Shown here: piece after piece, positions 1-64,000 of the stretch | How the letters are laid out: each line of letters starts with the position of its first letter | How positions within the stretch are numbered: position 1 is the first letter of the stretch | DNA from: a candidate division FCPU426 bacterium | GTDB lineage: Bacteria; Oederibacteriota; Muellerivitia; Muellerivitales; Muellerivitaceae | DNA length: 64,000 nt | Direction of reading: 5' to 3' | Assembly (NCBI GenBank): GCA_023249615.1 | Contig: JAHFCG010000001.1 | Span: 2,257-66,256 of the forward strand | Made by a program: the position numbers and the translations under genes | The notes under the pieces: model-generated | Database searches by the model: none | Seen by the model: only the letters and a program-made list of their open reading frames with translations | Told to the model about the DNA's origin: nothing

Positions 1-1661
1 TACACCACGGTGGTTCCTGGCGACCCCACCGCAAAATCATCAAAAAAGTTTTGAGAATAGGACACGGTCGCGATGGGAGTGGGGCTGGAGGCCGCCAAGA
101 CATTGCTATAAACGAGGTAATCCACCGGCGACCCGTAAAAACCCGAACCAGCCCCGGACCAAAAAACATGAATCTGGTTGTTGGTCCCAGTCAGAGGGGT
201 TGCCAAAACCGTCGCCACGGGGGTTGGGGCCAAATTTAAATAGGAGGGTGTGGGGGCTTTCCCAATATTTCCGCCCAGATTCAGAAAATCATAAGGTTCC
301 ACCCAATAGCTCCACCCGTGGGCGTTTGAATTTGTCGAATCGACGGCGGCTAGGGTAGGGACAACGGAAGGAACAATTGGAATAATCGTGAAAGGAGTGG
401 GGGTAATGGTGGGGGTTGGACTGCCGGTGAAAGTAGGGGTTCCCGGATAACTCAAGGCCGGCGGGGCCGGGATGCCATTGAGGCTTTTATAAATCCTGTA
501 GCCGTTCAACCCATAGGTCCCGGGATAACCCTGATTCCAAATCACGGTTACGCCCTGTGTAGGGTTGGGAACCACGGTAATGGGGCTGGAGACCGAGGAT
601 TTTGAAAGACTTTCCGAAATACCGCTTGAGCTGGTGTTTCCGTTCGGGCTTTGCGCGATTACGGAGTAGGTTACAGCGGTGGAATTCGAAAAAGGAATAG
701 AGGAATCATCATAAACATAGGTCGGCGTTGCACCGGCAACCGGGATGCTGGTAAGGGTAACCGCGCCCGACAAAACCTGAAATGCCGTTACCCCTTCCGA
801 AACCACGGGGCCGTTCCACATTAAACGGATTCCATAGGTTGGCACGGCCGTGGCCAGAACCATCGCCGAAAGCAACGGCTTGGCGGGAGCCAGCCCTCCA
901 TTTGGAAAAACAGGACCAGTGGCGGTAACGGGCATGGGGCTGGTCACGCCGTTGCTATCCACCGCGTTAACCACATAAAAGGCCCCGGAAGGACCCAGGG
1001 AAACAAATGAGGAATCGGTGAAGGTGGCGCCGAAAACCGTGGCGACCGGTGAAACCATTCCCACCGCCGTATAGGCAAAGGTCGCCTGAATATTGGGAGT
1101 GGTATTGGGCGTCGGGGTATTCGTGGCCCAGGTTCCCGTAGCCGTCGGGGTTGTCGTAAAAACAAAGGCTGACACTTGATAAAAACTGACGGGAAAGGAC
1201 GACAGCGGCGCCCCCCACGAAAGGTCAAGAGCGTTTGAATGGATGGTTTGAATGTTCAAGGGCAGGATAACGTTCGGCGCCGAAAATGGAAAACCAGTGG
1301 TTGAGGAGGGCAAGCCCCTGCCGTTTTGATCCAAGCCCGAAACCTGGTATAGATAGCTTCGTCCGTTGGTCACCTGAAAATCCTGAAAAACAGGTGTTGG
1401 CGCCAGAACCGTGGCAATGGGAACTGGAGTCGGTGTGGGCGTAAGGATTCCGGTGGGTGTGGGTGTCGGTGTGCTGGTTAAATCCTGAAGAATCCGGACG
1501 ATGGAATAGGCGAAGACAGTTGGAACTGGGGAAAGATCTGAATCCCATTGTAAGGTTACGGCCCCATTGCCCCCGGAAGAAGTCAGACCGGCCGGAGGTG
1601 CGGGTTGAGCCAAGGAATTTGAGGCGGACAGCGCCAGCAACCCCATGCTCATCAACCCCAT
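1..1661 (-). CDS. Partial secreted protein with repeated Fn3-like modules joined by Thr/Pro-rich linkers. The N-terminal signal peptide lies at the high-coordinate end and the C-terminus runs off the window start.
   Basis: Manual reverse-complement translation gives one open frame from about 1661 (ATG at 1659-1661; possible TTG at 1689-1691 preceded by TAA) to position 1 with no stops seen. It begins MGLMSMGLLALSASNSLAQ (signal-peptide-like) and contains TPTPTPTG / PTPTITPTP linkers. The ORF track only shows fragments in other frames because the stop lies outside the window. Confidence 0.5.
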   Translation of the reverse strand, partial: MGLMSMGLLALSASNSLAQPAPPAGLTSSGGNGAVTLQWDSDLSPVPTVFAYSIVRILQDLTSTPTPTPTGILTPTPTPVPIATVLAPTPVFQDFQVTNGRSYLYQVSGLDQNGRGLPSSTTGFPFSAPNVILPLNIQTIHSNALDLSWGAPLSSFPVSFYQVSAFVFTTTPTATGTWATNTPTPNTTPNIQATFAYTAVGMVSPVATVFGATFTDSSFVSLGPSGAFYVVNAVDSNGVTSPMPVTATGPVFPNGGLAPAKPLLSAMVLATAVPTYGIRLMWNGPVVSEGVTAFQVLSGAVTLTSIPVAGATPTYVYDDSSIPFSNSTAVTYSVIAQSPNGNTSSSGISESLSKSSVSSPITVVPNPTQGVTVIWNQGYPGTYGLNGYRIYKSLNGIPAPPALSYPGTPTFTGSPTPTITPTPFTIIPIVPSVVPTLAAVDSTNSNAHGWSYWVEPYDFLNLGGNIGKAPTPSYLNLAPTPVATVLATPLTGTNNQIHVFWSGAGSGFYGSPVDYLVYSNVLAASSPTPIATVSYSQNFFDDFAVGSPGTTVV

Positions 1662-1742
1662 GAATAAAATTTTAGGTTTGTTTCTAGTCAATTACGATTC
1701 CCTTCGAATAAAAACACCACTTGTTTTTCATAACCTTTAAAT

Positions 1743-1790
1743 GCCCCTGCCGAAGTCAACCGTTGTAGGGGCAAAGCATGCCTTGCCCCT
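1743..1790. repeat. REP-like palindromic unit of the same family (aggggcaaaGCATGCCttgcccct)
   Basis: Shares the AGGGGC...GCATGCC...GCCCCT core with the unit at 20897-20919. Confidence 0.45.
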
Positions 1791-1882
1791 AGGAAACCTT
1801 ACGACTGCATCTGGCTTCGCCAGACAGGCGCTCTGATGACAGCCCTAAAATAATCAGTTCTTCGTGCCCTCGTGGTTCAAAA

Positions 1883-4800
1883 TCAGAATCTCGCCTCCAC
1901 TGAAATAGTTCCCTGCCAAAGCGTGTAATCAAAAGTATGGTTTTTCTTGGTTTCGTCCGTCGGGTCATACGTCGGGGAAAGCTCATAGGTCGTGTTGGTA
2001 AAATACTCATTGGCGAGTCCAATGCCGACCTTCAGGTTTTTCAGGGCGTTATAGGTGAGATCGATTGTACCACGGTACTTTTGCGTCTTGATCTGGGTGT
2101 AGACGCTGTTGGAATCATTTTCAATGAACTCCATCGAAAAGGTCGACCTAAGTTCGATGGCATCCTGGAGCTTCAACTTCCATTTTGTGAAGGGAATGTG
2201 AATCTCAAGGTTAGGCGCGAATTTTTGGGTGTACTCGATATAACCCAGGTCATCGTGTGGAAGGGTTTCCGTCTGCCGCGTAAGGGTATGGCCCGTGGTT
2301 CTTTGCAGGTGGATATTCCCCTGGGCCTTCGCGTTGATGTCATAAGGGAAGGTAAAGGAATAAAGGTCGGTATAGGACTGCGTGTCGATGATCGGCGGAT
2401 TCGAACTGTCGTATTGGTTGTTTTCGGTCCGGGTATATTGAAACTGGGCGCTGTTCAAGTTGAATTTGATGAAAGGGACCGTGAATATCCGCTTGGTGTA
2501 ATTGGTGGTCAACCCAAGGGTCCTCCCGTCCTGTTTGATGGGATTGGCGCCCCTGGACAGTACGCTCTCCTGCTGGTTCCAGGCTCCGGTCGGCTTGAAT
2601 TCCCAAACATCAAAAAGCCTGAAACTTCCGTTCACCTGTTCAGAGTCGGACTTGTTGCCGGTAAGGGCGAATTTGGAGATTTTTGACCAGGTCGTGTATT
2701 TATCCTCAAAGGTCAAAGCCTCGGTAACCGGCACGGAACCGAAATTGGGGATGGTTTCCGTAAGGTTTTCGGTCCAACCGCCGTAAATCGTGACCCCTAT
2801 TTGCTGTAGAAGCGGAAACCAAATACCCGGGGAAAGATTCACCGAAAGGTTTTGGGAATTGGCGTTGGTGAACCTGGTCCCGTCGGGGAAGGAAACAAAG
2901 TCATATTGATTGCTCCCCGAATAATCCGCCTGGGGGGTTATTCCCGGAATACCCCTGAAAACCATGCCGATCTTGGGCTTGTACCCCTGTTGAAAGGGAA
3001 CAAAGTCGGGAACGGGTGTTCCCTGCACGCCCGGGCTGTTGGTGTTACCCATCGCGTCGATGAGTGAAAGGGAGTATCCGGGGGTAAACACGAGATTCTT
3101 GACCAGCTCGGTCGTGTTGGTCCAGCTATAGTTTTGAAGACGGGTCGTTCGGTCATAGTTGGCAAGTGCCAGGGCCGGGGGGCTGGGGGCGGAAAGGAAT
3201 TCCTGCCGGTCATGGGTCAGGGTAAAGGTCTGGTTAAACTGGTTTGTCCCTATGTTGAGGAAAAAGAGTTTCAACGGCGCGTCGTAGGTACTGTTCAGGT
3301 TTAAAACTTCCTGCCCCTTTCTCGTGTCGCCCTGAACACCCGGCTGGGTTTTATAATCGTCCAAATACTTGTCGGTTTCATAGTTGGTACTCCCCGAAAC
3401 CCGGACGTTGGTCAGGCGCCCAAAACTGGGGCCAAGATCCTTGGTGTACCCGATGCTTCCGGTGGCGTTGTCCACTCTGGTATCGGGAAGGGCTAGGTAA
3501 TAGGGGTTTTGCTTCAAAGCCTCCTCGGTGGTCGTGTCCTGCTGGGTTACGTGAAAATCCGTGGACAAAGGCTGGCCGAAAAGTTTCACCGCGTTGGAGG
3601 AATAGTCGGCGCCCAGCTGCCGTGAATGCTGGAAATGGGTTGAGGTTTGATCCATCTGGGTAAACCCGGAATCCACCTCCCTGTACCGGGTATTGACCGT
3701 GGCGAAGTTGTCTCCCAGGTTAAAGGCGGCATTGACGCGCCGGGCAAGACCGGTTCGGCCAGCCGGACTGACTGTTCTCAGGTTGTTGATCCACAATTCC
3801 CCGGATTGGGCGGAAGGAGCGTTTGGCGAGACAACCCCAAAACTGATCTGGGAGGACCGATTGAGGAAAGGCTTCCCAACCTTAAGGCGGTTCCCCTTGG
3901 ACCCATCCAGGGGAATAACCAGCGTGTTCCAGGTGGAAAGATATTTATCAACCAATTGGATGTTATATTGGTAGAAGTTTTTCTGGTCATTTCCCAGACG
4001 GATAAAAAGTATTTCCCCCGGTTGGTAGGACTTTATTTGTAAATCAAGCCGAAGTTCCTGGAAATCCGTAAAATCAAGTCCCTGGCCGTAAAGACGGGTG
4101 GCGTAATAAATGGGTTTACCGTTGATATTGTTGGCCGGTTCAAAATCCGCCGAGGACAGGTTGTAGGTTATTTTGAGGGACTTTTCCCTGTTCAATATCG
4201 CCGTTTGATCCTGGCCTGTGGCAATCGTCAGGAACCGCAATATACCCTGGTAGCGGTCGGGTTCCTGTTCATGGCTGATGGAGCTGACATCGAATTTACC
4301 GGTATTCACCGTGACGCTTTGATTCGCGTTGGCGTCAGGGTCCACTTCCAACTGCCAAAGGTTTCTTGAAAAACCGATATTCTCAATCCAGAAACCTCCA
4401 GCCACTTCCGCCGGGGTCGTTCCGGTTGTCCAAACCCGGACGGCTTTAACTATTTGGGGATTAGGCGCCCCCACCTGGTGGAAGAAATAGGAAATTCCAT
4501 CCGATGTAAAACTCAACGCGTCCGGCGCGGTGAAATTGATCGGGATTTTGACCTGCTTCCAGGTTTTATACGGCCAATTGACCCTGACTCCATATTCAAA
4601 ATAGGAATTGGCCGTGTCCAGCACCCCGTTTCCGTTCATGTCCTCCGTGATATAGGTCGTATTGGAGCTGAGGTTATTGCTGACCCCTTCCTGGGAAACC
4701 TCCCCTTGATAACCAAGAAACCCCCCCGTGGCCGGGTCAAATTGGGCGCCCGATCCGGGGCTTGAGTTATTCCAGGGGGTTCCAAGCGCGTAAAAGGTTG

Positions 4801-7800
4801 GAATCCCATAACCGGGATTGGAAAGACTCGGGCTTCCCTGATTCGGATCGTGGTCAAGAATGGGCGCGTTCGAGTTGGAATCCTCGTTGATAATCCCAAA
4901 GTCAAACATGACCCATTTATCGATTCCGTCGTTGCAAATCCAGGTTTGAAAATAACGCGTATTGGACAAATCCGTTCCCGTGGCGGTTAAAACCTGCCTT
5001 ACCCCGGCCCAGTTCTGGCTGCTCAAGTGGGAGTAGGGAAATTGTAAAACGCTGACGACATCCTTTCCGTTTTGGGAAGAGGCCCAGGTATGTCCCCCAT
5101 AACCCGGGACACTGGTGTAATCCAGGCCGCCGGTTCCGTTTTGGGTCCCAATCTGCTGGAAATCCATTTGCGTCGCGGGAGCGCTATCATTGTAAAACCT
5201 GACCCTGTTATTGGTGAGGGTTTGGGATCCGTTGGGGGAAAGGCCGGGCAAAAAAGACGGAACGGCGAGTGGCGGGGAGGAAACCAGCCAATTGGTCGGG
5301 TTCATGGCGGGGCTGGTGGAATTATCTATTCCCTCCATGTTATCGATCATGGCCACCCCGCTTTCACCCTCGGCGTCGAAGGTGTTGGGGCTGAAATAAC
5401 TTTGAGCCACCTCACCCGACAATTTGATGTTCAAGGGCGGTTTCCAGTTTTCAAGCCCGGGGATAATTCCCGTTATGGATTGGAGGTCCTCCGGACTTAT
5501 GTCGTATTTGGCGTCCGCGTCCACGACGGCAAGGGAGTTCGGCGTTGACCCGATCTGGGGAACCTCATTGGGTTGTTGGGTGGTGGTGTAAAGGAAGGTG
5601 GAGCCAAGGAAGAAATGGTCCGTGAGGTCATATTCAGCCCTTGCCCCCAAAATATTGTTCTGGCCGAAGGAACCGAAAGGAGCGTACTCATAGGTCACCA
5701 CCACCTGGCTGTCCGGCCGCAAAAGGCTCTTATCCTGGAAATCCAGGAAGCCGGAGTTGTAATCAAAGAAATAATCGGCGTCCCTTTTCAGGCGGTGGCC
5801 GTCCAGGTAAACCGCCTCGCTTCCCCGGATGATGTTGAAGCGGTCGAGCCGGTAAAAATCCAGTTTGGTTTTATATTCCACGTGGATGCGCTTGGCGCTG
5901 GCGGGAGGGGAAGTTTGGCTGTAAACATCCCCCGGACCTGTTCCGGCGGAAGCGTCGATATTCGCGAAGGGCCTTTCCGGAAAATAAGGCGGAGCCGCGA
6001 AGGTCACGCTGGTATTGGTGACCGTTAAAAGATTCAGGTCCTGGTTGACCTGAAAGGCCCAGGGACCCGCGCCGCCGGTTTGAAGGGTGTTGTTGTTCCC
6101 CTGGTCAATGATTTGAAACAGGAATTCCGGGTCCTGCTGGGGCGGGACAATTTTATCCCGGCCCAGGTCAAAGTAATTCAAGAGGTAAAGCGGGCTCACG
6201 ACGGTTGAATTTTTATTGTCCTTGATTAAATAGGCCCGTCCCACATTGGTTACCAGTCCATTGGGATCAACCTGAAGGGTGTCCGGATTCGTCAGATCAA
6301 TTTGACCGCTCGGGTCATAACCGATGGAATTGTTGTTCCGGTCAATAAAGGCCACGGCGATCCGCGAGTTGAGGCTGAGGGCCCGGTTGAAGGTGATCAC
6401 CCCCGTGGAGTAATCGATGGTGTAATCCTTCCCCGGAAGCCAATGCTCGAAAAAACCCCGGAAAATTTTTGGATTGCTTTGATCCGGGAAAATCCCGTTG
6501 GCCGGATCCACCCAAATTTCCTCGCTGTTGCTCTGCGGCAGGGCGTTATTGACGACCTGACTGCCGATGGTGACGGGGCTGGAGGCCCGGGTAATCAAAA
6601 AATACCGGAAACGCATGTATTCAATGTCCTGGATGTCCCTTTTCACCTGGACATAGTTCCCCTTGAAGACCTTGGTTTCGGAAATTCCCTTGGTCTGGGC
6701 GAAAAAGGAGGAAAAGCGGAACCTGTCAAACTTCAATTTCGCCTGGAGGCCGAATAATTTTTTGCTGAAACCGGCGAACTCGGTATTCGGCAGGTAAAGA
6801 TCCAGATCGCCGAAAGCCACTTCCTGGATGGGGCTGTCCTCGTTCCCGTGGTAAACGATGGAAATATTTTGCTTGGTCTGGTCCACTCCCCCCGTCCCGG
6901 TGCCGTTGTTTCGATTCACGTCGCTGTAATCCACGTTGACGTCGACGTTCTTCCCCACCTTCCCCTGCAGGTTCACCACCAATTCCTGGTTGACCTGGGT
7001 ATTGTTGTTGTCGGCGGAAATGGCGGTAATTTTGGGATCACGGTTGAAATGCTGGAAGCTGAAAACCGCCTCAATTTTTTTGTACCCCTGGATCGAAAGC
7101 TGGGTATCCGCCGGCAATTGCAAATTGATGATCTTTTGCTGGGGAACGTCCAAGACCTTCTCTTCTTCCGGGGGCAGGGTGGCCTTGGGTTTGAGGGCTT
7201 CCGCCTTTTCCTCCTCCGTCAGGGGAATTTCCAGTCCCTGGGGAGTCACGGTATTTTCCTCGGAATAGGCGCCGACCGTTCCCTGCGAATCCACGGCGGC
7301 CACCACGTAAAAATAATCCTCACCGTTTTTGGGGGCCGAAAGACTGTTTTGGGCGCCGTCCAGGAAATAAGGGGCCGGCAGGGGTTTTAAATTGACCAAC
7401 TTGTATCCGATTCCAGGAACCGTCGAACGGTAGACGTTATAAGACACCACGTGGGAGGGCACCGGAGCGGAATCCCAGGAAAGATAAACGCCATCCTTGA
7501 GGGTCAGTATTTTGATGCCCGTGGGGACCGGAGGAGGGCCAAAGGAAGTCACGGGAGCCGAGGTGGCCCCGGGAGTGGGGGTGTTCCCAATGTAATCAAT
7601 CCCGTCCAGGACCTGGATTTCTTCCTGGGGGCTTAAGTTCAAATCCTTGGCGGGAGTGGTAATGCTTTTTTGCGACACAGGCCCTGGCGTGGGGGTTTGC
7701 GCGAACGCTGAATTCGACGCTGTTAGGAAAACTATCCCCAAAATGACCAGAAGGATCTTGGTTGGCCCCCCCAAAGAACCTGCCGGGCGGCAGGTTTTCT

Positions 7801-7879
7801 CCTGTCGATGGAACAGGGGAAAAGATTTGACGCCGGAGGGAGATGTAGTAATGGTTGTGGCCTTCCTGGTAAACATCAA
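1883..7879 (-). CDS. Giant (~1998 aa) secreted outer-membrane protein. It has an N-terminal signal peptide plus an Fn3-like module and a C-terminal beta-barrel signature (...EARF terminal Phe). It is possibly a SprA/Sov-like very large beta-barrel.
   Basis: Long ORF with an N-terminal hydrophobic stretch KILLVILGIVFLTASNSAFAQ and an N/T/S/G/Y/Q-rich composition typical of OM barrels, ending in a C-terminal Phe. The SprA assignment is inference only. The true start is probably downstream of the annotated M (possible TTG). Confidence 0.75.
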   Translation of the reverse strand: MMFTRKATTITTSPSGVKSFPLFHRQEKTCRPAGSLGGPTKILLVILGIVFLTASNSAFAQTPTPGPVSQKSITTPAKDLNLSPQEEIQVLDGIDYIGNTPTPGATSAPVTSFGPPPVPTGIKILTLKDGVYLSWDSAPVPSHVVSYNVYRSTVPGIGYKLVNLKPLPAPYFLDGAQNSLSAPKNGEDYFYVVAAVDSQGTVGAYSEENTVTPQGLEIPLTEEEKAEALKPKATLPPEEEKVLDVPQQKIINLQLPADTQLSIQGYKKIEAVFSFQHFNRDPKITAISADNNNTQVNQELVVNLQGKVGKNVDVNVDYSDVNRNNGTGTGGVDQTKQNISIVYHGNEDSPIQEVAFGDLDLYLPNTEFAGFSKKLFGLQAKLKFDRFRFSSFFAQTKGISETKVFKGNYVQVKRDIQDIEYMRFRYFLITRASSPVTIGSQVVNNALPQSNSEEIWVDPANGIFPDQSNPKIFRGFFEHWLPGKDYTIDYSTGVITFNRALSLNSRIAVAFIDRNNNSIGYDPSGQIDLTNPDTLQVDPNGLVTNVGRAYLIKDNKNSTVVSPLYLLNYFDLGRDKIVPPQQDPEFLFQIIDQGNNNTLQTGGAGPWAFQVNQDLNLLTVTNTSVTFAAPPYFPERPFANIDASAGTGPGDVYSQTSPPASAKRIHVEYKTKLDFYRLDRFNIIRGSEAVYLDGHRLKRDADYFFDYNSGFLDFQDKSLLRPDSQVVVTYEYAPFGSFGQNNILGARAEYDLTDHFFLGSTFLYTTTQQPNEVPQIGSTPNSLAVVDADAKYDISPEDLQSITGIIPGLENWKPPLNIKLSGEVAQSYFSPNTFDAEGESGVAMIDNMEGIDNSTSPAMNPTNWLVSSPPLAVPSFLPGLSPNGSQTLTNNRVRFYNDSAPATQMDFQQIGTQNGTGGLDYTSVPGYGGHTWASSQNGKDVVSVLQFPYSHLSSQNWAGVRQVLTATGTDLSNTRYFQTWICNDGIDKWVMFDFGIINEDSNSNAPILDHDPNQGSPSLSNPGYGIPTFYALGTPWNNSSPGSGAQFDPATGGFLGYQGEVSQEGVSNNLSSNTTYITEDMNGNGVLDTANSYFEYGVRVNWPYKTWKQVKIPINFTAPDALSFTSDGISYFFHQVGAPNPQIVKAVRVWTTGTTPAEVAGGFWIENIGFSRNLWQLEVDPDANANQSVTVNTGKFDVSSISHEQEPDRYQGILRFLTIATGQDQTAILNREKSLKITYNLSSADFEPANNINGKPIYYATRLYGQGLDFTDFQELRLDLQIKSYQPGEILFIRLGNDQKNFYQYNIQLVDKYLSTWNTLVIPLDGSKGNRLKVGKPFLNRSSQISFGVVSPNAPSAQSGELWINNLRTVSPAGRTGLARRVNAAFNLGDNFATVNTRYREVDSGFTQMDQTSTHFQHSRQLGADYSSNAVKLFGQPLSTDFHVTQQDTTTEEALKQNPYYLALPDTRVDNATGSIGYTKDLGPSFGRLTNVRVSGSTNYETDKYLDDYKTQPGVQGDTRKGQEVLNLNSTYDAPLKLFFLNIGTNQFNQTFTLTHDRQEFLSAPSPPALALANYDRTTRLQNYSWTNTTELVKNLVFTPGYSLSLIDAMGNTNSPGVQGTPVPDFVPFQQGYKPKIGMVFRGIPGITPQADYSGSNQYDFVSFPDGTRFTNANSQNLSVNLSPGIWFPLLQQIGVTIYGGWTENLTETIPNFGSVPVTEALTFEDKYTTWSKISKFALTGNKSDSEQVNGSFRLFDVWEFKPTGAWNQQESVLSRGANPIKQDGRTLGLTTNYTKRIFTVPFIKFNLNSAQFQYTRTENNQYDSSNPPIIDTQSYTDLYSFTFPYDINAKAQGNIHLQRTTGHTLTRQTETLPHDDLGYIEYTQKFAPNLEIHIPFTKWKLKLQDAIELRSTFSMEFIENDSNSVYTQIKTQKYRGTIDLTYNALKNLKVGIGLANEYFTNTTYELSPTYDPTDETKKNHTFDYTLWQGTISVEARF

Positions 7880-7970
7880 ATTCCGCCTCGTTTAATACTG
7901 TACGGGGAATCGTCCCCGAAAGGAACTTTTCCCAAATTTTAATATAAAATTAAAAGCACCCTCATCCCAA

Positions 7971-8116
7971 CCCTCTCCCCTCAAGGGAGAAGGGGGAAAA
8001 ATGAAACCTAACCCTGCCTTACTGCCTGGTTTTAAAATCCAAGCCGGTTTAAAAAAAATTTAAAACCCTGACAACAACCCCCTCTCCATCAAGGGGAGAG
8101 GGCGGCGCGAAGCGCC
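7971..8116. repeat. Two related hairpins (tctccc-ctcaa-gggaga and ccctctcc-atcaagg-ggagaggg) plus a ggcgcGAAgcgcc hairpin
   Basis: Motif CCCCTCAAGGG(G), shared with 10284-10352. Confidence 0.5.
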
Positions 8117-8143
8117 AGGTGAGGGTGATTCCCAGCGACTTTT

Positions 8144-8893
8144 TCAATCCAACCCCAGGGCTTTTTTCAAATCATCCAAACGTTCCCGGCTTACCGGCAG
8201 GCGTGTTTTGGCCGTGTCGGATAAAACCGCCATGTATTTCCTGTCCCCCTCATGGTCCAACTCCTTCAGGTAATCCAGGTTGATGATGGCGCTCCGGTGG
8301 ATCCTCAGGAATTTTTCGGGATCCAACCGCTGGGCAAGGGCGTCCAGCCGGTCATCCGCCAGAAGCTCCTGGCCTTCCACCAGCAAAAGGGCGTAATGGT
8401 CCTTGGCCACAATGGCGGAAACCTGGGTTGGGTTAAACACCCGGTACTTGGCCCCGCACTTGATGGCCATCCGCCTTTTCGCGTTTCCTTCCTCCATTTT
8501 TTTGAAGAATTCCCTGCGGTCGGTCTGGGTTTTAGGATTTTTTCTTTTCCGGATTCTTTCAATGGTTTCACCCAGTCTTTCGGGTACCACGGGTTTGACA
8601 AGATAATCCACGGCCGAAAGTTCAAATGCCTTCAGCGCGTGTTCGCTGTAGGCCGTGACGAAAACCACCGCTGGTCCTTCCCCGCCCCAGGCCTCGGCAA
8701 CTTCCAGGCCGTTGAGCTCCGGCATCTCGATATCCAAAAAGACCAGATCCGGCTGAAGTGTTTGCGCGACCTGAAGAGCCTCCAAACCATTGGAGGCCTC
8801 GCCGACAACCTTCAGGTCCGAAAAAACCGCCAGCATCCTGGCAAGCCGGGAACGGGCGGGTGCTTCATCATCCACAATCAGGGCCTTAATCAT
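8144..8893 (-). CDS. Response regulator with an N-terminal receiver domain and a C-terminal LytTR DNA-binding domain
   Basis: MIKALIVDDE...DLVFLDIEMPELNGLEV receiver motifs; the C-terminal half is LytTR-like; it overlaps the upstream kinase by 4 nt. Confidence 0.85.
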   Translation of the reverse strand: MIKALIVDDEAPARSRLARMLAVFSDLKVVGEASNGLEALQVAQTLQPDLVFLDIEMPELNGLEVAEAWGGEGPAVVFVTAYSEHALKAFELSAVDYLVKPVVPERLGETIERIRKRKNPKTQTDRREFFKKMEEGNAKRRMAIKCGAKYRVFNPTQVSAIVAKDHYALLLVEGQELLADDRLDALAQRLDPEKFLRIHRSAIINLDYLKELDHEGDRKYMAVLSDTAKTRLPVSRERLDDLKKALGLD

Positions 8894-10236
8894 TTCTCCT
8901 CCTTAACCGAGGGATCGGTGGTTAAAAGCGGCAGGGTCATCAAAACCCTGGTTCCCCCGCCTTCACGACGGGCAATCTCAAGACGGCCTTCTTTTCCAAA
9001 ACTTAAATCAAGGCGTTTTCGGCAATTCTCAAGGGCGGTTCCAGAGCCTGAGTAATTGGAGTTGCCAAAACCAACCCCGTCATCCTCCACCCATAATTCC
9101 AGATTTTCCTTTTTCAATTCCGCCCCCACGGTAAGGTTGCCGCCTGATGCCCGCGAGGAAAGCCCGTGCTTTACCGCGTTTTCCACCAGGGGCTGAAGCA
9201 ACAGAACGGGAACGAATATTTTTCCCGCGTCCAATCCCCTTGCCGGTTTAATCTTCGCCTTCAGGCGGGACCCAAAGCGGACCTGCTCAATTTCAAGGTA
9301 ATCCTTGCAAAAACCCAGTTCCTTCGCAAGAGGATGATAGGATTTTTCACTGGACGCCAACACCCCCTGGTAAAGCGCCGACAGCCTCACCACCACCTTT
9401 TCCGCCTTGGCCGGATCATCGTGGATAAGGGAAGCCACGGTGTTCAGGGTATTGAAAAGAAAGTGGGGATTCATTTGATCCTTTAATTTTGTCAGCAGAG
9501 CCTGGAGCCTTTCCTTTTCCAGTTCTTCCGTTCGCAACTTGCTGGATCTCGCGGCGTCCTTCAGGTCCTGCCAGGACATGAAAAGAAAACAAAGGAGGAG
9601 AAGGGTCCAAACCCAAAAAACCTCCGTCCCGTAATACTGCCAGTGGAACTCGACGGGGATAGGATCCCCGGCGTAATACCAGTTGATTAACGCCAGCTTG
9701 ATATGAAAATCCAGGTACAATCCGGCCGGGGCCACAAAAGCCAATAAAAGCAAAAACCATCCGGTGCCGTGCCGGGGAATGTTTCTTTGGGCGTGAAGCG
9801 CCCAAAATTTTTCCACGGTCAAAAAGACCTTTGTCATCGCCATGCCGAACAATCCGACTAGGGAGGCCTCGAAAAAACTCCAGCCCCAACGGAAAAGAAT
9901 CGAGGAAACCGTGCGGTTTCCTAAAAGGAAACTGACCAAAAGGGTCAAAATCGGGTTCCAAAAAAGGAACAGTTTGAGAAAGGAAACGGCGAACCGGTCC
10001 TCAAAATCCAGGGAAAAAAAAATTTTCCAGTTCCGGCTCATCTTTTCGTTCCTTTGTGTTTCGTTTCCCGGGGCCTCGATCGTTTCCCCGGGGGGACTTT
10101 TTTGAAAAAGCCTGATTAACCCCCGCGAAATGATAGCAACACCCGGAAAAATACCTAGGTTGATTTTTTCATCGGTCATAACCCCTTGTTTCCCTCCGAG
10201 TAAAAAAGACCCGTCGGGGAAAGGCGCCCCGCCCAT
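8890..10236 (-). CDS. LytS/YehU-type sensor histidine kinase (multi-TM N-terminal domain, His_kinase and HATPase_c)
   Basis: Contains ...MNPHFLFNTLNTVASLI (His_kinase H-box) and ...GLSSRASGGNLTVGAEL...DDGVGF (ATPase). The probable real start is at MSRNWKIFF (about 10041), because the upstream extension translates intergenic hairpins. Confidence 0.8.
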   Translation of the reverse strand: MGGAPFPDGSFLLGGKQGVMTDEKINLGIFPGVAIISRGLIRLFQKSPPGETIEAPGNETQRNEKMSRNWKIFFSLDFEDRFAVSFLKLFLFWNPILTLLVSFLLGNRTVSSILFRWGWSFFEASLVGLFGMAMTKVFLTVEKFWALHAQRNIPRHGTGWFLLLLAFVAPAGLYLDFHIKLALINWYYAGDPIPVEFHWQYYGTEVFWVWTLLLLCFLFMSWQDLKDAARSSKLRTEELEKERLQALLTKLKDQMNPHFLFNTLNTVASLIHDDPAKAEKVVVRLSALYQGVLASSEKSYHPLAKELGFCKDYLEIEQVRFGSRLKAKIKPARGLDAGKIFVPVLLLQPLVENAVKHGLSSRASGGNLTVGAELKKENLELWVEDDGVGFGNSNYSGSGTALENCRKRLDLSFGKEGRLEIARREGGGTRVLMTLPLLTTDPSVKEEK

Positions 10237-10283
10237 TCCCCCTTCTTAAAATACCGCAGTAAAAAAAGGGCCTAAAAACGAAT

Positions 10284-10352
10284 CCTTGAGGGGACGGAAA
10301 ATCTCCCCCAGCGGACGGAGTCCCCCATAAGGGGGAGCTCAATTCCCCTCAA
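10284..10352. repeat. TTGAGGGGA ... TCCCCTCAA inverted repeat enclosing the gTCCCCCataaGGGGGAgc hairpin
   Basis: Reverse-complement copy of the CCCCTCAAGG motif found at 7977. Confidence 0.5.
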
Positions 10353-10442
10353 AACCCTGTGATATACTGCCCGTCCCCAATAGTCCCAGGATAAATTCCA
10401 GGTTTAAAACCGTTGTTTTAATGCGACGAAGGGGTAAAGGAA

Positions 10443-11615
10443 TTGGAATTGAAGACCATCTACCGGTACGTTTTAATCGAAATGATGCCGGCTTTTTTAC
10501 TTGGCGTAACCCTTTTAACTTCCCTTTTTATGATCAACAAGGTCGCTCTCCTCCTGGATTTGCTATTGAATAAAAATGTCAATTTGGGGGATACACTCCT
10601 GCTTTTCCTCAGCCTCCTTCCCATGATTCTTTCCCTCACCATTCCCATGTCCATGATGGTGGCAACCTTGCTGGCGTTCGGCCGATTAAGTTCCGACATG
10701 GAGGTGACGGCTTTCAAGACCAGCGGCGTCCACCTTTTCCGCCTGATTGGTCCGGTTTTACTTTTAAGTTTTCTCCTGACCCTTTTCATGATTTTTTTCA
10801 ATGACACGGTATTGCCCGCGGCCAATTCCACCTTCAAGAAGGTTCATTACCGTATCCTTCGTGATCAGGCCCATATCGCCATCAAGGAAAGGGTGTTCAT
10901 CGACAAATTTGAGGGATACCAGTTTTACATTGACCGGCAGGACAGGGAGGGCTTGTTTTCGGACGTGAAAATGTTTTTTCGATGGTCACCCCAGGCCTCG
11001 ATTCAGACGGCGCTTTCCAAAACCGGAAGACTCGAAAACGACCCGTCCACGATGCAGCTTTTTTTCCACATGAACAACGGAACCATCAACTGGGACAACC
11101 AAAACTTCCACACCTACAACCGCCTCTACTTTGAACGATTCACCACCAGGTTGAACCTGGAAAACCAGCTGGCCGGTATGACGGACCAAAAAAAGAATTT
11201 TGAGGAAATGACACTGAAGGAGCTCTCGGGGGAAATAAAAACCGCGCCGGAGCCTTCCCGAAGGTCCTCTTTGAAAAATGAATTTCACAAACGTCTTTCA
11301 CTTCCCGTCGCCTGTCTGGCCTTGACCTGGTTCTGCGCTCCCCTGGGTCTTTGGCTTCGGTTCAAGGGGTTTATCGGGTTCGTAATAAGTCTCGCGATGA
11401 TTTTCATTTACTATCTCATGTTCGACCTTGGACAGGTTTTATGCGAGCGGGGCCTGGTCCAGCCCCTCGTGGGTTTCTGGTGGGCGAACGGAATATTGAT
11501 TCTTGGGGGAACCCTTGTTTATTACCTCCTGATTACCGAGGGAGCGGCGTTTAAAGGCGGAAACGGTTTGACCTCCCCGGGTCTTCCTCGAAAAACAGCG
11601 GGACAGGCGTCATGA
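10443..11615 (+). CDS. lptF: LPS export ABC permease LptF (YjgP/YjgQ family)
   Basis: YjgP/YjgQ-like membrane topology with a large periplasmic loop; followed by a paralog overlapping by 4 nt. Confidence 0.7.
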   Translation: MELKTIYRYVLIEMMPAFLLGVTLLTSLFMINKVALLLDLLLNKNVNLGDTLLLFLSLLPMILSLTIPMSMMVATLLAFGRLSSDMEVTAFKTSGVHLFRLIGPVLLLSFLLTLFMIFFNDTVLPAANSTFKKVHYRILRDQAHIAIKERVFIDKFEGYQFYIDRQDREGLFSDVKMFFRWSPQASIQTALSKTGRLENDPSTMQLFFHMNNGTINWDNQNFHTYNRLYFERFTTRLNLENQLAGMTDQKKNFEEMTLKELSGEIKTAPEPSRRSSLKNEFHKRLSLPVACLALTWFCAPLGLWLRFKGFIGFVISLAMIFIYYLMFDLGQVLCERGLVQPLVGFWWANGILILGGTLVYYLLITEGAAFKGGNGLTSPGLPRKTAGQAS

Positions 11616-12700
11616 AAATACTCACCCGGTACATTCTTTGGGAATTCCTGAAACCCTTCATTTTGTCCCTTGCCGCTTTCAGTGTCATCATCATGATTAT
11701 CCAGGTGTTCAACGACATTCGAATCATCATGGAATTCAAACCGGGGTTCTTTCTGACCCTGAAATATTTCTTCCTCCAGATACCCTTTTTATTGATTCAG
11801 ATCGTCCCGATCGCGGTTTTAATGGCCGTCCTTTTTTCCCTAAGCCACCTGTCTAAAAGCAGCGAATTGATCGCCATGAGGGCCGGCGGGGTTAGTATTT
11901 TCCTTGTCGCGTTTCCACTTTTTGTTTCCGGTTTGGTGATTTGCTGCCTGAGCATTCTCGTGAACGAAACCATCGTCCCCAAAACCACCCGAATGGTCCG
12001 CCATGCCAAGGTGGTTGAAATTCAGAAACAACCCGAAGAAACCTCGAGCCGCAGCCGCCAAAATATTTCGATGATCGGGGCCGGTAACAGGATTTACCAT
12101 ATCGGTTCCTTCGACGGAAACACCAACACCATGACCGATATCCTGATTTTGGAGTTTGACAGGGACACCCATTTAAAATCCCGTGTGGACGCCAAAAGCG
12201 CCATATACGAGGGGGAGAGATGGGTTTTCAACGGCGGTTATCTCCGGTTATTCGGCGGGGATGACGCGGAGGTTTCGGCTCGCGCTTTTGATCATGAGCC
12301 CGTTCCCCTGGAGGAAAAACCCCAGGATTTTCTCAAGGAACAAAAGGAACCCCAGGAATTGAGCCTGATGGAACTGGTCGGTTATGTCCGGCAGTTGAAA
12401 TTAAACGGGTCGGATTACCACAAGGAACTGGTGGAATTGCATACCAAGATCGCCTTTCCTTTCGGCTGCATCATTTTAGCGATCTTGGGAATTCCGTGGG
12501 GTTGGACCATGGGCAAATACAGCGGAGTGGTTTTCAGCTTTGGAGTTTGTCTCTTGGTGGCTTTCTTTTATATCGGCGGGATGCAAATAGGCCACACACT
12601 GGGGGACTCGGGGGTCCTTTCCCCCGCCATTGCCATGTGGTTTATGAATTTCTTTTTTGGGGTTCTGGGTCCGTTGCTGTTGGTACGCAACAACCGCTAA
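11612..12700 (+). CDS. lptG: LPS export ABC permease LptG (YjgP/YjgQ family)
   Basis: Paralogous permease immediately downstream of lptF, which is the typical lptFG pairing. Confidence 0.7.
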   Translation: MKILTRYILWEFLKPFILSLAAFSVIIMIIQVFNDIRIIMEFKPGFFLTLKYFFLQIPFLLIQIVPIAVLMAVLFSLSHLSKSSELIAMRAGGVSIFLVAFPLFVSGLVICCLSILVNETIVPKTTRMVRHAKVVEIQKQPEETSSRSRQNISMIGAGNRIYHIGSFDGNTNTMTDILILEFDRDTHLKSRVDAKSAIYEGERWVFNGGYLRLFGGDDAEVSARAFDHEPVPLEEKPQDFLKEQKEPQELSLMELVGYVRQLKLNGSDYHKELVELHTKIAFPFGCIILAILGIPWGWTMGKYSGVVFSFGVCLLVAFFYIGGMQIGHTLGDSGVLSPAIAMWFMNFFFGVLGPLLLVRNNR

Positions 12701-12735
12701 ACATCAGGCTCAAGGGACAAGTGAGAATTTGAGGG

Positions 12736-12777
12736 TTCAGGACTTGCCCGCGCCTTGACCCTCGCGCCTTGAACCGT
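12736..12777. terminator. Possible bidirectional terminator hairpin between the convergent lptG and lpxI genes
   Basis: ggttcagg...gcccgcgccttgaccctcgcgcc...ttgaacc inverted repeats. Confidence 0.3.
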
Positions 12778-12780
12778 CAG

Positions 12781-13590
12781 TTAGACGGCCAATATAAAAA
12801 TCCCGTGTTTTTTCGCGTAAGCAATGGTTTTTTCACCCTCCAACAAAAAAGTCCGTCCTCCTTCGACCACTAGACCCTTCGACTTCGCGGCGGAAAGACT
12901 TTTCAGGGTTTTCAAACCAATGGCGGGAACATCAAAACGCCAGTCCTGTTTCGGGCTTGCGGCCTTGATGAGAATTGTTCCCACTCCCGCCCATTTTCCG
13001 GCCCTCCGAATGGTTTCATCCGTGCCCTCCATTCCCTCCAGGGAGACCACCGCGTTTTTTTTAATCATGACTGCCTGCCCGAAACCCAACCTGGAAAGGG
13101 CCCTGGCCTGTTTCAACCCGTAAGAAATTTCCCCGGGCCCTGGTTTTCCCGAGCCAGCCTTGGAAACCCATCCCTTCCTAATTAAAACACCCTCCATCAA
13201 AAAACGGCTGTCCAAAACCCGGAGGCCGTTTTTCAGCAATTCGCCCGCGACAGCCCTCAAAAGCGATTCCCCCGACCGGTCTTTTAATTTTGCCCAAAGG
13301 GCCAGGGCCTTCCAATCCAGTTTTAAATTTCGGAACGAAAGGGAATGCTGAATTTTTCCCAGCATCACGATTTTTTTAACGTTGTTTTTTTTAAAATGGG
13401 TTATGAGAGCTCCCAACTGACCCGGGGAAACCCAGAGGATGGCGCCGCCAAGGGAGTTCAAACGTGTGGAGGCGGAACCCCTCACCGCGGCCGTGACAAG
13501 GTCAAACCCTTTCGTTCTGGCCTGGCGGGCGAAAAGAATGGGAAGTTCCCCTGAGCCGGCGATTAAACCTATGACAGTTCGGTTTGCCAC
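12781..13590 (-). CDS. lpxI: UDP-2,3-diacylglucosamine hydrolase LpxI (DUF1009)
   Basis: N-terminal GLIAGSGELP motif, length ~270 aa, located immediately downstream of lpxA as in LpxI-type lipid A clusters. Confidence 0.6.
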   Translation of the reverse strand: MANRTVIGLIAGSGELPILFARQARTKGFDLVTAAVRGSASTRLNSLGGAILWVSPGQLGALITHFKKNNVKKIVMLGKIQHSLSFRNLKLDWKALALWAKLKDRSGESLLRAVAGELLKNGLRVLDSRFLMEGVLIRKGWVSKAGSGKPGPGEISYGLKQARALSRLGFGQAVMIKKNAVVSLEGMEGTDETIRRAGKWAGVGTILIKAASPKQDWRFDVPAIGLKTLKSLSAAKSKGLVVEGGRTFLLEGEKTIAYAKKHGIFILAV

Positions 13591-13593
13591 GGT

Positions 13594-14379
13594 TTAGCGG
13601 ACAATTCCGCGGCTTGAGGTGCTTAAAAACTCGATGAGAATTTTTATTTCTTCCGTTGGCTGAAAATCAGCCGACAAGGCCAGGATCGCCTCTTTAACCG
13701 TCAGGTTATTCCGAAAAATGACCTTATGCGCCTTTTTAAGGAGGTCGATGGTTTCCTTCGGAAATTGGCAGCGTTCCAAACCAACCTGGTTGATCCCGAT
13801 AATCCGAAGAGGCTCGTCCCCGGCGATCATATAGGGAAGAACATCCTGGACCACCCGGAAACCTCCCCCAATCATGGCGTGTTGGCCGATATGGACGAAC
13901 TGATGGACCGGGGTTCCTCCCCCGACGGTGGCGAAATCCTCGATGACAGCGTGTCCTCCCAGCATGACCCCGTTGGCCAACTTGACGTGGTTTTTAATGA
14001 CGCAGTTGTGCCCCACGTGGGTTTGAATCATGAGCCAGTTGTCATTCCCGATAACGGTTTTGGAACCTTCCCCCGTGCCGGGATTAATGGTGACGTACTC
14101 GCGGATAATATTTTCATCGCCGATTTCCAGGAAGGTTTCTTCGCCCGCATATTTCACGTCCTGGGGCTCACTGCCGATGACCGCTCCCGTAAAAATCCTG
14201 TTTCGTCTTCCCAGGAAGGTATTTCCCGTGATGACGCAGTGGGATCCCACATGGGTCCCTTCCCCCAGGGTGACATGGGCGTCCACGACGGAATAAGGGC
14301 CGATGGCCACACCTTCCCCCAAATGAGCCTTGGGGTCCACCAGCGCGGTCGGATGAATTTTTAACGAAGACACCGGCAT
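13594..14379 (-). CDS. lpxA: Acyl-ACP--UDP-GlcNAc O-acyltransferase LpxA
   Basis: Hexapeptide-repeat left-handed beta-helix sequence (IHPTALVDPKAHLGEGVAIGPYSVV...) in a lipid-A gene neighbourhood. Confidence 0.85.
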   Translation of the reverse strand: MPVSSLKIHPTALVDPKAHLGEGVAIGPYSVVDAHVTLGEGTHVGSHCVITGNTFLGRRNRIFTGAVIGSEPQDVKYAGEETFLEIGDENIIREYVTINPGTGEGSKTVIGNDNWLMIQTHVGHNCVIKNHVKLANGVMLGGHAVIEDFATVGGGTPVHQFVHIGQHAMIGGGFRVVQDVLPYMIAGDEPLRIIGINQVGLERCQFPKETIDLLKKAHKVIFRNNLTVKEAILALSADFQPTEEIKILIEFLSTSSRGIVR

Positions 14380-14381
14380 CT

Positions 14382-15716
14382 TTACGATTCCTTTTTAATA
14401 GAGTCCATATCCACGATGGCGCAGGTGATCTCCGCTTCCACGGCGGTCTGCCCGTCAACAATGGCCTTACCCGCGATTTTTCCTATTTTGGACCGGACAA
14501 ACAAAACCTCTATCTCAAACCTGATCTGGTCCCCCGGCATGATGGGTTTACGAAACCGGGCGTTATCCACTCCGGCCAAATACAAAATCTTTCCCTTGTT
14601 CGCGGGTTCACAAAGAAAGGCGATTCCCCCCGCCTGGGCCATGGCTTCAATCACCAGGACCCCCGGCATGATGGGATGCCCCGGAAAGTGCCCCTGAAAA
14701 AAGGGTTCGTTGATGGTGACGTTCTTGACGGCCACCACCTTTTTGTTGGGTTCCAGCTCCAAAATCCTGTCGACCAAAAGAAAAGGGTACCGGTGGGGCA
14801 GTATTTTTTGGATTTCCAAGATGTCTAACATGGGTCTCTCTCCCGATTCTTTTTTTGTTTTTTCCGCGCCATTTCCAAATTTTTCCAGAATGGCTTTCGC
14901 CAGTTCCACGTGATATCGATGCCCCGCCTTTCGGACGGTTACCTTCGCCCAAAGAGGGCGGTTCAAAAGTTTCAGATCCCCCAGTAAATCCAGGGTCTTG
15001 TGGCGGACAATTTCATCCTCATGGCGGAGGGGGCCGTTCACAATCCCCTTTTTTCCCATCACGACCGCGCAGGAAAAATCCCCGCCCTTGATGAGTCCCT
15101 GACGGCGCAATTCCTCGATTTCTTCCTCGAAACAAAAGGTTCGGGCCTGGGCCAACTCCTTTTCAAAACTTCCATCTTTTAATTCAAAAACCCGGTTCTG
15201 GTTTTCCAACCCGGGATAGGGAAAGGAAGTCGTCACATCAAGAAACAAACCCTCCGCCGGCTCGACCTTTAGTGAAACATCTTTGAAATTCACCTCAAAA
15301 GAATCCGTAACCTTCAGGGGTGTGGCGGGTGTTTCCTGATCCAAAATACCGGCTTTGTTAAAATATCCGCAAAAAGGAACAGCGCTTCCATCCAAAATCG
15401 GCATTTCCTCGGCGTCCATCTCCACTTTTAGGTTATCCAAACCAAAACCGTGAACGGTCGCTAAAAAATGTTCCACGGTATGAATACTTGCCTTCTTTTC
15501 CCCTGTCAGCGTGGTTCCCCGGGCCGTGTTGGTGACCGAAAAGGGGGAAAGGGGAATTTTAGCCCCTAAATCGCTCCGGATAAAAAGGATTCCGGAACCC
15601 GGCGGCAGGGGGGAAACCGTGACCTTGCATTTTTTCCCGGTGTGCAACCCTATTCCTTCGAATGAAAAAGGGCTTTTTATTGTTTTTTGGGTCCTAATTC
15701 CCTTTTCACTTTTCAT
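14382..15716 (-). CDS. lpxC/fabZ: Bifunctional LpxC deacetylase / FabZ dehydratase fusion
   Basis: The N-terminal half is LpxC-like ([17 protein letters not shown]...HTVEHFLA) and the C-terminal half is a FabZ hot-dog ([14 protein letters not shown]...[13 protein letters not shown]). Confidence 0.85.
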
Positions 15717-16749
15717 CTTTTTTAATGCCTTGAATTTTTTCCAGGGCCCTTTCCAGGTTTCGAACCCTTTTGATCAATTCCGGTAATTGCCGACTGGCGG
15801 CGACGCGTTTCATTTCGGCGGAAAACTCGCTGGAGGGCGAGCCGAAATAATTCCCTTTTTCCGGAATGTCCTCCATGACTCCCGTCCGGGTATGCAAAAT
15901 GACATTGTCCCCGATCTTGAGATGGCCCGCGATTCCCACTTGGCCTCCCATGATCACCTGGTTTCCGATTTGGGTGGACCCGGAAATTCCGGTCAAGGCC
16001 GCCATGACGGTATTTTCACCTATCACCACGTTATGGCCGATTTGAATCAGGTTATCGAGCTTGGTTCCCTTCCCGATTCTCGTGCTCCCCAATACCGCGC
16101 GGTCCACGCAGGTGTTGGAGCCAAGTTCAACGTCATCCTCAAGGACCGCGTTGCCCACCTGGGGGATTTTCACGTATTTCTCCCCATCCCGGGCGAAACC
16201 AAAACCATCGGAACCGACCACAGCCCCGGGTTGAAGAATAACCCGGTTGCCCAGGACGCAATTTTCACGAACGGTCGTGTTGGAATAAAGAAGGCAATCC
16301 TCTCCGATGGACGCGTTTTCCCCGATAAAGACTCCCGGAAAAAGGATGGATCGGGGACCGATTACCGCCCCGGCCGACACAAAAGCCCCCGGGGAAATAC
16401 TGGCATGAGGATGAACTTTTGCGGTTGCATCCACGAAGGAACCCGTTTTGGCCCCTTGCGATGGAACCGCGGAGGGGTAAAAAAGACCTATGATCTTGGC
16501 GAGAGCCAGATAGGGATTCGAGGTCAACAAACAGGGCTTGGAGAACCCGGGGATTTCCTTTTCCGTCAAAAGAACGGAGGCCCCCGTGGTAGCGGCCTTT
16601 TTGGCATAACGGGGATTGGTCAGGAAGGTTAAATCACCCTTTCCAGCCGACTCCAGGGAAGCCACCCCGGTCAGAAGGAAAGTTCCATCTCCCCGTACGG
16701 TTCCGCCGACCTCTGCCGCCAAACGTTCCAAAGAAAAAGAATTTTTCAT
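15706..16749 (-). CDS. lpxD: UDP-3-O-acylglucosamine N-acyltransferase LpxD
   Basis: Hexapeptide repeats throughout, ~347 aa, positioned between skp and lpxC/fabZ. Confidence 0.85.
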
Positions 16750-16773
16750 AACAACCGCTTTTCAAGGCTGAGA

Positions 16774-17307
16774 CTATTTCTTCTTTGTTCCGGTGTCATC
16801 AGAAGAATCCGAATCAGACTTTTTATAGCTTTTTAAAATCGCGTCGGTTAAATCAATTCCACCGTTCAAATAAACGATTTTTTCGCTGTCCAATACCAGA
16901 TCAACGCCCTTATCCTTGGCCATGGAAGCCACAATGGCCTTGAGTTCCTCAAGAATGGACTGTGTCATTTCGTTTTCCTTTGCCGCAAGCTCCATTTTGA
17001 TTTGGTTTTCCTGCTGCAAATAGGTGTTCTGTTTAGCATCCAGCTCATTTTGCTTTTGTCTTTTTTGTTTCGCCGACAAAACCGAGTCGGAACTTCTTAA
17101 TTCAGTAGCAAAATCCTTCAAGTCCTCCTGGGCCTCCTTGAGATCCGCCGCTTTTTTCTTCGCCATAGCGTTGAATTTTTTCTGGGCTTTGACGGTTCCA
17201 GGATATTCCTTGAAAAGTTTTTGTAAATCAACGGTTCCAACCTTCATGTCCTTGGCTGAAACAAAAGAGGCTATAAAAAAACAGCACAACATGGTGATAA
17301 AACGCAT
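16774..17307 (-). CDS. skp: Periplasmic chaperone Skp/OmpH
   Basis: Signal peptide followed by a lysine-rich coiled coil (KKFNAMAKKKAADLKEAQEDLK...), classically placed upstream of lpxD. Confidence 0.8.
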   Translation of the reverse strand: MRFITMLCCFFIASFVSAKDMKVGTVDLQKLFKEYPGTVKAQKKFNAMAKKKAADLKEAQEDLKDFATELRSSDSVLSAKQKRQKQNELDAKQNTYLQQENQIKMELAAKENEMTQSILEELKAIVASMAKDKGVDLVLDSEKIVYLNGGIDLTDAILKSYKKSDSDSSDDTGTKKK

Positions 17308-17549
17308 GACTTCTCCTTAAATTGGAGCCTCTGGGACAAACCCGGCGGCTTATTTTTTTTACCCGGCTCCGCCAATACTTTGCCGGGCTTACCCCACCCT
17401 TATGGCGGTTGACAACGCGTCTTAATCAAAAACTTAATCCGCGGATTAACCGCGAAAGAAATCCCGACGAAGGCGAAATTTTACACGATTCGTTACGGGA
17501 GAACAACGGAAGGTTTAAAATCGCGAGGGAAAAACCTGTTTTCCTGGCT

Positions 17550-17930
17550 TTAACCGCCCGCCAATTTCAGGAATTTTTCCAAAACTTCCCGGAAATGCGG
17601 GTGCATCGTGAGAAAGCGGAGTCCGTATTCATACCGGCCCAAATTCGGGAAATTTTGATGATTAGCACGGACAACCTCGGCCTCTGCCCTGACCATTTCC
17701 CGGAATTCCTCAAGCGGAAACTCAACCTCAATGGCTGATTGAACTTCCAGAAAATTTTTGGTGGTTAAAAAAAAACCGGTCCGGCTGATGTTGGACATGG
17801 TGTTGTTTCCATTGTGAAGCTCCGGCTCTGGGGACTCCCCAACCGGGGATTTGAGAAGGCGAAAACGCATGTGAATGCGGACAGGAAACCTTTGGGCGAT
17901 TCGGTTATCCGCTGGAAAAGGTCCGGCCAT
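17550..17930 (-). CDS. PilZ-domain protein (partly degenerate c-di-GMP motifs)
   Basis: QRFPVRIHMRF and NISRTGFFL sit at the PilZ RxxxR / DxSxxG positions; the protein ends ...LAGG. Confidence 0.6.
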   Translation of the reverse strand: MAGPFPADNRIAQRFPVRIHMRFRLLKSPVGESPEPELHNGNNTMSNISRTGFFLTTKNFLEVQSAIEVEFPLEEFREMVRAEAEVVRANHQNFPNLGRYEYGLRFLTMHPHFREVLEKFLKLAGG

Positions 17931-17932
17931 CC

Positions 17933-18322
17933 TTACCCACCCGTCTTAAAATAATCGTTCAACTTCTTTAGGTCTTCCTCATAAACCGGGATGAACTGAA
18001 TTCCCGAATTAAATTCCCCCTTTGAACTTCCCTCCCGGGGGCGGCACCAAATGACCTTCGCGACCGTTCGGATCAAACCAACCTTGGGAATATCAACTTC
18101 CAATTCGAGGACACTTCCACTTTGAAAAGGTTTATCGGAAACCACCTGCAACCCCCCCAGGCTTAAATCCTGGATCTCGGCCTTTAAACCTAGGGTTGGA
18201 TCCTTGACATCCTTTTCCAGGTTTTCAATCTGAAAAATCTTATATCGGACCGGGACTGATAAATTTACGCGGTTGTCTCTTCGATTCTCCAGTTGCATGG
18301 GGCAAACTTCCGAAAAAAACAT
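17933..18322 (-). CDS. PilZ-domain c-di-GMP receptor
   Basis: RRDNRVNLSVPVRY (RRxxxR) and DLSLGGLQV (DxSxxG) motifs; the protein ends ...KTGG. Confidence 0.7.
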   Translation of the reverse strand: MFFSEVCPMQLENRRDNRVNLSVPVRYKIFQIENLEKDVKDPTLGLKAEIQDLSLGGLQVVSDKPFQSGSVLELEVDIPKVGLIRTVAKVIWCRPREGSSKGEFNSGIQFIPVYEEDLKKLNDYFKTGG

Positions 18323-18411
18323 TAAAGTCTAGAGGTATTATGCAACAAGATGGGAAAGACCAAGGGGGAAAAAAACAAAACCTATTAAAGGCTTTATTTT
18401 TTAAAGAATTA

Positions 18412-19443
18412 TTAAAGAAAGAGAAGAACCGCGGTAACCACGGCGGTGGCCCCAACAGCCAAAATCTTAACCGCACTCGATGGTTTTTTCTTATCGTTGT
18501 CAACATTGCTCATTTTCATGGCGTCAAAAGGACGTCCGTAACCCCAAAATTCCTCTTCCTGAACCTTTGGCTTTTCAACCGAGGTATTGGCCGGAACCGC
18601 GGCGACGGCCTGTTGGGTTTGTCCCGCCGGCATTCCGGCGTAAGGCATGAAATTGAATCTTCCCAAGGTCGCGTTGAAAGCTCCGTCATAAATGGTTCTC
18701 ATGATTTGTTGGGCGTCCAGGGAATGAAAATCGTTGTTGGGGGCGGAAAGGGGCTTCGCCGAATAATGAAGGACATTAAATTTGAGGTTGGTGTAAATCT
18801 TGTTTCCGGAAATATTGGGTGTTCCAAACTCCCTCAAATAAAAACCGTAAGTATTATTGTAAATTTCATTACTGGTAATGACCGGGCTGGCCGTATCGGC
18901 CATCAGGACAACTCCATATCCATTGGCGGTGATCTTGTTTCCAATAATTTGGGGTTGTGAATTCGCGAAAACCTCTATTCCACTCTTGGCACCGTAAATG
19001 GCGGATTGGGTAATGGTAGGGGAGGAACCGCTGCAAACAATCCGCCCGCCCTTGATTAAACATCCCTGGATGACGGAATTCAACGGATCACTGTTGGAAA
19101 AGAAAATAGCGCCCCAAAGTGAACCCGCGACAGCGGGTGAAAAAGAAATGGGGGAAGTTGAATTCCCAACAGCCTTTAACCCGCCCTGAATCTGCAAATT
19201 GGGCCCCGAGCCGGGTTTTCCTCCAGTAGGAACCGCGAAACGGACCTCCACCCCGGGATCAATTGTTAAAACCGCGCCTTTCAAAACGGTAATATCATTT
19301 TGAAGGACATAAGGGCTGTTGTCCTTGGTCCAATTTGTTGAAACGGAAATGGAATCCTTGACGTAAGTGGGACCCACAGCCTGCGCAGTTTCAATATTCA
19401 GCAAAAGAATCAAAGCGGCCAGGCCGGAGATGAAATATTTCAT
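18412..19443 (-). CDS. Secreted right-handed parallel beta-helix (NosD/pectin-lyase-like) repeat protein with a C-terminal hydrophobic anchor
   Basis: Signal peptide MKYFISGLAALILLLNIETAQA, repeated SGNKIY/ITSNEIYNN beta-helix turns, and a C-terminal ILAVGATAVVTAVLLFL. Confidence 0.6.
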   Translation of the reverse strand: MKYFISGLAALILLLNIETAQAVGPTYVKDSISVSTNWTKDNSPYVLQNDITVLKGAVLTIDPGVEVRFAVPTGGKPGSGPNLQIQGGLKAVGNSTSPISFSPAVAGSLWGAIFFSNSDPLNSVIQGCLIKGGRIVCSGSSPTITQSAIYGAKSGIEVFANSQPQIIGNKITANGYGVVLMADTASPVITSNEIYNNTYGFYLREFGTPNISGNKIYTNLKFNVLHYSAKPLSAPNNDFHSLDAQQIMRTIYDGAFNATLGRFNFMPYAGMPAGQTQQAVAAVPANTSVEKPKVQEEEFWGYGRPFDAMKMSNVDNDKKKPSSAVKILAVGATAVVTAVLLFL

Positions 19444-19690
19444 GGAGGATAACCTCTTTTAAACAAGGGTGGGAAAACGTTGAGTAGTTTAACAAAAGGC
19501 CTAATCTTTGCAAAGTTTAAATTGGTCGAACAAACATTGAGAAAAACCAACCATTGCATTAAAGCAAACCGGTTTCATTTAAACCTGCTAACGACTTTGG
19601 GCGCCAAAACTTTAATAAACCCCGGCACGCTTAAAACGTTAAAGCCTTAACGGCCGATTAAACACCTTTCTTTTTTCGCTTTCATGCTTT

Positions 19691-19807
19691 CTACCATTTC
19701 TTGAAGACAAAAAATACCGCCCCGGCCATCAATGAAAAACCGACCAAATAATTCCATTTGAATTCTTCCTTAAGGCAAAGGATCGAAAACGCGCAAAACA
19801 CAAGCAA
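19691..19807 (-). CDS. Possible small (38 aa) two-TM membrane peptide, TTG start, loosely PLDc_N-like
   Basis: Manual translation gives LLVFCAFSILCLKEEFKWNYLVGFSLMAGAVFFVFKKW*. There is no ATG start, so this is speculative. Confidence 0.2.
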   Translation of the reverse strand: MLVFCAFSILCLKEEFKWNYLVGFSLMAGAVFFVFKKW

Positions 19808-20029
19808 TGTAATAACTTCCTGGATGGTTTTGAGCCGCGCCGTGGTGAACTGGTAGCTTCCGATTCGATTGGCGGGAACCTGAAAACAATATTCAAAAAA
19901 AGCGATGAACCAACTCGCGGTGATCGCGATTCACAGGGGGGAGGAGCGGTATTTCAGATGGCCGTACCAGTAAATTTGGCCAGGGCGCAGAAGGCTTCGT
20001 AAAATAAAAACATAAATAAAATTTCCAAA

Positions 20030-20061
20030 TAAAAAATTGGCTTGCCAACCGAAGCTGGCAA
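20030..20061 (-). terminator. Intrinsic terminator downstream of ssrA
   Basis: Minus-strand hairpin TTGCCAGCTTCGGTTGGCAA followed by a T-run; two further GC hairpins lie between it and the tmRNA 3' CCA. Confidence 0.4.
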
Positions 20062-20140
20062 AATCAACGCGCGTCCTCCTTCGCCAAGGCTTCGGAGGAC
20101 AACCTTCGCTAACTTCAACAACGTTAAAGGTAGCGAAGGT

Positions 20141-20483
20141 TGGTGGAGGTGGTGGGAATCGAACCCACGTCCTGAAAAACATCCGTAATGGGCACTACGT
20201 GCGTAGCTCCGGAATGAGTCTCGCTCTCCGCTCGCTCCCGAGCGGCCGGCGAAGAGCCAGTCCCTTTGGTTCTCGTCCGCTCATCGGTGGAACAACCCTG
20301 TTGCGGACCAGCCTACTACTTACGTCCCGTTCCCTTAATAGGCATCAAGGACAAGACGCTAACCGCTTTAAGCGGCCAGAGCTAACTGATTGTCGGCAGT
20401 TAAACCGTTGCCATGTTTGACGAGCGATGGCGCCTCGACACGCACCCAAAAGTTCAGCTTCCCAGTCGAAACCGGTCACCCCC
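20141..20483 (-). ncRNA. ssrA: tmRNA (SsrA), one-piece
   Basis: The minus-strand 5' end is GGGGGTGACCGGTTTCGACTGGG and the 3' end is GGTTCGATTCCCACCACCTCCACCA (tRNA-Ala-like T-arm/acceptor + CCA). The internal tag ORF GCC GAC AAT CAG TTA GCT CTG GCC GCT TAA encodes ADNQLALAA* (20368-20397). Confidence 0.9.
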
Positions 20484-20520
20484 ACATTCTCTATATTTCA
20501 ATTATGTTCAAACCCAACGG
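20484..20520 (-). promoter_or_regulatory. Candidate sigma70-like promoter of ssrA
   Basis: The minus strand reads TTGGGT-N16-TATAGA-N6 and then the GGGGG 5' end of tmRNA. Confidence 0.25.
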
Positions 20521-20527
20521 CGTTACT

Positions 20528-20953
20528 TTACGGCTTAATCCCCAGTTTCTCAAGGACGGCCGGAATATCCCTTATTTCCACATGACTGAGCCAAATGTTA
20601 TCAGGAAAAATCATCACATTCGCGCCTTCTTCGCAGACATCAAGGCACTTTGATTTGGAAACCCTTATCTTTTCCACCTGACCAGCCGCCTTAACGGCCT
20701 CCTTAAGCTTCTCCGAAAGTTCCTTGCCGCAAAATGTCGCGCCGCAAGAAACCCGTTCCCCGGGCGCCCGTTCATTCACGCAGACAAATACATATTTTTC
20801 AAATTTGGGTTCAGATTGTTCCATGTCCGCTCTTTCTTTTCGAGGCTGACGCAGGGGCGGGTCTAAGACCCGCCCCTTCAAAATCAACACCCAACCAAGG
20901 GCGAGGCATGCCTCGCCCCTACAACAACACCCACCGCGATAATTCCTTTCCAA
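20528..20953 (-). CDS. Thioredoxin-like [2Fe-2S] ferredoxin (NuoE/24 kDa-like)
   Basis: Contains CVNERAPGERVSCGA...CLDVCEEGANVMIF. The probable real start is MEQSEPKF at about 20824, because the upstream 43 codons translate GC hairpins. Confidence 0.65.
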   Translation of the reverse strand: MERNYRGGCCCRGEACLALGWVLILKGRVLDPPLRQPRKERADMEQSEPKFEKYVFVCVNERAPGERVSCGATFCGKELSEKLKEAVKAAGQVEKIRVSKSKCLDVCEEGANVMIFPDNIWLSHVEIRDIPAVLEKLGIKP

Positions 20954-20982
20954 ATCGTAGGGGCGGCACGGGGGCCTGCCCC
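20852..20982. repeat. Cluster of three tandem GC-rich palindromic units (AGGGGCG...CGCCCCT), REP/BIME-like
   Basis: aggggcgggtctaagacccgcccct; agggcgaggcatgcctcgcccct; aggggcggcacgggggcctgcccct. Confidence 0.55.
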
Positions 20983-20995
20983 TATAGAACCAAAT

Positions 20996-21415
20996 TCATT
21001 CACCCATGACCTTTAAAATAACTCTCTTTTTCCTTTTTCCGTCAAACTCAGCATAGTAAATCTGCTGCCAGGTTCCAAAATCTAGTTTCCCTTCCGTAAC
21101 CGGAACAACCACTTCATGGTGGACCAAGATGCTTTTCAAGTGTGAATCACCGTTATCTTCCCCCGTCTGATGATGCCGGTAATTTTCCTTAAAGGGCGCC
21201 AGCTTTTCCAGCCACTCATCAATATCTGCGATCAATCCGTTTTCCGCGTCATTGATATAGACACCCGCAGTTATGTGCATTGCCGAAACCAGGACCATTC
21301 CTTCCTTGATTCCGCTTTTCCTGACGGCTTTTTCCACATCGTTGGTGATATTAATATATTCCCGGTGGTTTTTTGTGTTAAACCAAAGATATTCCGTTAA
21401 GAATTTCATTTCCAA
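20996..21415 (-). CDS. YjbQ/UPF0047 family protein (secondary thiamine-phosphate synthase-like)
   Basis: ~139 aa; ...[23 protein letters not shown]...[15 protein letters not shown] is characteristic of YjbQ. Confidence 0.7.
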
Positions 21416-21421
21416 CTCCTT

Positions 21422-22237
21422 TTATTTCCAAACCACCAACACAAGCCCCCCAAGAATTAGAAAAGCCCCAAAACCCCGGGATTTCCAACCCTGTTTTTCA
21501 CCCAATAGAAAATAACTTAAAACAAACCCGACTACCAGATTGAAGCGAACCAATGGACTAACCTGGCTTAAGGGTGCCATTTGAAGGGCCGCGTAAAAAA
21601 CAACGGTTGAAACGGCCGAGAACAAAATCAGAAGCCAATTCACTCCGAGGTTTCGAACAACCGCTTTGACTGAAGTCGTCCTTCCTTTTAAACCCCCAAG
21701 GGTTAAAAGTACGGCGCCGATCAAAAAAGCAAAACAGGAGTGAAGTAAAAATCCGCTTTCGGGAAGGGCCAATTTGCTGAATACCCCGCTTAAGGAACCG
21801 ATCAACGCGGCGCCAAGCCCCCACCAGGACCAATGACCCCGGTAGTAAAGCCAAATGGCCCCCGCCACCACCAAAAAAACTCCCAACCAGAGGCTTGGGC
21901 TGATCGTTTCCCTTAAAAACAGCAAAGCCCAAAAGGCGCTGAAGAAGGGTGTCACATTGCTTAAAGCGTAGGTGGAATAATAATCCCTCCTGGCCCCGCG
22001 GGTAAGCGCCCAAAGGCTCGCGCATTCCATGGTTCCGCTCATCGTGGTAAAAATCCACCACTTCAGCGATAAAGTTTTGAGGGAAAATAACGCGAAGGGC
22101 ATGAGGGCCAAAGCAACTCCCCATCTCATGCTGACGGTGAAGGTTAGGGCTCCTTCTTTTTGAACCCGCCCCTTGATCTGGGAGCTCCAGACAGCGTTCA
22201 AAACCGCGGAGGTTAGTGTGAGCCAGACCCAGGTCAT
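21422..22237 (-). CDS. EamA/DMT-family transporter (10 TM)
   Basis: Hydrophobic duplicated 5-TM architecture, ~271 aa. Confidence 0.7.
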   Translation of the reverse strand: MTWVWLTLTSAVLNAVWSSQIKGRVQKEGALTFTVSMRWGVALALMPFALFSLKTLSLKWWIFTTMSGTMECASLWALTRGARRDYYSTYALSNVTPFFSAFWALLFLRETISPSLWLGVFLVVAGAIWLYYRGHWSWWGLGAALIGSLSGVFSKLALPESGFLLHSCFAFLIGAVLLTLGGLKGRTTSVKAVVRNLGVNWLLILFSAVSTVVFYAALQMAPLSQVSPLVRFNLVVGFVLSYFLLGEKQGWKSRGFGAFLILGGLVLVVWK

Positions 22238-22318
22238 ATATTATCCTCTTGGTCATTATTTAGGGGCGCGATTCATCATGCCCTTGGCGCCTTAAAAGCC
22301 GCGCCCACAGGATGGAAT

Positions 22319-23143
22319 TCACCCGATCGCGACCAAAAACAATCCCGTTAATATCAATCCCCCGCCCAGCGCCTTTTGCTTCCAACCTGTTCTTTCTTTC
22401 AACAAAAAGTAACTAAAAAAGAACCCAAAAAGAAGATTAGCCCGTACCAAGGGATTAATCTTGGACGCGGGTGAGTGGCTTAAAGCGACATAGAATAAAA
22501 CTGAAGCGAGGAAGGACCAAAAAGCCGGAGCAAGGATTTTTTTCCATTCCTTTACCATGATCTTGGGCCGCAAACGGGAGTTCGCCAGACTTTCCAATGG
22601 GACGAGGAACAATGCACCAATCCCGAAAGACCAAAAAGCGAAAAACATCGGAGGTGAATCAGCCAAAGCCATTTTATTCACGATAACACCCGCCGTGGAA
22701 AAAACAGCTCCCCATAGACCTCCCCAGGACCATCCGCCCATCCGGTGAAAAATAAAAGCTCCCATGGCGATAAGAATTCCCCCGGCGACCAGGGATCCTG
22801 ATTGGGCCTCACCTAAAATAATTGGCGCGGCCAGTACCGTAAAAAAGGGCGTAAGATTATAAAAGGCGTAGGTGGTGTAATAATCTTTTTGCACCCCCCT
22901 GACCAGCATCCAGGTTCTCAATCCCTCAAAAAAACCAGCGAGAAGGGTTAATCCCCACCATTTTAAGGAAAGGGGCCAAGTCCACTGAAACAAGGCCAAG
23001 GGAAGGAGCATCAGGGCCGTCAAAAGACGAAAGACCAGGGTGAACTCTCGGGGAGAAACCCGATGTAAAATTTTCTTGGAAAGGGCCGTCCAAAGGGCGT
23101 TAAAGAAGCCGGCCACCACCGCCATCCCGAGCCACAGCATCAA
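22319..23143 (-). CDS. EamA/DMT-family transporter, tandem paralog
   Basis: Same architecture and similar local motifs as the neighbouring transporter. Confidence 0.7.
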   Translation of the reverse strand: MMLWLGMAVVAGFFNALWTALSKKILHRVSPREFTLVFRLLTALMLLPLALFQWTWPLSLKWWGLTLLAGFFEGLRTWMLVRGVQKDYYTTYAFYNLTPFFTVLAAPIILGEAQSGSLVAGGILIAMGAFIFHRMGGWSWGGLWGAVFSTAGVIVNKMALADSPPMFFAFWSFGIGALFLVPLESLANSRLRPKIMVKEWKKILAPAFWSFLASVLFYVALSHSPASKINPLVRANLLFGFFFSYFLLKERTGWKQKALGGGLILTGLFLVAIG

Positions 23144-23157
23144 AGCACGACCCTTTT

Positions 23158-23255
23158 AGCCACCGATGAATGGGATGAATACGGATACCCAAAAGGGAAT
23201 TTCCTGTTTTTCAAAAAAAGATTTAAAGCCATCTGTGTTTATCGGTGTTCATCGG
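23158..23255. repeat. Related element: GCCACCGATGAA ... TTATCGGtgttcATCGGTGGC (phased ATCGG repeats, outer 12-bp inverted repeat)
   Basis: ATCGG at 23241 and 23251; the inverse arm is at 23158-23169. Confidence 0.5.
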
Positions 23256-23259
23256 TGGC

Positions 23260-23685
23260 TCAATGGCTTGCGATTGGTTCTTCGTCGAACTGTTCCTTGT
23301 CATTCAATACCCATGATTTCATAGAGGTGAACTTACCCTTTTGGATGGACATGATGACGTAGGAAAAACCAGGCCAAGCCGCCTGTCGGTCTGTTTCCGA
23401 GGCTTTATCAGTGTGATCAGGATGGGAATGGAATATCCCCAGAACATCCAATCCCTTTTGCCGGGCGAGGGCTTCCCCCTTCATATAATCTTTAGGATCC
23501 ATGTCATATCGGGTTTCGGGCTTGAGTTTATTCAGGTTGCCGCATTCAAAAACTTCCGTGACGACACGGGGTTCCCCCGCCTTTCCAAACATAAACCCGC
23601 AAATCTCATAGGGATATCCCTTTTCGGCAATAGCGATCATGACTTTCTTCGCCTGTTCATTTTTAAAAGAAATCATTATTCCCAC
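23260..23685 (-). CDS. JAMM/MPN+ (Mov34) metalloprotease, Mec+/QbsD-like
   Basis: EICGFMFGK...FHSHPDHTDKASETD fits the JAMM ExnHxHx7Sx2D motif. It overlaps the upstream cysteine synthase by 10 nt. Confidence 0.8.
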   Translation of the reverse strand: MGIMISFKNEQAKKVMIAIAEKGYPYEICGFMFGKAGEPRVVTEVFECGNLNKLKPETRYDMDPKDYMKGEALARQKGLDVLGIFHSHPDHTDKASETDRQAAWPGFSYVIMSIQKGKFTSMKSWVLNDKEQFDEEPIASH

Positions 23686-24626
23686 ACTCTTGTCGATAAA
23701 TATTTATCTCCAGAGTCCGGGAAAATGGTGACGATGCAACCCTTTTTAATCTCCTTCGCCAATTGAACGCAGCCCGCCATCGCGCCTCCGGAAGAAAGAC
23801 CCGCCAGGATTCCCTCTTTGCGGGCCAAGACCTTCACCCATTCGTAACTTTCATCCGTATCAATATCAATATGCTGGTCATAGGAATTCTTGTCATAAAT
23901 CCCAGGCACGATGGAGGAGGCCATGTGTTTCAGCCCTTCCAACCCATGGAAAGGCTGGGACGGTTCCATGGCCACTACCTTAATAGATGGTTTCATTTCC
24001 TTTAGGCGCTTTCCTGTTCCGATGAGGGTTCCGCTGGTTCCAATTCCCGCCGCGAAATGAGTGATCCTATCTCCCAACAATTCCATGATTTCCTCGGCGG
24101 TCGTGAGCGTATGCGCTTTTGGATTTTCGGGATTGTTGTATTGGTCGGGGACAAAATATTTTTCAGGGTCTTTTTTATAAAGTTCTCGCGCCAAAAGAAT
24201 GGCGCCGTCCGACCCTTCCATCTCGCTGGAAAAGTGGACTTCGGCGTTAAAAGACTTCAAGATTCGTTTGCGTTCATCACTGACGTTGGCAGGAAGAGCC
24301 AAAACCACCCTGTAACCAAGGGCCGCCCCGATCATGGCGTAAGCGATACCGGTATTACCCGAGGTCGCGTCAAGGATGGCTTTGTCCTTCGTGAGCTTCC
24401 CGTTTTTGAGACCTTCCTGAATCATTCGCAGGGCGGGACGGTCCTTGACGGATCCGCCGGGGTTGAAGGACTCGAGCTTGGCGAAAATTTCAACACCAGG
24501 CACATTATGGGAATGGATCTGAACCATGGGGGTGCGGCCGACTAATTCCGTGACGCTTTCGAAGATTCTGGGTGGATTGGAAATGGAAACAGCCACGGAA
24601 ACCTCCTTAGGCACATCTAGCACCAA
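23676..24626 (-). CDS. cysM: PLP-dependent cysteine synthase (CysM/CysK family)
   Basis: ...GRTPMVQ...KLESFNPGGSVKDRPA...TSGNTGIAYAMIGAALGY. The probable true start is a GTG at about 24596, preceded by an AAGGAGGT Shine-Dalgarno. Confidence 0.85.
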   Translation of the reverse strand: MVLDVPKEVSVAVSISNPPRIFESVTELVGRTPMVQIHSHNVPGVEIFAKLESFNPGGSVKDRPALRMIQEGLKNGKLTKDKAILDATSGNTGIAYAMIGAALGYRVVLALPANVSDERKRILKSFNAEVHFSSEMEGSDGAILLARELYKKDPEKYFVPDQYNNPENPKAHTLTTAEEIMELLGDRITHFAAGIGTSGTLIGTGKRLKEMKPSIKVVAMEPSQPFHGLEGLKHMASSIVPGIYDKNSYDQHIDIDTDESYEWVKVLARKEGILAGLSSGGAMAGCVQLAKEIKKGCIVTIFPDSGDKYLSTRVWE

Positions 24627-24716
24627 GACTCCAAGCCACCAAGAAAATATTTTATTTCAGGAGCCTGTTTCCAATCCAATTTTCAAAATCTTGGCGTCTT
24701 GGAGTCTTGGAGCTAG
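24617..24716. repeat. Inverted-repeat element with CCAAGACNCCAAG arms around an AT-rich core (family copy 1)
   Basis: Left arm ctagcaccaagactccaagccaccaagaaa; right arm aatcttggcgtcttggagtcttggagctag. Confidence 0.6.
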
Positions 24717-24724
24717 ACTTGGTG

Positions 24725-26044
<1,320 letters not shown>

Positions 26045-26241
26045 TTAAATGAGGGTTGATTCTACCCTTGGGGCTGGAGAACGGCAAGACTTTCAGGGAA
26101 ACCGCGCCCCCTTTTCTGAAAAACCTCCGAAATTAAAACCAACATCCCGAAAGAAAATAAGTTTTTAAAAGTTTACCGAACCCATTTGAAATATAATCCC
26201 TAAAACAAATTTCACTCGGGTCAAAAACTGGACGAAGGCGG

Positions 26242-27798
26242 TTGTTCATGCACACTCCCCTGCCAAAACTCAACCCGCGTTACGGCCTTTCGGCCTTTCT
26301 CGCGGGCGCCGTCGTTCTTTTTATCGAGCTGGCCGGGACAAGGCTTCTCGCCGCCGTTTTCGGCTCAAGCCTTTACGTTTGGTCCGCGCTTATTACCGTC
26401 ACACTTCTTTCCCTCGCGGCGGGGGCCTGGTGGGGCGGTTGGTTCGCCGACCAATGGGAAAGTCCTAAGGTTCTTTCTCTTCTCTGGTTTTGTTCCGCCC
26501 TAACGATGGGTATGGTGGTTCCCCTGAGGGGACTCATCTTTCCCCTCGCCGACCAGGTTGATTTGAGAATCGGGGTCCTTCTTTGCTCCCTTCTTCTTTT
26601 TTTCATGCCCTTGGCTTTTCTCGCCGCGGTCCCACCCGTCCTCATCAAATTAATGAATCCCGATCACCGGCATTTGGGCCGGGTGGTGGGAAAAATTTCA
26701 GCCCTCGGCACCGCGGGCAGTTGTTTCGGGGCAATTGCCACAGGATTTTATCTGGTCCCCAGCTTTCCCCTTACCAAACTTTTCCTTTATTTGTCACTCC
26801 TCCTTTTCCTGGCCGGAATAATCTCCTCATGGAAAACGGGAAATAAATTAACTAAAGTTCTTCTCCTTTTTTCCTGGATAGGTTGTTTGCTTTTATTCTC
26901 CCCCGAAAGAAATCTTTCCCTTATAGGAAACCGCGCGACATCGGCCGACCTTGAAATAAACCAAAGTCTATACGGACAGCTTCAGGTAATGGAGGAGGAA
27001 TCCAAACGTCTATTATTCCTGGACGGAATTTTTCAAGGTGGAATGAAGTACCCCTCAGGAGTTTCCCTGACACAATACACGGCCACCATGGAAATCCTGG
27101 GATTATCCGCCGTCCCGAACCCGGGGAACATTCTGGTTATCGGCCTCGGATCGGGTGTTATCCCATCCGACTTTCATAAAAAAGGGCTAAACGTTGAGGC
27201 GGTGGAAATAAATCCCCAGGTCGTTGATCTTTGCCGAAACTGGTTTGATTTGCCGTTGCCCATTGAAAAAATTCACCGGATGGATGGCCGGCAATACTTG
27301 AAGGGTTCACGGGAAGCTTTTGATTTGATTTTTTTGGACGCGTTCGCGGGGGAGGAAATGCCGGCCAATCTTCTGACCCTCGAGGCGTTTCAATCGGCTC
27401 GAAATCATCTGTCAGACCAGGGAGCGCTTTTATTGAATTATGTCGGTTTTTCCCAACCGCCTTCTTCTCGGGTTTTATCGACGATTACCGCCACCTTGAA
27501 AAAGGTTTTCCCATCCGTTGGCATTTTTAGGGCGGGAGACAAGGAAAGTATCGCCAATTTTATCGTTGTCGCACGGGTTAAAGAGGGGCCTTGGAGTCCC
27601 ACTCCGGATATCCCCTGGGGGAACAATGAAACCGCCAGTCTTTCAAAAATTCTGGGGAACCTTGTCCAGCCGGACGAACCCTACCCCTTTCTCATTCGTG
27701 ATGATTATTCCCCGCTGGAATGGCTGGATAGGAAAACAAGATTTGCCTGGCGGGAAAAATGCGTGGGTTTGATGCAGTTAGCACAAACGGGGCTTTAA
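26242..27798 (+). CDS. Fused polytopic membrane domain + spermidine-synthase-like (aminopropyltransferase fold) protein
   Basis: ~7-8 N-terminal TM segments followed by ...ILVIGLGSGV...FDLIFLDAF, a SpeE-like Rossmann motif. Confidence 0.65.
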   Translation: MFMHTPLPKLNPRYGLSAFLAGAVVLFIELAGTRLLAAVFGSSLYVWSALITVTLLSLAAGAWWGGWFADQWESPKVLSLLWFCSALTMGMVVPLRGLIFPLADQVDLRIGVLLCSLLLFFMPLAFLAAVPPVLIKLMNPDHRHLGRVVGKISALGTAGSCFGAIATGFYLVPSFPLTKLFLYLSLLLFLAGIISSWKTGNKLTKVLLLFSWIGCLLLFSPERNLSLIGNRATSADLEINQSLYGQLQVMEEESKRLLFLDGIFQGGMKYPSGVSLTQYTATMEILGLSAVPNPGNILVIGLGSGVIPSDFHKKGLNVEAVEINPQVVDLCRNWFDLPLPIEKIHRMDGRQYLKGSREAFDLIFLDAFAGEEMPANLLTLEAFQSARNHLSDQGALLLNYVGFSQPPSSRVLSTITATLKKVFPSVGIFRAGDKESIANFIVVARVKEGPWSPTPDIPWGNNETASLSKILGNLVQPDEPYPFLIRDDYSPLEWLDRKTRFAWREKCVGLMQLAQTGL

Positions 27799-27818
27799 CA
27801 TCCCGTTGTCCCAAAAAA

Positions 27819-29126
27819 TCAAAATGAATCCAGGTTGTTGAAAACCAAACCTGTTACCAGCTTGGGAAAAAAATAGGTGGACTTCTGGGGCATACGCTCC
27901 TGCTTCATTGCAATCTCCCTCAATTGTTCAATTCGGGTTGGATTTAAAAAGAATGTCGCGGCGAATTCCCTCTTTTTCAAACGTTTCACTGCTTCATCCG
28001 CTTTGCTCGTAAAGGATATTTCGTGTTCCACCTTTTCCTTGGTAATTCCGAAGAAAGGTTCCAGAATCAGCCGGTGAAGAAGAGTAACGTCGAGTTTTTT
28101 CTGGGGGTCTGAAACGTCGCTCAACAAGGGGGAATGGACGACCGATTTGGCGAATTGAAGGGCATAGAGTTTTTTCCCGTCAAAGGAAAGACCAATGGCG
28201 GGTTCTTTTTTCCCCAGCTTTTCCATCCATTTCCAGGGAGCGAGCCCCGCGATGGTTTTGGGGTATTCATGAAGCTCTCCCAGGGAAGACAACCGGCTCA
28301 ATAACAACCTGGGGGAGGTAATCAACCGCTGGGGAAGCATGCGGTGGGTAGGCAAAATAACCAAACCCGGATCCTCCATGGCGACAAACATCATCATCAC
28401 ATAATCAATCGCCCTCGTCCCCATCCTGCCTTTGTCGTTTTTATTTCGGAAAGCCTGATATGCCAGCGCTGTTTCGTAGCGGTGATGTCCATCGGCGATG
28501 AAAAGGGTCGCGTTTTTAATTTTCCGTTGGACTTCCCTTATGACCTTCGGGTCCGAAACCTTCCAAACACGGTTTTGAATTTCGCTCGGGTAATTCACGG
28601 TGATATCGGCTTTTTTCGAAGTGATCTTTTTCAAGAGCTTCCCCACCCCGCCCTTGTCGGGATAAAGGGAAAAAATCGAACTGAAGTTGGAATGACAAGC
28701 CTTCATCAGTTTCAACCTGTCGGCCTTGGGTCCGCTTAAGGTGTGTTCATGGGCGAGGATTCCGCCTTTTTTTTTGCCGAAAGGGGTCAGCTGGGACAAG
28801 GCGATAAAACCCGTCCTTTGGTAGGTTTTCCCTTGAACCTTGAAACCCTGTTGGTAAACATAAAGCAACGGGCCTGCGTCCTGCCGCAAAATATTTCTTT
28901 TTCTCCAATCGGAGAAAAACTTTTGCGCGCTTTTGTAGTCGGAAGCGGCGTGCTTTTCATGGCTGGGGTTTCCAATAATCAGCCGAATAACATTTAAGGG
29001 GCTCGAGCCCTTCAATTGCTTTTTTTGCTGGGTGGAAATGACATCGTAAGGAGGAGCCAAAACCCTGCTTAATTTGGGGGAGGTTTCCTGGTAACGGATG
29101 CCCCGAAAAGGAATAATATTCGCCAT
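27819..29126 (-). CDS. DUF1015 family protein
   Basis: MANIIPFRGIRY...APPYDVIS...ADGHHRYETALAY, motifs I associate with DUF1015. Confidence 0.55.
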   Translation of the reverse strand: MANIIPFRGIRYQETSPKLSRVLAPPYDVISTQQKKQLKGSSPLNVIRLIIGNPSHEKHAASDYKSAQKFFSDWRKRNILRQDAGPLLYVYQQGFKVQGKTYQRTGFIALSQLTPFGKKKGGILAHEHTLSGPKADRLKLMKACHSNFSSIFSLYPDKGGVGKLLKKITSKKADITVNYPSEIQNRVWKVSDPKVIREVQRKIKNATLFIADGHHRYETALAYQAFRNKNDKGRMGTRAIDYVMMMFVAMEDPGLVILPTHRMLPQRLITSPRLLLSRLSSLGELHEYPKTIAGLAPWKWMEKLGKKEPAIGLSFDGKKLYALQFAKSVVHSPLLSDVSDPQKKLDVTLLHRLILEPFFGITKEKVEHEISFTSKADEAVKRLKKREFAATFFLNPTRIEQLREIAMKQERMPQKSTYFFPKLVTGLVFNNLDSF

Positions 29127-29239
29127 AAAAAACCTTTCACCACAAATTACACAAGGTTCACAAAACCTTAAACAATGGAAATTATAAAAGTCATACTTCG
29201 TGAACTTTGTGATCTTCGCGGTTCAATTTTTGATTGATC

Positions 29240-29782
29240 TCAGGTTTTGCGGGCCAGCAGTCTTTTGACCTCATCACTAAAGGCGTTGATGTCCTTGAAT
29301 TGGCGGTAAACGCTGGCAAAGCGGACATAAGCCACATCATCGAGATCCTGGAGCCGCTTAATGACCATTTCCCCGACCTCGGTTGAATTAATTTCTTTCG
29401 CGGCTCTTTCCATCAAGGCCGTTTCAATGTCGTCGACCAGGGCTTCAATTTTTTCCGAGGACACAGGACGTTTTTCCACGGCTTTGCGGACACCCGCAAC
29501 AATCTTCAAACGGTCAAAAGGCTCACGCCGGCCGTCCCGCTTGACGACCATGGGAAGAATTTCCTCGATCTGTTCATAGGTCGTAAAACGCTTCTCGCAT
29601 TTAAGGCATTCGCGGCGTCGGCGGATCGCCGAACCGCCCTTACTCGGCCTTGAGTCCATGACCTTGTCTTCCTGATGTCCACAAAAGGGGCACTTCATCC
29701 ACAACTCCTCAACCGGTAGTGGCATAACAACAACGGGCCGAATTATACCATAGGTGGGTGGAATTGATAAAACATCTATCAA
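29240..29782 (-). CDS. nrdR: Transcriptional repressor NrdR
   Basis: Internal MKCPFCGH...[12 protein letters not shown] zinc ribbon followed by an ATP-cone. The likely real start is at about 29698; the upstream 28 codons are probably not translated. Confidence 0.85.
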
Positions 29783-29847
29783 CCACTTGAGTGAGGCGGG
29801 AAATCAAAGGGGTTTAAAGGTATTTTTCAAAACCCGGGCGGGTCAAT

Positions 29848-30711
29848 TCAGGGAATGATTTCGGTTCCAACACCCTGGGGAGTAAAAATCTCCAAAAGGA
29901 GGGCGTGGGGCAGTGTCCCGTCAATAATGTGGGTTTTATGGACCCCGCCCTTAATCGCTGTCAGGCAGGCCTCAATTTTAGGAATCATTCCCCCGGAAAT
30001 GACCCCCGCTCTCAGAAGTTTGGGAACATCTTTTACCCGGACAGTTGAAAGAAGAGTCTTGGGGTCGTCTTTTCTTTTGCAAATTCCAGGCACGTCGGTA
30101 AGGAAAACCAATTTTTCCGCTTTAAGGGCGCCGGCAATCGACCCTGCCGCCTCGTCCGCGTTTACGTTATAGGTATGGCCGTCCAAACCAAGACCCAGCG
30201 GCGCGATCACGGGAATAAATTGTTCCCGATCAAGACTTTGAAGCACTGCCGTGTTTACCTTTGAAACTTTCCCGACGAATCCGATATTTTTTCCTGATTT
30301 GGATTTCATCCGCGAGGCCTGAAGCATGGCCCCATCCTTGCCGGTTAAGCCGACCGCCCTCCCCCCCAATTGATGAATGAGGCTGACCAGTTGCTTGTTG
30401 ATCTTCCCACCCAAAACCCTTTCAACCACCTTCATAGTTGGGATGTCCGTGACCCGTAATCCATCCACAAACCGGGAACGAATTCCGAGTCTTTCGGTGG
30501 CTTTGGTAATGTCCTTGCCGCCGCCATGAACCACCAACGGCCTCATTCCGACGAATTTCATCAGAACTATGTCTTGAAGGGTATTTTTTAAGTCGGCTTC
30601 CCCGGAACGTGTGCTTCCACCATACTTGACCACCACCGTCCGGCCAAACCATTGCTTGATGTAGGGAAAGGCCTCGATTAGAATTTTAGCTTTTTCGATG
30701 GATTCCTTCAT
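29848..30711 (-). CDS. argB: Acetylglutamate kinase
   Basis: VVKYGGS...HGGG...typical AAK-family ArgB. Confidence 0.85.
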   Translation of the reverse strand: MKESIEKAKILIEAFPYIKQWFGRTVVVKYGGSTRSGEADLKNTLQDIVLMKFVGMRPLVVHGGGKDITKATERLGIRSRFVDGLRVTDIPTMKVVERVLGGKINKQLVSLIHQLGGRAVGLTGKDGAMLQASRMKSKSGKNIGFVGKVSKVNTAVLQSLDREQFIPVIAPLGLGLDGHTYNVNADEAAGSIAGALKAEKLVFLTDVPGICKRKDDPKTLLSTVRVKDVPKLLRAGVISGGMIPKIEACLTAIKGGVHKTHIIDGTLPHALLLEIFTPQGVGTEIIP

Positions 30712-30730
30712 TTTTCAAAACCCCAATAAG

Positions 30731-30840
30731 AACCGCCAAGACGCCAAGGGCGCCAAGAACGGCAAATTCAAAAGCACACACATTTTAAACCCTTTTGTTT
30801 AAAGGGAATTTTTTTCTTGGCGCCCTTGGCGTCTTGGCCG
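30731..30840. repeat. Inverted-repeat element of the CCAAGACGCCAAG family (copy 2), with a 27-bp near-perfect stem
   Basis: accgccaagacgccaagggcgccaagaa ... ttcttggcgcccttggcgtcttggccg. Confidence 0.65.
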
Positions 30841-30848
30841 TGGAATGA

Positions 30849-33296
30849 TTACGTGGCCGGAGCGGCCTCTGTTACGGCGGATTCCGACTTGGGAAATTCC
30901 TTGTAATCACATTCCTTATTGGGACAGGAAATATGGGGGCCAAGGGTTTTGGTGTACTTGTCCACCAAAAAGGGATTGGCGCATTGGGGGCAGGCCCTTG
31001 GCACCGGCTTGTTCCAGGAAACAAATTTACAATCGGGATACTTATTGCAGCCGTAGAAAATTCCCCTTCTTGAGCCCCTGGAAACCACATCCCCCCCGCA
31101 ACCCAACGGGCAGGCGATCCCCAATGAAATAGGTTTTGCGGTTTTGCACTCCGGGTATTTTGAACAAGCCAGGAATTTTCCGAACCGGCCCATTTTCACA
31201 ACCATTTCCGAACTGCACTTCGGGCACTTTTCGTCGGTTTTGGTATCGGTGTCCAATTGGATGGAGCCGTCGGAGGTTTCCTTGAGGCCCTTGGCGCTTT
31301 TGCATTCGGGGTATTTGGAACAGGCAAGGAATTTTCCGTGCCTTCCCCACTTTACGATCATCATCTGTCCGCATTTATCACAGGGAATATCGGTGACCTG
31401 TTCGATTTTGCTCTTTTCGGTGCCGATATGCTTGTCCGCTTCGTCAAGGGATGCCTTAAAGGGAACGTAAAACTCCTGAATAACCGAACGCCACTCCTGC
31501 TCCCCCGATTCAACCTGGTCCAGCTCCGTCTCCATTTTCGCCGTAAAAGCATAATCCAGAATCACCGGGAAATGCTTGATCAGGAGTTCATAAACCAGAT
31601 TTCCGAGCTCCGCCAGGAAAAACCTTCCGTTTTCTTTCTTAACGTAAAGACGGGTTTGGATGGTTTCCAAAGTCGGCGCGTATGTGGAGGGGCGGCCAAT
31701 CCCCATTTCCTCGAGGGTTTTAATCATGGAGGCGTCCGTGAAACGCGGTAATGGCTGTGTGAAATGTTGTTCCGGAATAGGAACCTGCCAAATCATTTTT
31801 TGCTTTTCCTCAATTCCCGATAATTTATTCGGGTTCACTTCCTCAGTGGCCTCAGTCCCCGCGTCAACTTCCTTTTTGTCCTCATCCGCGGCCTCCTCAT
31901 AAACTTTGGTATATCCCTCAAAGAGGGTTTCGGTCCCGCTGGCCCGAAAAACCGCGTCAGATCCGCTAATTTCAACACTGGTCTCCCGATAGAGGGCGTT
32001 GCTCATTTGGCTGGCGAGGAAATCCTCCCAAATCAGCTGGTAAAGCTTGAACTGCTCGGGAGTCAGGAAGTCCTTCATCTGGTCCGGAGTGCGGAAGGCC
32101 GAAGTTGGGCGGATGGCCTCATGAGCGTCCTGAATTTTTCCCTTGGAGGCCGTATCCCTGTCGCCGGGCCCGAGGTACTTGTCCCCATAGGTCTGGGCGA
32201 TGAATTTGGAAGCCTCGATTTTGGCGTCCGGGGAAATCCTCTTGGAATCCGTTCTCATATAAGTAATCAACCCAACAGGGGCTGATTCACCGATTTCAAT
32301 ACCTTCATATAAACCCTGGGCGATGGACATAGTCTTGCGGGCCCCAAACCTCAATTGTTTATAGGCTTCCTGTTGTAACTTGGAAGTAGTGAAAGGCATG
32401 GGGGGTTTTTTGGACTTTTCACGGTGAAGGACCGCCGATACGCTGAAATCAGCCCCTTTGAGCCGTTCAATCAGGGCCTGGGTTTCCACCTGGGTTTTCA
32501 AGTCGGGTTTCTCACCCTTCAGTTTGGCCAGTTTGGTCCGGACGATTCGCTTATCCTCGGTTAAAAAGTCGGCTTCAAGAGACCAATATTCAACGGGTTT
32601 AAAACCCTCAATTTCCTTTTCACGCTCATAAATTAACCGAAGTGCCACCGACTGGACACGGCCGGCGGAAAGTCCACGCCTTATGCTCTGGTGAAGGAAG
32701 GGGGAAATTTTATACCCCACCAACCTGTCCAAAACACGCCTCGCTTGCTGGGCATTGACCATGTTCAGGTCCACCTCGCTCGGGGACTTGATGGCCTCTT
32801 CAATGGCGGTTTTGGTGATTTCATTTAAACGAAGGCGGAAGATTGTCGGAACTTTTTCCATGGCGGTCAGAAAATTCTTGATGTGCCAGCCAATAGCCTC
32901 CCCCTCGCGGTCGGGGTCAGCGGCCAGGTAAACGGATTCGGCCTTCAGGGCGGCCTTTTTCAGTTCCTTAATAATGGATGCTTTCCCGCGGATAGGGCGG
33001 TAGGTGGGTTCAAAATTGTTGTCCACGTCCACGCTTAATTTGCTCTTGGGAAGGTCGATTAAATGGCCTTTGGAGGCCAGAACAAGATAATCAGAACCTA
33101 GGTATTTATTGATGGTTTTCGCTTTGGAGGGGGACTCAACAATAACCAATTTCTTCGCCGGTTCTTCTTTTTTCTTCCCTTTGGGTTTCTTGACCTTCAC
33201 GGCCTCGGCGGGCTTTGGGGTTTCGTCGCTGGAAGCTGGATCGGTTGCGAGGGATTCTTCACCATCGGTGATATCGGCGTTGGCTTTTTTTGCCAC
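30849..33296 (-). CDS. topA: DNA topoisomerase I with C-terminal zinc ribbons and an N-terminal Lys-rich extension
   Basis: LVIVESPSKAK Toprim, TopA core, and multiple C4 zinc-ribbon repeats (CDKCG...CSKYPECK). Confidence 0.95.
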   Translation of the reverse strand: MAKKANADITDGEESLATDPASSDETPKPAEAVKVKKPKGKKKEEPAKKLVIVESPSKAKTINKYLGSDYLVLASKGHLIDLPKSKLSVDVDNNFEPTYRPIRGKASIIKELKKAALKAESVYLAADPDREGEAIGWHIKNFLTAMEKVPTIFRLRLNEITKTAIEEAIKSPSEVDLNMVNAQQARRVLDRLVGYKISPFLHQSIRRGLSAGRVQSVALRLIYEREKEIEGFKPVEYWSLEADFLTEDKRIVRTKLAKLKGEKPDLKTQVETQALIERLKGADFSVSAVLHREKSKKPPMPFTTSKLQQEAYKQLRFGARKTMSIAQGLYEGIEIGESAPVGLITYMRTDSKRISPDAKIEASKFIAQTYGDKYLGPGDRDTASKGKIQDAHEAIRPTSAFRTPDQMKDFLTPEQFKLYQLIWEDFLASQMSNALYRETSVEISGSDAVFRASGTETLFEGYTKVYEEAADEDKKEVDAGTEATEEVNPNKLSGIEEKQKMIWQVPIPEQHFTQPLPRFTDASMIKTLEEMGIGRPSTYAPTLETIQTRLYVKKENGRFFLAELGNLVYELLIKHFPVILDYAFTAKMETELDQVESGEQEWRSVIQEFYVPFKASLDEADKHIGTEKSKIEQVTDIPCDKCGQMMIVKWGRHGKFLACSKYPECKSAKGLKETSDGSIQLDTDTKTDEKCPKCSSEMVVKMGRFGKFLACSKYPECKTAKPISLGIACPLGCGGDVVSRGSRRGIFYGCNKYPDCKFVSWNKPVPRACPQCANPFLVDKYTKTLGPHISCPNKECDYKEFPKSESAVTEAAPAT

Positions 33297-33534
33297 GATG
33301 ACTCCAGGGGAAAAATTTTAGAATGTCCGCCAAAACAACCGGCTGACTCAGGCGCAAGGATAGGCAGGTCCCAGGGGATTGTCAAGTTTTCCCCTTTTTC
33401 GCGGAGGAGAACCCAAAAACAAAAACTTCACCAAACCCTTTGAAATACTTTAAAACCACAAGCACGGAAGGATAAAAATATTCCATGGGCCGACGATGAT
33501 TGAGGGGGGAAATCAAAATGAAATACGATTCGAA

Positions 33535-34737
33535 TTAAATTTTAAAATAGCAATGGCCTGGAGCCTGTTCCACCAGACCCTTCATTTCAAGGTTCAACAG
33601 AAGCTCGTTTAAGCGCCTCAAAACCATCCGGGTTTCCCGCAGTAAAACATCCACATGGACGGGTGAATAAGTCAATTTTTCAAGAATTCCCTTTTCTTCC
33701 TCGGTCAAATTTTCGATTTCGGAAATGGTGGCTTGTCTGGTTCTTCGGGTCCGAAAAACGGTTTCGGCGCTCATGTCCTGGAGTTCGTGAAATATGTCCT
33801 CCACCCCCATTACCAGCTTGGCCCCTTCCTGGATCAAGGCATGAGCCCCTTCTGATTCGGCGTGGGTAATGGGTCCCGGCACGGCGAAAACGGGTTTGCC
33901 CTGGTCATTGGCGTGGTCTACCGTGATAAAGGAACCACTGTCCTTCTTCGCCTCGACCACCAAAACGCCGCGGGATGCGCCGCTAATCAAACGGTTTCGC
34001 TGTGGGAAATGCATCGCCAAAGGTTTTGCCATCAGCGGGTATTCGCTAAAAACCGCTCCCCTTTCGGTAATTTCCCGGGCAAGCCTGTTGTTTTCAGGTG
34101 GATAAAGGTTTAAGAGGCCGCTGCCCAAAAAGGCTATAGTTCGGCCGCGGGGGTAACGGAGGGCTCCCTGGTGGGCGAGCGAATCAACCCCCCGCGCCAA
34201 ACCCGAGATGACGGTATATCCCGCCCTGGCGACATCCTCCGAAAGACGAAGCGCGGCGGTCTTGCCATAGGCGCTGGGCCGCCTGCACCCGATGACCGCG
34301 ATGGACTTTTCATCCTCGGGCAAATAACTTCCTTTTCTCCATAAAACAAAAGGGGGGTCATAAAGATTCGCAAAAACACCCGGAAAATCCGGGTTTCCAT
34401 CCACCAAAACCGTTATCCCCTGCGTTTCGGCCCTTTCAAGTTCCTGGGCGACCCTTTCCAAGGGGTCTTTAAATGAAAGAACCTTTTGGGTCGAGGAAAC
34501 ATTCCAGTCCTCAAGACGTGAAAGCACCTCCTCGGAAGACCCAAAAATATCTGAAATTTCGGGAAAATATTCCCGGGCGGATTTTAATCTGCGGGGACCC
34601 ACCACATTGGTCAGGTGCAGGGCAAGCAAGGCCTCAAAATTGGTCAAATTCCTACCCCTTGGGAAAAACGGGAGCACGGGTAAAACCCGTCCAATGAATA
34701 AAAGACGATTGGAGGCTGGAAAAAGTTGCGGAATCAA
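33535..34737 (-). CDS. dprA: DNA processing protein DprA (Smf)
   Basis: ...VIGCRRPSAYGKTAALRLSEDVARAGYTVISGLARGVDSLAHQGAL... Rossmann core. Confidence 0.85.
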   Translation of the reverse strand: MIPQLFPASNRLLFIGRVLPVLPFFPRGRNLTNFEALLALHLTNVVGPRRLKSAREYFPEISDIFGSSEEVLSRLEDWNVSSTQKVLSFKDPLERVAQELERAETQGITVLVDGNPDFPGVFANLYDPPFVLWRKGSYLPEDEKSIAVIGCRRPSAYGKTAALRLSEDVARAGYTVISGLARGVDSLAHQGALRYPRGRTIAFLGSGLLNLYPPENNRLAREITERGAVFSEYPLMAKPLAMHFPQRNRLISGASRGVLVVEAKKDSGSFITVDHANDQGKPVFAVPGPITHAESEGAHALIQEGAKLVMGVEDIFHELQDMSAETVFRTRRTRQATISEIENLTEEEKGILEKLTYSPVHVDVLLRETRMVLRRLNELLLNLEMKGLVEQAPGHCYFKI

Positions 34738-34754
34738 GGGAAATAATGGAGGCG

Positions 34755-35873
34755 CTACTCGGGGAGAACCGCCTTATTGGGTCCCACTTCCTGGGCCTGT
34801 TGCAAAAGTTTTTCAGCGTTTTCAAAAAGTAAAAGGTGGTTGCCCGCGTGTTTGGGATAGGTGGAGGCGCTGATATTTAAAAATACGGGCGGGCCATCCC
34901 CCATGATTTGCTTGTAAAACTTGAAAATTCTTTTTGCGATGATCCCGTAGGTCTGGTTGTCCGTATCCGGAAGGATGATGCCGTACCTGTTTTTATCCAG
35001 CCTGCAAATGATGTCAACCCGCCTCAGACTTTTATACAAGATATCCGCGACCTGGGTGGCGGTAGTGTTTTCAATCAGTTTTGCGGTCACGGGATCAATG
35101 GGTGTAACGCTTAAAAACAACAAACTGACGTGGCGGGAATAACGCTTGGCCCGTTCCACCTCGATGGCGAGGCACTCCTCGAAATAGTCCTTGTTAAATA
35201 ACCGGGTGACTTCGTCCACCAAAACCACCGGCCTTTTGTGATCATTGTCCTCTTTCTCCGGCCTGACGGTTGTGACGGGCGCGGAGACGGGTGGGTTTTC
35301 AGCTTTATTTTTGGGCCTTTCCTCAAAAGCAGGGGGAATTCCAGCCGGGATTCCTGCTTTCGGGTCCTCCACCTTCCCGGATTTTTTGATCAAATGGACC
35401 GCTTTTAATAAACTTTCCTGCCATGGTTTCCAAATATTGGTTAAATCAGTCAATAGTTCCTGTTCATAGGGACGTGAATCCTGGTGGGCGCAGCCCAGTA
35501 AAAGAAAATCCTGTTTGGGAAGATTAAAAACAAGGAAAATCCCGCTGAAGGGTTTTTGAATCCGCAGGGATCCTGACTTGTTGAAAACGGGTTTTCCGGT
35601 CATATCCAGAAAAACTTTTAACGGAAGTTTCGAAAGGGTAACCCGTTCCTCTACCCCCAACCGGTAAAAACATGTATCCATGATTTCTTCTTTACCCTCA
35701 AAGGCTAGCGGAGCGGGGGATTCTTCCGGCGTATTGGAACAGGCGATAAAAACACAATCAAATTTGAAGTTTTGAAGGATTTCCTTGCAACAAGCCGCAA
35801 GGGAGGCCTGGGTGGGGCGGCTTTGCCTGCATTGGTCGATTAATTTTTGAATGAGAAGAGTTTCGGAAATCAC
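34755..35873 (-). CDS. Sensor-domain (GAF-like) protein with a degenerate GGDEF domain, probably catalytically inactive
   Basis: The C-terminal half aligns with the GGDEF fold (DEVTRLFNKDYFEECLAIEVERAKRY...), but the signature is NRYGI instead of GG(D/E)EF. Confidence 0.6.
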   Translation of the reverse strand: MISETLLIQKLIDQCRQSRPTQASLAACCKEILQNFKFDCVFIACSNTPEESPAPLAFEGKEEIMDTCFYRLGVEERVTLSKLPLKVFLDMTGKPVFNKSGSLRIQKPFSGIFLVFNLPKQDFLLLGCAHQDSRPYEQELLTDLTNIWKPWQESLLKAVHLIKKSGKVEDPKAGIPAGIPPAFEERPKNKAENPPVSAPVTTVRPEKEDNDHKRPVVLVDEVTRLFNKDYFEECLAIEVERAKRYSRHVSLLFLSVTPIDPVTAKLIENTTATQVADILYKSLRRVDIICRLDKNRYGIILPDTDNQTYGIIAKRIFKFYKQIMGDGPPVFLNISASTYPKHAGNHLLLFENAEKLLQQAQEVGPNKAVLPE

Positions 35874-36038
35874 AAAAAACCTTTCAGGGTTTCTTTTTCA
35901 ACACGAGGCCTCGAGGGGCCCGGTTAATCTTCAACCAACAAGAATGTTCCGGCTGGGTTTAAAAAACACTTGATTACTTTTATCCCGGCTTTCCCATCGC
36001 GCCCGGGTGGTTCAAACGCGGTTTGTGGATTATATCTT

Positions 36039-36653
36039 TTACTTGACCTTTATCGCCTGAAAAATGGCCCTTAACGAAACCGCGTCCGGTACCAGCAGAA
36101 AGTAACCCCCAATAACCTCATGAGCGTCAATGAATTTGGTTTCTATGCAAATTACCTTGGTGTCGTCATCCATCCCCTGGGTTAGGGAGGTCAATAGGGC
36201 CCCCGCCATGTCAAAAACCAGGGTTGGAACTGAAATAAGAAGAAGCATTCCGAGAAATTCATTCAAGGCGCTTAAATAGGCGCCGGTCAAAATATTCCCA
36301 GCCTCTTTAATGGCCGAATGACCCATCTCGGTAAGAATCTTGCTGGTTCCGACTTCCTGTTTAAGAAGCATATCCGCCAGGTGAAGGGCCGAATCCCGGG
36401 GAAAAAGCAAAACGATTTTTCCGGTTGCGTCGCCAAGGATGGCCAAGGTCAACCCGGCTACCAACGTGTTGGGGTCGCCCACAAGACGTGGAACCTCCGA
36501 AAGGGAAAGAATATTGGCCTTGGGAACAGTAATATGGATTTTTTTTCCGAGAAGCTGGGACAAAGCCGTGGCGCCATGGCCGGCGCCGATGTTGCCCACT
36601 TCCTTCAGGGCATCCAATTGGCTGGGCGTCAACTGGTCGAGATTAAGAAGCAT
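36039..36653 (-). CDS. cheC: CheC/CheX-family CheY-P phosphatase
   Basis: LDALKEVGNIGAGHGATALSQLLGKKI... duplicated CheC repeats. Confidence 0.8.
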   Translation of the reverse strand: MLLNLDQLTPSQLDALKEVGNIGAGHGATALSQLLGKKIHITVPKANILSLSEVPRLVGDPNTLVAGLTLAILGDATGKIVLLFPRDSALHLADMLLKQEVGTSKILTEMGHSAIKEAGNILTGAYLSALNEFLGMLLLISVPTLVFDMAGALLTSLTQGMDDDTKVICIETKFIDAHEVIGGYFLLVPDAVSLRAIFQAIKVK

Positions 36654-36677
36654 TCGAAAAATCCTTTTTCCAAAATC

Positions 36678-38894
36678 CTATAAACCCTCATGGGTCCCCA
36701 GGGGTATGATCCCCTGGTGCTCTTCCTGGAAACGTCTTTCCTTTAAATCCTCAATCAAACTATTGACGTCCAGAATCAACGCTATCTTACCACTCCCAAG
36801 GATGGTTGCGCCCGAAAAACCTCGGATGCCCTTCAGAAGCCTGTCGAGGGATTTTATGGCGATTTCCTGCTGGCCGATCACTTCGTCCACCAAAATTCCA
36901 ACACGAGACTCCCCCACTTCCGCCACCAGGACCGTCTCCAAACCCGTTTCAAGGGCCGGCCCGGGGGGAATAGCCATCTCAAGAAGTTCCTGAAGATGGT
37001 AAAGCGGAATGACTTCATCCCGCAAAATAAAAGTCTCCTGTTGTTGAATAATCCTTTTCTCATCCGTGTGGATATCCACGGTTTCAATGATGTTGACCAC
37101 GGGGATAACAAAAACCTCCTCGTTACATTTGACCAGGAGTCCCTTGATGATGGCGAGGGTCAAGGGAAAACGTAAAATAAAGGTGGTTCCTAATCCCTTC
37201 CGGCTTTGAATCCGGAAAGTTCCGCCAAGCGCCTCCACCTTCGTTTTGGCGACGTCCACTCCAACCCCCCGGCCTGAAACCTCGGTCGCGTTATCAATGG
37301 TGGAAAAACCCGGCAAGGCAATCAGGCGGACGGCCTCCTCGTCGGTTAATCGTATGGCTTCCTCGCGCGTAATCAGACCTTTCATAACCGCCTTCTTTCG
37401 GACCAATTCAGGATCAACTCCCCTTCCGTTGTCGATTACCGACAGGATAACGAAATGTCTTTCCCTCTTGGCCTGAAGCCGGATGGTTCCCGCGGGGTCC
37501 TTCCCTTCCTTTTCCCGTTCCTCCGGGATTTCAATCCCGTGGTCAATCGCGTTTCGGAGCAAATGAACCAGTGGCTCACTCATTTCCTCGATAACCGTCC
37601 TGTCCAATTCCACCTCAGCCCCGTCCATTTCAAGGTCCACCTGTTTATGAAGTGATTTTGCCAGGTCCCTGACCATCCGGGGAAAACGGTCAAAAATTTG
37701 CTTAACAGGCATGAGGCGGACCTTCATGATTTCGTCCTGAAGTTCATCGGTAATGTGATGAAGTTGAAAAAGGGGATCCAACAATTCCTTTAATTCTTTC
37801 TGGTGTACCACCTGTTCAAATCGGATTTTTGAGATGACCAATTCCTGAACCAAGGCCATTAACTTGTCGAGTTTAGAAGTGTGAACACGAACCGTGGGCA
37901 GGATAAAAGTCCTTTCGTCGGACCCCGTGGTTCTGGAAACCTGGGTTGAACCCTTTGAATCCGTCGGTTCCTCGGATTCCGCGTCGGTTTCCGTTTTGCC
38001 GAAATCCGACTCACGGCGGCCGGGACTCCGTTCGGGCAATACCTTAAAAGGATTTGATTTTGGAGTTTCCGATTCCTTCTTTTTAAAAACAGCCTCATGG
38101 TCCTCGTCGGGGCTAAAGGAATCGATTTGAACTTTTTCAACCTCGCTTATCCCCGTCAAGGTCTTTTTGATTTTTTCCTCAGGACTGTCGGTAACGACGA
38201 CCAGAAAAAAGCCCCTCTCGAAATGCCCCTTTTCTATTTCCTGCGGCGCCGGGTGGCTCTTTACGATTTCGCCAAGTTCATTAATGGCTTTTAAAATCAT
38301 GAAGGAGCGGACCTCCTTAAAGGCGCAATCCCTTTCCAATTCCACCATGATTTTGAATACCGAAAAACCGTTCATACGGGCCTGGGAAATCACATCCCTT
38401 TCCTCGTCCGTAAAGGGCAGGGCCACTTCCTGAACCACCTCCACCACGGGCTCCACAGGCGAAGCCGCTCCCCGGAGGGCCTCCGAGGCCTCCTGAAGGC
38501 TGGTGAGGGTGGCTTTTAAATCATCTTCCTCCAGCGAGTCATTGGACGAAAGGATGTTGACCCACTTCTCCAGTTGGTCCAGACAAATGAAAAGAGCGTC
38601 AACCAGTTGGGGCGTCAGGGGTTTGACCCCTGAACGAATGGGTTCCAGCACCGTTTCCATTTGGTGGGTGAGCTGTGCCATGGGTTCATATCCCATGGTG
38701 GCCGACATGCCCTTGATGGTGTGCGCGGCGCGGAATATCTCGTTGATGGACTCCCCGTGTCCCGGATCTTTTTCAAGAACCACGAGGGAATTGTTGAGGT
38801 TCGCGAGGTATTCCCTCGCCTCAGTCAGGAAAATTTCCTTATAGTCACTGCTTTTCACGATGGCTCCAGGGAAAAGGGAAAATGGCAATGGCAT
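36678..38894 (-). CDS. cheA: Chemotaxis histidine kinase CheA (HPt, dimerisation, HATPase and CheW-like domains)
   Basis: HTIKGMSATMGYE HPt motif, HATPase_c G-boxes, and a C-terminal CheW-like domain. Confidence 0.9.
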   Translation of the reverse strand: MPLPFSLFPGAIVKSSDYKEIFLTEAREYLANLNNSLVVLEKDPGHGESINEIFRAAHTIKGMSATMGYEPMAQLTHQMETVLEPIRSGVKPLTPQLVDALFICLDQLEKWVNILSSNDSLEEDDLKATLTSLQEASEALRGAASPVEPVVEVVQEVALPFTDEERDVISQARMNGFSVFKIMVELERDCAFKEVRSFMILKAINELGEIVKSHPAPQEIEKGHFERGFFLVVVTDSPEEKIKKTLTGISEVEKVQIDSFSPDEDHEAVFKKKESETPKSNPFKVLPERSPGRRESDFGKTETDAESEEPTDSKGSTQVSRTTGSDERTFILPTVRVHTSKLDKLMALVQELVISKIRFEQVVHQKELKELLDPLFQLHHITDELQDEIMKVRLMPVKQIFDRFPRMVRDLAKSLHKQVDLEMDGAEVELDRTVIEEMSEPLVHLLRNAIDHGIEIPEEREKEGKDPAGTIRLQAKRERHFVILSVIDNGRGVDPELVRKKAVMKGLITREEAIRLTDEEAVRLIALPGFSTIDNATEVSGRGVGVDVAKTKVEALGGTFRIQSRKGLGTTFILRFPLTLAIIKGLLVKCNEEVFVIPVVNIIETVDIHTDEKRIIQQQETFILRDEVIPLYHLQELLEMAIPPGPALETGLETVLVAEVGESRVGILVDEVIGQQEIAIKSLDRLLKGIRGFSGATILGSGKIALILDVNSLIEDLKERRFQEEHQGIIPLGTHEGL

Positions 38895-38953
38895 TTTAAC
38901 CTAATTTGGGGAAAATTGATTTGGTTGGATGTTTAAAGCGGTGTTTGTGATTA

Positions 38954-40048
38954 CTATCGGCGGTTTAAAAGCGCGTTTATTTCCTGGGCCATTTGGGACA
39001 GGGGTACCTGCCGGTCCACCATTCCCGAATCCACCGCGGCCTTGGGCATCCCGTAAACCACGCAGCTGCCGGCGTCCTGGGCGAACGTTTTTCCCCCCAC
39101 GGCATGAATATCCTTCAAACCCGCGGTTCCGTCCCTGCCCATTCCGGTCAGGATAACTCCCATGCATTGCTTGCCCGCTGTTTTGGCTACAGAGCTCATC
39201 ATGATATCGGCGGAGGGTTTTACGCCCAGCCTTGGGGGGTGATCATTAAAACCAAACTTGTAATGCCCGGCACCTCCCTCAAGAACCAGGTGAAGGCCCG
39301 CCGGGGCGACATAAGCGTGGCCCCCCATGAGATACTCTCCATCCTCCGCCTCTGAAACCTCCAGGCGGCTGACCTCACCCAGGCGCCTGGCCAGGGCTTT
39401 CGTGAAACCCACCGAAATATGCTGAACAATCACGAAAGCGACGCTCGAACTCCGGTTTAAATTGGAAAACAATTCATTGAGCGCCCTGGGCCCTCCGGTT
39501 GAGGAGGCCACCGCCACGATAAAAGTGGCCGGTTTATCCCTTTCAACCGTTTCTGGTTCGGCAGGCTTGACATTTTTTTTTACCGTGGATTCGGCGGAGA
39601 CTCCTTCCAATTCCTTGTTTCGGCGGGGCTTGCAAAGGGAGGCCATTTTTATTTTCTCGACCAATTCTCCCTGGATTGCCTTGGCGTTTTCCAAAACGCG
39701 CCCTGCCGGTTTACCGATACAATCGATGGCTCCCAGTTCGAGGGCCCTGATGGTTGTTTCGGTTCCCTTGCCTGTATGGCTGGAGATCATGACAACGGGA
39801 GTTGGCGAATCCTTCATTATTTTTTCGAGGGCGGCCAACCCGTCCATCTTGGGCATTTCCACGTCGAGCGTGATGACGTCCGGTTTCAACTTTTTGGCTT
39901 TTTCGACCGCCTCGAGCCCGTTCTGGGCGGTGTCCAAGACGGTGATTTCCCCATTGGTGGTATTCAGGATTTCAGACAGGATTTTTCTCATGAAAAAAGA
40001 ATCGTCGACGATAAGAACACGGATGGTTTTGGATTTTTCAGCCGTCAT
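38954..40048 (-). CDS. cheB: Chemotaxis methylesterase CheB (REC + CheB_methylest)
   Basis: IRVLIVDDSFFMRK receiver followed by a methylesterase domain (GASTGG...). Confidence 0.9.
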   Translation of the reverse strand: MTAEKSKTIRVLIVDDSFFMRKILSEILNTTNGEITVLDTAQNGLEAVEKAKKLKPDVITLDVEMPKMDGLAALEKIMKDSPTPVVMISSHTGKGTETTIRALELGAIDCIGKPAGRVLENAKAIQGELVEKIKMASLCKPRRNKELEGVSAESTVKKNVKPAEPETVERDKPATFIVAVASSTGGPRALNELFSNLNRSSSVAFVIVQHISVGFTKALARRLGEVSRLEVSEAEDGEYLMGGHAYVAPAGLHLVLEGGAGHYKFGFNDHPPRLGVKPSADIMMSSVAKTAGKQCMGVILTGMGRDGTAGLKDIHAVGGKTFAQDAGSCVVYGMPKAAVDSGMVDRQVPLSQMAQEINALLNRR

Positions 40049-40104
40049 GGAGGTTCCCGGTCAAATTACGGTTTGTCTTAAAAAGCTCAAAACGACTTTT
40101 GCCG

Positions 40105-40184
40105 CCGATCAAATCCGATACACGCCGATAAATCAAAATTATTTTTTACAGTTTGTAGTAATCGGCGTCCATCGGAAGTTATCG
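40105..40184. repeat. Palindromic element made of three 10-bp-phased CCGAT units, an AT-rich spacer, and three 10-bp-phased ATCGG units
   Basis: gCCGCCGATcaaaTCCGATacacGCCGATaaatc...gtaATCGGcgtccATCGGaagttATCGGCGGttg. Confidence 0.6.
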
Positions 40185-40207
40185 GCGGTTGCTTTTTTTC
40201 TTAACTT

Positions 40208-40618
40208 TCAAGCCCCGACGACCCGCTTCAAGGCTTCCTGGACGCGGGGCGGCTGGAAAGGTTTGATGATAAAGTCCCGAGCACCGGCCTGAATGGAATC
40301 AATAACCATGCTTTGCTGGCCCATGGCGCTTACCATGACGATTTTAGCCTCCGGGTCAAAGGCCCTGATTTCCCTAACGGCTTCAATGCCGTCCAATTCC
40401 GGCATGACAATATCCATGGTGACCAAATCAGGTTTTAATTTTTTATATAATTCCACGGCTTCCCGACCATTGGAAGCTTCCCCTGCCAATTCATAGGGTT
40501 CCCTTAAAATAATCCCCTTTAAGATGGTCCTCATGAAGGAGGAGTCGTCGCAAAATAAAACTTTGATGGCCAAGGCTTTTTCCTTATTTGGGGATTGCGG
40601 CTTCCGAATCCACGACAA
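40208..40618 (-). CDS. cheY: CheY-like single-domain response regulator
   Basis: VLFCDDSSFMR...DLVTMDIVMPELDGIEA. Confidence 0.85.
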   Translation of the reverse strand: MSWIRKPQSPNKEKALAIKVLFCDDSSFMRTILKGIILREPYELAGEASNGREAVELYKKLKPDLVTMDIVMPELDGIEAVREIRAFDPEAKIVMVSAMGQQSMVIDSIQAGARDFIIKPFQPPRVQEALKRVVGA

Positions 40619-41105
40619 CCCTTAGTCCCTCAAGATTAAAGGTCTTTTCCATGTTAAACAAAATAATTAACCGGTCCCGTACCGTCAATAACCCCTTCAC
40701 GAAATCAAGGGTGATATTCAGGACGGGCTGGGTGGCCTTCTCGATCGCGGTGGGGGAAACCCGTAAAACCTCCACCACCTTGTCCACGAGGAGCCCAAGC
40801 ATTTGGTCCTTGGTTTCCACGACCAGGATCCGGGTTTCCGGGGTCCTTTCCACCAAAGGCATTTCAAACCGTTTTTTAAGGTCCAAAACCGGAAAAATGC
40901 GGCCCCGGAGGTTGATTATCCCCTCCAGGTATTTTGGCGCCTTCGGCATGAGCGTAATTTCTGAAACCCGGATAATTTCCCGCACTTCCTGGATTTCCAG
41001 GGCAAGTTCACAACCCGAAAGGGTAAAAACCACAAGTTGAATCTCGGCCTTGTCCTTTGCCTGGGAGTTAAAAATTTCGGCAGTCGAAACGCTCATTCCA
41101 TTCAC
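40584..41105 (-). CDS. cheW: CheW coupling protein
   Basis: VVFTLSGCELALEIQEVREI... CheW fold, ~170 aa. Confidence 0.85.
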   Translation of the reverse strand: MNGMSVSTAEIFNSQAKDKAEIQLVVFTLSGCELALEIQEVREIIRVSEITLMPKAPKYLEGIINLRGRIFPVLDLKKRFEMPLVERTPETRILVVETKDQMLGLLVDKVVEVLRVSPTAIEKATQPVLNITLDFVKGLLTVRDRLIILFNMEKTFNLEGLRVVVDSEAAIPK

Positions 41106-41117
41106 CTCTTGGGTCGC

Positions 41118-41603
41118 TTAAATCACCAGATTGGGTTGATTCAATTTTCTTATTTCCACCTTTCCATCCGAAAGGGAGAAAAACATCGTCCTGCCCTGGG
41201 ACCCGCCAACCTCTTCACCTTTTATCCGAATCCCCTTTTCCCGCAGTATTTCCCGAATGGCCGAGGCATTCCTCATACCGATCGGAACAGCCTGCTGGGC
41301 GATGGAAACAAACATATTGGCCCCGCCGACCAATTTGGCCTCCACGGAGGTAAAATCGGCCCCTTCTTTCTTCATCCCGGCAAAAAGCGCGATCATGGCG
41401 GTGTCAGCGTACTTTCCAGGCACTGAAACCTGGGAATGCATTCGGCTGGAAGGTAGCATGATATGGGCAAGCCCGCCGATTTTTTTTACCCGGTCATAGA
41501 GGGTCACCGCTACGCAGGAACCAAGTCCGTAAGCCGCCAATCTTCCAGGATCCGTCGCCGTTTTGATTTCCGCGATTCCCACCACAAAATCATTTTCAGC
41601 CAT
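41118..41603 (-). CDS. cheD: Chemoreceptor glutamine deamidase CheD
   Basis: AYGLGSCVAVTLYDRVKKIGGLAHIMLP... conserved CheD catalytic region. Confidence 0.85.
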   Translation of the reverse strand: MAENDFVVGIAEIKTATDPGRLAAYGLGSCVAVTLYDRVKKIGGLAHIMLPSSRMHSQVSVPGKYADTAMIALFAGMKKEGADFTSVEAKLVGGANMFVSIAQQAVPIGMRNASAIREILREKGIRIKGEEVGGSQGRTMFFSLSDGKVEIRKLNQPNLVI

Positions 41604-42234
41604 CGCTGGGAAGTCCCAGTGATTTTGAGAATGCCGCGAAAAACTTTTTCAGGGAATCCGCCTCCGGCAAAAGGAAAAAACTGCCGGTCAATTGCTTGTC
41701 ATCCTCCAAAAACTGGGTTTCGATCACGATGGCCACTTCCTCCCGTTGCTCGAGTTCCACCAGGACTGTATCCAAAATCGCCTGGGCCATGTCAATCGCA
41801 AGGCTCGGAACCCCGTGAATGAGCTGAAGGTTGATAAAACGGAAGAGGGCGCTCAAGTAAGAGCCGGTCAGAATGCTTCCCAACTCCTTGATGGCTGATT
41901 GGCCCAGCTCGGAAAGGTTATTGGGATCTTCTTCCTTCCTGCCGATCAGCATCGCGGAAAGCTCCGGCAGTCGTTCCAGGGGAAAAAAAATGAGGGCAAT
42001 GCCGAGCATCTCCCCATAAACCGGCATATGAACCGCGGCGACATTTTTCTCAATTCCACCCAAGAAACCGGCGATGGCGTCAGCGGGAAGGACAAGCACC
42101 TTCGTGACCGACATATCAACTCTTTTGCCCACCATTTGGGATAGGGCGGTCGCGGCGTTTCCGGCCCCGATATTTCCGATTTCCCTCAGGGCGTCCAGCT
42201 GAAATTCGGTAAAGGGTTTTGAATCATTGGCCAT
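41596..42234 (-). CDS. cheC: Second CheC-family phosphatase
   Basis: LDALREIGNIGAGNAATALSQMVGKRV... Confidence 0.8.
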   Translation of the reverse strand: MANDSKPFTEFQLDALREIGNIGAGNAATALSQMVGKRVDMSVTKVLVLPADAIAGFLGGIEKNVAAVHMPVYGEMLGIALIFFPLERLPELSAMLIGRKEEDPNNLSELGQSAIKELGSILTGSYLSALFRFINLQLIHGVPSLAIDMAQAILDTVLVELEQREEVAIVIETQFLEDDKQLTGSFFLLPEADSLKKFFAAFSKSLGLPSDG

Positions 42235-42301
42235 AGGATCTGCCTTTCGGGGTTCCGTGTTCGGGTCGAGACGATTGAAGACTGATCAACACTGGGGGGG
42301 T

Positions 42302-42664
42302 TCAGCCCAGAACTTTTTTAACGGCCTCAAGAACATTGGAGGGTTGAAAGGGTTTTACGATGAAATCTTTCGCTCCCGCCTGGATGGCTTCAACCACCAG
42401 GGATTGCTGGCCCATGGAACTGCACATCAAAATTTTGGCGGCAGGATTCCCCTTCACAATTTCACGGACGGCGTCAATACCGCCCATTTCAGGCATGATA
42501 ATGTCCATGATCACGAGGTCGGGCTTCAGGGTTTTATACTGCTCAACGGCTTTGGCCCCGTTTTCGGCCTCCCCGATCACCTCATAACCCGAACCCACCA
42601 GAATGTTTTTCAACATCATCCGCATGAATGAAGCGTCATCCACCAGCATTACGCGATGAGCCAC
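42302..42664 (-). CDS. cheY: CheY-like response regulator
   Basis: VMLVDDASFMR...DLVIMDIIMPEMGGIDA. Confidence 0.85.
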   Translation of the reverse strand: MAHRVMLVDDASFMRMMLKNILVGSGYEVIGEAENGAKAVEQYKTLKPDLVIMDIIMPEMGGIDAVREIVKGNPAAKILMCSSMGQQSLVVEAIQAGAKDFIVKPFQPSNVLEAVKKVLG

Positions 42665-42758
42665 GACTTCCTCCCCAAACTAAATTTTGAATTTTTAATT
42701 CTTAATTTTTAACAGGCGACCCAATCAAGAATTTAAAATTAAACATTAACAATAGCTT

Positions 42759-43097
42759 TTATAAGGCGTTCTCACCCCGCTCGCCAGTTCGGACCCGGAT
42801 CGCGTCCTCCAGGGGCATTATAAAAAATTTCCCGTCGCCCACCCGCCCCGTACGGACGGTTTCCAGCAAAAGCTCCACCACCTTTTCAATCTCATCGTCG
42901 GGAAGGGCGATTTCAAGGCGTGTTCTCGGCTGGTATTGTACCTTATAATCGGCGCCCTTCACCGCCTCCACCTGGACTTTCTGATACCCGTAGCCGGAAC
43001 CATCCGAAATGGTCACGCCCCGAACACCCGCCTCCCACAGTACTTTTTTAACCTGATCTATTTTTTTGGGGGTAATCACGCAGACAAGAAGTTTCAT
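42759..43097 (-). CDS. PII (GlnB/GlnK-like) signal-transduction protein
   Basis: 112 aa; MKLLVCVITPKK...GYGYQKV...KGADY (T-loop with Tyr)...GRVGDGKFFIMPLEDAIRVRTGE matches the PII fold end to end. Confidence 0.75.
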   Translation of the reverse strand: MKLLVCVITPKKIDQVKKVLWEAGVRGVTISDGSGYGYQKVQVEAVKGADYKVQYQPRTRLEIALPDDEIEKVVELLLETVRTGRVGDGKFFIMPLEDAIRVRTGERGENAL

Positions 43098-43104
43098 GGA
43101 ATTC

Positions 43105-45357
43105 CTATTTAATCAGTTTGGATTGGCTCGCGCTCGGGGAAATCTGAAGTTCTTTTTTCCAGGCCTGAATCTGCTGGATCACATCCACCGCCTGAAGAGC
43201 CTTTTCCTCGTCGGGATTCGGGGAATCCAGGTATTTTTGGAATTCCTTGATTGCCTCATCCCACCAGCTTTTATACCTGTAAACCTGGGCTAGATGGAAA
43301 TGAATTTCATTTAAATTTGGCTCCAGTTCCTGACTTTTTTTCAGTTCTACCAGGGCCTCGTCCCACCATTGACGGCTGATATAAACCCTTCCTAATTGAA
43401 GGTGAGCCTCGGGATAAAGGGGATCGCACGAGACGGCCCTTGCCAGGACCTTTACCGCGTCGTCCAGGGACTGGGTAAGAAGATAAACCTCGCCCAACCG
43501 GGTAAGCGCCTCCCTGTTTTTGGGGCTGAGACGGATGGCTTCCTGGAATTCCTGGATTGCTTCGGGGAATTGGCCCGTGCTTTTATAAAGGTTGCCCAGG
43601 TTAAAATGGAGGCTTGGGTTTTCCGGATCCGCCATGATTTGTTTGATCAGGACTTCCGAGGCCTCGGACAGGACATTTTTTTTCTTTAAAGCGACGGCAA
43701 GGTTGTTTTGGGCCGTCTTATAGTCCGGTTCGATATCAACGGCTTTTTTGAAGGCCTCAATCGCCTTTTCGTATTGGCTTTGTTTGAAATAAACAACCCC
43801 CAGGTTGTTGTAAGCCTTGGCGTATTTGGGATTAAGTTGAATGGCCTGTTGATAATGTTGAATCGCCTCCGGAACCAACCCCGCGTTTTTGTAGGCGACC
43901 CCGAGGCTGTTATGGATAATCGGGTTTTTGGGGTCAAATTCCATTGCCTTTTTGTATTCCGCGATGGCTTCCTCAAACCGGCCCTTGTCGGCGAAGGCAA
44001 GGCCCAAATAAGTCAGCGCCTCGGCGCTGGAGGCGATGGAGACATTCAATTCGATGGCCTGGGAAATTTCACGAATGGCTTCGTCGTAAAGGTTGACCTT
44101 GTAATAGTAAACCCCCAGGTAGTAATGGGCCTCGGCGTTTTGGGGATCAATTTCCAGGGCCTGCCGAACCTCCCTGGTCGCCTTTTCACTTTCCCCCATT
44201 TTGAAATAAGTGACCCCCAATTCAAAATGGGCCATGCTGGACCCGGGGACCAGTTCAATGGCCTTTGTAAATTGGACGGCGGCCTGATCGGTTCGATTAA
44301 GCTCACGCAGGGCGATTCCGGCCTGAATATAATTTTCGACGTGCCCGGGAGCCAATTCAATGGCTTTCCGGGAGGCGGCCAAAGCGTCCTCGAACATCCC
44401 CTTCAACAGATACAGCTCGCCCACCGCGCGAAAAAGCTTTTCCTCGTTCGGCATGGCCTCAATGGCCCTCCGGTATTCCCGGAGAGCCTCCTCAAGCAGG
44501 CCTTTTCCCTTGTAAGCTGCGGCCAAACTCAGATAAGTTTCCGCGTTGGAAGTTCCGGCTGGTTGAGCCGCGACCTTTTCGGCCACCTTTTCTTCCATGG
44601 TTTTCGGCCGTTCGATCGCCAAAAGCGCCTGGGCCCCCTGGCCGAAATTGGGGTTTAAATCGACCGCCTTTTTGAATTCCCTCTCGGCTTCCTCCAGCAT
44701 GTTTTTATCCCCATAAACGAAACTCAAATTGTAATGGGCAATGGCATAATCCGGGTTCAGGGAAATGGCCTTTTTAAATTCGATCAACGCCTCATTGATC
44801 ATGGCCTTTTTGTAATAAACCTCGCCAAGATTGTTGTGGAGGTCGGCGAAATAGGGATTTTTGTCAATGGCCTTTCGAAACTCGACCATAGCTTGGTCAA
44901 AATTTCCCATGGCCTTGTGGGCTATCCCCAGGTAATTTCGGGCGAAGGGATGGTCCTGATTCAGCAGGAGGGTTTTCTGGTATTCCTCCACTGCCTTTTC
45001 GTATTGCCCGGTGTAACGATACGCGTTGGCCAGGTTATAAAAGGCCTCGGCATCCTGGGGAAACATCTGGACTGATTTTTTGTAGGCCTCGATGGAACGG
45101 TCATAAAGCCCCGTGTGACGGTTGACGGATTTCAGGTTTTCCTGTGCCTGGGCGTTTTCCGGCTCGACTTCCAGGGCCGTCTTGAATTCCTTGATGGCCT
45201 CCGCGTACATTCCCTTGGAATAATAAAAAACCCCAAGGTTGTTATGGGTGGAGGCATCGCCCTGGTCCGAGCCGTGGGCCATTTCACGGATGGTTTTCGT
45301 TTCAGGGCGGGAAGGCATAATCAACCTCGGAGGAAGGCAATGATAGGGTTTTTTCAT
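43105..45357 (-). CDS. Large TPR-repeat protein (~750 aa)
   Basis: About 20 consecutive 34-residue TPR units (AxxxYxxAlxlxP pattern). Confidence 0.8.
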   Translation of the reverse strand: MKKPYHCLPPRLIMPSRPETKTIREMAHGSDQGDASTHNNLGVFYYSKGMYAEAIKEFKTALEVEPENAQAQENLKSVNRHTGLYDRSIEAYKKSVQMFPQDAEAFYNLANAYRYTGQYEKAVEEYQKTLLLNQDHPFARNYLGIAHKAMGNFDQAMVEFRKAIDKNPYFADLHNNLGEVYYKKAMINEALIEFKKAISLNPDYAIAHYNLSFVYGDKNMLEEAEREFKKAVDLNPNFGQGAQALLAIERPKTMEEKVAEKVAAQPAGTSNAETYLSLAAAYKGKGLLEEALREYRRAIEAMPNEEKLFRAVGELYLLKGMFEDALAASRKAIELAPGHVENYIQAGIALRELNRTDQAAVQFTKAIELVPGSSMAHFELGVTYFKMGESEKATREVRQALEIDPQNAEAHYYLGVYYYKVNLYDEAIREISQAIELNVSIASSAEALTYLGLAFADKGRFEEAIAEYKKAMEFDPKNPIIHNSLGVAYKNAGLVPEAIQHYQQAIQLNPKYAKAYNNLGVVYFKQSQYEKAIEAFKKAVDIEPDYKTAQNNLAVALKKKNVLSEASEVLIKQIMADPENPSLHFNLGNLYKSTGQFPEAIQEFQEAIRLSPKNREALTRLGEVYLLTQSLDDAVKVLARAVSCDPLYPEAHLQLGRVYISRQWWDEALVELKKSQELEPNLNEIHFHLAQVYRYKSWWDEAIKEFQKYLDSPNPDEEKALQAVDVIQQIQAWKKELQISPSASQSKLIK

Positions 45358-45940
45358 CCACTAGCTTATCCGGGTTCAAAACGGAGTAAATATCCTCCTT
45401 GATTTTTCCGAGACAATAATACAAATCGTTCTTTTTCCCGAAGAGGTAGGGGGGGCAGGGCTCAATCTGGTCAATCTTCAAACGGGCCACCTCCCTGACC
45501 TGGTCCACCCACAAAATAAAGGGAAGCCCCTTTTTTTCCAGGACGATAAACCAAGTTCCCTTGCTCGCGGGGACGGCTCCCAACCCAAGGAATTTCCGGA
45601 AGGATAAAACCGGAAAAACTTTTCCCCTTAAAATCAACTCACCCTCCCAAAAATCCTGGGGCTGGGCCAGGGGACGCAAAATGGAATGTTTCAAAACCTC
45701 CCGAACCCGGTAGGTTTCGATTCCATAAAGCTCATTTTCCACCTGAAAGGTCAAAACCATCATTCCCTGCATCACCTGGAGGATATCCCGTTCCTCCACA
45801 AAACCGAGGCGCACGAGAACCTTGCCAATGGGCTCGTGGTTTTTTTTCTGCTCCCCCAAGGCCACCTGTATCTGGCGCGAGGTTATTTTTCCAGCCTGGC
45901 GGAGAAGTTCTCCCAGGGATTTTTCCTGCGGTTTCATCAT
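45302..45940 (-). CDS. MshEN (T2SSE_N-like c-di-GMP-binding) domain fused to a CheW-like domain
   Basis: N-terminal SLGELLRQAGKITSRQIQVALGEQ fits the MshEN 24-mer RLGxxLLxxGLLxxxxLxxxLxxQ. The C-terminal half is CheW-like (LTFQVENELYGIETYRVREV). Confidence 0.6.
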   Translation of the reverse strand: MMKPQEKSLGELLRQAGKITSRQIQVALGEQKKNHEPIGKVLVRLGFVEERDILQVMQGMMVLTFQVENELYGIETYRVREVLKHSILRPLAQPQDFWEGELILRGKVFPVLSFRKFLGLGAVPASKGTWFIVLEKKGLPFILWVDQVREVARLKIDQIEPCPPYLFGKKNDLYYCLGKIKEDIYSVLNPDKLVDEKTLSLPSSEVDYAFPP

Positions 45941-47121
45941 ACGACGGTGCTCCCCTTCATGATTTTAAGGTTGTTTTTCAAAATTTCATTGGTCGGGTCC
46001 AAGGCCAGGGACTTTTCCCAATGGTCAAGGGCCATTTGTTTTTCACCCTTTTTCATATATATATTTCCCAATTTTGAATGGGCGTCCGCGTGGGTCGGAT
46101 TAAGGCTTAACAGTTTTTCATATTCCACGATCGCCTCATCAAAGTGGCCCAATTTGTAGTTCAGGTTTCCCAAATTATCCAGGATCAGGACATCGTTTGG
46201 GTTGATTAATTTCGCTGCCTTATATTCCTCCAGGGCCTTTTGAATGTCCCCTTGTTTATCATAAATATAACCCAAAACGTTGTGAACGCTGGCGTCATTT
46301 GGGTTAATTTCCATCACTTTTCGGTACATCTTGATCGCGTCCTCATGAAGTCCGCGGCCCGCGTAAATCATCCCCAGCTTGAGATAAACCTCGGCGTTGT
46401 TGGGATTTTTTTCGCGGGCCTGCTTTAAAACCTCGATCGCCTTGTCATATTGCCCCAGTGACATAAAGGCGTGTCCCATTTTCAAATGGGCTTCCGGTTC
46501 ATGGGGGTTGAGTTTCAGCGCCTGCTGGTATTGAACCAGGGCTTCCGGGTACATCCCGCGTTTGGAATAGGCGTTCCCCAGAATGGCGTAAACGGCCGCA
46601 TGCCTCGGGTTGGCGATTAGGGCCTTTTCGTAGGCTGAGATGGCCTCGTCCAAATGACCGGATTGTTCGCAGGCATATCCCATCTTGAAATAGATTTCCG
46701 CGTTGCTCGGATTTATGGCGGTGTAATTCTTGTATTGTTCAACGGCCTCCTGGTAGGCCCCCATTTTCGCGTAAACATTCCCCAGGTTGTTAAAGAGGCC
46801 GGCGTCGCCCGGATTAAGTTCGATTGATTTTTTGAATTCCAAAACAGCATCGGGGTATTTCCCCTGAATCTCCAAAAGGAGCCCCAATTTACAATGCGCG
46901 TTAAGGTTCATGGGGTTTATTTCGAGGGACTTCCGGTAATAGGATTCCGCTTCGGGATAATTTCCCATATTGGTGCAAAGGGCTCCCAAATGAAACAATA
47001 TTTCTCCGTCATTGGGGGTTAATTCGAGGGCTTTTTTAAACTCAACCAGCGCGTCCTCATACCGCTTGGAAAGCGTAAAAGCCGTCCCGAGATTGATATG
47101 ATCCTGCGCCTTATCCATCAC
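45937..47121 (-). CDS. TPR-repeat protein (~394 aa)
   Basis: About 11 TPR units. Confidence 0.8.
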   Translation of the reverse strand: MMDKAQDHINLGTAFTLSKRYEDALVEFKKALELTPNDGEILFHLGALCTNMGNYPEAESYYRKSLEINPMNLNAHCKLGLLLEIQGKYPDAVLEFKKSIELNPGDAGLFNNLGNVYAKMGAYQEAVEQYKNYTAINPSNAEIYFKMGYACEQSGHLDEAISAYEKALIANPRHAAVYAILGNAYSKRGMYPEALVQYQQALKLNPHEPEAHLKMGHAFMSLGQYDKAIEVLKQAREKNPNNAEVYLKLGMIYAGRGLHEDAIKMYRKVMEINPNDASVHNVLGYIYDKQGDIQKALEEYKAAKLINPNDVLILDNLGNLNYKLGHFDEAIVEYEKLLSLNPTHADAHSKLGNIYMKKGEKQMALDHWEKSLALDPTNEILKNNLKIMKGSTVV

Positions 47122-47980
47122 TCACCTTTTCCTCTTTGTTTGTTTCCCAAAAATTTTCGGTTTTTTCCAAAAGTCTGTAAATTCTGTTCCGAACATCAAC
47201 ACATTCATAAAATTTTCTGGAAGGTCCCAATAATGTTTCCGTCAAACCCAAAATCAAAAACCCTCCCGCGGCCAAGGCGCCGGCGAAATTTTTATAGATT
47301 TTTTGCTGCAGGGGCGCCGTCAGATAGATCAAAAGGTTCCGGCAAAAAATCAACTGAAACCCGGACAACTCATCCACCCATTCCGACAACAAATCGTGGG
47401 CCCTGAAATGAACATGCTTTTTAAGATCCGCGACAACCCTGGCTCTGGAACCCTCCACGTAAAACCAGCGGGTGACCTGAGCCTTGGAAAGCTTTTTGAG
47501 CGCCTCGACCGGATATTCACCTTTTTCAGCCGTTCGAATGCTGGCCATGTCAATATCCGTGGCGAAAATCTCAAAATCAAATCCAGGCTGGGAAAAGGAG
47601 CACTCCTTCAAAATCATGGCTACGGAATAGGGTTCCTCCCCCGTACTGCACCCCGCGCACCAAATTTTCAGTTTAATCCCGGGATTCACGGGAAAACCCG
47701 GTAAAATATTTTGCTTAATCGCCTGGTAAACATTTGGGTCACGAAAAAATTCTGTGACGTGGATGGTCAGCCGATCCAATAGAAGCGCGGGTTCCTGCCT
47801 GTTATTTTGCAAAACCCGAAGATAATCAAGGTAAGTTTTTGTTTCCATGGCCCGCATCCGGACAGCGACACGGCGTTTGATGTAATTTGGCTTATACTGA
47901 TGGCCGTCAAAACCCTTTGTCTTCAAAAGAAGGGCCAGGATTTTTTGAAAATTCGGATCCTCTTCTTTCCCAGCGTTCAT
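47111..47980 (-). CDS. cheR: Chemotaxis methyltransferase CheR
   Basis: ...FFRDPNVYQ...IWCAGCSTGEEPYSVAMIL... SAM-binding core. Confidence 0.85.
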   Translation of the reverse strand: MNAGKEEDPNFQKILALLLKTKGFDGHQYKPNYIKRRVAVRMRAMETKTYLDYLRVLQNNRQEPALLLDRLTIHVTEFFRDPNVYQAIKQNILPGFPVNPGIKLKIWCAGCSTGEEPYSVAMILKECSFSQPGFDFEIFATDIDMASIRTAEKGEYPVEALKKLSKAQVTRWFYVEGSRARVVADLKKHVHFRAHDLLSEWVDELSGFQLIFCRNLLIYLTAPLQQKIYKNFAGALAAGGFLILGLTETLLGPSRKFYECVDVRNRIYRLLEKTENFWETNKEEKVSDG

Positions 47981-48010
47981 GAAAGGTCCTTGTCCGTTTG
48001 TAGCGCTCCC

Positions 48011-48985
48011 TCAAGGCTGGTAAATCGCCTCAAACCCTTTCTGAATTGGGAAATTATTGGTAATGATTTGGGCCAATGAATATTCCGGTCCTGTGTAAAA
48101 AACCTGGGCGATTCCCCTTTCCACAAGGATGGGAGGGTCCCAAAGTCCCGCCGGTTTAACTTCCCTCAGCTGGAATTTTTGTCCTTCCACCACACCTTTT
48201 TTGCTGCCGGCCGTGATAAAAATAAATTCAGGCTGGTTGAAATTATCCATATTGGGGTACCCCCCAGCCACGTAACATTTAACCGGGTGGTCCGGAAGGG
48301 TCTTTTTAACCTGCGCCTGTTTCCAGCGTTTTAATTCATCATCATAAAACCTTACCTGGTCACCCGCCTCAAAGGGGTAAAAGGTTTTTTTAACCTCCAC
48401 CTGACACCGCCGCTTTTCCACCGAAAGGACCTTCACGATTCCTAAATTCCTGACGTAGAGTCCCGAAAAACCCGATTGGGATTCCCTAACATTGTAAATG
48501 GTATTATAAACAATCAGCAGGTCCCCCGGCTTGACGCCATATTTGGTTGACGAAACCTCAATGTATGTTTTTTTCCCCGTGCTGTAAGAAACCTGGTTAT
48601 CAAAAGAACCAACAACATGGCCAACCGAGGAAACCTTTGATTCCTCCGGTACCAAAAAACCAGAACTGACAAAATAATAAAACCCGATTTTATCGTTGAT
48701 CCGGACCCTGGCCATTTTGGACCCGGGCTTGTCCTCCACGGGCTTATCCTGTTTCAGGGTAATTTCCGACTTGGGGGGTTCTTCCCGTGCTTTTGAATCT
48801 TCCCGCCTCGTATTTTCGGACCTGGGTGCTGGGACGGTGGGGGTCGGTGGGGCATCCATGTCAGCCTCATCCTCCTCAACCTCAATCGTCGCCGAAACCG
48901 CAAGGACCGGACGAAGAAAAGAAACAATGAGGACGGAAATCAAAATTAAGGAAAACGCCGAAACTTTCAATTTCTTAATGGGCAT
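48011..48985 (-). CDS. Hypothetical secreted/anchored protein with an acidic Pro-rich linker and a C-terminal beta-rich domain
   Basis: N-terminal TM/signal FSLILISVLIVSFLRPVLA; no recognisable family. Confidence 0.5.
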   Translation of the reverse strand: MPIKKLKVSAFSLILISVLIVSFLRPVLAVSATIEVEEDEADMDAPPTPTVPAPRSENTRREDSKAREEPPKSEITLKQDKPVEDKPGSKMARVRINDKIGFYYFVSSGFLVPEESKVSSVGHVVGSFDNQVSYSTGKKTYIEVSSTKYGVKPGDLLIVYNTIYNVRESQSGFSGLYVRNLGIVKVLSVEKRRCQVEVKKTFYPFEAGDQVRFYDDELKRWKQAQVKKTLPDHPVKCYVAGGYPNMDNFNQPEFIFITAGSKKGVVEGQKFQLREVKPAGLWDPPILVERGIAQVFYTGPEYSLAQIITNNFPIQKGFEAIYQP

Positions 48986-49382
48986 AATTTACCTCGTCAT
49001 AAAGTTTTTTTGCTTTGGAACGCCACTCCTCCTGAGAGGCGTATTGGGTCGTGATAATGTCAATGTAAGGCAGCGCCTGTTTCCGAAGCGCCACTATGTT
49101 TGAGGCGTTCGCCTTAATTTCAGCGCTATGGAAAAGGGCCTCGGCGCACAAATCCGATTTTTCGGGATAATCCGAGTATAATTTTCCATAAATTTCAACG
49201 GCGTGGTCCCCGTTCCCCATCAAATCGCACCAACGGCCGGCCCGAAAAAGAACCAACGGGGCGTCAGGATCCTTGGGGTTGGCTTTTACCCAGTCCACCG
49301 CCTGGTCGGCGAGTATCGAACTATTCAAAAGCAAAATAGTGACAACAATCAGGCCAATCGCTCCATAAATCAACTTTTTCAA
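48975..49382 (-). CDS. Small signal-peptide protein with TPR-like helical repeats (YbgF/BamD-like fold)
   Basis: Signal peptide MKKLIYGAIGLIVVTILLL; helical repeats. Confidence 0.5.
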   Translation of the reverse strand: MKKLIYGAIGLIVVTILLLNSSILADQAVDWVKANPKDPDAPLVLFRAGRWCDLMGNGDHAVEIYGKLYSDYPEKSDLCAEALFHSAEIKANASNIVALRKQALPYIDIITTQYASQEEWRSKAKKLYDEVNYAH

Positions 49383-49413
49383 GTCAATCCCCTTTCAAGG
49401 ACGAATTTTTTCT

Positions 49414-51717
49414 TTAACTTATCTTTGAAAATATCCCCGTGAGGGTGTTCTTTTTAATTTTGGCTTCCTCTATTTTCTTTTGCGCGCGTTCATTCGCCGG
49501 ATCGATTTCCAGAATTTTGCTCCAGAGCCTGATGGCCTGGTCCATGTCATTTTGATCAAAGAATGTTTTTCCCTCGGCGTAATACTTTTCGGATTCCTGT
49601 TGAATGACAGCCTTCAGGGCCCCCAGTTGGCGGACGACTTCAGGATGCCCCGGTGAAAGCCGCAGCACCTTCGTGTATTCCTTTTGGGCGGTCGAGAGAT
49701 CGCCGGACTGGTGGGCGTTCCAACCCTCCTGAAAAATTTCATTAATCTGAAGTTCGTGCATTTGTGTTGTTTTCTGAAGATAGGCGTTCAGGTAGGCATT
49801 GCCATCCGCCTTCGATATGGCCTTTTTAAAAAACTCCATCGCGGTTTGAAAATCGCTTCGGACATAACTCCGGACCCCTTGTTCAAAAAGATTTAAAATG
49901 GGTTCCTTTTCCGGATTGGCTTCCAAACCCTCGACCCCGAAGGAAAGTAGCTTGGCGATGCCCTGTTGCAGGTAACGGGAAACATCCTCCAAGTCGGAAT
50001 TTAAATCATAAGCCTTGTTCCAGGCCACGAGGGCCCCCAATAAATCCCCAGCCTTGTACAACTCGATGGCGGACTGGTTCAAGGAATCGGCCCTGACTTT
50101 TGCCTGTTCTTTTTGGATCGCGGTTTTAAGATCCCTCTGTAAAACCCGGGCCTGTTCGTTTTGGGGATCAAGGGTAAGGGCCTGGTTGACCTGCGCGAGG
50201 GCGTTGGCAAGGTCCGACTGCTGCTGATAGGTTACGGCGTTTTGATAAAACTCCCGGGCCTTGGTCCGGTTATCCAGTTCTTCCTGAATCGCCTTGATGT
50301 AGGCTTTCGCCTGTTTGTTCTCGGGATCCGTTTCCAGTGTTTTTTGGAACTCTAGAATCGCGGCCTGGTGTTTTCCTTCCCGATACATTTGAAGGGCGGT
50401 TTTAATACCCGAGGAGGCATCCTTCTTCTTTTCCGTTTTATCGTCCATTTCCCGCAACCGGGCCATGAGGGTGTTAGCCTCTTTGTGATCCGGGATTTCC
50501 TGCAATACCCGTTTCAATTCACCCCGCGCGTCATCGAAGCGGTTTTTCGCGTAATATTCCTGCGCGCGTTTCATCCACCCCGAGACCCGGTCTTTTTGTT
50601 GCGCGTTTTCCATTTGGGAAATGAGGGATTGCGCCGAGGCCCGGGAGGTGGAAATTCCCTTGAGGCCAAGGTCAATTTCACTTGGCGAAGTCGCTTGTTC
50701 CATGGCGCTTTCCTTCGTGATAAAACCGCCCCGAACCAGTTGAATAAGGGATTGGTCGAAGGTTTGCATCCCGTATTGGCTTTGTCCTTCAGCGATAAAC
50801 CCCCGAATATGGCTAATTTTTCCCTCGGCGATAAGCGATTTGATGGTGGGGGTCGCGATCATGATTTCCGCCGCCGGAACCACCCCGACACCGTCAGCCT
50901 TGCTGACAAGGCGTTGGGAAATGACCGCCCGGATGGTGTTGGACAACTGGATCCGGATCTGGTTTTGTTGGGCCGGGGGGAAAAAATCAAGAATACGCTC
51001 CATGGTTTGAACGGTATCCATCGTATGGAGGGTTGATAAAACCAGATGCCCTGTTTCGGCCGCGGAGATGGCCGCGGAAACCGTTTCGACATCCCGCATT
51101 TCACCAATAAGAATAATGTCAGGATCCTGGCGAAGAACGTATTTAAGGGCGGACCTGAAACTTTCAGTATCAAGCCCCACCTCCCGCTGGGTAACACTGG
51201 ATTTTTTATCCTTGTGCACAAACTCAATGGGATCTTCAACGGTAACAATGTGAGCCGCCCGGTTGAGATTCATTTCATTGATCAGGGCGGCCAGGGTGGT
51301 GGATTTACCGGAGCCGGTGATTCCCGTGACCAGGATCAGACCCCGCTGTTCCATCGCGATTTGTTTCAAAACCGCGGTGGGCATGTTGATGTCCTCAATC
51401 CGGGGAATGTTTTGGGGAATCTGCCTCATGATGATTTCCGGCAATCCCCTTTGCCACATGGCGTTGGTCCGGAACCGGGCCAAACCCTCAACGGCGTAGG
51501 CCAGGTCAACCTCGCGGTGTTCCTCAAAAAAAATTCTTTGTTGTTTTTCGTCCATCAGGTAGGAAGCCACTTCGGCCAATTCCTGGGGAGAAAGGGGGGT
51601 TTCGCCTTGCGGGGTCAAATCACCGTCAATTCGAAACAGGGGGGGAGCGCCGGCCTTCATATGAACGTCGGAGGCCTTTTTTTCAACCATGGAACTGAGA
51701 ATTTGTTGAAGGTCCAT
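49414..51717 (-). CDS. pilT: PilT-family type IV pilus retraction-type ATPase fused to a ~420 aa C-terminal TPR region
   Basis: N-terminal MDLQQILSSMVEKKASDVHMKAGAPPLFRIDGDL (PilT N-terminus), Walker A LILVTGITGSGKSTTLAALI, followed by TPR repeats to the C-terminus. Confidence 0.75.
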   Translation of the reverse strand: MDLQQILSSMVEKKASDVHMKAGAPPLFRIDGDLTPQGETPLSPQELAEVASYLMDEKQQRIFFEEHREVDLAYAVEGLARFRTNAMWQRGLPEIIMRQIPQNIPRIEDINMPTAVLKQIAMEQRGLILVTGITGSGKSTTLAALINEMNLNRAAHIVTVEDPIEFVHKDKKSSVTQREVGLDTESFRSALKYVLRQDPDIILIGEMRDVETVSAAISAAETGHLVLSTLHTMDTVQTMERILDFFPPAQQNQIRIQLSNTIRAVISQRLVSKADGVGVVPAAEIMIATPTIKSLIAEGKISHIRGFIAEGQSQYGMQTFDQSLIQLVRGGFITKESAMEQATSPSEIDLGLKGISTSRASAQSLISQMENAQQKDRVSGWMKRAQEYYAKNRFDDARGELKRVLQEIPDHKEANTLMARLREMDDKTEKKKDASSGIKTALQMYREGKHQAAILEFQKTLETDPENKQAKAYIKAIQEELDNRTKAREFYQNAVTYQQQSDLANALAQVNQALTLDPQNEQARVLQRDLKTAIQKEQAKVRADSLNQSAIELYKAGDLLGALVAWNKAYDLNSDLEDVSRYLQQGIAKLLSFGVEGLEANPEKEPILNLFEQGVRSYVRSDFQTAMEFFKKAISKADGNAYLNAYLQKTTQMHELQINEIFQEGWNAHQSGDLSTAQKEYTKVLRLSPGHPEVVRQLGALKAVIQQESEKYYAEGKTFFDQNDMDQAIRLWSKILEIDPANERAQKKIEEAKIKKNTLTGIFSKIS

Positions 51718-51803
51718 CCAGGCTCCTAAAAATGACCCAAGGTGTGGAAATCGGTGTTTATTATAGCAATTCCCCGGCTGGAAAAACTCTCTATTTTAAG
51801 GTT

Positions 51804-53993
51804 TTACGGGGCCTCCGGAAGCATCCCTGTTGAGGTTTTAAAGGCCGCCGCCGCCAAAAAGAAGAGGCCGTTCTTTTTAAAATTCTCACCTAAAACCTCA
51901 TATTCGGTTTTGGTTCTATGAATTCCGGGGATCTTCTTTCCGGAAGCCAGGATTAGTTCTATCCCCTTGATCCTTTCCTCCAGACCTTTGGAATTCCCGG
52001 ACGAACGTTCGGTTTTCCTAAGGATATCGGCGGCTTGAATCAGGTTCCCTTCCATTTCAAAAGCCTTTGCCGTGTTGATGGCACCCGGTAAATAAGAAGG
52101 ATCGATTTGAAACGCGAGCCCGCATAAAAAACGCGCGAGCTCCGGATAACCCCTTTTCCCCATGAGAACCGCCAAATCGTTCAAAGCGCCGGCCTCTTTT
52201 TTAAAAGTCAAACCTCTTTCAAAAAGAAGAAGGGCCTGTTCCTCGCGGCCCCGGCCCAGCAATTCCCTTGCCGGCAAGAAATATTGGTCGCCGTAATATT
52301 GGAAAATTTCTCCCGAGGAAAAATCCAGTCCGGGGAAAAAGTGGAATTCCTCAAGCCCCCTCAGGCGTTGCCCCTTTACCGACTCAAGGGTTCTTTGAAG
52401 GAGGGTTTCGGGTTTTTCCGGCCGCGGATTCCATTTCAAAACCAGTCCATTGGGGTCCCAATTCCCCGGAAAGGAATGAAGGACAGGCCAAAGTTTCTGG
52501 GTTTGAAGGGAATAAAAAAATCCACCCGAAGATCCCGCCCCAGCGATTCCTTCCAGACGGTCCCCGAAAGCATGGGTTTCCTTTAAAACCCTTTCAATGA
52601 AAAGGTTTTGCCTGCCCCATTGTGTCCATCCCCAATCATGAAGTAAAAAAACGGAGGGCTCAAAGGCAATATCCCTCCTGATTTCCTGTGCTTCCCGTTG
52701 ATAAAAAATCGGAAAAACATAATGATCCCCCTCCGCCAGAAAAATCGAGCCACGGGGGATGTTTCTCAGGCTGTTTTTTCCAAAATCCTCCGCGAGGAAA
52801 TAGCGGCTTTTGTTTTCCCACCCGTCGACTTTTAACAACCAAAAAAGCGAGCCAAGGAAAAATATCGGGATGATCCAACCCTGGGTGGGTTTATGGGTCC
52901 TCAGGTGATTGGCGCCGTAAAAAACAAAAATCAAAACCAGCCCCGAGGTGGAAACAAAATAAACATTAACCAAATAGAGGCGGTTTTGCTCATAGAGGGC
53001 GAAAAGGAGTATGGACAAAAAAACAGGGGCGAACAGTAGAAGGAGGGAAACGGCAAGCTCCCTTCGTTTTTTCCACATAAAATAGAAACCGGCGCACGCC
53101 ACAAGGAATAAACCCGGAAGCCAATTGAAAATAAAAATCCACGCGACTTCCAACAGGCGGGCCCCCGACAACGGTCCACCCCCGGTTCCAAATTCCCCGC
53201 CGGCGGCGAGTCTTCGCGAAACGACCCAGAGAAACCCCTTCCAGTGAACGGGGTTTCCCCAGCAAATTCCGGGATGCAGCGCCGCCCGCATCGGAAGATA
53301 AAGGTAAATGGAAAACCCAGTTAAGGTTATAGACGCCGTCAAAAATAAATTTTTCAGGCTCCAATTTTCCCGAAAATGAAAACCCCAGACGAGGAGAAAA
53401 GGAAGCCATAAAATTTGGGTTTGCCAGTGGTTTCCCATCCCGACCGCCCATAAATAAAAGGCGGTAATGACAAGAAACTTTTCATCCGAATTGTTTTCGC
53501 CCTGAATTTTTAAGGCCGCCAAAAGGACGCAAAACAGGAGGGTCAAGGTGTAAACCGCCCCTTTCGCGGTTAAACTTTGCGCGAAAAGACTCCTGTAGGA
53601 AATAAAAACTATTCCCAGAACCATTAACAATATTTCCTGACCAAGGCCTCGAAAGGCAACCGTTACACGCCGGCAGGATTGAAAAATAATCCCAAGGGAG
53701 GCCAGGGCAAGGGTTTGGGAAAAAAGATTCAGGCGGAAGGCGGGTGTGCCCACGGGAATCCAGGTAAAGCAATGAGCCGCAAGGTTAAAAAGAGGATAAC
53801 CGGGAGGATGAGGAAGGCCCAAACCAAAGGCGGCGGCGGTCATTTCCCCGCTGTCATCGGACATCAGCCCTGGGTTTTGCGCCCTTAAAAGTATTTGCCA
53901 GAGGATAAGAAAATAGGACAGCCAAACCCACCAGGGCAGGGGCGTATTGAATCCGCCGGTTTCTAATTTTACCGATCTTGCGGTTTTTCCCAA
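51804..53993 (-). CDS. DUF2723 / GT-C-fold (O-mannosyltransferase-like) polytopic membrane protein with a C-terminal TPR region
   Basis: N-terminal DSGEMTAAAFGLGLPHPPGYPLF motif, about 11 TM segments, and a C-terminal soluble TPR-like region. Confidence 0.6.
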   Translation of the reverse strand: MGKTARSVKLETGGFNTPLPWWVWLSYFLILWQILLRAQNPGLMSDDSGEMTAAAFGLGLPHPPGYPLFNLAAHCFTWIPVGTPAFRLNLFSQTLALASLGIIFQSCRRVTVAFRGLGQEILLMVLGIVFISYRSLFAQSLTAKGAVYTLTLLFCVLLAALKIQGENNSDEKFLVITAFYLWAVGMGNHWQTQILWLPFLLVWGFHFRENWSLKNLFLTASITLTGFSIYLYLPMRAALHPGICWGNPVHWKGFLWVVSRRLAAGGEFGTGGGPLSGARLLEVAWIFIFNWLPGLFLVACAGFYFMWKKRRELAVSLLLLFAPVFLSILLFALYEQNRLYLVNVYFVSTSGLVLIFVFYGANHLRTHKPTQGWIIPIFFLGSLFWLLKVDGWENKSRYFLAEDFGKNSLRNIPRGSIFLAEGDHYVFPIFYQREAQEIRRDIAFEPSVFLLHDWGWTQWGRQNLFIERVLKETHAFGDRLEGIAGAGSSGGFFYSLQTQKLWPVLHSFPGNWDPNGLVLKWNPRPEKPETLLQRTLESVKGQRLRGLEEFHFFPGLDFSSGEIFQYYGDQYFLPARELLGRGREEQALLLFERGLTFKKEAGALNDLAVLMGKRGYPELARFLCGLAFQIDPSYLPGAINTAKAFEMEGNLIQAADILRKTERSSGNSKGLEERIKGIELILASGKKIPGIHRTKTEYEVLGENFKKNGLFFLAAAAFKTSTGMLPEAP

Positions 53994-54023
53994 ATAAACC
54001 CACCCTTCACGCTTCGCTTCCCT

Positions 54024-56471
54024 TTATTTGTTCAGGAGCTTCCATAATTCAACCTGGGCTTCCTTGTTTTCGGGGTTAATTCCAAGTACCGCCCGATAGG
54101 CTTCCTCGGCCTTGATCCGGCTCCCCATCCGCGCCATCAAACGTCCCATGGTCAACTGGGCCTCAATCTGTTTCGGATTTAACCGGACGGAGGATTCAAG
54201 AAGCGCTTTTGCTTCCTGGGCCCGTCCCTCGCGGTTGAAAATGATGGAAAGCTGGTATTGGGCATCGGCTAATTCCGTGTTCAGGCGGATCATTTCATCA
54301 AGCAATGTTACGCTTTTGACCTCGTTTTTTTCTTTTTGCGCTTCCTCAAGTTCCCCGATCAACTGGTTCAAACGGGCGGGTTTTGTTCTTATCGTTTTTT
54401 CAAACTCAAGCTGGGCCGCCTCTAGGATATTCTGTTGTGAATACATTTTCGAAAGAAGCGCTTGGGGTTCGGTGTAACCAGGATCTAGCTTTAAGGCCCG
54501 ATCCAGGGCGTGAATGGATGCAAGATAAAGACCCTTCTCCATGAGATTCTTTCCCAGTTCATTAAAACCGGAAATATAACGGTAAAAATATTCCTTTGTC
54601 GGGCCATTCGTTTTCTCTTCCGGCCTTGGAAGCGCCGATAAATCCAGTCGGTATTGGATGTTTTCCAACGAGGCCCCCGTTGGCCCGCTCCCGCCGAATA
54701 CCCTCGTCAAAACCGCGGGATAACCGGAATCCTCCTTCCATTCGGGGAGGGGGGTTGAAAGGGACCGGTGTATTTCCCAATAATTCCTGTTATTCAAAAG
54801 TAAATTTTTGAACAAATCCTCCTCGGACCCCAGAAGGGAGGAAAACAACAACTCCGGCTCCCTTTGAATCAACTGGTTGAGGTACCACCTTTGGGCCAGG
54901 TATCTTTTTTCAAGAATGACCGCCGAAAGGGAAACCGGCTCAATCAGGCGGGCCTCCCGGCAGGCGTACGCCTCAAATTCATCATCACAAACCAAAACTT
55001 TTTTTGGATTCGGTGTTTCAGCGGGGAATCCCGGGGTCGCGGGGGACGGTTCATCCGTATTGACCTTGTTGGAGCTTGAAAGTATTTGAAGGAGGTTCAG
55101 GGCGTGTTGTTGGGGGAAAAATATTCCGCTTCGATAAAAATGCTGGCCCGGCAGCAGCGACAGCCACGAACCGACGAAAAGAAATAATCCCGCGGTGATC
55201 AAAAGCCGGGAACCGGAAAAATAACCCGTTTGCCTTCTTTCCATGCCCTTTTCGAGAAGTTTAAGGAACATTTCCCCCAGCCCCAGCGGGATCAAAAGAG
55301 CCGTCGTTCCCAGGGCTTCGGAGGAAAAAGAAAAAAACAAAATCCCACCCATGAAAGCGAGAACCCATAACCAAAGGTCCAGGGTTGGATAAAGGGATTT
55401 GTTGCCGGTTTTCCACTTGAAAAAATAAAGGCTTGCAAGCAAAAAAACAACGCCGAAGAGAAAAACCGTCCCCCAACCCCAGGCCTCCAGGGCCGACAGC
55501 AGGGACCATTTCCGGTCGGAATAAAACAAAAACAGGGATTTCCAGTTGATAACCATCTCCCAAAAAGGCCGAGGCCCTCCCCAGGAGGGAAAACTTTTTT
55601 CAGTCCTGAAAATAACCCAGGCAAAGGGAGTCAGACCCAAAAAAAAAGGAAATAAATAATCCCTCCAGCTCCATCTCCTGAAATCAAGTGAACCTAAAAG
55701 TTTGATGGAGCCCAAAAAACCCCAAAGGGGGTGGATGGCCCAAAGAAGGCCCAGGTTCAATCCGAGGGCCCTGCCCGGTTTTTCCTCAAGATCCAGTAAA
55801 TATTTCTGGAAAAGAAAAAGAAGGAGGCCGAGGGATCCGATTAAACCCATCGCGGTTGTGGCTGTGTTCCAAAAAGGGAGGGTTAGCGCCGAAAACCAGG
55901 AAACCGCCGGCACCAGGAACAAATTGGAAAGGGTTTTGTTTTTTATGCCGTGGGTGAAACCCATTACGAAAAAAAACAGGGCAAGGGCCAAAACGAAACC
56001 GGAAAGTTCCGGTAGAAGTGTAAATTGTCTTTGGGGAAGCAGAAAACAGGCGGCCTGGGCCAAAAGGTAGCTCAACGGCGACCAGGGGGGCTCCGCCACG
56101 GCACCCGCGTGGATGGAAAGCCAGAAGGCGGGATCTTTGCCCCAAAAAAAACCGGGCAGCCGGTTTGCTTCAAAAAGGATCCACGGAACTCCGGCCCCGG
56201 CCAGACCCAAAAAAAAGGCTAAAAATGAGAATTGAAAAAAACGGAACAAATCCCAGCAAAAACCGAAAATCAAAAGCGATGTGATTACCATCAGGGATCC
56301 CTTTCCCATTTGTCCCTGGTAAAACAAAAACCATCCCCATGGCAATAATCCCGACGCGGTCGTCAACAGGAATTTTTGAAGTCTGGACCTTACAACGTCC
56401 CGGATTCTCGCGTTTTCCTCAGCGGCGATTTCCTCGATATTACGCACGGTTTTTTTCCCGAAGGATGGCAA
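54024..56471 (-). CDS. Second DUF2723-like polytopic membrane protein with C-terminal TPR (paralog)
   Basis: Same architecture, with ...EANRLPGFFWGKDP...AEPPWSPL at the equivalent position, and C-terminal TPR. Confidence 0.5.
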   Translation of the reverse strand: MPSFGKKTVRNIEEIAAEENARIRDVVRSRLQKFLLTTASGLLPWGWFLFYQGQMGKGSLMVITSLLIFGFCWDLFRFFQFSFLAFFLGLAGAGVPWILFEANRLPGFFWGKDPAFWLSIHAGAVAEPPWSPLSYLLAQAACFLLPQRQFTLLPELSGFVLALALFFFVMGFTHGIKNKTLSNLFLVPAVSWFSALTLPFWNTATTAMGLIGSLGLLLFLFQKYLLDLEEKPGRALGLNLGLLWAIHPLWGFLGSIKLLGSLDFRRWSWRDYLFPFFLGLTPFAWVIFRTEKSFPSWGGPRPFWEMVINWKSLFLFYSDRKWSLLSALEAWGWGTVFLFGVVFLLASLYFFKWKTGNKSLYPTLDLWLWVLAFMGGILFFSFSSEALGTTALLIPLGLGEMFLKLLEKGMERRQTGYFSGSRLLITAGLFLFVGSWLSLLPGQHFYRSGIFFPQQHALNLLQILSSSNKVNTDEPSPATPGFPAETPNPKKVLVCDDEFEAYACREARLIEPVSLSAVILEKRYLAQRWYLNQLIQREPELLFSSLLGSEEDLFKNLLLNNRNYWEIHRSLSTPLPEWKEDSGYPAVLTRVFGGSGPTGASLENIQYRLDLSALPRPEEKTNGPTKEYFYRYISGFNELGKNLMEKGLYLASIHALDRALKLDPGYTEPQALLSKMYSQQNILEAAQLEFEKTIRTKPARLNQLIGELEEAQKEKNEVKSVTLLDEMIRLNTELADAQYQLSIIFNREGRAQEAKALLESSVRLNPKQIEAQLTMGRLMARMGSRIKAEEAYRAVLGINPENKEAQVELWKLLNK

Positions 56472-57189
56472 GGCCGGTCAAAGTCAAATTCGGATCCACC
56501 CTTTTGAATAACCCGGTCTTTCTGAAAACCTCCGACCAACCGCCGGTGGCGATGGCGGGAGCCCGGGTCCCCAACTCCTTCCGGATTCCGGCCAGAAGTT
56601 CCCGGGTAGTTCCCACGGCCCCGTGGTAAACCCCGGAACGAACCGCCTCTTCCGTGGTTCGTCCGATCGAGTTTTTAACCGGCTCAAATTTCACCCGGGG
56701 TATTTTGGCTGTAAATTCATGGAGGGCCTGAAGGGAAATTCCCAAGCCGGGCAAAATGGCCCCCCCGCAATAGGCTCCCTGACGGTTTACCACGTCGAAC
56801 GTGGTGCCTGTTCCGTAATCCACCACGATCACCGGGGCTCCATAAAGCTCCTTGGCGGCCACCGCGTTCGCCAAGCGGTCAGCGCCCACTTGGCCGGGTT
56901 TTTTCACCCGGACGGCTATTCCCAGTTTTTTTCCGATTTTCACGAATTCAGGGGTTAAGTTAAAAGCGTCCATGAGGCCGCGGCGCAAAAGCGGGTCCAC
57001 GGCGGGAACCACACTAGCGACCATCAGCCCCTCAGCCTCGGAGGTTTTCCAAATGCGCGTTGCCCAGACCCTCGCGTTCCGGAGGTTTCGAAGGGAATCC
57101 GTGGGAACAACCATTCTCCGAATAACCTTCCGCCCCTCCATAAGCGCGGAAACGGTTCTTGTGTTGCCAACCAGAACGGCCCAAATCAT
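56440..57189 (-). CDS. coaX: Type III pantothenate kinase
   Basis: MIWAVLVGNTRT...VDYGTGTTFDVV, Bvg accessory factor family. Confidence 0.85.
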   Translation of the reverse strand: MIWAVLVGNTRTVSALMEGRKVIRRMVVPTDSLRNLRNARVWATRIWKTSEAEGLMVASVVPAVDPLLRRGLMDAFNLTPEFVKIGKKLGIAVRVKKPGQVGADRLANAVAAKELYGAPVIVVDYGTGTTFDVVNRQGAYCGGAILPGLGISLQALHEFTAKIPRVKFEPVKNSIGRTTEEAVRSGVYHGAVGTTRELLAGIRKELGTRAPAIATGGWSEVFRKTGLFKRVDPNLTLTGLAILREKNRA

Positions 57190-58031
57190 GAACGCCTCTT
57201 TCTCTTCCTCAACCGGAGAATCTCAACATCCCCTGAGGTGATTCTCTCAACCACCCCGACATCCGTGCGGATTAGAAGGGCACCTTTCTCATCCAAATCC
57301 ACCGCCTGACCGTAAAAATCCCTGTGGGCCTGGGAAACCCTCACCTGACTGCCAAGGGTGACATTCCTTTTTTTCCATTCTCCCAGCACCTTGGGGAACT
57401 TTCTTTCGGTTACCTTCCGGTAGGTATCTTCCAAATTCAAAAGAAGCCTCTGAAAAAAGACGGCCCGATTAATTTTTTTCCTGGAGAAGATCCGGAGGCT
57501 TGTGGCGTTTTCCCTCAGATCTTTTGGAAAATCCCCCGGCACCTGGTTTAGGTTGATCCCAATCCCAAGAATCACCGGGGATATTTTATCTTTTTTAGCG
57601 CCCAATTCCGTCAAAATGCCGCAAACTTTCTTCCCCTCCAAAAGCAAATCATTGGGCCATTTGATTTTGGGGTGAATCCGGTAGGCTTCCAGGGTCCACG
57701 CGACAGCCACCGCGGCCGCCAGGGTTATCTCGGAAATTTCATCGAGGGGAAGTTTGGGCTTTAGAATTATTGAAAAGGCGAGGGATTTTCCCTGTTTCAC
57801 CACCCATCGTCTTCCCTGCCGGCCCCGGCCATTGGTTTGAACCTCGGCCGTTACCACGGCCCCCTCGGGTGCCCCTTCCTGGGCCAAAAGAAGAGCCGTA
57901 TCGTTTGTGGAAGATACACTTTCCAGGCAAAGAGTGGGACGACCGAAGGTTTTTGTTCCAAGACCCCGGAGGATAATTTCCTGGGAAAAGGGCTCCGTGT
58001 TTTTGGGGGGGCGCGGGGTTGAATTCTTCAA
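57186..58031 (-). CDS. birA: Biotin--[acetyl-CoA-carboxylase] ligase BirA (catalytic domain)
   Basis: ...GRGRQGRRW...; birA-coaX adjacency. Confidence 0.8.
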   Translation of the reverse strand: MKNSTPRPPKNTEPFSQEIILRGLGTKTFGRPTLCLESVSSTNDTALLLAQEGAPEGAVVTAEVQTNGRGRQGRRWVVKQGKSLAFSIILKPKLPLDEISEITLAAAVAVAWTLEAYRIHPKIKWPNDLLLEGKKVCGILTELGAKKDKISPVILGIGINLNQVPGDFPKDLRENATSLRIFSRKKINRAVFFQRLLLNLEDTYRKVTERKFPKVLGEWKKRNVTLGSQVRVSQAHRDFYGQAVDLDEKGALLIRTDVGVVERITSGDVEILRLRKRKRRS

Positions 58032-58873
58032 CTTGGAAATAACTCCACAGAAAAATCAACCGAGGGGGCGGAATGGGTGAGCGCCCCCGAGGAAAACCGG
58101 TCAACGGGAATTCGGGAATACTTTTTTATGTTTTTTAAAGTCAGTCCTCCGGAAATTTCAACCTGCATTTTTCTCCGGACAAGTTTCAGGATTTTATCAA
58201 AGATTTGAGGAGGCGCGTTATCGACCAAAATAATATCGGCGCCGGCCCGCAGGGCTTCAGACGCCTGGTTGAAGTTTTCCACCTCCACCTCAATGAACTC
58301 ATCACGGCCGTATTTTCGGCGGGCCGCCTGAACGCAGGGGTAAACCCCCCCGCCCAATTTCAAATGGTTATCTTTGATGAGGACATGCCCCGAGAGATTG
58401 AATCGGTGGTTCATTCCTCCTCCCACCCGAACGGCGTACCTTTCAAGTGATCGTAAAAGAGGGGTGGTTTTTCGGGTGTCGTAAAGGCGGGAACCCTTGA
58501 TCCTTCCGGCAAATCGCCGGGTGAGTGTCGCGATTCCCGAGAGATGGCTCAGGAGATTCAATGCCACTCTTTCCCCAGAAAGAAGGGCTTGGGCCGGCCC
58601 CTCCAAGCCCGCGACCTTCATTCCGCTCCGTACCCTGGAACCCTCCTTTTTCAAAACCCGAAACCTGCATTTTTTGTCCAGTATTTTAAAAACCTCCGCC
58701 GCCAAGGGCAAACCCGCGAGAATCCCATCCGATTTAGCCAGAATCGCGCCTTTTGCCATTTGGCCGGAGGGTATGACCCCCCGGGTGGTCCTGTCATTCC
58801 AGGCCCCATCCTCCTTCAACGCCTGGCGAAGAAAAGGGCGAAGAGCACGGTTATCAAGTTTTTGCACTTTCAT
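58028..58873 (-). CDS. nadC: Nicotinate-nucleotide pyrophosphorylase (quinolinate phosphoribosyltransferase)
   Basis: Type II PRTase fold motifs; ~281 aa. Confidence 0.85.
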   Translation of the reverse strand: MKVQKLDNRALRPFLRQALKEDGAWNDRTTRGVIPSGQMAKGAILAKSDGILAGLPLAAEVFKILDKKCRFRVLKKEGSRVRSGMKVAGLEGPAQALLSGERVALNLLSHLSGIATLTRRFAGRIKGSRLYDTRKTTPLLRSLERYAVRVGGGMNHRFNLSGHVLIKDNHLKLGGGVYPCVQAARRKYGRDEFIEVEVENFNQASEALRAGADIILVDNAPPQIFDKILKLVRRKMQVEISGGLTLKNIKKYSRIPVDRFSSGALTHSAPSVDFSVELFPS

Positions 58874-58903
58874 TAAATCTCCAGAACTAAAAAGCTAAAA
58901 GAT

Positions 58904-59018
58904 GTCATTGCGAGGAGACCGTAATACGGTCGAGGAAGCAATCAGAAGCTAACAAAAAAATTCAGTTTTTTGTTGCATTGGATTGCCACGTCGGTCCGCA
59001 GGACCTCCTCGCAATGAC
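58904..59018. repeat. Structured intergenic element with a 14-bp outer inverted repeat (GTCATTGCGAGGAG / CTCCTCGCAATGAC) enclosing three small hairpins
   Basis: Hairpins gaccgtaatacggtc, caaaaaaattcagttttttg and ggtccgcaggacc. Confidence 0.5.
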
Positions 59019-59037
59019 AACAACCTTTTGTCTCACC

Positions 59038-61587
59038 CTATTCCGTAGGTGGCATCTGTTCGAAAATTTTATACATTTCTTCGTTACTTTTTAATTTTGC
59101 CCGCTCTTCCAAGATTTTATTTTTTTCAACTTCAACCATTGTTGCGGGCGCCTTCTTCAAAAATTCTTGGTTTGAAAGTCTCCCCTTCTTCGACTCGATT
59201 GATTTTTCCAATCTTTCCATTTCTTTTTTCAGTCTATTCATTTCAACGTTCTTGTTAATAAAACCCTCAACATGAAAACACAATTCACCGCCGCCAATCG
59301 GGACAGCGACCGCCAATGGAGAACGACCGATCAAATGTTCAAAATCCCGTTCATTAATGCGGGCTAAAAGTTTTAGGATTTTTACGTTTTCCTTCAACTG
59401 AAGGAATACACTTCTTTCCCCAACAAAAGTGATTTTTATCTCGGCACCAGGCAGAACACTCAGTTCACCGCGAATAACGCGAATTGCAGTTATAGCCTCT
59501 TTTAGCAACTCAAAGTCCTTGACGGCTTTTTCATCCGCCGGATAATCCCCCGGCAGGGGCCAAGAGGATTTCATGATGCTTTCCGAACGCCCCGGCAGTT
59601 TGAACCACAATTCCTCGGTCACGAACGGAATCACGGGATGAAGAAGACGCAAAACTCCCTCCAGAACCGCGATAACAACGGACGCGGCAAGTTTCTTTTC
59701 CGGAGAGTCGGGCTCCAGATAAAGCCTGGGCTTCAACGCCTCCAGGTACCAGTCGCAAACTTCGTTCCACAAAAAGCGGTAGAGGGTTTGGGAAAACTCG
59801 GCCACCCGGTATTTTTCGTAGTCGGAAGTAACCTCCGCGGTGACTTGGGAAAGGCGGGTCAGGATCCACCTGTCCTCAAGCTTCAAATTCTCCCAGTCTG
59901 GTTTTTCCAAGGGTTTCACTTCAGTACCATCCGCCAACCCCATCAAAACAAACCTTGTCGCGTTATAAAGTTTATTGACGAAATTCCGGCAGGATTCCAG
60001 CTTTTGGGGCGTCAAAGCGACATAACGCTGTTTGGTCTCGATGGAGGTCAGGGTAAACCGTAGGGCATCGGTTCCGTACTTATCGATCAAATCCAGTGGA
60101 TCGACCACATTCCCTTTCGACTTGCTCATCTTCTTGCCTTCGGCGTCCGCCACCAGGGAATACATGTAAACTTCCCGAAAAGGAACGTCGCCCATGAATT
60201 TCATTCCCATCATCATCATTCGCGCGACCCAGAAAAATATTATGTCCCAGCTCGTCACCAAAACAGTGGTGGGATAAAAAAGTTGGAGGTCATTTGTTTT
60301 TTCAGGCCAACCCAGCGTGGAAAAAGGCCACAACCCGGAAGAAAACCAGGTGTCCAGAACATCCGGATCCTGTTCAAACTTGGCTCCCTTGCACTTGGAA
60401 CATGTTTTCGGCTGGGTTTCAGACGCGGTCTGAATTCCACAATCCTGGCAGGTATAAACGGGGATTCGGTGCCCCCACCAAAGCTGGCGGCTGATGCACC
60501 AATCGTGGATGTTCGTCAGCCATTTTTCAAATTCACCCCGCCAGGCCTCCGGGACGAATTTGGTTTTTCCCTCGGCCACGGCCTTCAGCGCCAAATCCGC
60601 CAAAGGTTTCATTTTCACGAACCATTGCTTGGAATAGTAGGGCTCCACCACCGTCCCGCAGCGGGAACAATGACCGACATTGTGTTCATGCGGCTCCACC
60701 TTGATAAGGGTTCCCAGCGCCTCCAGATCCGCCACGATTTTTTTGCGGGCGTCCAACACCCGCATCCCTTTGTAGATGCCGGCGTTTTCGTTCAGGGTCC
60801 CGTCGGGGTTCAGGATGTTGACCCGGGGGAGCTGATGCCGGTTCCCCATGGCGAAGTCGTTGAAATCATGGGCGGGAGTGATCTTGACGACGCCGGTTCC
60901 GAATTCCTTGTCCACCGAATCGTCCTGGATAATGGGAATCCGCCGGTTGACCAGGGGAAGGTTCACCGATTTTCCCACCAATCCGGCGTAGCGGTAATCT
61001 TCCGGGTGAACGGCGACCGCGGTATCGCCCAAAAGCGTCTCGGGTCTTGTGGTGGCCACTTCCAGACCGTCGGCGGTGTCATGAACAAAGGAATAGCGGA
61101 GATGGTAAAAATTTCCTTGGATGGTTTTGTGTTCCACCTCGATATCCGAAAGCGCCGTTTGGCACCTGGGGCACCAGCTGATGAGGTAGTAATCCTGGTA
61201 AATCAATTTTTCGTTGAAAAGATCGATAAAAACTTTTTGAACCGCGCGGGACAATCCATCGTCCATCGTGAAACGCTCGCGGGTCCAGTCGCAGGAAGCC
61301 CCCAGTTTTCGCAGTTGGCCCATGATGGTAGCGCCGTACTTCTCCTTCCATTCCCAGGTCCGTTTAATAAACGCCTCCCGGCCCAGATCATGACGGGACT
61401 TCCCTTCTTTTTTAAGCTCCCTCTCAACAACGTTTTGGGTGGCGATTCCCGCGTGGTCGCAGCCCGGAAGCCAAAGTACATTGAACCCATTCATGCGCTT
61501 GTACCGGGCGATCAGGTCCTGAAGCGTGACATTGAGGGCGTGGCCGATATGGAGGCTTCCCGTGACATTGGGAGGAGGAATCACCAT
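59038..61587 (-). CDS. valS: Valine--tRNA ligase, main frame. The N-terminal ~33 codons appear to lie in another frame (see findings), with the probable real start at about 61688.
   Basis: MVIPPPNVTGSLHIGHALN (HIGH region)...KMSKSKGNV, anticodon-binding domain and C-terminal coiled coil. Confidence 0.9.
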   Translation of the reverse strand: MVIPPPNVTGSLHIGHALNVTLQDLIARYKRMNGFNVLWLPGCDHAGIATQNVVERELKKEGKSRHDLGREAFIKRTWEWKEKYGATIMGQLRKLGASCDWTRERFTMDDGLSRAVQKVFIDLFNEKLIYQDYYLISWCPRCQTALSDIEVEHKTIQGNFYHLRYSFVHDTADGLEVATTRPETLLGDTAVAVHPEDYRYAGLVGKSVNLPLVNRRIPIIQDDSVDKEFGTGVVKITPAHDFNDFAMGNRHQLPRVNILNPDGTLNENAGIYKGMRVLDARKKIVADLEALGTLIKVEPHEHNVGHCSRCGTVVEPYYSKQWFVKMKPLADLALKAVAEGKTKFVPEAWRGEFEKWLTNIHDWCISRQLWWGHRIPVYTCQDCGIQTASETQPKTCSKCKGAKFEQDPDVLDTWFSSGLWPFSTLGWPEKTNDLQLFYPTTVLVTSWDIIFFWVARMMMMGMKFMGDVPFREVYMYSLVADAEGKKMSKSKGNVVDPLDLIDKYGTDALRFTLTSIETKQRYVALTPQKLESCRNFVNKLYNATRFVLMGLADGTEVKPLEKPDWENLKLEDRWILTRLSQVTAEVTSDYEKYRVAEFSQTLYRFLWNEVCDWYLEALKPRLYLEPDSPEKKLAASVVIAVLEGVLRLLHPVIPFVTEELWFKLPGRSESIMKSSWPLPGDYPADEKAVKDFELLKEAITAIRVIRGELSVLPGAEIKITFVGERSVFLQLKENVKILKLLARINERDFEHLIGRSPLAVAVPIGGGELCFHVEGFINKNVEMNRLKKEMERLEKSIESKKGRLSNQEFLKKAPATMVEVEKNKILEERAKLKSNEEMYKIFEQMPPTE

Positions 61588-61710
61588 GCTAAAATTGGGT
61601 TTTTGGGAAACCCGTGAAGCGGTAAAGACCCCTCAACTTCCTTGGGCTCATAGGCTGGGGGAAGGTTTATATTCTGGTTTTCTTGCATTATTTTTCTCGT
61701 TTAAATTTTT

Positions 61711-62082
61711 TTACGCAGATAACGGCCGGTAAAGACCGATGGGTTCAAAAAGGGTTAACCAGTCTCCGAATTTCCATTTTTTTCTTCCAAAGTTCAGCAA
61801 AAGACAAACCTTAAGCTTGGTTGCTTTCAAATAGTTGTAACACTGGGCGACGTGAGCCGGATCCAAAATTTTAACCGCTTTTAACTCAACCAATACGCAT
61901 ACCTCAACCAACAAATCCGCGATATGTTCACCGACAAAAACCCCGTCGTACATTACCCGAATGGCAAACTGCTGTTTGACTTCATGTCCTTCTTTCCGCA
62001 ATTCGTGAGCCAAGGCATTTTCATAAATCTTTTCAAAAAAAACCCGCGCCCAATTCACCACCAACTTTAAAAGCATGCCCAA
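61711..62082 (-). CDS. GxxExxY family protein (PD-(D/E)XK-like)
   Basis: YENALAHELRKEGHEVKQQ...DLLVE..VLVELKAV...YNYLKATKLKVCLLLNFG matches the family pattern. Confidence 0.7.
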   Translation of the reverse strand: MGMLLKLVVNWARVFFEKIYENALAHELRKEGHEVKQQFAIRVMYDGVFVGEHIADLLVEVCVLVELKAVKILDPAHVAQCYNYLKATKLKVCLLLNFGRKKWKFGDWLTLFEPIGLYRPLSA

Positions 62083-62148
62083 TCACTTTTTCGGTTATGG
62101 CGTCCAACTCACCCGCGAATTTATTGGGCATTATTTCCCCACTTCGTT

Positions 62149-62173
62149 ATCGGCCTTTATCGGTCTTGTCGGC
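62149..62173. repeat. Related half-element: TTATCGGcctTTATCGGtcttgTCGGCG (10-bp phased)
   Basis: ATCGG at 62149 and 62159, and TCGG at 62169. Confidence 0.4.
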
Positions 62174-62184
62174 GTACAAAGGAA

Positions 62185-62775
62185 TTAATTCTTTATCTTT
62201 TCAGGCATCGGAACGGAAACAGACACATCGGCCGTCCCCAGCGCGTAGTGGCCGGCAATAGTCGGGGCATCCTGCCCATCCACCAGAATTTTAACCTGCT
62301 TGATCTCAAAAAAATTCCGGCTCAGGACCTCAATGATTCCCCTGACGAATACGGTTTCCTCAAAAAAACCAAAGCTTTCCTTTTTCATCTGGGTGGTCGA
62401 CAAATCCACCACCGCTAGGCCCTGGGGCGTGAAATAAAATTCATTCAGCGACAACCCCTCCGGAACAGGAACCTGAAATTTACCCGAACGGGGTCCCTGA
62501 ATAAAGGCCAAAACCGCCTGTTTCATCTGGTTAAAACGACTTTTACTCTGACGAATGGTCGTGGTGATGTTATAGGGTCTTCCCGTTTCCAGCTCCACCG
62601 CCTTCAGGAAAATGGTCACGGATTTGTCATGAGGCTCAAAAAGCGGCGATTGGTTTTGACGTTGAACCAGCCCCATCTTTTCAGGTGTTTGTTTTTTAAA
62701 TTTCCAAGCCGCGAAAATAACCATCCCGATGAAAAGAACGGATAGGGTTATTTTGAGGGTGCCTTTCTTTTTCAA
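62185..62775 (-). CDS. GerMN-domain lipoprotein/membrane-anchored protein
   Basis: N-terminal anchor followed by a GerMN-like domain, located directly downstream of an Amidase_3 gene. Confidence 0.55.
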   Translation of the reverse strand: MKKKGTLKITLSVLFIGMVIFAAWKFKKQTPEKMGLVQRQNQSPLFEPHDKSVTIFLKAVELETGRPYNITTTIRQSKSRFNQMKQAVLAFIQGPRSGKFQVPVPEGLSLNEFYFTPQGLAVVDLSTTQMKKESFGFFEETVFVRGIIEVLSRNFFEIKQVKILVDGQDAPTIAGHYALGTADVSVSVPMPEKIKN

Positions 62776-62785
62776 AACGGTTTCC

Positions 62786-63532
62786 TTATTGGGAAATTTG
62801 TAAAAATTCGGAGGTGGCGCTTACAACCTTGTCGGAAAAATCGGTCAAATTCCCGGAACTGGAATATTTTTTGATGTCGGAGGTGGAGGATAAAAACAGC
62901 GGGGTTAATACCACGGAGGGAAGGGTAAGGAACCTCAAACTTTGATGGGGGAGGCAAAAAACCTTTCCTTCGGGAGAGGTGGGCTCACCGGCAAGACCGC
63001 GGGTGTCGGAAAGATTTGAAAACTCGGTGTTTACACCGAGTTTTTGCCCGATGGCCCTGGCCAATTTCAGGCTGGAATGGTATAGGGCGGGGGAAACGAA
63101 ACCCCATTTTTGGATTTCGAGGGAATCACCGGCTTCGGGCCTGGTAGGAGGTTCCGCGACAAGATAGGGGCCCCTTTGGGCGCCGGTCCATTCTCGGTCG
63201 ACGTGAAGAATGATGACGGCGGAAGCCTGCGAGGTGTTAATCAATTCAATTCTTTTTTCGGGGGTAATGACACTGTCGCCCTTCCGGATCATGACAACCT
63301 CAAACCCGGCTCCCTCGAAGGCTTTTTGAAGGGCTTGGGCAATTTTGTAATTCCAATCCTTCTCAACCTCGGACTTGAACTTGACCCCGGGATCATTTCC
63401 CCCGTGAGCGGCGTCCAGAACCACCCGCGGCTTGGCCATGGCCGGGGCCGAGGCCATTAACCATAAAACCGCCAAGCCGGCGCCAAGACGCCAAGACGCC
63501 AAGAAAAAATATTTTTTAAATTTTGAAGCCAT
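62786..63532 (-). CDS. N-acetylmuramoyl-L-alanine amidase (Amidase_3, AmiC-like)
   Basis: Signal peptide followed by VVLDAAHGGNDPG, the zinc-amidase signature. Confidence 0.85.
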   Translation of the reverse strand: MASKFKKYFFLASWRLGAGLAVLWLMASAPAMAKPRVVLDAAHGGNDPGVKFKSEVEKDWNYKIAQALQKAFEGAGFEVVMIRKGDSVITPEKRIELINTSQASAVIILHVDREWTGAQRGPYLVAEPPTRPEAGDSLEIQKWGFVSPALYHSSLKLARAIGQKLGVNTEFSNLSDTRGLAGEPTSPEGKVFCLPHQSLRFLTLPSVVLTPLFLSSTSDIKKYSSSGNLTDFSDKVVSATSEFLQISQ

Positions 63533-63609
63533 AAAAAATTCACCTTTATAAAAAAAATTTCTTGTTATGAAGACGTTTAGGAAGGCAAACTTGGCGTCTT
63601 GGAGTCTCG
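63469..63609. repeat. Inverted-repeat element of the CCAAGACGCCAAG family (copy 3); it spans the amidase start codon
   Basis: gccaagccggcgccaagacgccaagacgccaagaaaaaat ... aaacttggcgtcttggagtctcg. Confidence 0.55.
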
Positions 63610-63655
63610 TTTACGCCCTCAGCCAAAGGCTGACGGGTGGTGCTGGACGTGATAT

Positions 63656-64000
63656 TTACTTTTCCTGAAATACTCCCATGGCCCTGAACTTCTCATACCG
63701 TTGGGCTTCCAGGGCGGTCGGGGACAACTCCAACAACGGCCCAAGTGTTTTGATGAGCGCTTTTTTTAAATTCTGTGCGGCCTGATCGTGGTCAAGATGG
63801 GCCCCGCCCTCGGGTTCAGGAACAATGTCATCCACAATCTTGAACGAAAGTAAATCAGGGGCCGTCAATCGGAGCACATCGGAGGCCTGCTGGATCATTT
63901 CCCTGTCATTCCAAAGAATCGCGGCGCATCCCTCGGGGGAAATCACGGAGTAAATCGAGTTTTCCATCATGAGCACCTTGTTCGCCACGCCGATTCCCAA
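63656..64000 (-). CDS. accA: Acetyl-CoA carboxylase carboxyltransferase alpha subunit, C-terminal part (the N-terminus lies beyond the window end)
   Basis: ...SVISPEGCAAILW...EAQRYEKFRAMG. Confidence 0.85.
   Translation of the reverse strand: MGIGVANKVLMMENSIYSVISPEGCAAILWNDREMIQQASDVLRLTAPDLLSFKIVDDIVPEPEGGAHLDHDQAAQNLKKALIKTLGPLLELSPTALEAQRYEKFRAMGVFQEK

Follow-up and report, generated by a model that had tools for sequence, protein, structure and literature searches.

Background

In type IX secretion (T9SS), a giant outer-membrane beta-barrel carries folded proteins tagged with a C-terminal domain (CTD) across the outer membrane. This translocon is SprA in F. johnsoniae (PDB 6H3I, 6H3J, 8GL6, and 8GL8) and Sov in Porphyromonas gingivalis, and the partners of SprA are PorV, PPI/Plug, SprE, and the GldLM/KN motor and ring. 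Type-A CTDs (TIGR04183/PF18962), such as those of PorZ (5M11), PorU, the gingipains, and RemA, are Ig-like and form the very C-terminal end of large, secreted proteins with several domains; in known systems they are removed by the PorU sortase and the cargo is attached to anionic LPS. Reviews and primary papers describe the T9SS as restricted to Bacteroidota or to the FCB superphylum.

The window analyzed here, a stretch of 64,000 nucleotides, comes from an uncultured peat/soil bacterium of candidate division FCPU426, which NCBI taxonomy does not place in the FCB superphylum. The host is diderm, as shown by genes in the window for the biosynthesis and export of LPS. A literature search found no paper linking the T9SS to Elusimicrobia, Firestonebacteria, Goldbacteria, or FCPU426. 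The window holds a giant gene whose product is a new, divergent member of the SprA/Sov family, a finding of moderate interest because papers confine the T9SS to the FCB superphylum.

Giant gene and relationship of its product to SprA

The giant gene lies on the reverse strand at positions 1883..7879 and comprises 1998 codons plus a stop. Its product is identical to a recorded protein of 1997 aa (P0001) and ends in ...ISVEARF, that is, with a terminal Phe. As read from the sequence, the start is likely to be either ATG 7876, which has GAGG 8 nt upstream, or the internal TTG 7774, from which a classical signal peptide would result, MGGPTKILLVILGIVFLTASNSAFA, with cleavage before Q. This predicted Sec signal peptide (7700..7774, reverse strand) presupposes the TTG start; in alignment A1, the N-terminal leaders of homologues measure about 28 aa. 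The earlier note had described a protein of around 2000 aa with a signal peptide, a C-terminal Phe, and an N-terminal Fn3-like module, and this observation was confirmed. The Fn3 domain, delimited by AlphaFold2 (AF2), Foldseek, and profile comparison, corresponds to residues ~119-219 (7223..7525, reverse strand), is modeled with pLDDT values of 85-94, and matched the Fn3 structure 1k85 (TMt 0.81, rmsd 2.3); it is preceded by a TP-rich linker of low model confidence. The family profile of the giant protein also matched Fn3 chains (3mpc, 4e-6; 1k85, 1.2e-5). The SprA-homologous body occupies residues ~245-1998 (1886..7147, reverse strand), as defined by a co-linear profile alignment, the strands, and Foldseek, with barrel strands predicted at residues ~260-417, 725-830, and 1360-1996 and inserted domains in between.

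The leading guess of the earlier note, a SprA/Sov-type T9SS translocon barrel, was supported by family models and by predicted structure. The NCBIfam model for SprA (TIGR04189) matched the giant protein over four stretches with E = 8.3e-68 and 228.9 bits, above its curated cut-off of 200. A profile built from 40 homologues retrieved F. johnsoniae SprA from the PDB (6h3i_A, E = 2.9e-41), and the alignment was co-linear over chain residues 145-336, 396-1404, and 1475-1559. SprA was reached only by the family profile; a single-sequence phmmer search of the PDB gave no relevant match. Neither Pfam SprA_N (PF14349) nor any other Pfam family at E ≤ 0.1 matched the giant protein, and precomputed PF14349 matches were present in a few homologues (P0029, P0030, P0043, and distant ones). 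Among relatives, TIGR04189 scores passed the cut-off in Goldiibacteriota (263.9 bits) and Firestonebacteria (202.7 bits) and fell just below it in a second FCPU426 lineage (189 bits), Sumerlaeota (182 bits), and Elusimicrobiota (168 bits). The family thus lies at the edge of TIGR04189 (168-264 bits against a cut-off of 200), which explains its deposition as "hypothetical."

AF2 models were obtained for two overlapping fragments, residues 800-1998 and 40-1238, and compared with known structures by Foldseek. The fragment covering residues 800-1998 (pLDDT 83.8) contained about 26 long antiparallel strands, and the last 640 residues of the protein account for about 26 strands of 10-19 residues each. 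Its best matches were SprA (8gl8_A, 5.3e-36; 6h3i_A, 1.1e-31), followed by MtrB at ~5e-6. For residues 40-1238 the top match was again SprA (8gl6_A, 1.6e-36). The models (pLDDT 83.8 and 75.7), which are half-length pieces only, showed about 26, 5, and 11 long strands. In both halves SprA was the top structural match, ahead by about 30 orders of magnitude, with E-values of 1e-31 to 1e-36 for SprA chains. Homology to SprA and a common fold class are shown, the fold class from half-length fragment models.

The giant protein resembles SprA and Sov in being very large, in having a signal peptide and a C-terminal Phe, and in the presence of CTD-tagged neighbors. In contrast, it is about 400 residues shorter than SprA (1998 vs. 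2403 aa), has an extra N-terminal Fn3 domain, and is similar to SprA in its last third in structure only. Its gene also differs in residing in a host outside the FCB superphylum and in adjoining a putative cargo gene and lptFG, and none of the SprA partners PorV, PPI/Plug, SprE, and GldLM/KN was identified at the locus.

Fn3-repeat protein encoded downstream

The 5' part of the next gene, about 563 codons, occupies positions 3..1691 (or 3..1661) of the reverse strand and is cut by the window edge. Its translation begins with a predicted signal peptide, MTRNKPKILFMGLMSMGLLALSASNSLA, followed by Q, and contains Fn3-like stretches, about 13 in number, that match a profile of the N-terminal Fn3 of SprA-like proteins (E = 2.4e-29), together with TP-rich linkers (TSTPTPTPTG, TPTPTPVPI, and PTPTITPTP), in accordance with the secreted Fn3/TP-linker protein that had been noted directly downstream and running off the edge. 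In Pfam no family matched this protein, the fn3 model remaining below threshold (23.5 vs. 25 bits). The N-terminal Fn3 of the translocon and the downstream repeats are one module subtype; when the profile of this subtype was run over 924 ORFs of the loci, matches were almost confined to the SprA-like and the downstream families. The pair formed by the SprA-like and the Fn3 genes was kept in 30 loci.

Full-length orthologues of the downstream gene carried, in 25/25 cases, a conserved domain of ~90-95 aa at the extreme C-terminus, ending at the last residue, with the consensus ...WDAxNMNGxLVASGVYL...KVAVIK and a tail of the K-x-x-x-I/V-K type. The window's own locus (L001; 1 mismatch in 10,300 nt) carries the downstream gene on to a length of 1431 aa or more, so that the first 36 residues of this domain are included (E = 2.2e-8). 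The search for a CTD-type T9SS signal suggested in the earlier note led to a domain of that class. Among 14 sequences of the domain, the CTDs of PorZ and of PorU were matched by all 14 and TIGR04183 by 12 (best E 4e-6). The best single match of the CTD profile in the PDB was FlgD (3c12, 2e-5), and PorZ (5m11, residues 712-757) was found at 1.8e-3. A profile search recovered 1395 proteins, many of them with PF18962 or PF13860 and named "T9SS type A sorting domain." Judged from these matches, the domain belongs to the T9SS type-A sorting/FlgD-Ig class. Compared with type-A CTDs, that of the close clade lies just under the TIGR04183 cut-off (21.8 bits for the first of them, cut-off 23), is missed by Pfam, and is at least as near to the FlgD Ig-like domain; Pfam Por_Secre_tail matched neither the giant nor the downstream protein. 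When the CTD was used to search for more tagged proteins of the FCPU426 lineage, the top matches were short fragments. Two candidates on long contigs (P0218 and P0209) proved to be frameshifted pieces of the orthologous Fn3 gene adjoining comF-gap-pgk.

Gene neighborhood and distribution in related lineages

The genes lptF and lptG (10443..12700, forward strand; both Pfam LptF_LptG) are divergently transcribed, and lptFG stood beside the SprA-like gene in 61/79 loci, across several phyla. The conserved block comprises lpxD-lpxC/fabZ-lpxA-lpxI, lptG-lptF, the SprA-like gene, and comF-gap-pgk-tpi. Pfam scans of 52 ORFs of the window revealed genes for LPS, chemotaxis, and housekeeping functions, and none of the other ORFs was assigned to the T9SS or to gliding, in agreement with the earlier note; local CTD and PorV-like HMMs run on six-frame translations of the window gave nothing further. 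Homologues of PorV, PorU, PorZ, and GldK/L/M/N were found neither in the 64-kb window nor within 10 kb in 27 close-clade loci. Nor did any annotated neighbor in the window or in the ±10-kb loci fall into the families of the GldLM/PorLM motor or the GldKN/PorKN ring.

Close relatives are labeled candidate division FCPU426, and more distant ones belong to Goldiibacteriota, Firestonebacteria, and Elusimicrobia, lineages in which the SprA-like gene is adjoined by PorV/PorQ-family barrels and by further proteins with a CTD tag. The PorV/PorQ shuttle family (NF033709, PF19572), to which the SprA partner PorV of Bacteroidota belongs, had members at most 10 kb from the SprA-like gene in 18/79 loci, from Elusimicrobiota, Firestonebacteria, and a second FCPU426-labeled lineage; four loci exceeded the 90-bit cut-off (L052, 175 bits; L071, 129 bits; the FCPU426-labeled L042, 111.8 bits; and L047, 100 bits). 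Fusions to OmpA-like peptidoglycan-binding domains occurred in some of these relatives. When a profile of the PorV-like neighbors was used to search a database, it gave 174 matches, none attributable to the close FCPU426 clade. In 42/79 loci, CTD-tagged proteins were encoded no more than 10 kb from the SprA-like gene. In related lineages, the TIGR04183 cut-off was passed by M6 and S8 proteases with a CTD tag, among other CTD proteins (25.4-29.6 bits). No PorU catalytic domain was detected in any locus (±10 kb), PorU and PorZ matches being confined to CTD parts; the CTD protein beside PorV in L052 was rejected as PorU because only its CTD matches.

Proposed pathway and alternative explanations

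Quite probably, the 1998-aa protein acts as a divergent SprA/Sov-family translocon that passes folded, CTD-tagged cargo by a type IX pathway. According to this proposal, the SprA-like and Fn3 proteins would be exported to the periplasm by Sec, by means of their predicted signal peptides. The SprA-like protein would then enter the outer membrane and form an SprA-class barrel (a class with ~36 strands) capped by inserted domains. The Fn3 protein, of ~1,500 aa and with about 13 modules, would be recognized via its conserved C-terminal sorting domain and passed through the barrel, to be displayed at the surface or released; adjacency and tag suggest that it is probably an adhesin or a surface-coat protein. 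In this abundant but uncultured lineage of peat and soil, the Fn3-repeat cargo probably ranks among the major surface proteins.

The deep conservation of the block of lpx/lpt, SprA-like, and comF-gap-pgk-tpi genes, with lptFG adjacent in most loci, would also fit a real SprA-like barrel that serves outer-membrane or LPS biogenesis, or some other housekeeping role in the envelope, with the Fn3 protein as a mere neighbor; in the vicinity, moreover, neither motor nor sortase genes were seen. We consider this unlikely. The nearest solved relative is a T9SS translocon, by 30 orders of magnitude, whereas LptD matched at ~1e-3 to 1e-4; the co-location of CTD proteins and PorV/PorQ with the SprA-like gene is hard to explain without secretion, and housekeeping synteny can simply be inherited. 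LptD is also a large outer-membrane barrel, and the LPS export genes lptF and lptG adjoin the giant gene, but the giant protein, which matches SprA at 1e-36, gave no sequence-family match to it. That the giant protein belongs to another class of large barrels altogether (LptD, TonB-dependent receptor, MtrB, or SlpA-type S-layer anchor) is extremely improbable. Weak structural matches to MtrB (5.3e-6), SlpA/SDBC (~1e-5), TonB-dependent receptors (~1e-4), and LptD (~3e-4), and a weak OMP_myx_plus match (15.5 bits), speak for it, whereas these structural matches are 25-30 orders of magnitude weaker than that to SprA and cover part of the strands only, and sequence-family support is lacking. With structural E-values of 5e-6 or weaker vs. 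5e-36 for SprA, these four identities are effectively refuted.

The remaining alternative concerns the cargo. The two genes could be functionally unlinked, the CTD of the Fn3 protein being a structural or adhesive Ig module of the FlgD type and its export proceeding by another route; FlgD outranks PorZ in the CTD profile search, the close-clade CTD scores just under the TIGR04183 cut-off, and the genome carries chemotaxis genes. However, the domain was found at the extreme C-terminus in every full-length orthologue and has the K-x-x-x-I/V-K type of tail. In related lineages, proteases and other secreted proteins beside SprA-like genes bear tags of this class, which pass TIGR04183, and the gene pair is kept in 30 loci. 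On these grounds we regard an unlinked Fn3 protein as very unlikely, and secretion of the Fn3 protein by the SprA-like translocon as the preferred reading.

A SprA homologue with tagged cargo, joined in sister lineages by PorV/PorQ, forms a conserved chromosomal module in phyla without a described T9SS. Should the remaining machinery turn out to be encoded as well, the T9SS would have a wider range than is known at present; should it be missing, the module would be a naturally minimal translocon, from which the requirements of SprA function could be learned. More speculatively, and as a rather unlikely reading, FCPU426/Goldiibacteriota, Firestonebacteria, and Elusimicrobiota might carry a reduced or ancestral type-IX-like module (SprA-like barrel, PorV/PorQ-like barrels, and CTD cargo) that works without the GldKLMN/PorKLMN motor-ring and PorU. 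In the FCPU426 clade, the system would then serve a single Fn3-repeat surface protein, and the N-terminal Fn3 of the translocon would recognize the repeats of this cargo in the periplasm. If true, the T9SS translocon would have arisen outside the FCB superphylum or before it, and its pore could be energized differently.

Upstream regulatory genes

The sensor kinase/LytTR pair previously noticed immediately upstream of the giant gene was confirmed by Pfam. It consists of a LytTR-type response regulator (8144..8893, reverse strand; Response_reg and LytTR), which is directly upstream, and a LytS/YehU-type sensor histidine kinase (8890..10236, reverse strand; His_kinase PF06580 and HATPase_c) that overlaps the regulator by 4 nt. 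The position of the regulator was kept in 24 close-clade loci and that of the kinase in 20. From this conserved position, the pair would probably control expression, and the LytTR protein is a candidate regulator of the SprA-like/Fn3 gene pair. The intergenic stretch that separates the regulator from the SprA-like gene (7941..8102, reverse strand) contains a single match to a sigma-70-like promoter (7970-7941) and two near-identical palindromic hairpins (7971-7995 and 8078-8102), whose motif occurs nowhere else in the window, with a chance expectation of 0.06.

Sequence and predicted structure of the SprA-like protein

The SprA-like gene (1883..7879, minus strand) is an uninterrupted ORF of 1998 codons with the C-terminus ...ISVEARF*, as expected from the giant, Phe-ending protein of the earlier note. 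The start candidate ATG 7876 has GAGG 8 nt upstream; the signal peptide proposed earlier holds if translation begins at an alternative in-frame TTG (7774), from which a textbook signal peptide, MGGPTKILLVILGIVFLTASNSAFA|Q, is predicted by reading the sequence. Pfam gave zero matches for the protein. The NCBIfam model TIGR04189 ("T9SS outer membrane translocon Sov/SprA") matched it at 228.9 bits (E=8.3e-68), exceeding its curated cut-off of 200 bits. A PDB search with the single sequence did not retrieve SprA; a profile of 40 homologues reached Flavobacterium johnsoniae SprA (6h3i_A, 6h3j_A) at E=2.9e-41, in three co-linear stretches (chain residues 145-336, 396-1404, and 1475-1559). The suggested SprA identity was borne out by both the family model and the solved structures.

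The structure was predicted in two overlapping halves from 49-sequence alignments. For residues 800-1998 (mean pLDDT 83.8), Foldseek against the PDB ranked SprA first (8gl8_A, 5.3e-36; 8gl6_A, 1.7e-35; 6h3i_A, 1.1e-31; 6h3j_A, 4.4e-31), followed by MtrB at 5.3e-6 and LptD chains at about 1e-3 to 1e-4. SprA was again the top match for residues 40-1238 (pLDDT 75.7; 8gl6_A, 1.6e-36; 6h3i_A, 1.9e-33). The last 640 residues were modelled as about 26 antiparallel strands of 10-19 residues each, a figure that describes the fragment model and is not a strand count of the whole barrel. The C-terminal third, which had no significant sequence match to SprA, is SprA-like in its predicted structure. Sequence matches and models together establish homology and the fold class of the barrel; as the models cover fragments, a closed barrel lies outside this claim.

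An N-terminal Fn3-like module, also anticipated by the earlier note, was modelled at residues about 119-219 with pLDDT 85-94 and matched the Fn3 domain of chitinase A1 (1k85; TMt 0.81, rmsd 2.3) and Fn3 domains of titin; the profile of the SprA-like family likewise matched Fn3 chains in the PDB. A TP-rich stretch modelled at low confidence separates it from the signal peptide. Judging from the usual topology of even-stranded barrels, this domain would lie in the periplasm.

Distribution and relation to known T9SS

The protein database contained 73 relatives of the SprA-like protein, unnamed or "hypothetical" except for some distant "SprA" entries, and the locus scan, with one genome per GTDB species, yielded 78 loci. 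Relatives at 41-68% identity carried the label candidate division FCPU426 and came from palsa, bog, and Danish soil MAGs, and those at 25-31% identity from a second FCPU426-labelled lineage, Goldiibacteriota, Firestonebacteria, Elusimicrobia, Sumerlaeota, and Aerophobetes. Representatives of these phyla all matched TIGR04189 at E 1e-49 to 1e-78; their scores of 168-264 bits straddle its cut-off of 200. When residues 230-1400 were searched exhaustively with HMMER, 1361 representatives of 50%-identity clusters came up at E<=1e-3, of which 271 reached E<=1e-30. The FCPU426 16S cluster corresponds to Goldbacteria, whose nearest neighbours are Firestonebacteria and Elusimicrobia (Doud et al. 2019, PMC7031533). 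NCBI taxonomy lists FCPU426 and Goldiibacteriota as unplaced candidate phyla outside the FCB group.

In the literature searched, T9SS was described as a system of Bacteroidota or of the FCB superphylum alone, and no link of T9SS to Elusimicrobia, Firestonebacteria, Goldbacteria, or FCPU426 was found. Elusimicrobiota MAGs already contain proteins that the NCBI pipeline names PorV/PorQ or "T9SS type A sorting domain"; together with the score on the SprA model, this makes the SprA-like protein a divergent member of a known family. It differs from known SprA in its extra N-terminal Fn3 domain, its smaller size, and an adjoining, putatively dedicated cargo built from the same type of Fn3 module. 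A less likely possibility is a type-IX-like module outside FCB that lacks the motor or is ancestral.

The Fn3/CTD neighbour

The Fn3/CTD gene, co-directional with the SprA-like gene on the minus strand, runs from TTG 1691 or ATG 1661 to the window edge (base 3), leaving a spacer of 190-220 nt; from TTG 1691 the signal peptide MTRNKPKILFMGLMSMGLLALSASNSLA|Q was predicted. With the N-terminal Fn3 domain of the SprA-like protein as profile, about 13 Fn3-like stretches were recognized; the secreted Fn3-repeat protein with TP-rich linkers, reported earlier as continuing past the window, is indeed present. Whole-protein E-values with this profile were 2.4e-29 for this copy and 2.9e-34 for an orthologue (L004), and among 924 ORFs from 79 loci the profile hit almost only SprA-like (41) and Fn3/CTD proteins (29). 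Pfam fn3 scored a sub-threshold 23.5 bits, and phmmer against the PDB gave a single Fn3-like match (8e-4). In the ENA assembly of the window's own locus (L001; 1 mismatch in 10,300 nt) the gene continues until the contig stops, giving a product of at least 1431 aa whose last residues there are ...LDRNAIRPFGASNEQFVNLRFVTTDLGRVNIKVY.

The C-termini of all 25 full-length orthologues (878-1635 aa) consist of the same conserved domain, about 95 aa long (the CTD), with the consensus ...NIRFVVTxPGNVxIKVYSLxGTFVKELVN...WDAxNMNGxLVASGVYLITTE...KVAVIK. All 14 CTD sequences compared matched the PorZ and PorU models in the CTD portion of each, and 12 of them matched TIGR04183 (T9SS type A sorting domain; best E 4e-6); one close-clade CTD reached 21.8 bits on TIGR04183, under its cut-off of 23. 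FlgD Ig-like models matched the CTD as well, and in the PDB it retrieved FlgD 3c12 (2e-5) and the PorZ CTD (5m11 residues 712-757; 1.8e-3). This assigns the end of the Fn3 protein to the T9SS type-A / FlgD-Ig class of sorting domains, the kind of C-terminal signal that the earlier note had suggested looking for. Used as a search profile, the CTD retrieved 1395 proteins, many of which have PF13860 or PF18962 and bear the name "T9SS type A sorting domain-containing protein" in TA06, Cloacimonadaceae, Eisenbacteria, and Endomicrobiia. Frameshift-like splits of SprA-like and Fn3/CTD genes into several ORFs occurred in long-read (nanopore-type) assemblies (L080:1044-2288, L081:5473-6949, L016, L023, and L025), which indicates that "CTD-only" database proteins of 100-170 aa are fragments of Fn3/CTD genes and not separate small proteins.

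Gene neighbourhood and proposed function

ORF clustering across all loci gave the order lpxD - lpxC/fabZ - lpxA - lpxI, divergent lptG-lptF, SprA-like, comF-like, gap, pgk, tpi. In 61 of 79 loci (FCPU426, Goldiibacteriota, Firestonebacteria, and Elusimicrobia) lptFG, located at 10443-12700 in the window, adjoined the SprA-like gene divergently. A comF-like gene lay downstream of it in 41 loci, and the pairing with the Fn3/CTD gene is conserved, the latter separating the SprA-like gene from comF in 30 loci. This synteny is unusually deep for proteins only 25% identical. PorV/PorQ and CTD proteins are co-located with SprA-like genes in sister lineages: of the 79 loci, local HMMs placed C-terminal CTDs within 10 kb in 42 and PorV/PorQ-like proteins in 18, with NCBIfam PorV/PorQ matches above the 90-bit cut-off in L052 (175), L071 (129), L042 (112; labelled FCPU426, isolate palsa_1178), and L047 (100). 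Nearby CTD proteins passing TIGR04183 included an M6 metalloprotease, a BamB-like propeller protein, and a beta-helix protein; a CTD-tagged S8 protease (20.9 bits) fell slightly under its cut-off. Among the annotated neighbours of SprA-like genes there was neither a PorU catalytic domain nor anything similar to GldK/L/M/N.

The favoured reading is a SprA-like barrel that would export its Fn3/CTD neighbour through recognition of the CTD, with the cell surface as the probable end location of the cargo. A housekeeping envelope or LPS role for the barrel, to which the lptFG synteny would point, is disfavoured because SprA ranks first among the structural matches and because CTD and PorV genes are enriched around the SprA-like gene, although LPS export and the barrel are possibly linked in function. 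The CTD, for its part, could be an ordinary Ig module of the FlgD type; against this speak its unvarying place at the very C-terminus and its occurrence on unrelated secreted enzymes beside SprA-like genes. Membership of some other barrel class is excluded, the structural E-values of such classes being weaker by 25-30 orders of magnitude.

In the second FCPU426-labelled lineage, genes located about 8 kb upstream of the SprA-like ones code for PorV/PorQ-family barrels with a C-terminal OmpA-like peptidoglycan-binding domain fused to them (L042:549-2237, L043:182-2260, and L047:1617-3668). In two loci (L032:16142-23208 and L045:16919-25764), the SprA-like gene is immediately followed by a tandem array of 3-4 paralogous TonB-dependent receptor genes, in the place that the Fn3/CTD gene has in other loci. 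One clade had a PMT_2-type (dolichyl-phosphate-mannose-like) glycosyltransferase gene divergently upstream (L028:8012-9556; equivalents in L029, L031, L032, L034, L036, and L045).

Regulators and remainder of the window

A LytTR response regulator (8144-8893, minus strand) lies directly upstream of the SprA-like gene, preceded on the same strand by a PF06580/HATPase_c histidine kinase (8890-10236); with these and the two minus-strand genes, all four elements listed in the earlier note were found where it placed them. Only in the close clade (20-24 loci) does the kinase/regulator pair separate lptF from the SprA-like gene; it probably regulates the SprA-like and Fn3/CTD genes. The regulator/SprA-like intergenic region contains one promoter-like match and two near-identical palindromic hairpins (7971-7995 and 8078-8102) of the type CCCTCTCCCC-TCAA-GGGAGAAGGG, 108 nt apart; the motif was absent elsewhere in the 64-kb window (0.06 expected by chance) and could be a terminator, a REP-like element, or a regulator site. 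The spacer between the SprA-like and Fn3 genes holds a near-perfect 13+13 nt palindrome (1766-1791; TAGGGGCAAGGCA/TGCTTTGCCCCTA) with no T-run after it.

Pfam scans of 52 ORFs in the window identified LPS genes, OmpH, PilZ, a beta-helix protein, enolase, TopA, DprA, a GGDEF protein, a full chemotaxis set (CheA/B/C/D/R/W/Y) with TPR proteins, BirA, pantothenate kinase, NadC, and ValRS. Apart from the SprA-like pair, none of these ORFs proved to be a T9SS or gliding gene, and six-frame searches of the window with the CTD and PorV HMMs gave nothing further, in line with what had been noticed before. The host envelope is diderm. An LpxC-FabZ fusion of 444 aa (14385-15716) belongs to the lpxD-lpxC/fabZ-lpxA-lpxI cluster kept across close loci. 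In the chemotaxis cluster (36042-47980), the genes for CheC/X, CheA, CheB, CheY, CheW, CheD, CheC, CheW, and CheR are interspersed with those of two large TPR proteins. Pfam-negative ORFs sit between the chemotaxis and ATPase genes (48014-48985, minus strand, 324 aa, with no NCBIfam match either; 48978-49382, minus strand, 135 aa) and near the PilZ gene (17322-17735, plus strand, 138 aa; 20037-20417, plus strand, 127 aa). After the chemotaxis cluster comes a T2SSE-type secretion ATPase fused to TPR repeats (49417-51717; 767 aa). A TMEM260/PMT-like glycosyltransferase is encoded at 51807-53993, 44 kb from the SprA-like gene; PMT-type glycosyltransferases may be relevant to surface-protein glycosylation.

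Follow-up and report, generated by a model that had tools for sequence, protein, structure and literature searches.

Organization of the locus

The window analyzed here is a 64-kb stretch of DNA from an uncultured soil bacterium of candidate division FCPU426. It contains, on the minus strand, a cysM-like gene followed by a gene for a JAMM/MPN+ metalloprotease. The features of the locus are listed below; the neighboring genes, assigned with Pfam and (apart from the enolase) NCBIfam, are given as context.

24725..26032, minus strand: enolase (Pfam Enolase_N/C), co-directional upstream neighbor; a functional link to the pair is not demonstrated
24615..24718, minus strand: long, imperfectly paired hairpin that takes up the spacer between enolase and cysM (RNA folding energy -52.9 kcal/mol, z = -6.2)
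24602..24608, minus strand: perfect Shine-Dalgarno sequence AAGGAGG, 5 nt before the GTG start codon of cysM
23676..24596, minus strand: cysM-like gene for a PLP-dependent cysteine synthase, 306 aa when read from GTG 24596, with the stop codon TAA at 23678-23676
23674..23678, minus strand: TAATG junction of the cysM stop and the JAMM start, 1-nt overlap, read directly from the sequence
23260..23676, minus strand: JAMM/MPN+ (M67) zinc metalloprotease, Mec+-like partner, 138 aa from ATG 23676
22319-23143, minus strand: EamA/DMT transporter
21422-22237, minus strand: EamA/DMT transporter
20996-21415, minus strand: YjbQ
20528-20953, minus strand: thioredoxin-like 2Fe-2S ferredoxin

Both open reading frames were found on the minus strand where the preliminary description had placed them. 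The maximal cysM frame (23676-24626) extends to a TTG at 24626, which falls within the 104-nt hairpin. GTG 24596 is the likely start of the gene: the Shine-Dalgarno sequence lies just upstream, and the N-termini of CysM orthologs align from this codon. The cysM and JAMM genes are tightly coupled, as previously described, but the overlap is 1 nt and not the 10 nt first proposed, a length that requires the upstream GTG 23685. All JAMM homologs in the alignment begin with MI.F, and independent gene calls for the same DNA on independent contigs start the 138-aa product at ATG 23676, with the end of cysM and the start of the JAMM gene sharing one base.

Properties of the gene products

The frame at 23676-24626 matches the PALP family (PF00291; 3e-65, 221 bits). 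The best NCBIfam models are cysM (TIGR01138, 355 bits, cutoff 394) and cysKM (TIGR01136, 341 bits, cutoff 344), in agreement with the earlier assignment to the CysM/CysK family. The score is below the curated cutoff of every NCBIfam equivalog, and the SbnA (209 bits) and cysteate-synthase models match as well. The hallmarks of the CysK/CysM sulfhydrylases (fold-type II PLP enzymes), namely the PLP lysine in SVKDRPA, the asparagine loop TSGNTGIA and the Gly-rich phosphate loop GIGTSGT, align with CysM of Mycobacterium tuberculosis and with CysM and CysK of Escherichia coli. The substrate loop is of the short CysM type, one residue longer than in the E. coli and M. tuberculosis CysM proteins; the CysK loop exceeds it by 12 alignment columns. 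Its sequence, FHGLEGLKH, places lysine at the position of Arg220 in M. tuberculosis CysM. A check of this position, which selects for O-phosphoserine, found lysine followed by histidine in at least 90% of the JAMM-linked CysM proteins, with the positive charge kept.

The frame at 23260-23685 matches Prok-JAB (PF14464; 6e-22, 78 bits, cutoff 25). The catalytic motif E...HxHx7Sx2D is intact, with the glutamate in YPYEICGF followed by HSHPDHTDKASETD (HxHx7Sx2D). Across 12 homologs the motif is invariant or nearly so; the catalytic residues are invariant in the two FCPU426 sequences aligned (P0010 and P0044) and in eight other homologs. The AlphaFold model (pLDDT 88.9) has the MPN fold. Its closest structures are all isopeptidases specific for ubiquitin-like proteins (Ubl), headed by the complex of PfJAMM1 with SAMP2 (5LDA, TM 0.79/0.84); further matches are 2KKS, 2KCQ, Rpn11 and BRCC36. 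The score against the NCBIfam desampylase equivalog NF041370 is 80.6 bits, under the cutoff of 130 bits. The predicted activity is zinc-dependent cleavage after the C-terminal Gly-Gly of a Ubl. Identity among 12 FCPU426 genomes is 65-90% for the JAMM protein and 72-86% for CysM; with conservation about equal to that of CysM and the catalytic residues kept, the JAMM gene is no decaying relic.

Comparison with related loci

The pair was compared with 78 related JAMM loci from species-representative genomes. A cysM gene lies directly upstream on the same strand in 49 of them, across several phyla, an adjacency far above chance. The stop and start codons usually overlap or nearly touch. Three layouts were found. 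The first, cysM-JAMM-cysO-moeZ(rhodanese), comprises 19 loci, chiefly from Bacteroidota. The second, tusA-cysM-JAMM, comprises 16 loci from Thermodesulfobacteriota and Dadabacteria, with a short thiF gene downstream in ten. The third is the bare cysM-JAMM pair (14 loci, 12 from FCPU426). Linkage was found in all 12 complete FCPU426 loci and direct adjacency in 11, the twelfth (L008) having one 327-aa gene between the two; beyond FCPU426 the linkage extends across at least three lineages. A relative with 62% identity (P0079) has the same bare synteny, and another copy (P0084) is frameshifted at a contig end. Close JAMM relatives from Aquificota (45-48% identical) do not lie beside cysM.

In the 19 loci of the first layout a CysO-type ThiS-family gene directly follows the JAMM gene, and 17 of them also contain a ThiF-type E1. 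The one E1 that was scanned (L050) carries a rhodanese domain at its C-terminus. The CysO relatives are 91-95 aa long and end in PAIAGG plus 0-5 extra residues. The best PDB match of the small protein is M. tuberculosis CysO (3DWG_C, 1e-13). Complete cysM-JAMM-cysO-moeZ clusters occur in Bacteroidota, Balneolales, Acidobacteriota and one archaeon (loci L025-L081). The E1 of the tusA loci is MoeB-like; the two that were scanned have about 273 aa and a single ThiF domain. No Ubl was found within 10 kb of any of the 16 tusA-type loci, nor within that distance in the 30 loci of the FCPU426-type and tusA-type clades taken together. A Ubl in cis and TusA never occur together among the 49 cysM-JAMM loci (19 versus 16).

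In a neighbor-joining tree the JAMM-linked CysM proteins of the three layouts group in a single clade, from which M. tuberculosis CysM, E. coli CysM and E. coli CysK are excluded. The window protein is 70-83% identical to its FCPU426 orthologs, 46-59% to the CysM proteins linked to tusA/thiF, 40-49% to those linked to cysO, and 37-39% to the three reference enzymes. The clade has 13 specific residues, including the loop HG(L/I)EGxKH, which differs from the loops of all three references. The gene neighborhoods of clade relatives include sulfite reductase and genes that, as judged from their sequences, resemble CysH and CobA. No biochemical characterization of any clade member was found in the literature searched. 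Several members of the sister clade end in SGG(I/L)WW, and the CysM C-terminus was considered as a built-in carrier. This was rejected for the window, since FCPU426 CysM ends in STRVWE and some sister members end in SERLWW or SEGLWW.

Search for carrier, E1 and TusA genes

The window was searched with Pfam on essentially all genes, by listing of small intergenic open reading frames, and with profiles and jackhmmer on six-frame translations. It contains no ThiS/MoaD-family reading frame, no ThiF-type E1 and no TusA. Likewise, none was found in roughly 14 kb of further flanking DNA of this organism, gained through exact-protein look-ups, or within 10 kb in the 12 FCPU426 relatives. The preliminary description had stated that no GG-terminated protein of at least 60 aa lies nearby. 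No carrier was indeed found, but two such reading frames, 17550-17930 and 17933-18322, lie at a distance of about 5 kb. They encode PilZ-type proteins (Pfam PilZ) and were rejected as carriers, since the L009 and L011 orthologs do not keep the GG ends. The remaining small GG-terminated frames of the window are spurious. The spacers flanking the pair (23144-23259 and 24627-24724) hold no carrier gene; neither is long enough for one, and a repeat hairpin fills the second. A CysO profile run against a set of 5.8 billion proteins gave 8000 candidates. Among the 120 listed, the named matches all belong to Bacteroidota (including Balneolaceae) or to an unclassified marine bacterium, and none could be tied to a known FCPU426 contig.

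Functional interpretation

With a probability of roughly 0.6, CysM and its Mec+-like partner make up one half of a Mec+/CysO/CysM-type pathway of cysteine synthesis that depends on a protein thiocarboxylate and whose carrier and E1 would be encoded in trans. CysM would use its PLP to form an enzyme-bound aminoacrylate from O-phosphoserine or O-acetylserine. The Gly-Gly thiocarboxylate of a ThiS/MoaD-fold carrier would attack the aminoacrylate, and an S-to-N acyl shift would then give a carrier-cysteine amide. The co-translated JAMM enzyme would hydrolyze this amide to free cysteine and regenerated carrier, and may also trim residues past the GG of the carrier. In FCPU426 the carrier and the E1 (a MoeB/MoeZ-type adenylating enzyme, with a persulfide donor) would be encoded elsewhere and would probably also serve sulfur transfer for molybdopterin or thiamine. 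Since the same pair adjoins a carrier and an E1 in other phyla, the ordinary carrier-dependent pathway is the most likely one. A Ubl in trans is already implied for the nearest relatives, as the sister clade has a MoeB-like E1 and TusA in cis and no Ubl within 10 kb. The reading is weakened by the lack of a carrier, E1 and TusA in cis, by the position of CysM outside the M. tuberculosis branch with lysine for Arg220, and by the scores of CysM and the JAMM protein under the cysM and desampylase cutoffs, respectively.

The M. tuberculosis system consists of Mec+ (Rv1334), CysO (Rv1335) and CysM (Rv1336) together with MoeZR. To our knowledge, its CysM is the sole enzyme biochemically proven to depend on CysO. 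Like the window, it has a CysM-type PLP enzyme genetically coupled to a JAMM hydrolase, and the small proteins of the relatives of the window pair are homologs of its CysO. Unlike it, the window has no carrier gene in the cluster, and its CysM lies on another branch, has the HGLEGxKH loop and lacks the long C-terminal tail of M. tuberculosis CysM (37% identity). The gene order is cysM-JAMM in the window and mec-cysO-cysM in M. tuberculosis. The analogy between the two systems drawn in the preliminary description is therefore retained in part: it is favored by the clade shared with the cysO-moeZ-linked CysM proteins, by their CysO-like small protein and by the PfJAMM1-SAMP2-like fold, but it does not extend to orthology with M. 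tuberculosis CysM. The biochemistry of protein-thiocarboxylate cysteine synthesis was worked out in M. tuberculosis, where an unlinked E1 is normal and MoeZR serves both MoaD and CysO, a precedent for unlinked and shared components (PMC3227635).

The cysM-JAMM-cysO-moeZ clusters share with the window the CysM clade and its signature, the JAMM family, the order of cysM and JAMM and their coupling, but their CysO and E1 are both missing from the window. The tusA-cysM-JAMM-thiF clusters (for example L026, L031, L033 and L044) carry the sister CysM clade and are likewise without a Ubl in cis; they differ in the upstream TusA and the short downstream E1, whereas FCPU426 keeps the pair only. In the homocysteine pathway of Wolinella succinogenes (HcyS/HcyD/HcyF/MetY) a PLP-dependent sulfhydrylase is likewise combined with a thiocarboxylated ThiS-fold protein and with a JAMM enzyme, which trims the post-GG residue of the carrier and frees the amino acid. 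That sulfhydrylase is MetY, which acts on O-acetylhomoserine, in place of CysM, and the genes for carrier and E1 belong to the cluster; the CysO proteins in relatives of the window pair have extensions after the GG as well. The archaeal JAMM1 desampylases (Haloferax HvJAMM1, Pyrococcus PfJAMM1) provide the closest curated model (NF041370) and the closest fold (5LDA/5LD9) and have the same motif. The window protein falls well short of the model cutoff and is identical to PfJAMM1 at 27% of the residues aligned structurally. Characterized desampylases take SAMPs off protein conjugates and are not known to partner a cysteine synthase.

Three other explanations were weighed. CysM could be an ordinary cysteine synthase using sulfide or thiosulfate, with the JAMM enzyme serving another Ubl system, for instance by processing fused MoaD-MoaE or conjugates of the SAMP type, and the adjacency being a remnant of an ancestral cysO cluster. 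The lack of a carrier and E1 in cis, the Aquificota relatives away from cysM and the gene tolerated between the pair in L008 would fit, as would stand-alone bacterial JAMM proteins with other roles; one of these, Deinococcus DRJAMM, is reported to cleave MoaD-MoaE (PMC8832034). This explanation is nonetheless considered unlikely. None of the FCPU426 loci has lost the linkage, and at least three other lineages have it too, mostly with overlapping or near-touching codons, and the CysM signature is common to the cysO-linked enzymes, which argues for a shared specialized function and not for generic use of sulfide.

More doubtful still is that the FCPU426 clade and the sister clade of Thermodesulfobacteriota and Dadabacteria dispense with a ThiS-fold carrier, using another sulfur donor (a TusA-type persulfide or another protein C-terminus), with the JAMM enzyme retargeted to a different cysteine adduct. 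Both clades are without a carrier in cis, so the mechanism may have changed in their common ancestor, and the mutual exclusion of Ubl and TusA agrees with this. Against it, ten of the 16 tusA loci encode a MoeB-like E1, a type of enzyme known to act on the C-termini of Ubl proteins. The combination of TusA with a short E1 also amounts to a split form of the rhodanese-fused MoeZ of the cysO clusters (PMC3227635), TusA is not near the FCPU426 pair either, and the C-terminus of its CysM has no Gly-Gly. If true, it would represent a new branch of JAMM-dependent sulfur chemistry. Finally, the PLP enzyme might make another beta-substituted alanine, in the manner of SbnA, cysteate synthase or the O-ureidoserine synthases, and the JAMM enzyme might act on a conjugate of that product. 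The sub-cutoff scores, the SbnA and cysteate-synthase matches and the divergent substrate loop leave some room for this, but it is highly improbable: the cysM and cysKM models are far ahead of SbnA, and the clade relatives sit among genes of the sulfite reductase, CysH and CobA types.

If the carrier-dependent reading holds, protein-thiocarboxylate-dependent cysteine synthesis is present in the uncultured phylum FCPU426, and a GG-terminated carrier, possibly shared, is predicted to be encoded in trans. The distinct JAMM-linked CysM clade spans Bacteroidota, Thermodesulfobacteriota, Dadabacteria, FCPU426 and one archaeon. Its full, tusA/thiF and bare-pair layouts indicate that the parts of a sulfur-relay cluster can be split over loci; for annotators, the absence of a carrier gene beside the pair does not imply absence of the pathway. 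The practical gain is modest, namely better annotation of pairs of 'M67 family metallopeptidase' and 'cysteine synthase' in metagenome-assembled genomes.

Neighboring genes and repeat element

The enolase gene adjoins cysM in the majority of FCPU426 loci, with synteny observed in L003-L013 and L083. The genes for YjbQ and the ferredoxin come after the pair in L004-L012, and the EamA genes are variably present. A consensus scan predicted no terminator-like sites in the spacers 23144-23259 and 24627-24724; the hairpins it listed lie inside coding regions. A riboswitch or leader upstream of cysM was rejected, since Rfam gave nothing at gathering thresholds (relaxed searches returned hairpin noise from miRNA models) and the spacer is not conserved among orthologs; the hairpin itself was not conserved in the orthologous enolase-cysM spacers. 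Metagenome loci carrying the CGCCAAG hairpin were considered as further parts of the same genome and rejected, because the element is widespread and the loci range from 50 to 76% in GC content; they contained one MoaD and one E1 fragment, with no assignable host. The hairpin at 24615..24718 belongs to a family of palindromic repeats based on CGCCAAG and is thus no special feature of this operon; the window has other copies at 30736-30837 and 63483-63610.

Gene organization of the cysM-JAMM pair

The pair lies on the minus strand in the order enolase, PALP-family gene, Prok-JAB gene. Both genes and their domain matches are present at the locus, as the preliminary description had it, overlap length apart.

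24725-26032, minus: enolase gene
23676-24596, minus: PALP-family (cysM-like) gene
23260-23676, minus: Prok-JAB (JAMM) gene
downstream, minus: two EamA transporter genes, yjbQ, a thioredoxin-like 2Fe-2S ferredoxin gene and a tmRNA gene

The 10-nt overlap first described stems from an upstream GTG. The MI.F start at ATG 23676 is found in all homologs aligned, and a JAMM product of 138 aa was called independently on identical contigs; the overlap is therefore 1 nt, a base of the cysM stop TAA (23678-23676) being shared with the JAMM ATG at 23676 (TAATG). The start of cysM is most likely GTG 24596, 5 nt past AAGGAGG; an alternative longer TTG start sits within a 104-nt hairpin. No terminator-like sites were predicted in the spacers flanking the pair (23144-23259 and 24627-24724), and hairpins listed by a consensus terminator scan fall within coding regions. 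Directly 3' of the cysM-JAMM-EamA-YjbQ-ferredoxin gene string comes the tmRNA gene (20141-20483, minus), which scores 173 bits in Rfam and encodes the tag peptide ADNQLALAA.

The JAB protein has a complete MPN+ motif, with Glu in YPYEICGF and HSHPDHTDKASETD matching HxHx7Sx2D; alignment confirmed that the motif is intact, and invariant or nearly so in the aligned homologs. Across FCPU426 the JAMM is about as conserved as CysM, and its catalytic residues are invariant in the FCPU426 homologs aligned. The structure nearest to its AlphaFold model (pLDDT 88.9) is Pyrococcus furiosus JAMM1 bound to ubiquitin-like SAMP2 (TM 0.79/0.84), followed by two bacterial structural-genomics MPN proteins, then Rpn11 and BRCC36. 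The protein scores below the NCBIfam desampylase equivalog cutoff.

Related loci

A scan of species-representative genomes with the JAMM alignment gave 80 loci, 78 with an intact JAMM. The closest JAMMs (72-90% identical) are from MAGs labelled candidate division FCPU426. cysM stands directly upstream of JAMM on the same strand in 49 of the 78, in three layouts.

Class A (n=19) is cysM-JAMM-cysO, with an E1 gene also present in 17, and occurs in Bacteroidota (including Chitinophagales and Flavobacteriales), Balneolales, Sericytochromatia and an archaeon. The cysO product (91-95 aa, IPTPLRKFT...PAIAGG, 0-5 residues past GG) belongs to the Pfam ThiS family; among solved structures it matches Mycobacterium tuberculosis CysO best (3DWG_C, 1e-13). 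The one class A E1 scanned, that of locus L050, is MoeZ-like (ThiF plus rhodanese). Examples of carriers adjoining JAMM are:

L050, 10575-10856: CysO-like carrier
L070, 10430-10717: CysO-like carrier

The JAMM-adjacent carriers of loci L025-L081 usually have 1-5 residues after GG (AGGSIK, AGGKN, AGGC, AGGTVIDL), and these extensions suggest that the JAMM also matures the carrier. At the contig end in an archaeal MAG (L043, 7090-8037), JAMM is followed by an open frame with matches to both ThiS and ThiF in a single reading frame, apparently a fusion of carrier and E1; a Planctomycetota MAG (L067, 10302-12017) has an open frame of 1.7 kb with a match to the CysO profile (3e-27).

Class B (n=16; Thermodesulfobacteriota, Dadabacteria, HR37) has the order tusA-cysM-JAMM, and 10 of its loci continue with a MoeB-like E1:

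L026, L027, L031, L033, L041, L044, L049, L052, L057, L075 (about 8800-11250 in most): tusA-cysM-JAMM-thiF clusters

Two of these E1s were scanned; they are 273 aa long, with a single ThiF domain and no rhodanese domain. Compared with the E1-rhodanese fusion, class B looks split, into a TusA persulfide carrier and a short E1. Class B loci have no ThiS-family gene within 10 kb, and the presence of an E1 implies a Ubl substrate encoded elsewhere. Ubl and TusA in cis are mutually exclusive across the 49 loci.

Class C (n=14) is the bare pair, found in 12 FCPU426 loci with intact JAMM and in two marine MAGs. In a 62%-identical relative the synteny topA-argB-nrdR-DUF1015-enolase-cysM-JAMM-EamA-YjbQ is kept. 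The only split pair is that of an FCPU426 MAG (L008), where a 327-aa gene (8994-9977) is inserted; by eye its product has a hydrophobic, signal-peptide-like N-terminus.

The CysM protein

The best NCBIfam models of the PALP protein are cysM (TIGR01138, 355 bits) and cysKM (341 bits), both narrowly below curated cutoffs. It was compared with M. tuberculosis CysM, E. coli CysM and E. coli CysK, reference sequences verified as 100% identical to PDB chains. In a neighbor-joining tree from a MAFFT alignment the JAMM-linked CysMs form a single clade without the three references, and FCPU426 CysM is sister to those of class B. The window CysM is closest to its FCPU426 orthologs (70-83% identity); the values for class B (46-59%) and class A (40-49%) are lower, and the references share 37-39% with it. 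Thirteen residues are present in at least 90% of the clade and differ from all three references; they cluster in the substrate loop HG(L/I)EGxKH, whose Lys aligns with M. tuberculosis Arg220 and E. coli Arg210, the positive charge being kept in a different residue. The window CysM has the usual PLP lysine, Asn loop and phosphate loop. The SGG(I/L)WW terminus of several class B enzymes raised the idea of a built-in carrier tail on CysM, which was set aside because FCPU426 enzymes end in STRVWE.

Search for a carrier and an activating enzyme

Pfam scans of essentially all window genes (LPS, chemotaxis, TPR, housekeeping and others) found no ThiS, ThiF or TusA, and there is no plausible small ORF in the gaps between genes. 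Six-frame translations of the window gave no match to the CysO profile and nothing by jackhmmer with ThiS, MoaD, CysO, MoeB-like E1 and TusA seeds. Exact-protein look-ups lengthened the sequence past both ends of the window, by about 14 kb in all, with no carrier, E1 or other relevant gene. The absence of a nearby carrier first reported thus holds across window and added flank. Proteins of at least 60 aa ending in Gly-Gly, said to be lacking nearby, do occur, though as PilZ-type proteins and not carriers:

17550-17930, minus: PilZ-type gene, 126 aa
17933-18322, minus: adjacent PilZ-type gene, 129 aa

Their assignment rests on TIGR02266 (below cutoff) and on Pfam PilZ matches to the same genes in locus L088. 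One ortholog in L007 ends in GGG; the L009 and L011 orthologs lack the GG, so that it is probably coincidental. Among the 120 listed of 8000 candidates from a CysO-profile protein search, the few named matches all come from Bacteroidota, Balneolaceae among them, or from an unclassified marine bacterium.

Proposed pathway

In M. tuberculosis the MoeZR gene, Rv3206c, lies distant from mec-cysO-cysM (Rv1334-1336). MoeZR converts CysO to its thiocarboxylate, CysO-COSH, to which CysM adds the aminoacrylate derived from O-phosphoserine, and Mec+ hydrolyses the CysO-cysteine adduct; MoeZR serves MoaD too (PMC3227635). This sharing, with the distance between the genes, is a precedent for unlinked, shared components. 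Class A reproduces the M. tuberculosis cluster, but with a CysM of different lineage. By parsimony, the GG-terminated carrier and the E1 of the FCPU426 pair would be encoded in trans, CysM would form an adduct of carrier and cysteine, from which the co-translated JAMM would free the amino acid, a reading to which we assign a probability of about 60%. What the analysis shows directly is which genes these are, their motifs, their coupling and how the clades are related; carrier, E1, amino-acid substrate and JAMM substrate are inferred. The Mec+/CysM-type interpretation is reasonable and has gained comparative support; the pair would be a known kind of system, here in an uncultured phylum with a minimal gene layout.

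CysM could instead be an ordinary sulfide/thiosulfate enzyme and the JAMM serve another Ubl system, their adjacency being a remnant. Aquificota JAMM homologs (45-48% identical), which are not linked to cysM, would fit, as would the Deinococcus JAMM that cleaves MoaD-MoaE (PMC8832034); universal retention of the cysM-JAMM coupling and the shared CysM clade signature fit poorly and make this unlikely. It is more doubtful still that classes B and C use no ThiS-fold carrier, as the mutual exclusivity of Ubl and TusA in cis hints, since class B has an E1 in cis and FCPU426 is without a TusA nearby. A product other than cysteine is very improbable.

Other features of the window

The first 1.9 kb appear free of ORFs because an ORF of more than 1431 aa (1 to about 1660, minus), downstream of the 1998-aa ORF below, runs past the window start.

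1883-7879, minus: 1998-aa ORF, no Pfam match on record
14382-15716: LpxC-FabZ/FabA fusion protein
26242-27798: MFS/spermidine-synthase-like fused protein
49414-51717: fusion of T2SSE/PilB-type ATPase and TPR repeats, within a large chemotaxis/TPR block (36039-51717)
24615-24718, 30736-30837, 63483-63610: hairpin family copies

The hairpins, about 100 nt and intergenic, have arms of CGCCAAG heptamers (consensus AACCGCCAAGACGCCAAGanCGCCAAGaa) and variable loops; for the copy at 24615-24718 the predicted folding energy is -52.9 kcal/mol (z = -6.2). They match no Rfam family, were not found in other FCPU426 loci fetched, and occur in metagenome loci (L090-L209). Being widespread and not lineage-specific, the element was rejected as a genome tag for FCPU426; it may be REP/MITE-like or a palindrome that binds protein. 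The exact 26-base two-arm pattern is present in at least 120 JGI metagenome contigs (GC 50-76%), some of which carry 3-4 copies within 10 kb.

Follow-up and report, generated by a model that had tools for sequence, protein, structure and literature searches.

We found that three long hairpins in the window (the whole 64,000-nucleotide stretch of DNA that was analyzed) are not a local curiosity: the family of hairpins to which they belong spans many phyla. We call the three hairpins E1, E2, and E3. With a probability of roughly 0.6, they are gene-less ("solo") members of a widespread family of mini-cassettes that are bounded by hairpin arms and that, in their full form, carry a gene for a GxxExxY protein. 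We file E1-E3 under the gene-less form because they share their arms, their termini, their insertion context, and their presence or absence between genomes with the GxxExxY cassettes.

The design of the family is two inverted arms, each with 2-5 tandem units of 8-9 bp (CRCCAAGN and related flavours). The arms end in TGAACCRCC...GGYGGTTCA and enclose either a short AT-rich loop (the solo form) or a GxxExxY gene of ~125 codons with a predicted PD-(D/E)xK nuclease fold (the full form). The solo and full forms have their termini and arms in common, and the elements are located in the stop-to-RBS spacers of co-directional or convergent genes.

Hairpins and related elements in the window

The window contains these elements:

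E1: 30732..30841, gene-less hairpin; arms 30732-30759 and 30814-30841 (28 nt, 96% complementary), loop of 54 nt
E2: 24616..24717, gene-less hairpin; arms 24616-24644 and 24689-24717 (29 nt, 90% complementary), loop of 44 nt
E3: 63469..63609, gene-less hairpin; best arms 63486-63503 and 63590-63607 (18 nt, 94% complementary), loop of 86 nt
CCGAT-flavour hairpin: 40102..40188; terminus AACCGCCGAT, three units per arm at 10-11-bp spacing, same architecture as E1-E3
Degenerate CCGAT-flavour hairpin: 23143..23275; left units CACCGATGAA, CACCGATAAA, and CACAGATGG, right arm with only TTCATCGGTGGC, 79% complementary
GxxExxY (PD-(D/E)xK) cassette: 61711..62166, minus strand; ATG at 62131, stop at 61711

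A preliminary description of this DNA had reported three long inverted repeats at the places of E1-E3 and had named the flanking genes. All three are present there, with arms that are 90-96% complementary, and the neighbors were named correctly: topA and argB for E1, eno and cysM for E2, and accA and the gene for an Amidase_3 protein for E3, all on the minus strand. The same description put the elements at the 5' ends of genes, and this needs to be corrected, as E1-E3 occupy stop-to-RBS spacers and are nearer to the upstream stop. (On the minus strand, the stop of topA is at 30849 and the ATG of argB is at 30711; E1 starts 7 nt past that stop and ends 20 nt short of that ATG. E2 starts 7 nt past the stop of eno, at 24725, and ends 7 nt short of the RBS of cysM, at 24602-24608. 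The true start of cysM is probably the GTG at 24596.) Given these distances, E1 and E2 fill the spacer and do not overlap a promoter. We saw no target-site duplication at E1, E2, or E3.

The arms of E1-E3 consist of 2-4 tandem units of 8-9 bp that fit CRCCAAGN (for example, CGCCAAGA, CACCAAGA, and CTCCAAGA). There are three units in each arm of E1 and of E2, and E3 has four and two: its left array on the plus strand, with the 4 units, is at 63469-63503, and its right arm is at 63590-63609. The units of E1 are CCAAGACG CCAAGGGCG CCAAGAA, and the arms of E2 mix CACCAAG, CTCCAAG, and CGCCAAG units. The termini of E1 (ACCGCCAAG...CTTGGCCGT) are of the (TG)AACCRCC type that is common to gene-bearing cassettes, and E2 has a variant terminus (TCTAGCACCAAG). 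The loops are AT-rich (31%, 27%, and 21% G+C in E1, E2, and E3) and unrelated to each other. At 44-86 nt, they contain no open reading frame, which makes these elements gene-less forms; the loop of E3 holds the ATG of the amidase gene (63532).

These arrays are far more frequent in the window than chance would predict. Allowing 2 mismatches at most, we counted 13 occurrences of the 13-mer CCAAGACGCCAAG where 1.9 are expected (0/100 shuffles reached 13), and the paired-array pattern has 3 matches where 0 are expected. RNA folding, which the preliminary description had proposed as a check, gave -65, -55, and -53 kcal/mol for E1, E2, and E3 (z = -6.3, -6.7, and -3.8), so the stems are far more stable than those of shuffled sequence.

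The family in the window is larger than these three copies, as it also includes the CCGAT-flavour hairpin, the degenerate hairpin, and the gene-bearing cassette. The CCGAT-flavour hairpin, whose terminus compares with AACCGCCAAG, starts 19 nt past the stop of the gene at 40208-40618, and the next gene starts at 40048. Its RNA fold has -43.5 kcal/mol and z = -6.3. The GxxExxY cassette lies between a gene with a Germane domain and valS. Its arms are imperfect inverted repeats of the CCGATAA type (~62146-62166 and ~61717-61740), and its gene is frameshifted near 62030, within a run of 8 T. The spacer between the Germane-domain gene and valS, where it has no cassette, is 59 nt long in two relatives (L209 and L210) and ~100 nt in a third (L211). 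We found no GxxExxY gene with CCAAG flanks within the 64-kb window. Because the one GxxExxY gene in the window has arms of the CCGAT type, not the CCAAG type, and is frameshifted, we see no donor for E1-E3 within the window.

The family in other genomes

We scanned one genome per species for the pattern CCAAGNNNCCAAG-N60-90-CTTGGNNNCTTGG and found at least 119 loci. Among the matches listed, the architecture TGAACCGCCAAG...CTTGGCGGTTCA is present in Planctomycetota, Verrucomicrobiota, Acidobacteriota, and Alpha-, Beta-, and Gammaproteobacteria, and further listed matches are from Myxococcota (including complete Sorangium chromosomes), Armatimonadota, Chloroflexota, and others. The design common to the matches is (T)TGAACCG-CCAAGRCG-CCAAGnnCG-CCAAG, then a variable loop, and then the mirror image. 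Across 126 elements from the matches listed, the medians are 32 nt for an arm, 54 nt for the loop, and 119 nt for the total length. The preliminary description would have given up the idea of a family if there were only three copies with no conserved boundaries; we find hundreds of copies with conserved TGAACCRCCAAG termini.

Within the family, the spacing between consecutive units is 8 bp in 381 cases, 9 bp in 126, and 10 bp in 19. The periodicity of the units is strict, and C.C..AG is conserved in every flavour of arm, while the number of units and their flavour vary. The loops show no homology between copies, save for a few adjacent pairs. In 113 of the 126 elements (again among the matches listed), the G+C content of the loop is below that of its own locus.

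The two arms of a copy vary together. At the variable positions of the arms, the partners match at 0.98-0.99 within a copy and at 0.44-0.51 between copies. Among 60 distinct sequences, the partners pair in 96% of cells, and changes on both sides account for 95 cells, as compared to 26 +/- 4 after shuffling (0/500 shuffles reached the observed value). This covariation shows that the complementarity of the arms is maintained or regenerated, and it would look the same whether this happens at the level of RNA or of DNA.

We then asked where the elements lie. Of 93 elements that could be classified with a crude heuristic caller of open reading frames, 64 are between co-directional genes, 21 are between convergent genes, and 8 are between divergent genes. 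The median distance is 18.5 nt after the upstream stop and 34.5 nt to the next start.

The elements come and go between close relatives. Four related genomes (ArgB 77-86% identical) share the gene order cheA...dprA-topA-argB-nrdR-DUF1015-eno-cysM. CCAAG arrays are absent in all four of them, so they lack E1 and E2. (E2 is absent in the relatives L121 and L127, among others of this comparison.) Their spacers between topA and argB are 55, 10, 366, and 8 nt long, and those between eno and cysM are 21, 182, and 62 nt long. The 366-nt spacer, in L125, carries a hairpin from a different family (GTCATTGCGA...).

A filled and an empty site can also be compared in two near-identical dehydrogenase operons, L024 and L079, whose flanks are ~90% identical. 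The empty site in L079 reads TAG-GC-GGGAGC(RBS). In L024, ~118 bp, including the hairpin, separate the stop codon from this RBS. No target duplication is visible at this junction. We did not find any orthologous site at which one genome has the solo form and another has the form with the gene. We also checked if unpaired arrays are the ends of longer elements, and these are mostly hairpins with a decayed partner arm. Among 2.9 million viral contigs, there were 18 matches to the hairpin and no relatives of GxxExxY, so phages are not an evident vector. Overall, the reading of E1-E3 as a repeated family of inverted repeats similar to MITEs or REPs, which had been offered from the window alone, is supported, and its copies are present or absent between relatives.

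E3 is an older element, and one of its arms has been recruited as coding sequence for the signal peptide of the amidase. When translated, the array at 63469-63503 gives the hydrophobic core of the predicted signal peptide (LASWRLGAGLAV). The preliminary description had placed the left arm of E3 in this coding region; the arm does encode LASWRLGAGLAV, but on the transcribed strand it is the 3' arm. In the relative L211, an element is present at the orthologous place, and both of its arms have shifted in step to the CGAAG flavour (GCCACGAAG...CTTCGTGGC). Its 3' arm also encodes the hydrophobic core of the amidase's signal peptide (AASWLCLGFFL). Another relative, L209, has no element at this site and a spacer of 21 nt. 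The orthologues of the amidase all have a signal peptide that ends directly before KPR.

The GxxExxY gene and competing explanations

In 3 of the 119 loci listed (L013, L110, and L040), an open reading frame of ~125 codons lies between CCAAG arms or adjoins them. These match TIGR04256 ("GxxExxY protein"; E = 3e-41) and PF13366 (PDDEXK_3; E = 8e-42). We then examined 80 metagenomic GxxExxY loci, the ones most similar to a query with CCAAG flanks, which contain 75 distinct genes. Of these genes, 60 have three or more CCAAG/CTTGG cores within 130 nt, a share that is inflated because the loci kept are the nearest to a CCAAG-flanked query. Most of the remaining genes have the same design with other flavours (ACAGAG, GCAGAG, CAAAG, or CGAAG). 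At 55 of 72 GxxExxY loci, the sequence upstream of the gene recurs in inverted form downstream of it, at a level well above shuffled controls. The usual layout is arm-gene-arm, with the gene in the loop; R-gene-L and hairpin-gene-hairpin are rarer. (In L133, a complete hairpin lies on each side of the gene, and the two are identical.) TGAACC is more frequent than any other terminus in cassettes (26 of 48) as well as in solos (18 of 55).

The arms are also translated. In many cassettes, the left terminus provides the start codon of the gene, as ATGAACCGCCAAG or ATGAACCGCCAAGACGCCAAG yields MNRQDAK. The translated arm can be recognized as MNRQDAK.AK at the N-terminus of annotated GxxExxY proteins from Sorangium, Polyangiaceae, Planctomycetota, and Blastocatellia, and some annotated GxxExxY proteins end in ...LGVLAV, from the other arm.

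The gene of a cassette usually has the same orientation as its neighbors: its direction agrees with that of the upstream host gene in 41 cases and differs in 9, and for the downstream host gene the counts are 45 and 7. Two isolates have a cassette in the sense orientation within an operon. In Sphingomonas parapaucimobilis the order is fabD-TTCACGCGAAGGCGCGAGGACGCGAAG-GxxExxY-...CTTCGCGTGAA-RBS-fabG, and in Bacteroides finegoldii it is radA-TTCACCACAGAGGACGCAGAGG...-GxxExxY-...CTCTGTGGTGAA.

GxxExxY has more than 4000 close homologues. In a 2012 survey of PD-(D/E)xK proteins, the function of PDDEXK_3 was given as "Unknown," with multiple transfers between divisions (PMC3424549). A sequence search among solved structures found no match to the protein. 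In the full-text literature, we found neither this hairpin element nor GxxExxY genes bounded by repeats described.

How might such a family persist and spread? We propose that it is selfish DNA, which would persist where it is co-transcribed with host operons. Its spread is probably promoted by the predicted nuclease, which might cleave specific structures or might make a homing-type break that would be repaired via the conserved arms; alternatively, the nuclease may use these arms to convert empty hairpins. On this view, the solos would be relics or copies that are not autonomous. In a polycistronic RNA, the arms would pair as a stem of ~27 bp, much like the intervening sequences (IVS) of 23S rRNA that are cut out by RNase III. 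Such a stem would bury the start codon of the cassette and could uncouple the neighboring cistrons. For this reason, any effect on argB, cysM, or the amidase gene is probably a by-product. E3, whose arm appears to have been recruited as signal-peptide coding sequence, would be the exception.

More tentatively, we suggest that GxxExxY (PF13366) could be the mobilizing nuclease of an undescribed class of mobile elements, which we consider possible but short of probable. In such a class, the arms, as arrays of octamers, would be the module for recognition or homology; insertion would occur in operon spacers without target duplication; the element would bring the start codon with its own terminus; and many gene-less hairpins would be left across phyla. 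This would resemble REPIN/RAYT, but the enzyme would be of the PD-(D/E)xK kind and not of the HUH, DDE, serine, or tyrosine kinds. With its genes located in a repeat-bounded element that is gained and lost, the very large GxxExxY/PDDEXK_3 family acquires a concrete and testable role. Translated repeat arms also account for the recurrent N-termini of the MNRQDAKDAK type and the peptides of the LGVLGVLAV type in annotated proteins. And the family is a source of long hairpins within housekeeping operons of many phyla (topA-argB, eno-cysM, and fabD-fabG), which bears on the expression of operons. This matters for annotation as well, because start codons are mis-called through the arms.

The hairpins might instead be primary and self-standing, with GxxExxY as a passenger or a homing-type invader of existing loops and not as the mover. 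Several observations fit this idea, which we judge to be unlikely. The gene occurs in several topologies (in the loop, between two hairpins in L133, and as R-gene-L). The solos far outnumber the genes, with over 126 hairpins as compared to 3 genes in ~950 kb of sampled loci. The top Foldseek match of the protein is a PD-(D/E)xK homing endonuclease, which is a weak match (E = 0.096). Also, the flavour of the arms is not strictly tied to the relatedness of the GxxExxY proteins, which argues against base-specific recognition of the arms by the protein. On the other hand, no other candidate enzyme is enriched near the hairpins: the biggest clusters of neighbors are common housekeeping paralogues (ABC ATPases, GGDEF proteins, and SDRs), which we identified from their motifs instead of by searching for families. 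And the start codon that is built into the terminus (ATGAACC) suggests that the arm and the gene evolved together. Another idea is that the hairpins are selected by the host for their effects on RNA, as for the REPs of E. coli: they would make the upstream mRNA more stable, dampen read-through, or slow down ribosomes at termination, and the link to GxxExxY would be incidental. The short distance from the upstream stop, the scarcity of elements between divergent genes (8/93), and the very stable stems whose complementarity is kept are all in its favor. Liang, Rudd and Deutscher reportedly found, in 2015, that REP hairpins within ~15 nt of a stop codon reduce the expression of the upstream gene. 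We nevertheless consider it unlikely, because close relatives with the same operons do not have the elements in the corresponding spacers, a function in RNA does not need an identical arm sequence in unrelated phyla, and the same arms bound a gene with a nuclease fold. The RNA itself also gives little sign of such a role. The mismatches in the stems have no G-U bias on the transcribed strand (49 versus 43), so selection on an RNA stem leaves no direct trace here. In the 12 nt after the stem of the 64 co-directional members, the frequency of T is 0.34 and that of A on the mirror side is 0.35; without a T-tract on the sense strand or any asymmetry, a canonical terminator is disfavored. The preliminary description's suggestion that the elements may act as terminator-promoter insulators is not supported. 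On the gene strand, a consensus scan found no sigma-70-like promoter in the loops of E1-E3, and at E1 and E2 the minus strand has no terminator-like site (a stem plus a T-tract). For E3, we found only a 5-bp stem (63482-63470) inside the 3' arm, within the amidase's reading frame. In a search of the window with Rfam at the gathering threshold, tmRNA alone reached the cut-off, and E1-E3 matched no family. (With permissive settings, the elements matched models of miRNA hairpins below the threshold, at 31 bits as compared to cut-offs of 87-98 bits.)

Known kinds of mobile repeats account for the data less well. Mobilization by a RAYT (an IS200-like Y1 transposase), as for REP/REPIN elements, would fit the shape of a hairpin doublet, the extragenic location, and the lack of target duplication, and the REPtron design, with a gene flanked by inverted repeats, is analogous (PMC3733652, PMC3337134). 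But the arms are tandem octamers and not palindromes of 20-40 nt that are tagged with GTAG or CGTC; the CCAAG/CTTGG motif is absent from a survey of repeats (PMC3733652); and the gene that the arms bracket is GxxExxY and not a RAYT. A tblastn search with a single Y1 query, which is a weak test, found no match in the window or the loci save for L125, the source of the query, where the tandem repeats on the two sides of the Y1 gene are unrelated to these arms. We consider this explanation very unlikely. Like classical MITEs that derive from an insertion sequence with a DDE transposase, these elements are ~100-140 bp long, lack coding capacity, have inverted repeats at their termini, and are present or absent between genomes. 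However, there is no target-site duplication (at E1-E3 or at L024/L079), copies in the same genome have unrelated interiors, and we saw no insertion sequence with these ends in ~1.2 Mb of flanking sequence; the sole gene that we saw with such ends is GxxExxY. Such an origin is highly improbable. We give just as little credence to the idea that a conserved DNA-binding protein recognizes the arms, as duplex DNA, at an array of sites, with inverted sets of 8-bp direct repeats that bracket an AT-rich core. The strict periodicity of the units, the C.C..AG that all flavours retain, and the lack of strand asymmetry would suit it, but the spacing varies (8, 9, or 10 bp, as counted above), as do the number and the flavour of the units. 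Furthermore, partner arms match at positions that vary freely, which points to pairing or copying and not to a fixed operator, and the elements are missing from relatives. The reading we prefer is that E1-E3 are probably the gene-less form of a family of hairpin-bounded cassettes.

Comparison with known systems

Some features of the family recall other short repeats. Like the bacterial MITEs (Correia/NEMIS, RUP, and MITEAba12), the elements are short, non-coding, intergenic, and polymorphic between strains, with terminal inverted repeats. E1-E3 in particular have terminal inverted repeats, are below ~300 bp, and are non-coding. Some bacterial MITEs are co-transcribed and are processed at the RNA level. 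In contrast to MITEs, these elements have no target-site duplication, no parent with a DDE transposase, and no conserved interior. The attC sites of integrons are also imperfect inverted repeats of ~60-140 bp, with conserved ends and a variable center, at the 3' ends of genes, and the hairpin-gene-hairpin arrangement at some of our loci (L133) is similar. The attC ends have the consensus RYYYAAC/GTTRRRY, and the ends of this family do not fit it. Also, our elements have no integrase and no cassette array, and their hosts are housekeeping operons.

A closer parallel is the IVS of 23S rRNA with its open reading frame for the S23p four-helix bundle. It has terminal repeats, a stem of ~28 bp (27-28 bp in E1), a small open reading frame of unknown function, and a sporadic distribution that suggests horizontal transfer (PMC4990558). 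The IVS is tolerated because RNase III cuts the stem from the host's transcript (PMC4990558). For our family, the likeness is one of architecture alone: a stem of 27-28 bp and, in the full-length members, an open reading frame in the loop. The differences are that our elements lie in the spacers of protein operons instead of helix 25 or helix 45, that the open reading frame is from another family, and that the arms are octamer repeats.

The other close parallel is REP/REPIN with RAYT (the REPtrons). Both systems have abundant extragenic hairpin doublets, no target duplication, gene-less copies that are far commoner than the gene, and a small gene that is bracketed by the same repeats in inverted orientation and is probably expressed by read-through from upstream (PMC3733652, PMC3337134). 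They differ in that our arms are tandem units of 8-9 bp, whereas REPs are single palindromes tagged with GTAG or CGTC; our gene encodes GxxExxY with the PD-(D/E)xK fold, whereas that of the REPtrons encodes an HUH/Y1 transposase; the arm sequence here is shared between phyla, whereas REPs are lineage-specific; and the loops here are unrelated between copies. Overall, REPIN/RAYT and the 23S IVS are the nearest known systems, and this family differs from them in the structure of its arms, the fold of its enzyme, and the place of its insertion.

Start codons called within CCAAG arms

The CCAAG family, hairpins whose inverted arms are built of tandem 8-9-bp units, causes systematic mis-calling of start codons. 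In ORF-caller output, host genes run on through the arms at 6601-6680 of L024 (a dehydrogenase operon with a CCAAG hairpin) and at 24626 and 63532 of the window; the last is the amidase ATG, inside the loop of solo hairpin E3. The residues ...LGALGVLAV... at the E2 gene start in L024 are an arm-extended ORF call, and so is the start called for cysM, a TTG at 24626.

The GxxExxY cassette and its valS neighbor

Full-length members of the family carry a small PD-(D/E)xK-fold gene, GxxExxY, in the loop. In the window's cassette (about 61711-62166, minus strand), a run of eight T (62020-62040) carries a +1 frameshift that breaks this gene; intact homologues read G-F-(L/F)-E there. The gene could be a pseudogene, or the frameshift could stem from slippage or from a mistake in the assembly. 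Beside the cassette, about 30 nt are missing from the 5' end of valS (61587-61700, the ARWYEIWEKS region) as compared to the related locus L211, and the long valS ORF in the window begins only at MVIPPPNVTG. Either the assembly is wrong here, or the sequence was rearranged next to the insertion.

Other hairpin families and unrelated features

These features lie in the window or in its relative L125:

Window 58903-59019: long hairpin with arms TGTCATTGCGAGGAG...CTCCTCGCAATGACA and small hairpins within, of a family distinct from CCAAG
Window 7971-8102: REP-doublet-like structure, the small palindrome CCCTCTCCCC-TTGA-GGGGAGAGGG occurring twice
Window 20141-20483, minus strand: tmRNA gene (Rfam RF00023, 173 bits)
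L125 13980-14860 and 14895-15833: Y1_Tnp (IS200-like) protein of 312 amino acids, with preceding repeats

The long hairpin begins 19 nt past the stop of valS, and a further 30 nt separate its end from the following gene. Its family also fills the 366-nt topA-argB spacer of L125 (9634-10001), so the same kind of spacer hosts different hairpin families. (The REP-doublet-like structure begins 42 nt past the stop of the gene at 8144-8893.) In L125, about 900 bp of several distinct tandem repeat arrays (gtaagtcgggcggtaagcc; caacccagttccaaagccgggaacc; agttctcgggttctcggct) precede the Y1_Tnp gene; neither the gene nor these arrays are related to the CCAAG family.

Arm pairing, host range, and arrangement

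Across 60 distinct copies in our arm alignment, the pair just internal to the outermost CCAAG (columns 10/29) is unpaired in 18; the neighboring pairs form in 87-100%. The position may hold a conserved mismatch, or it may preserve a trace of units having shuffled register. In a Methanocella sp. MAG (L029, 5953-6178) there is also a nested inverted repeat of the CCAAG type. That bin is labelled as an archaeon, so either the repeat is genuinely present across domains or the contig was mis-binned. Finally, at another GxxExxY locus (L133, 1400-1960), two identical and complete 80-nt hairpins in direct orientation flank the gene. This arrangement is composite or attC-like, unlike the usual gene-in-loop form.
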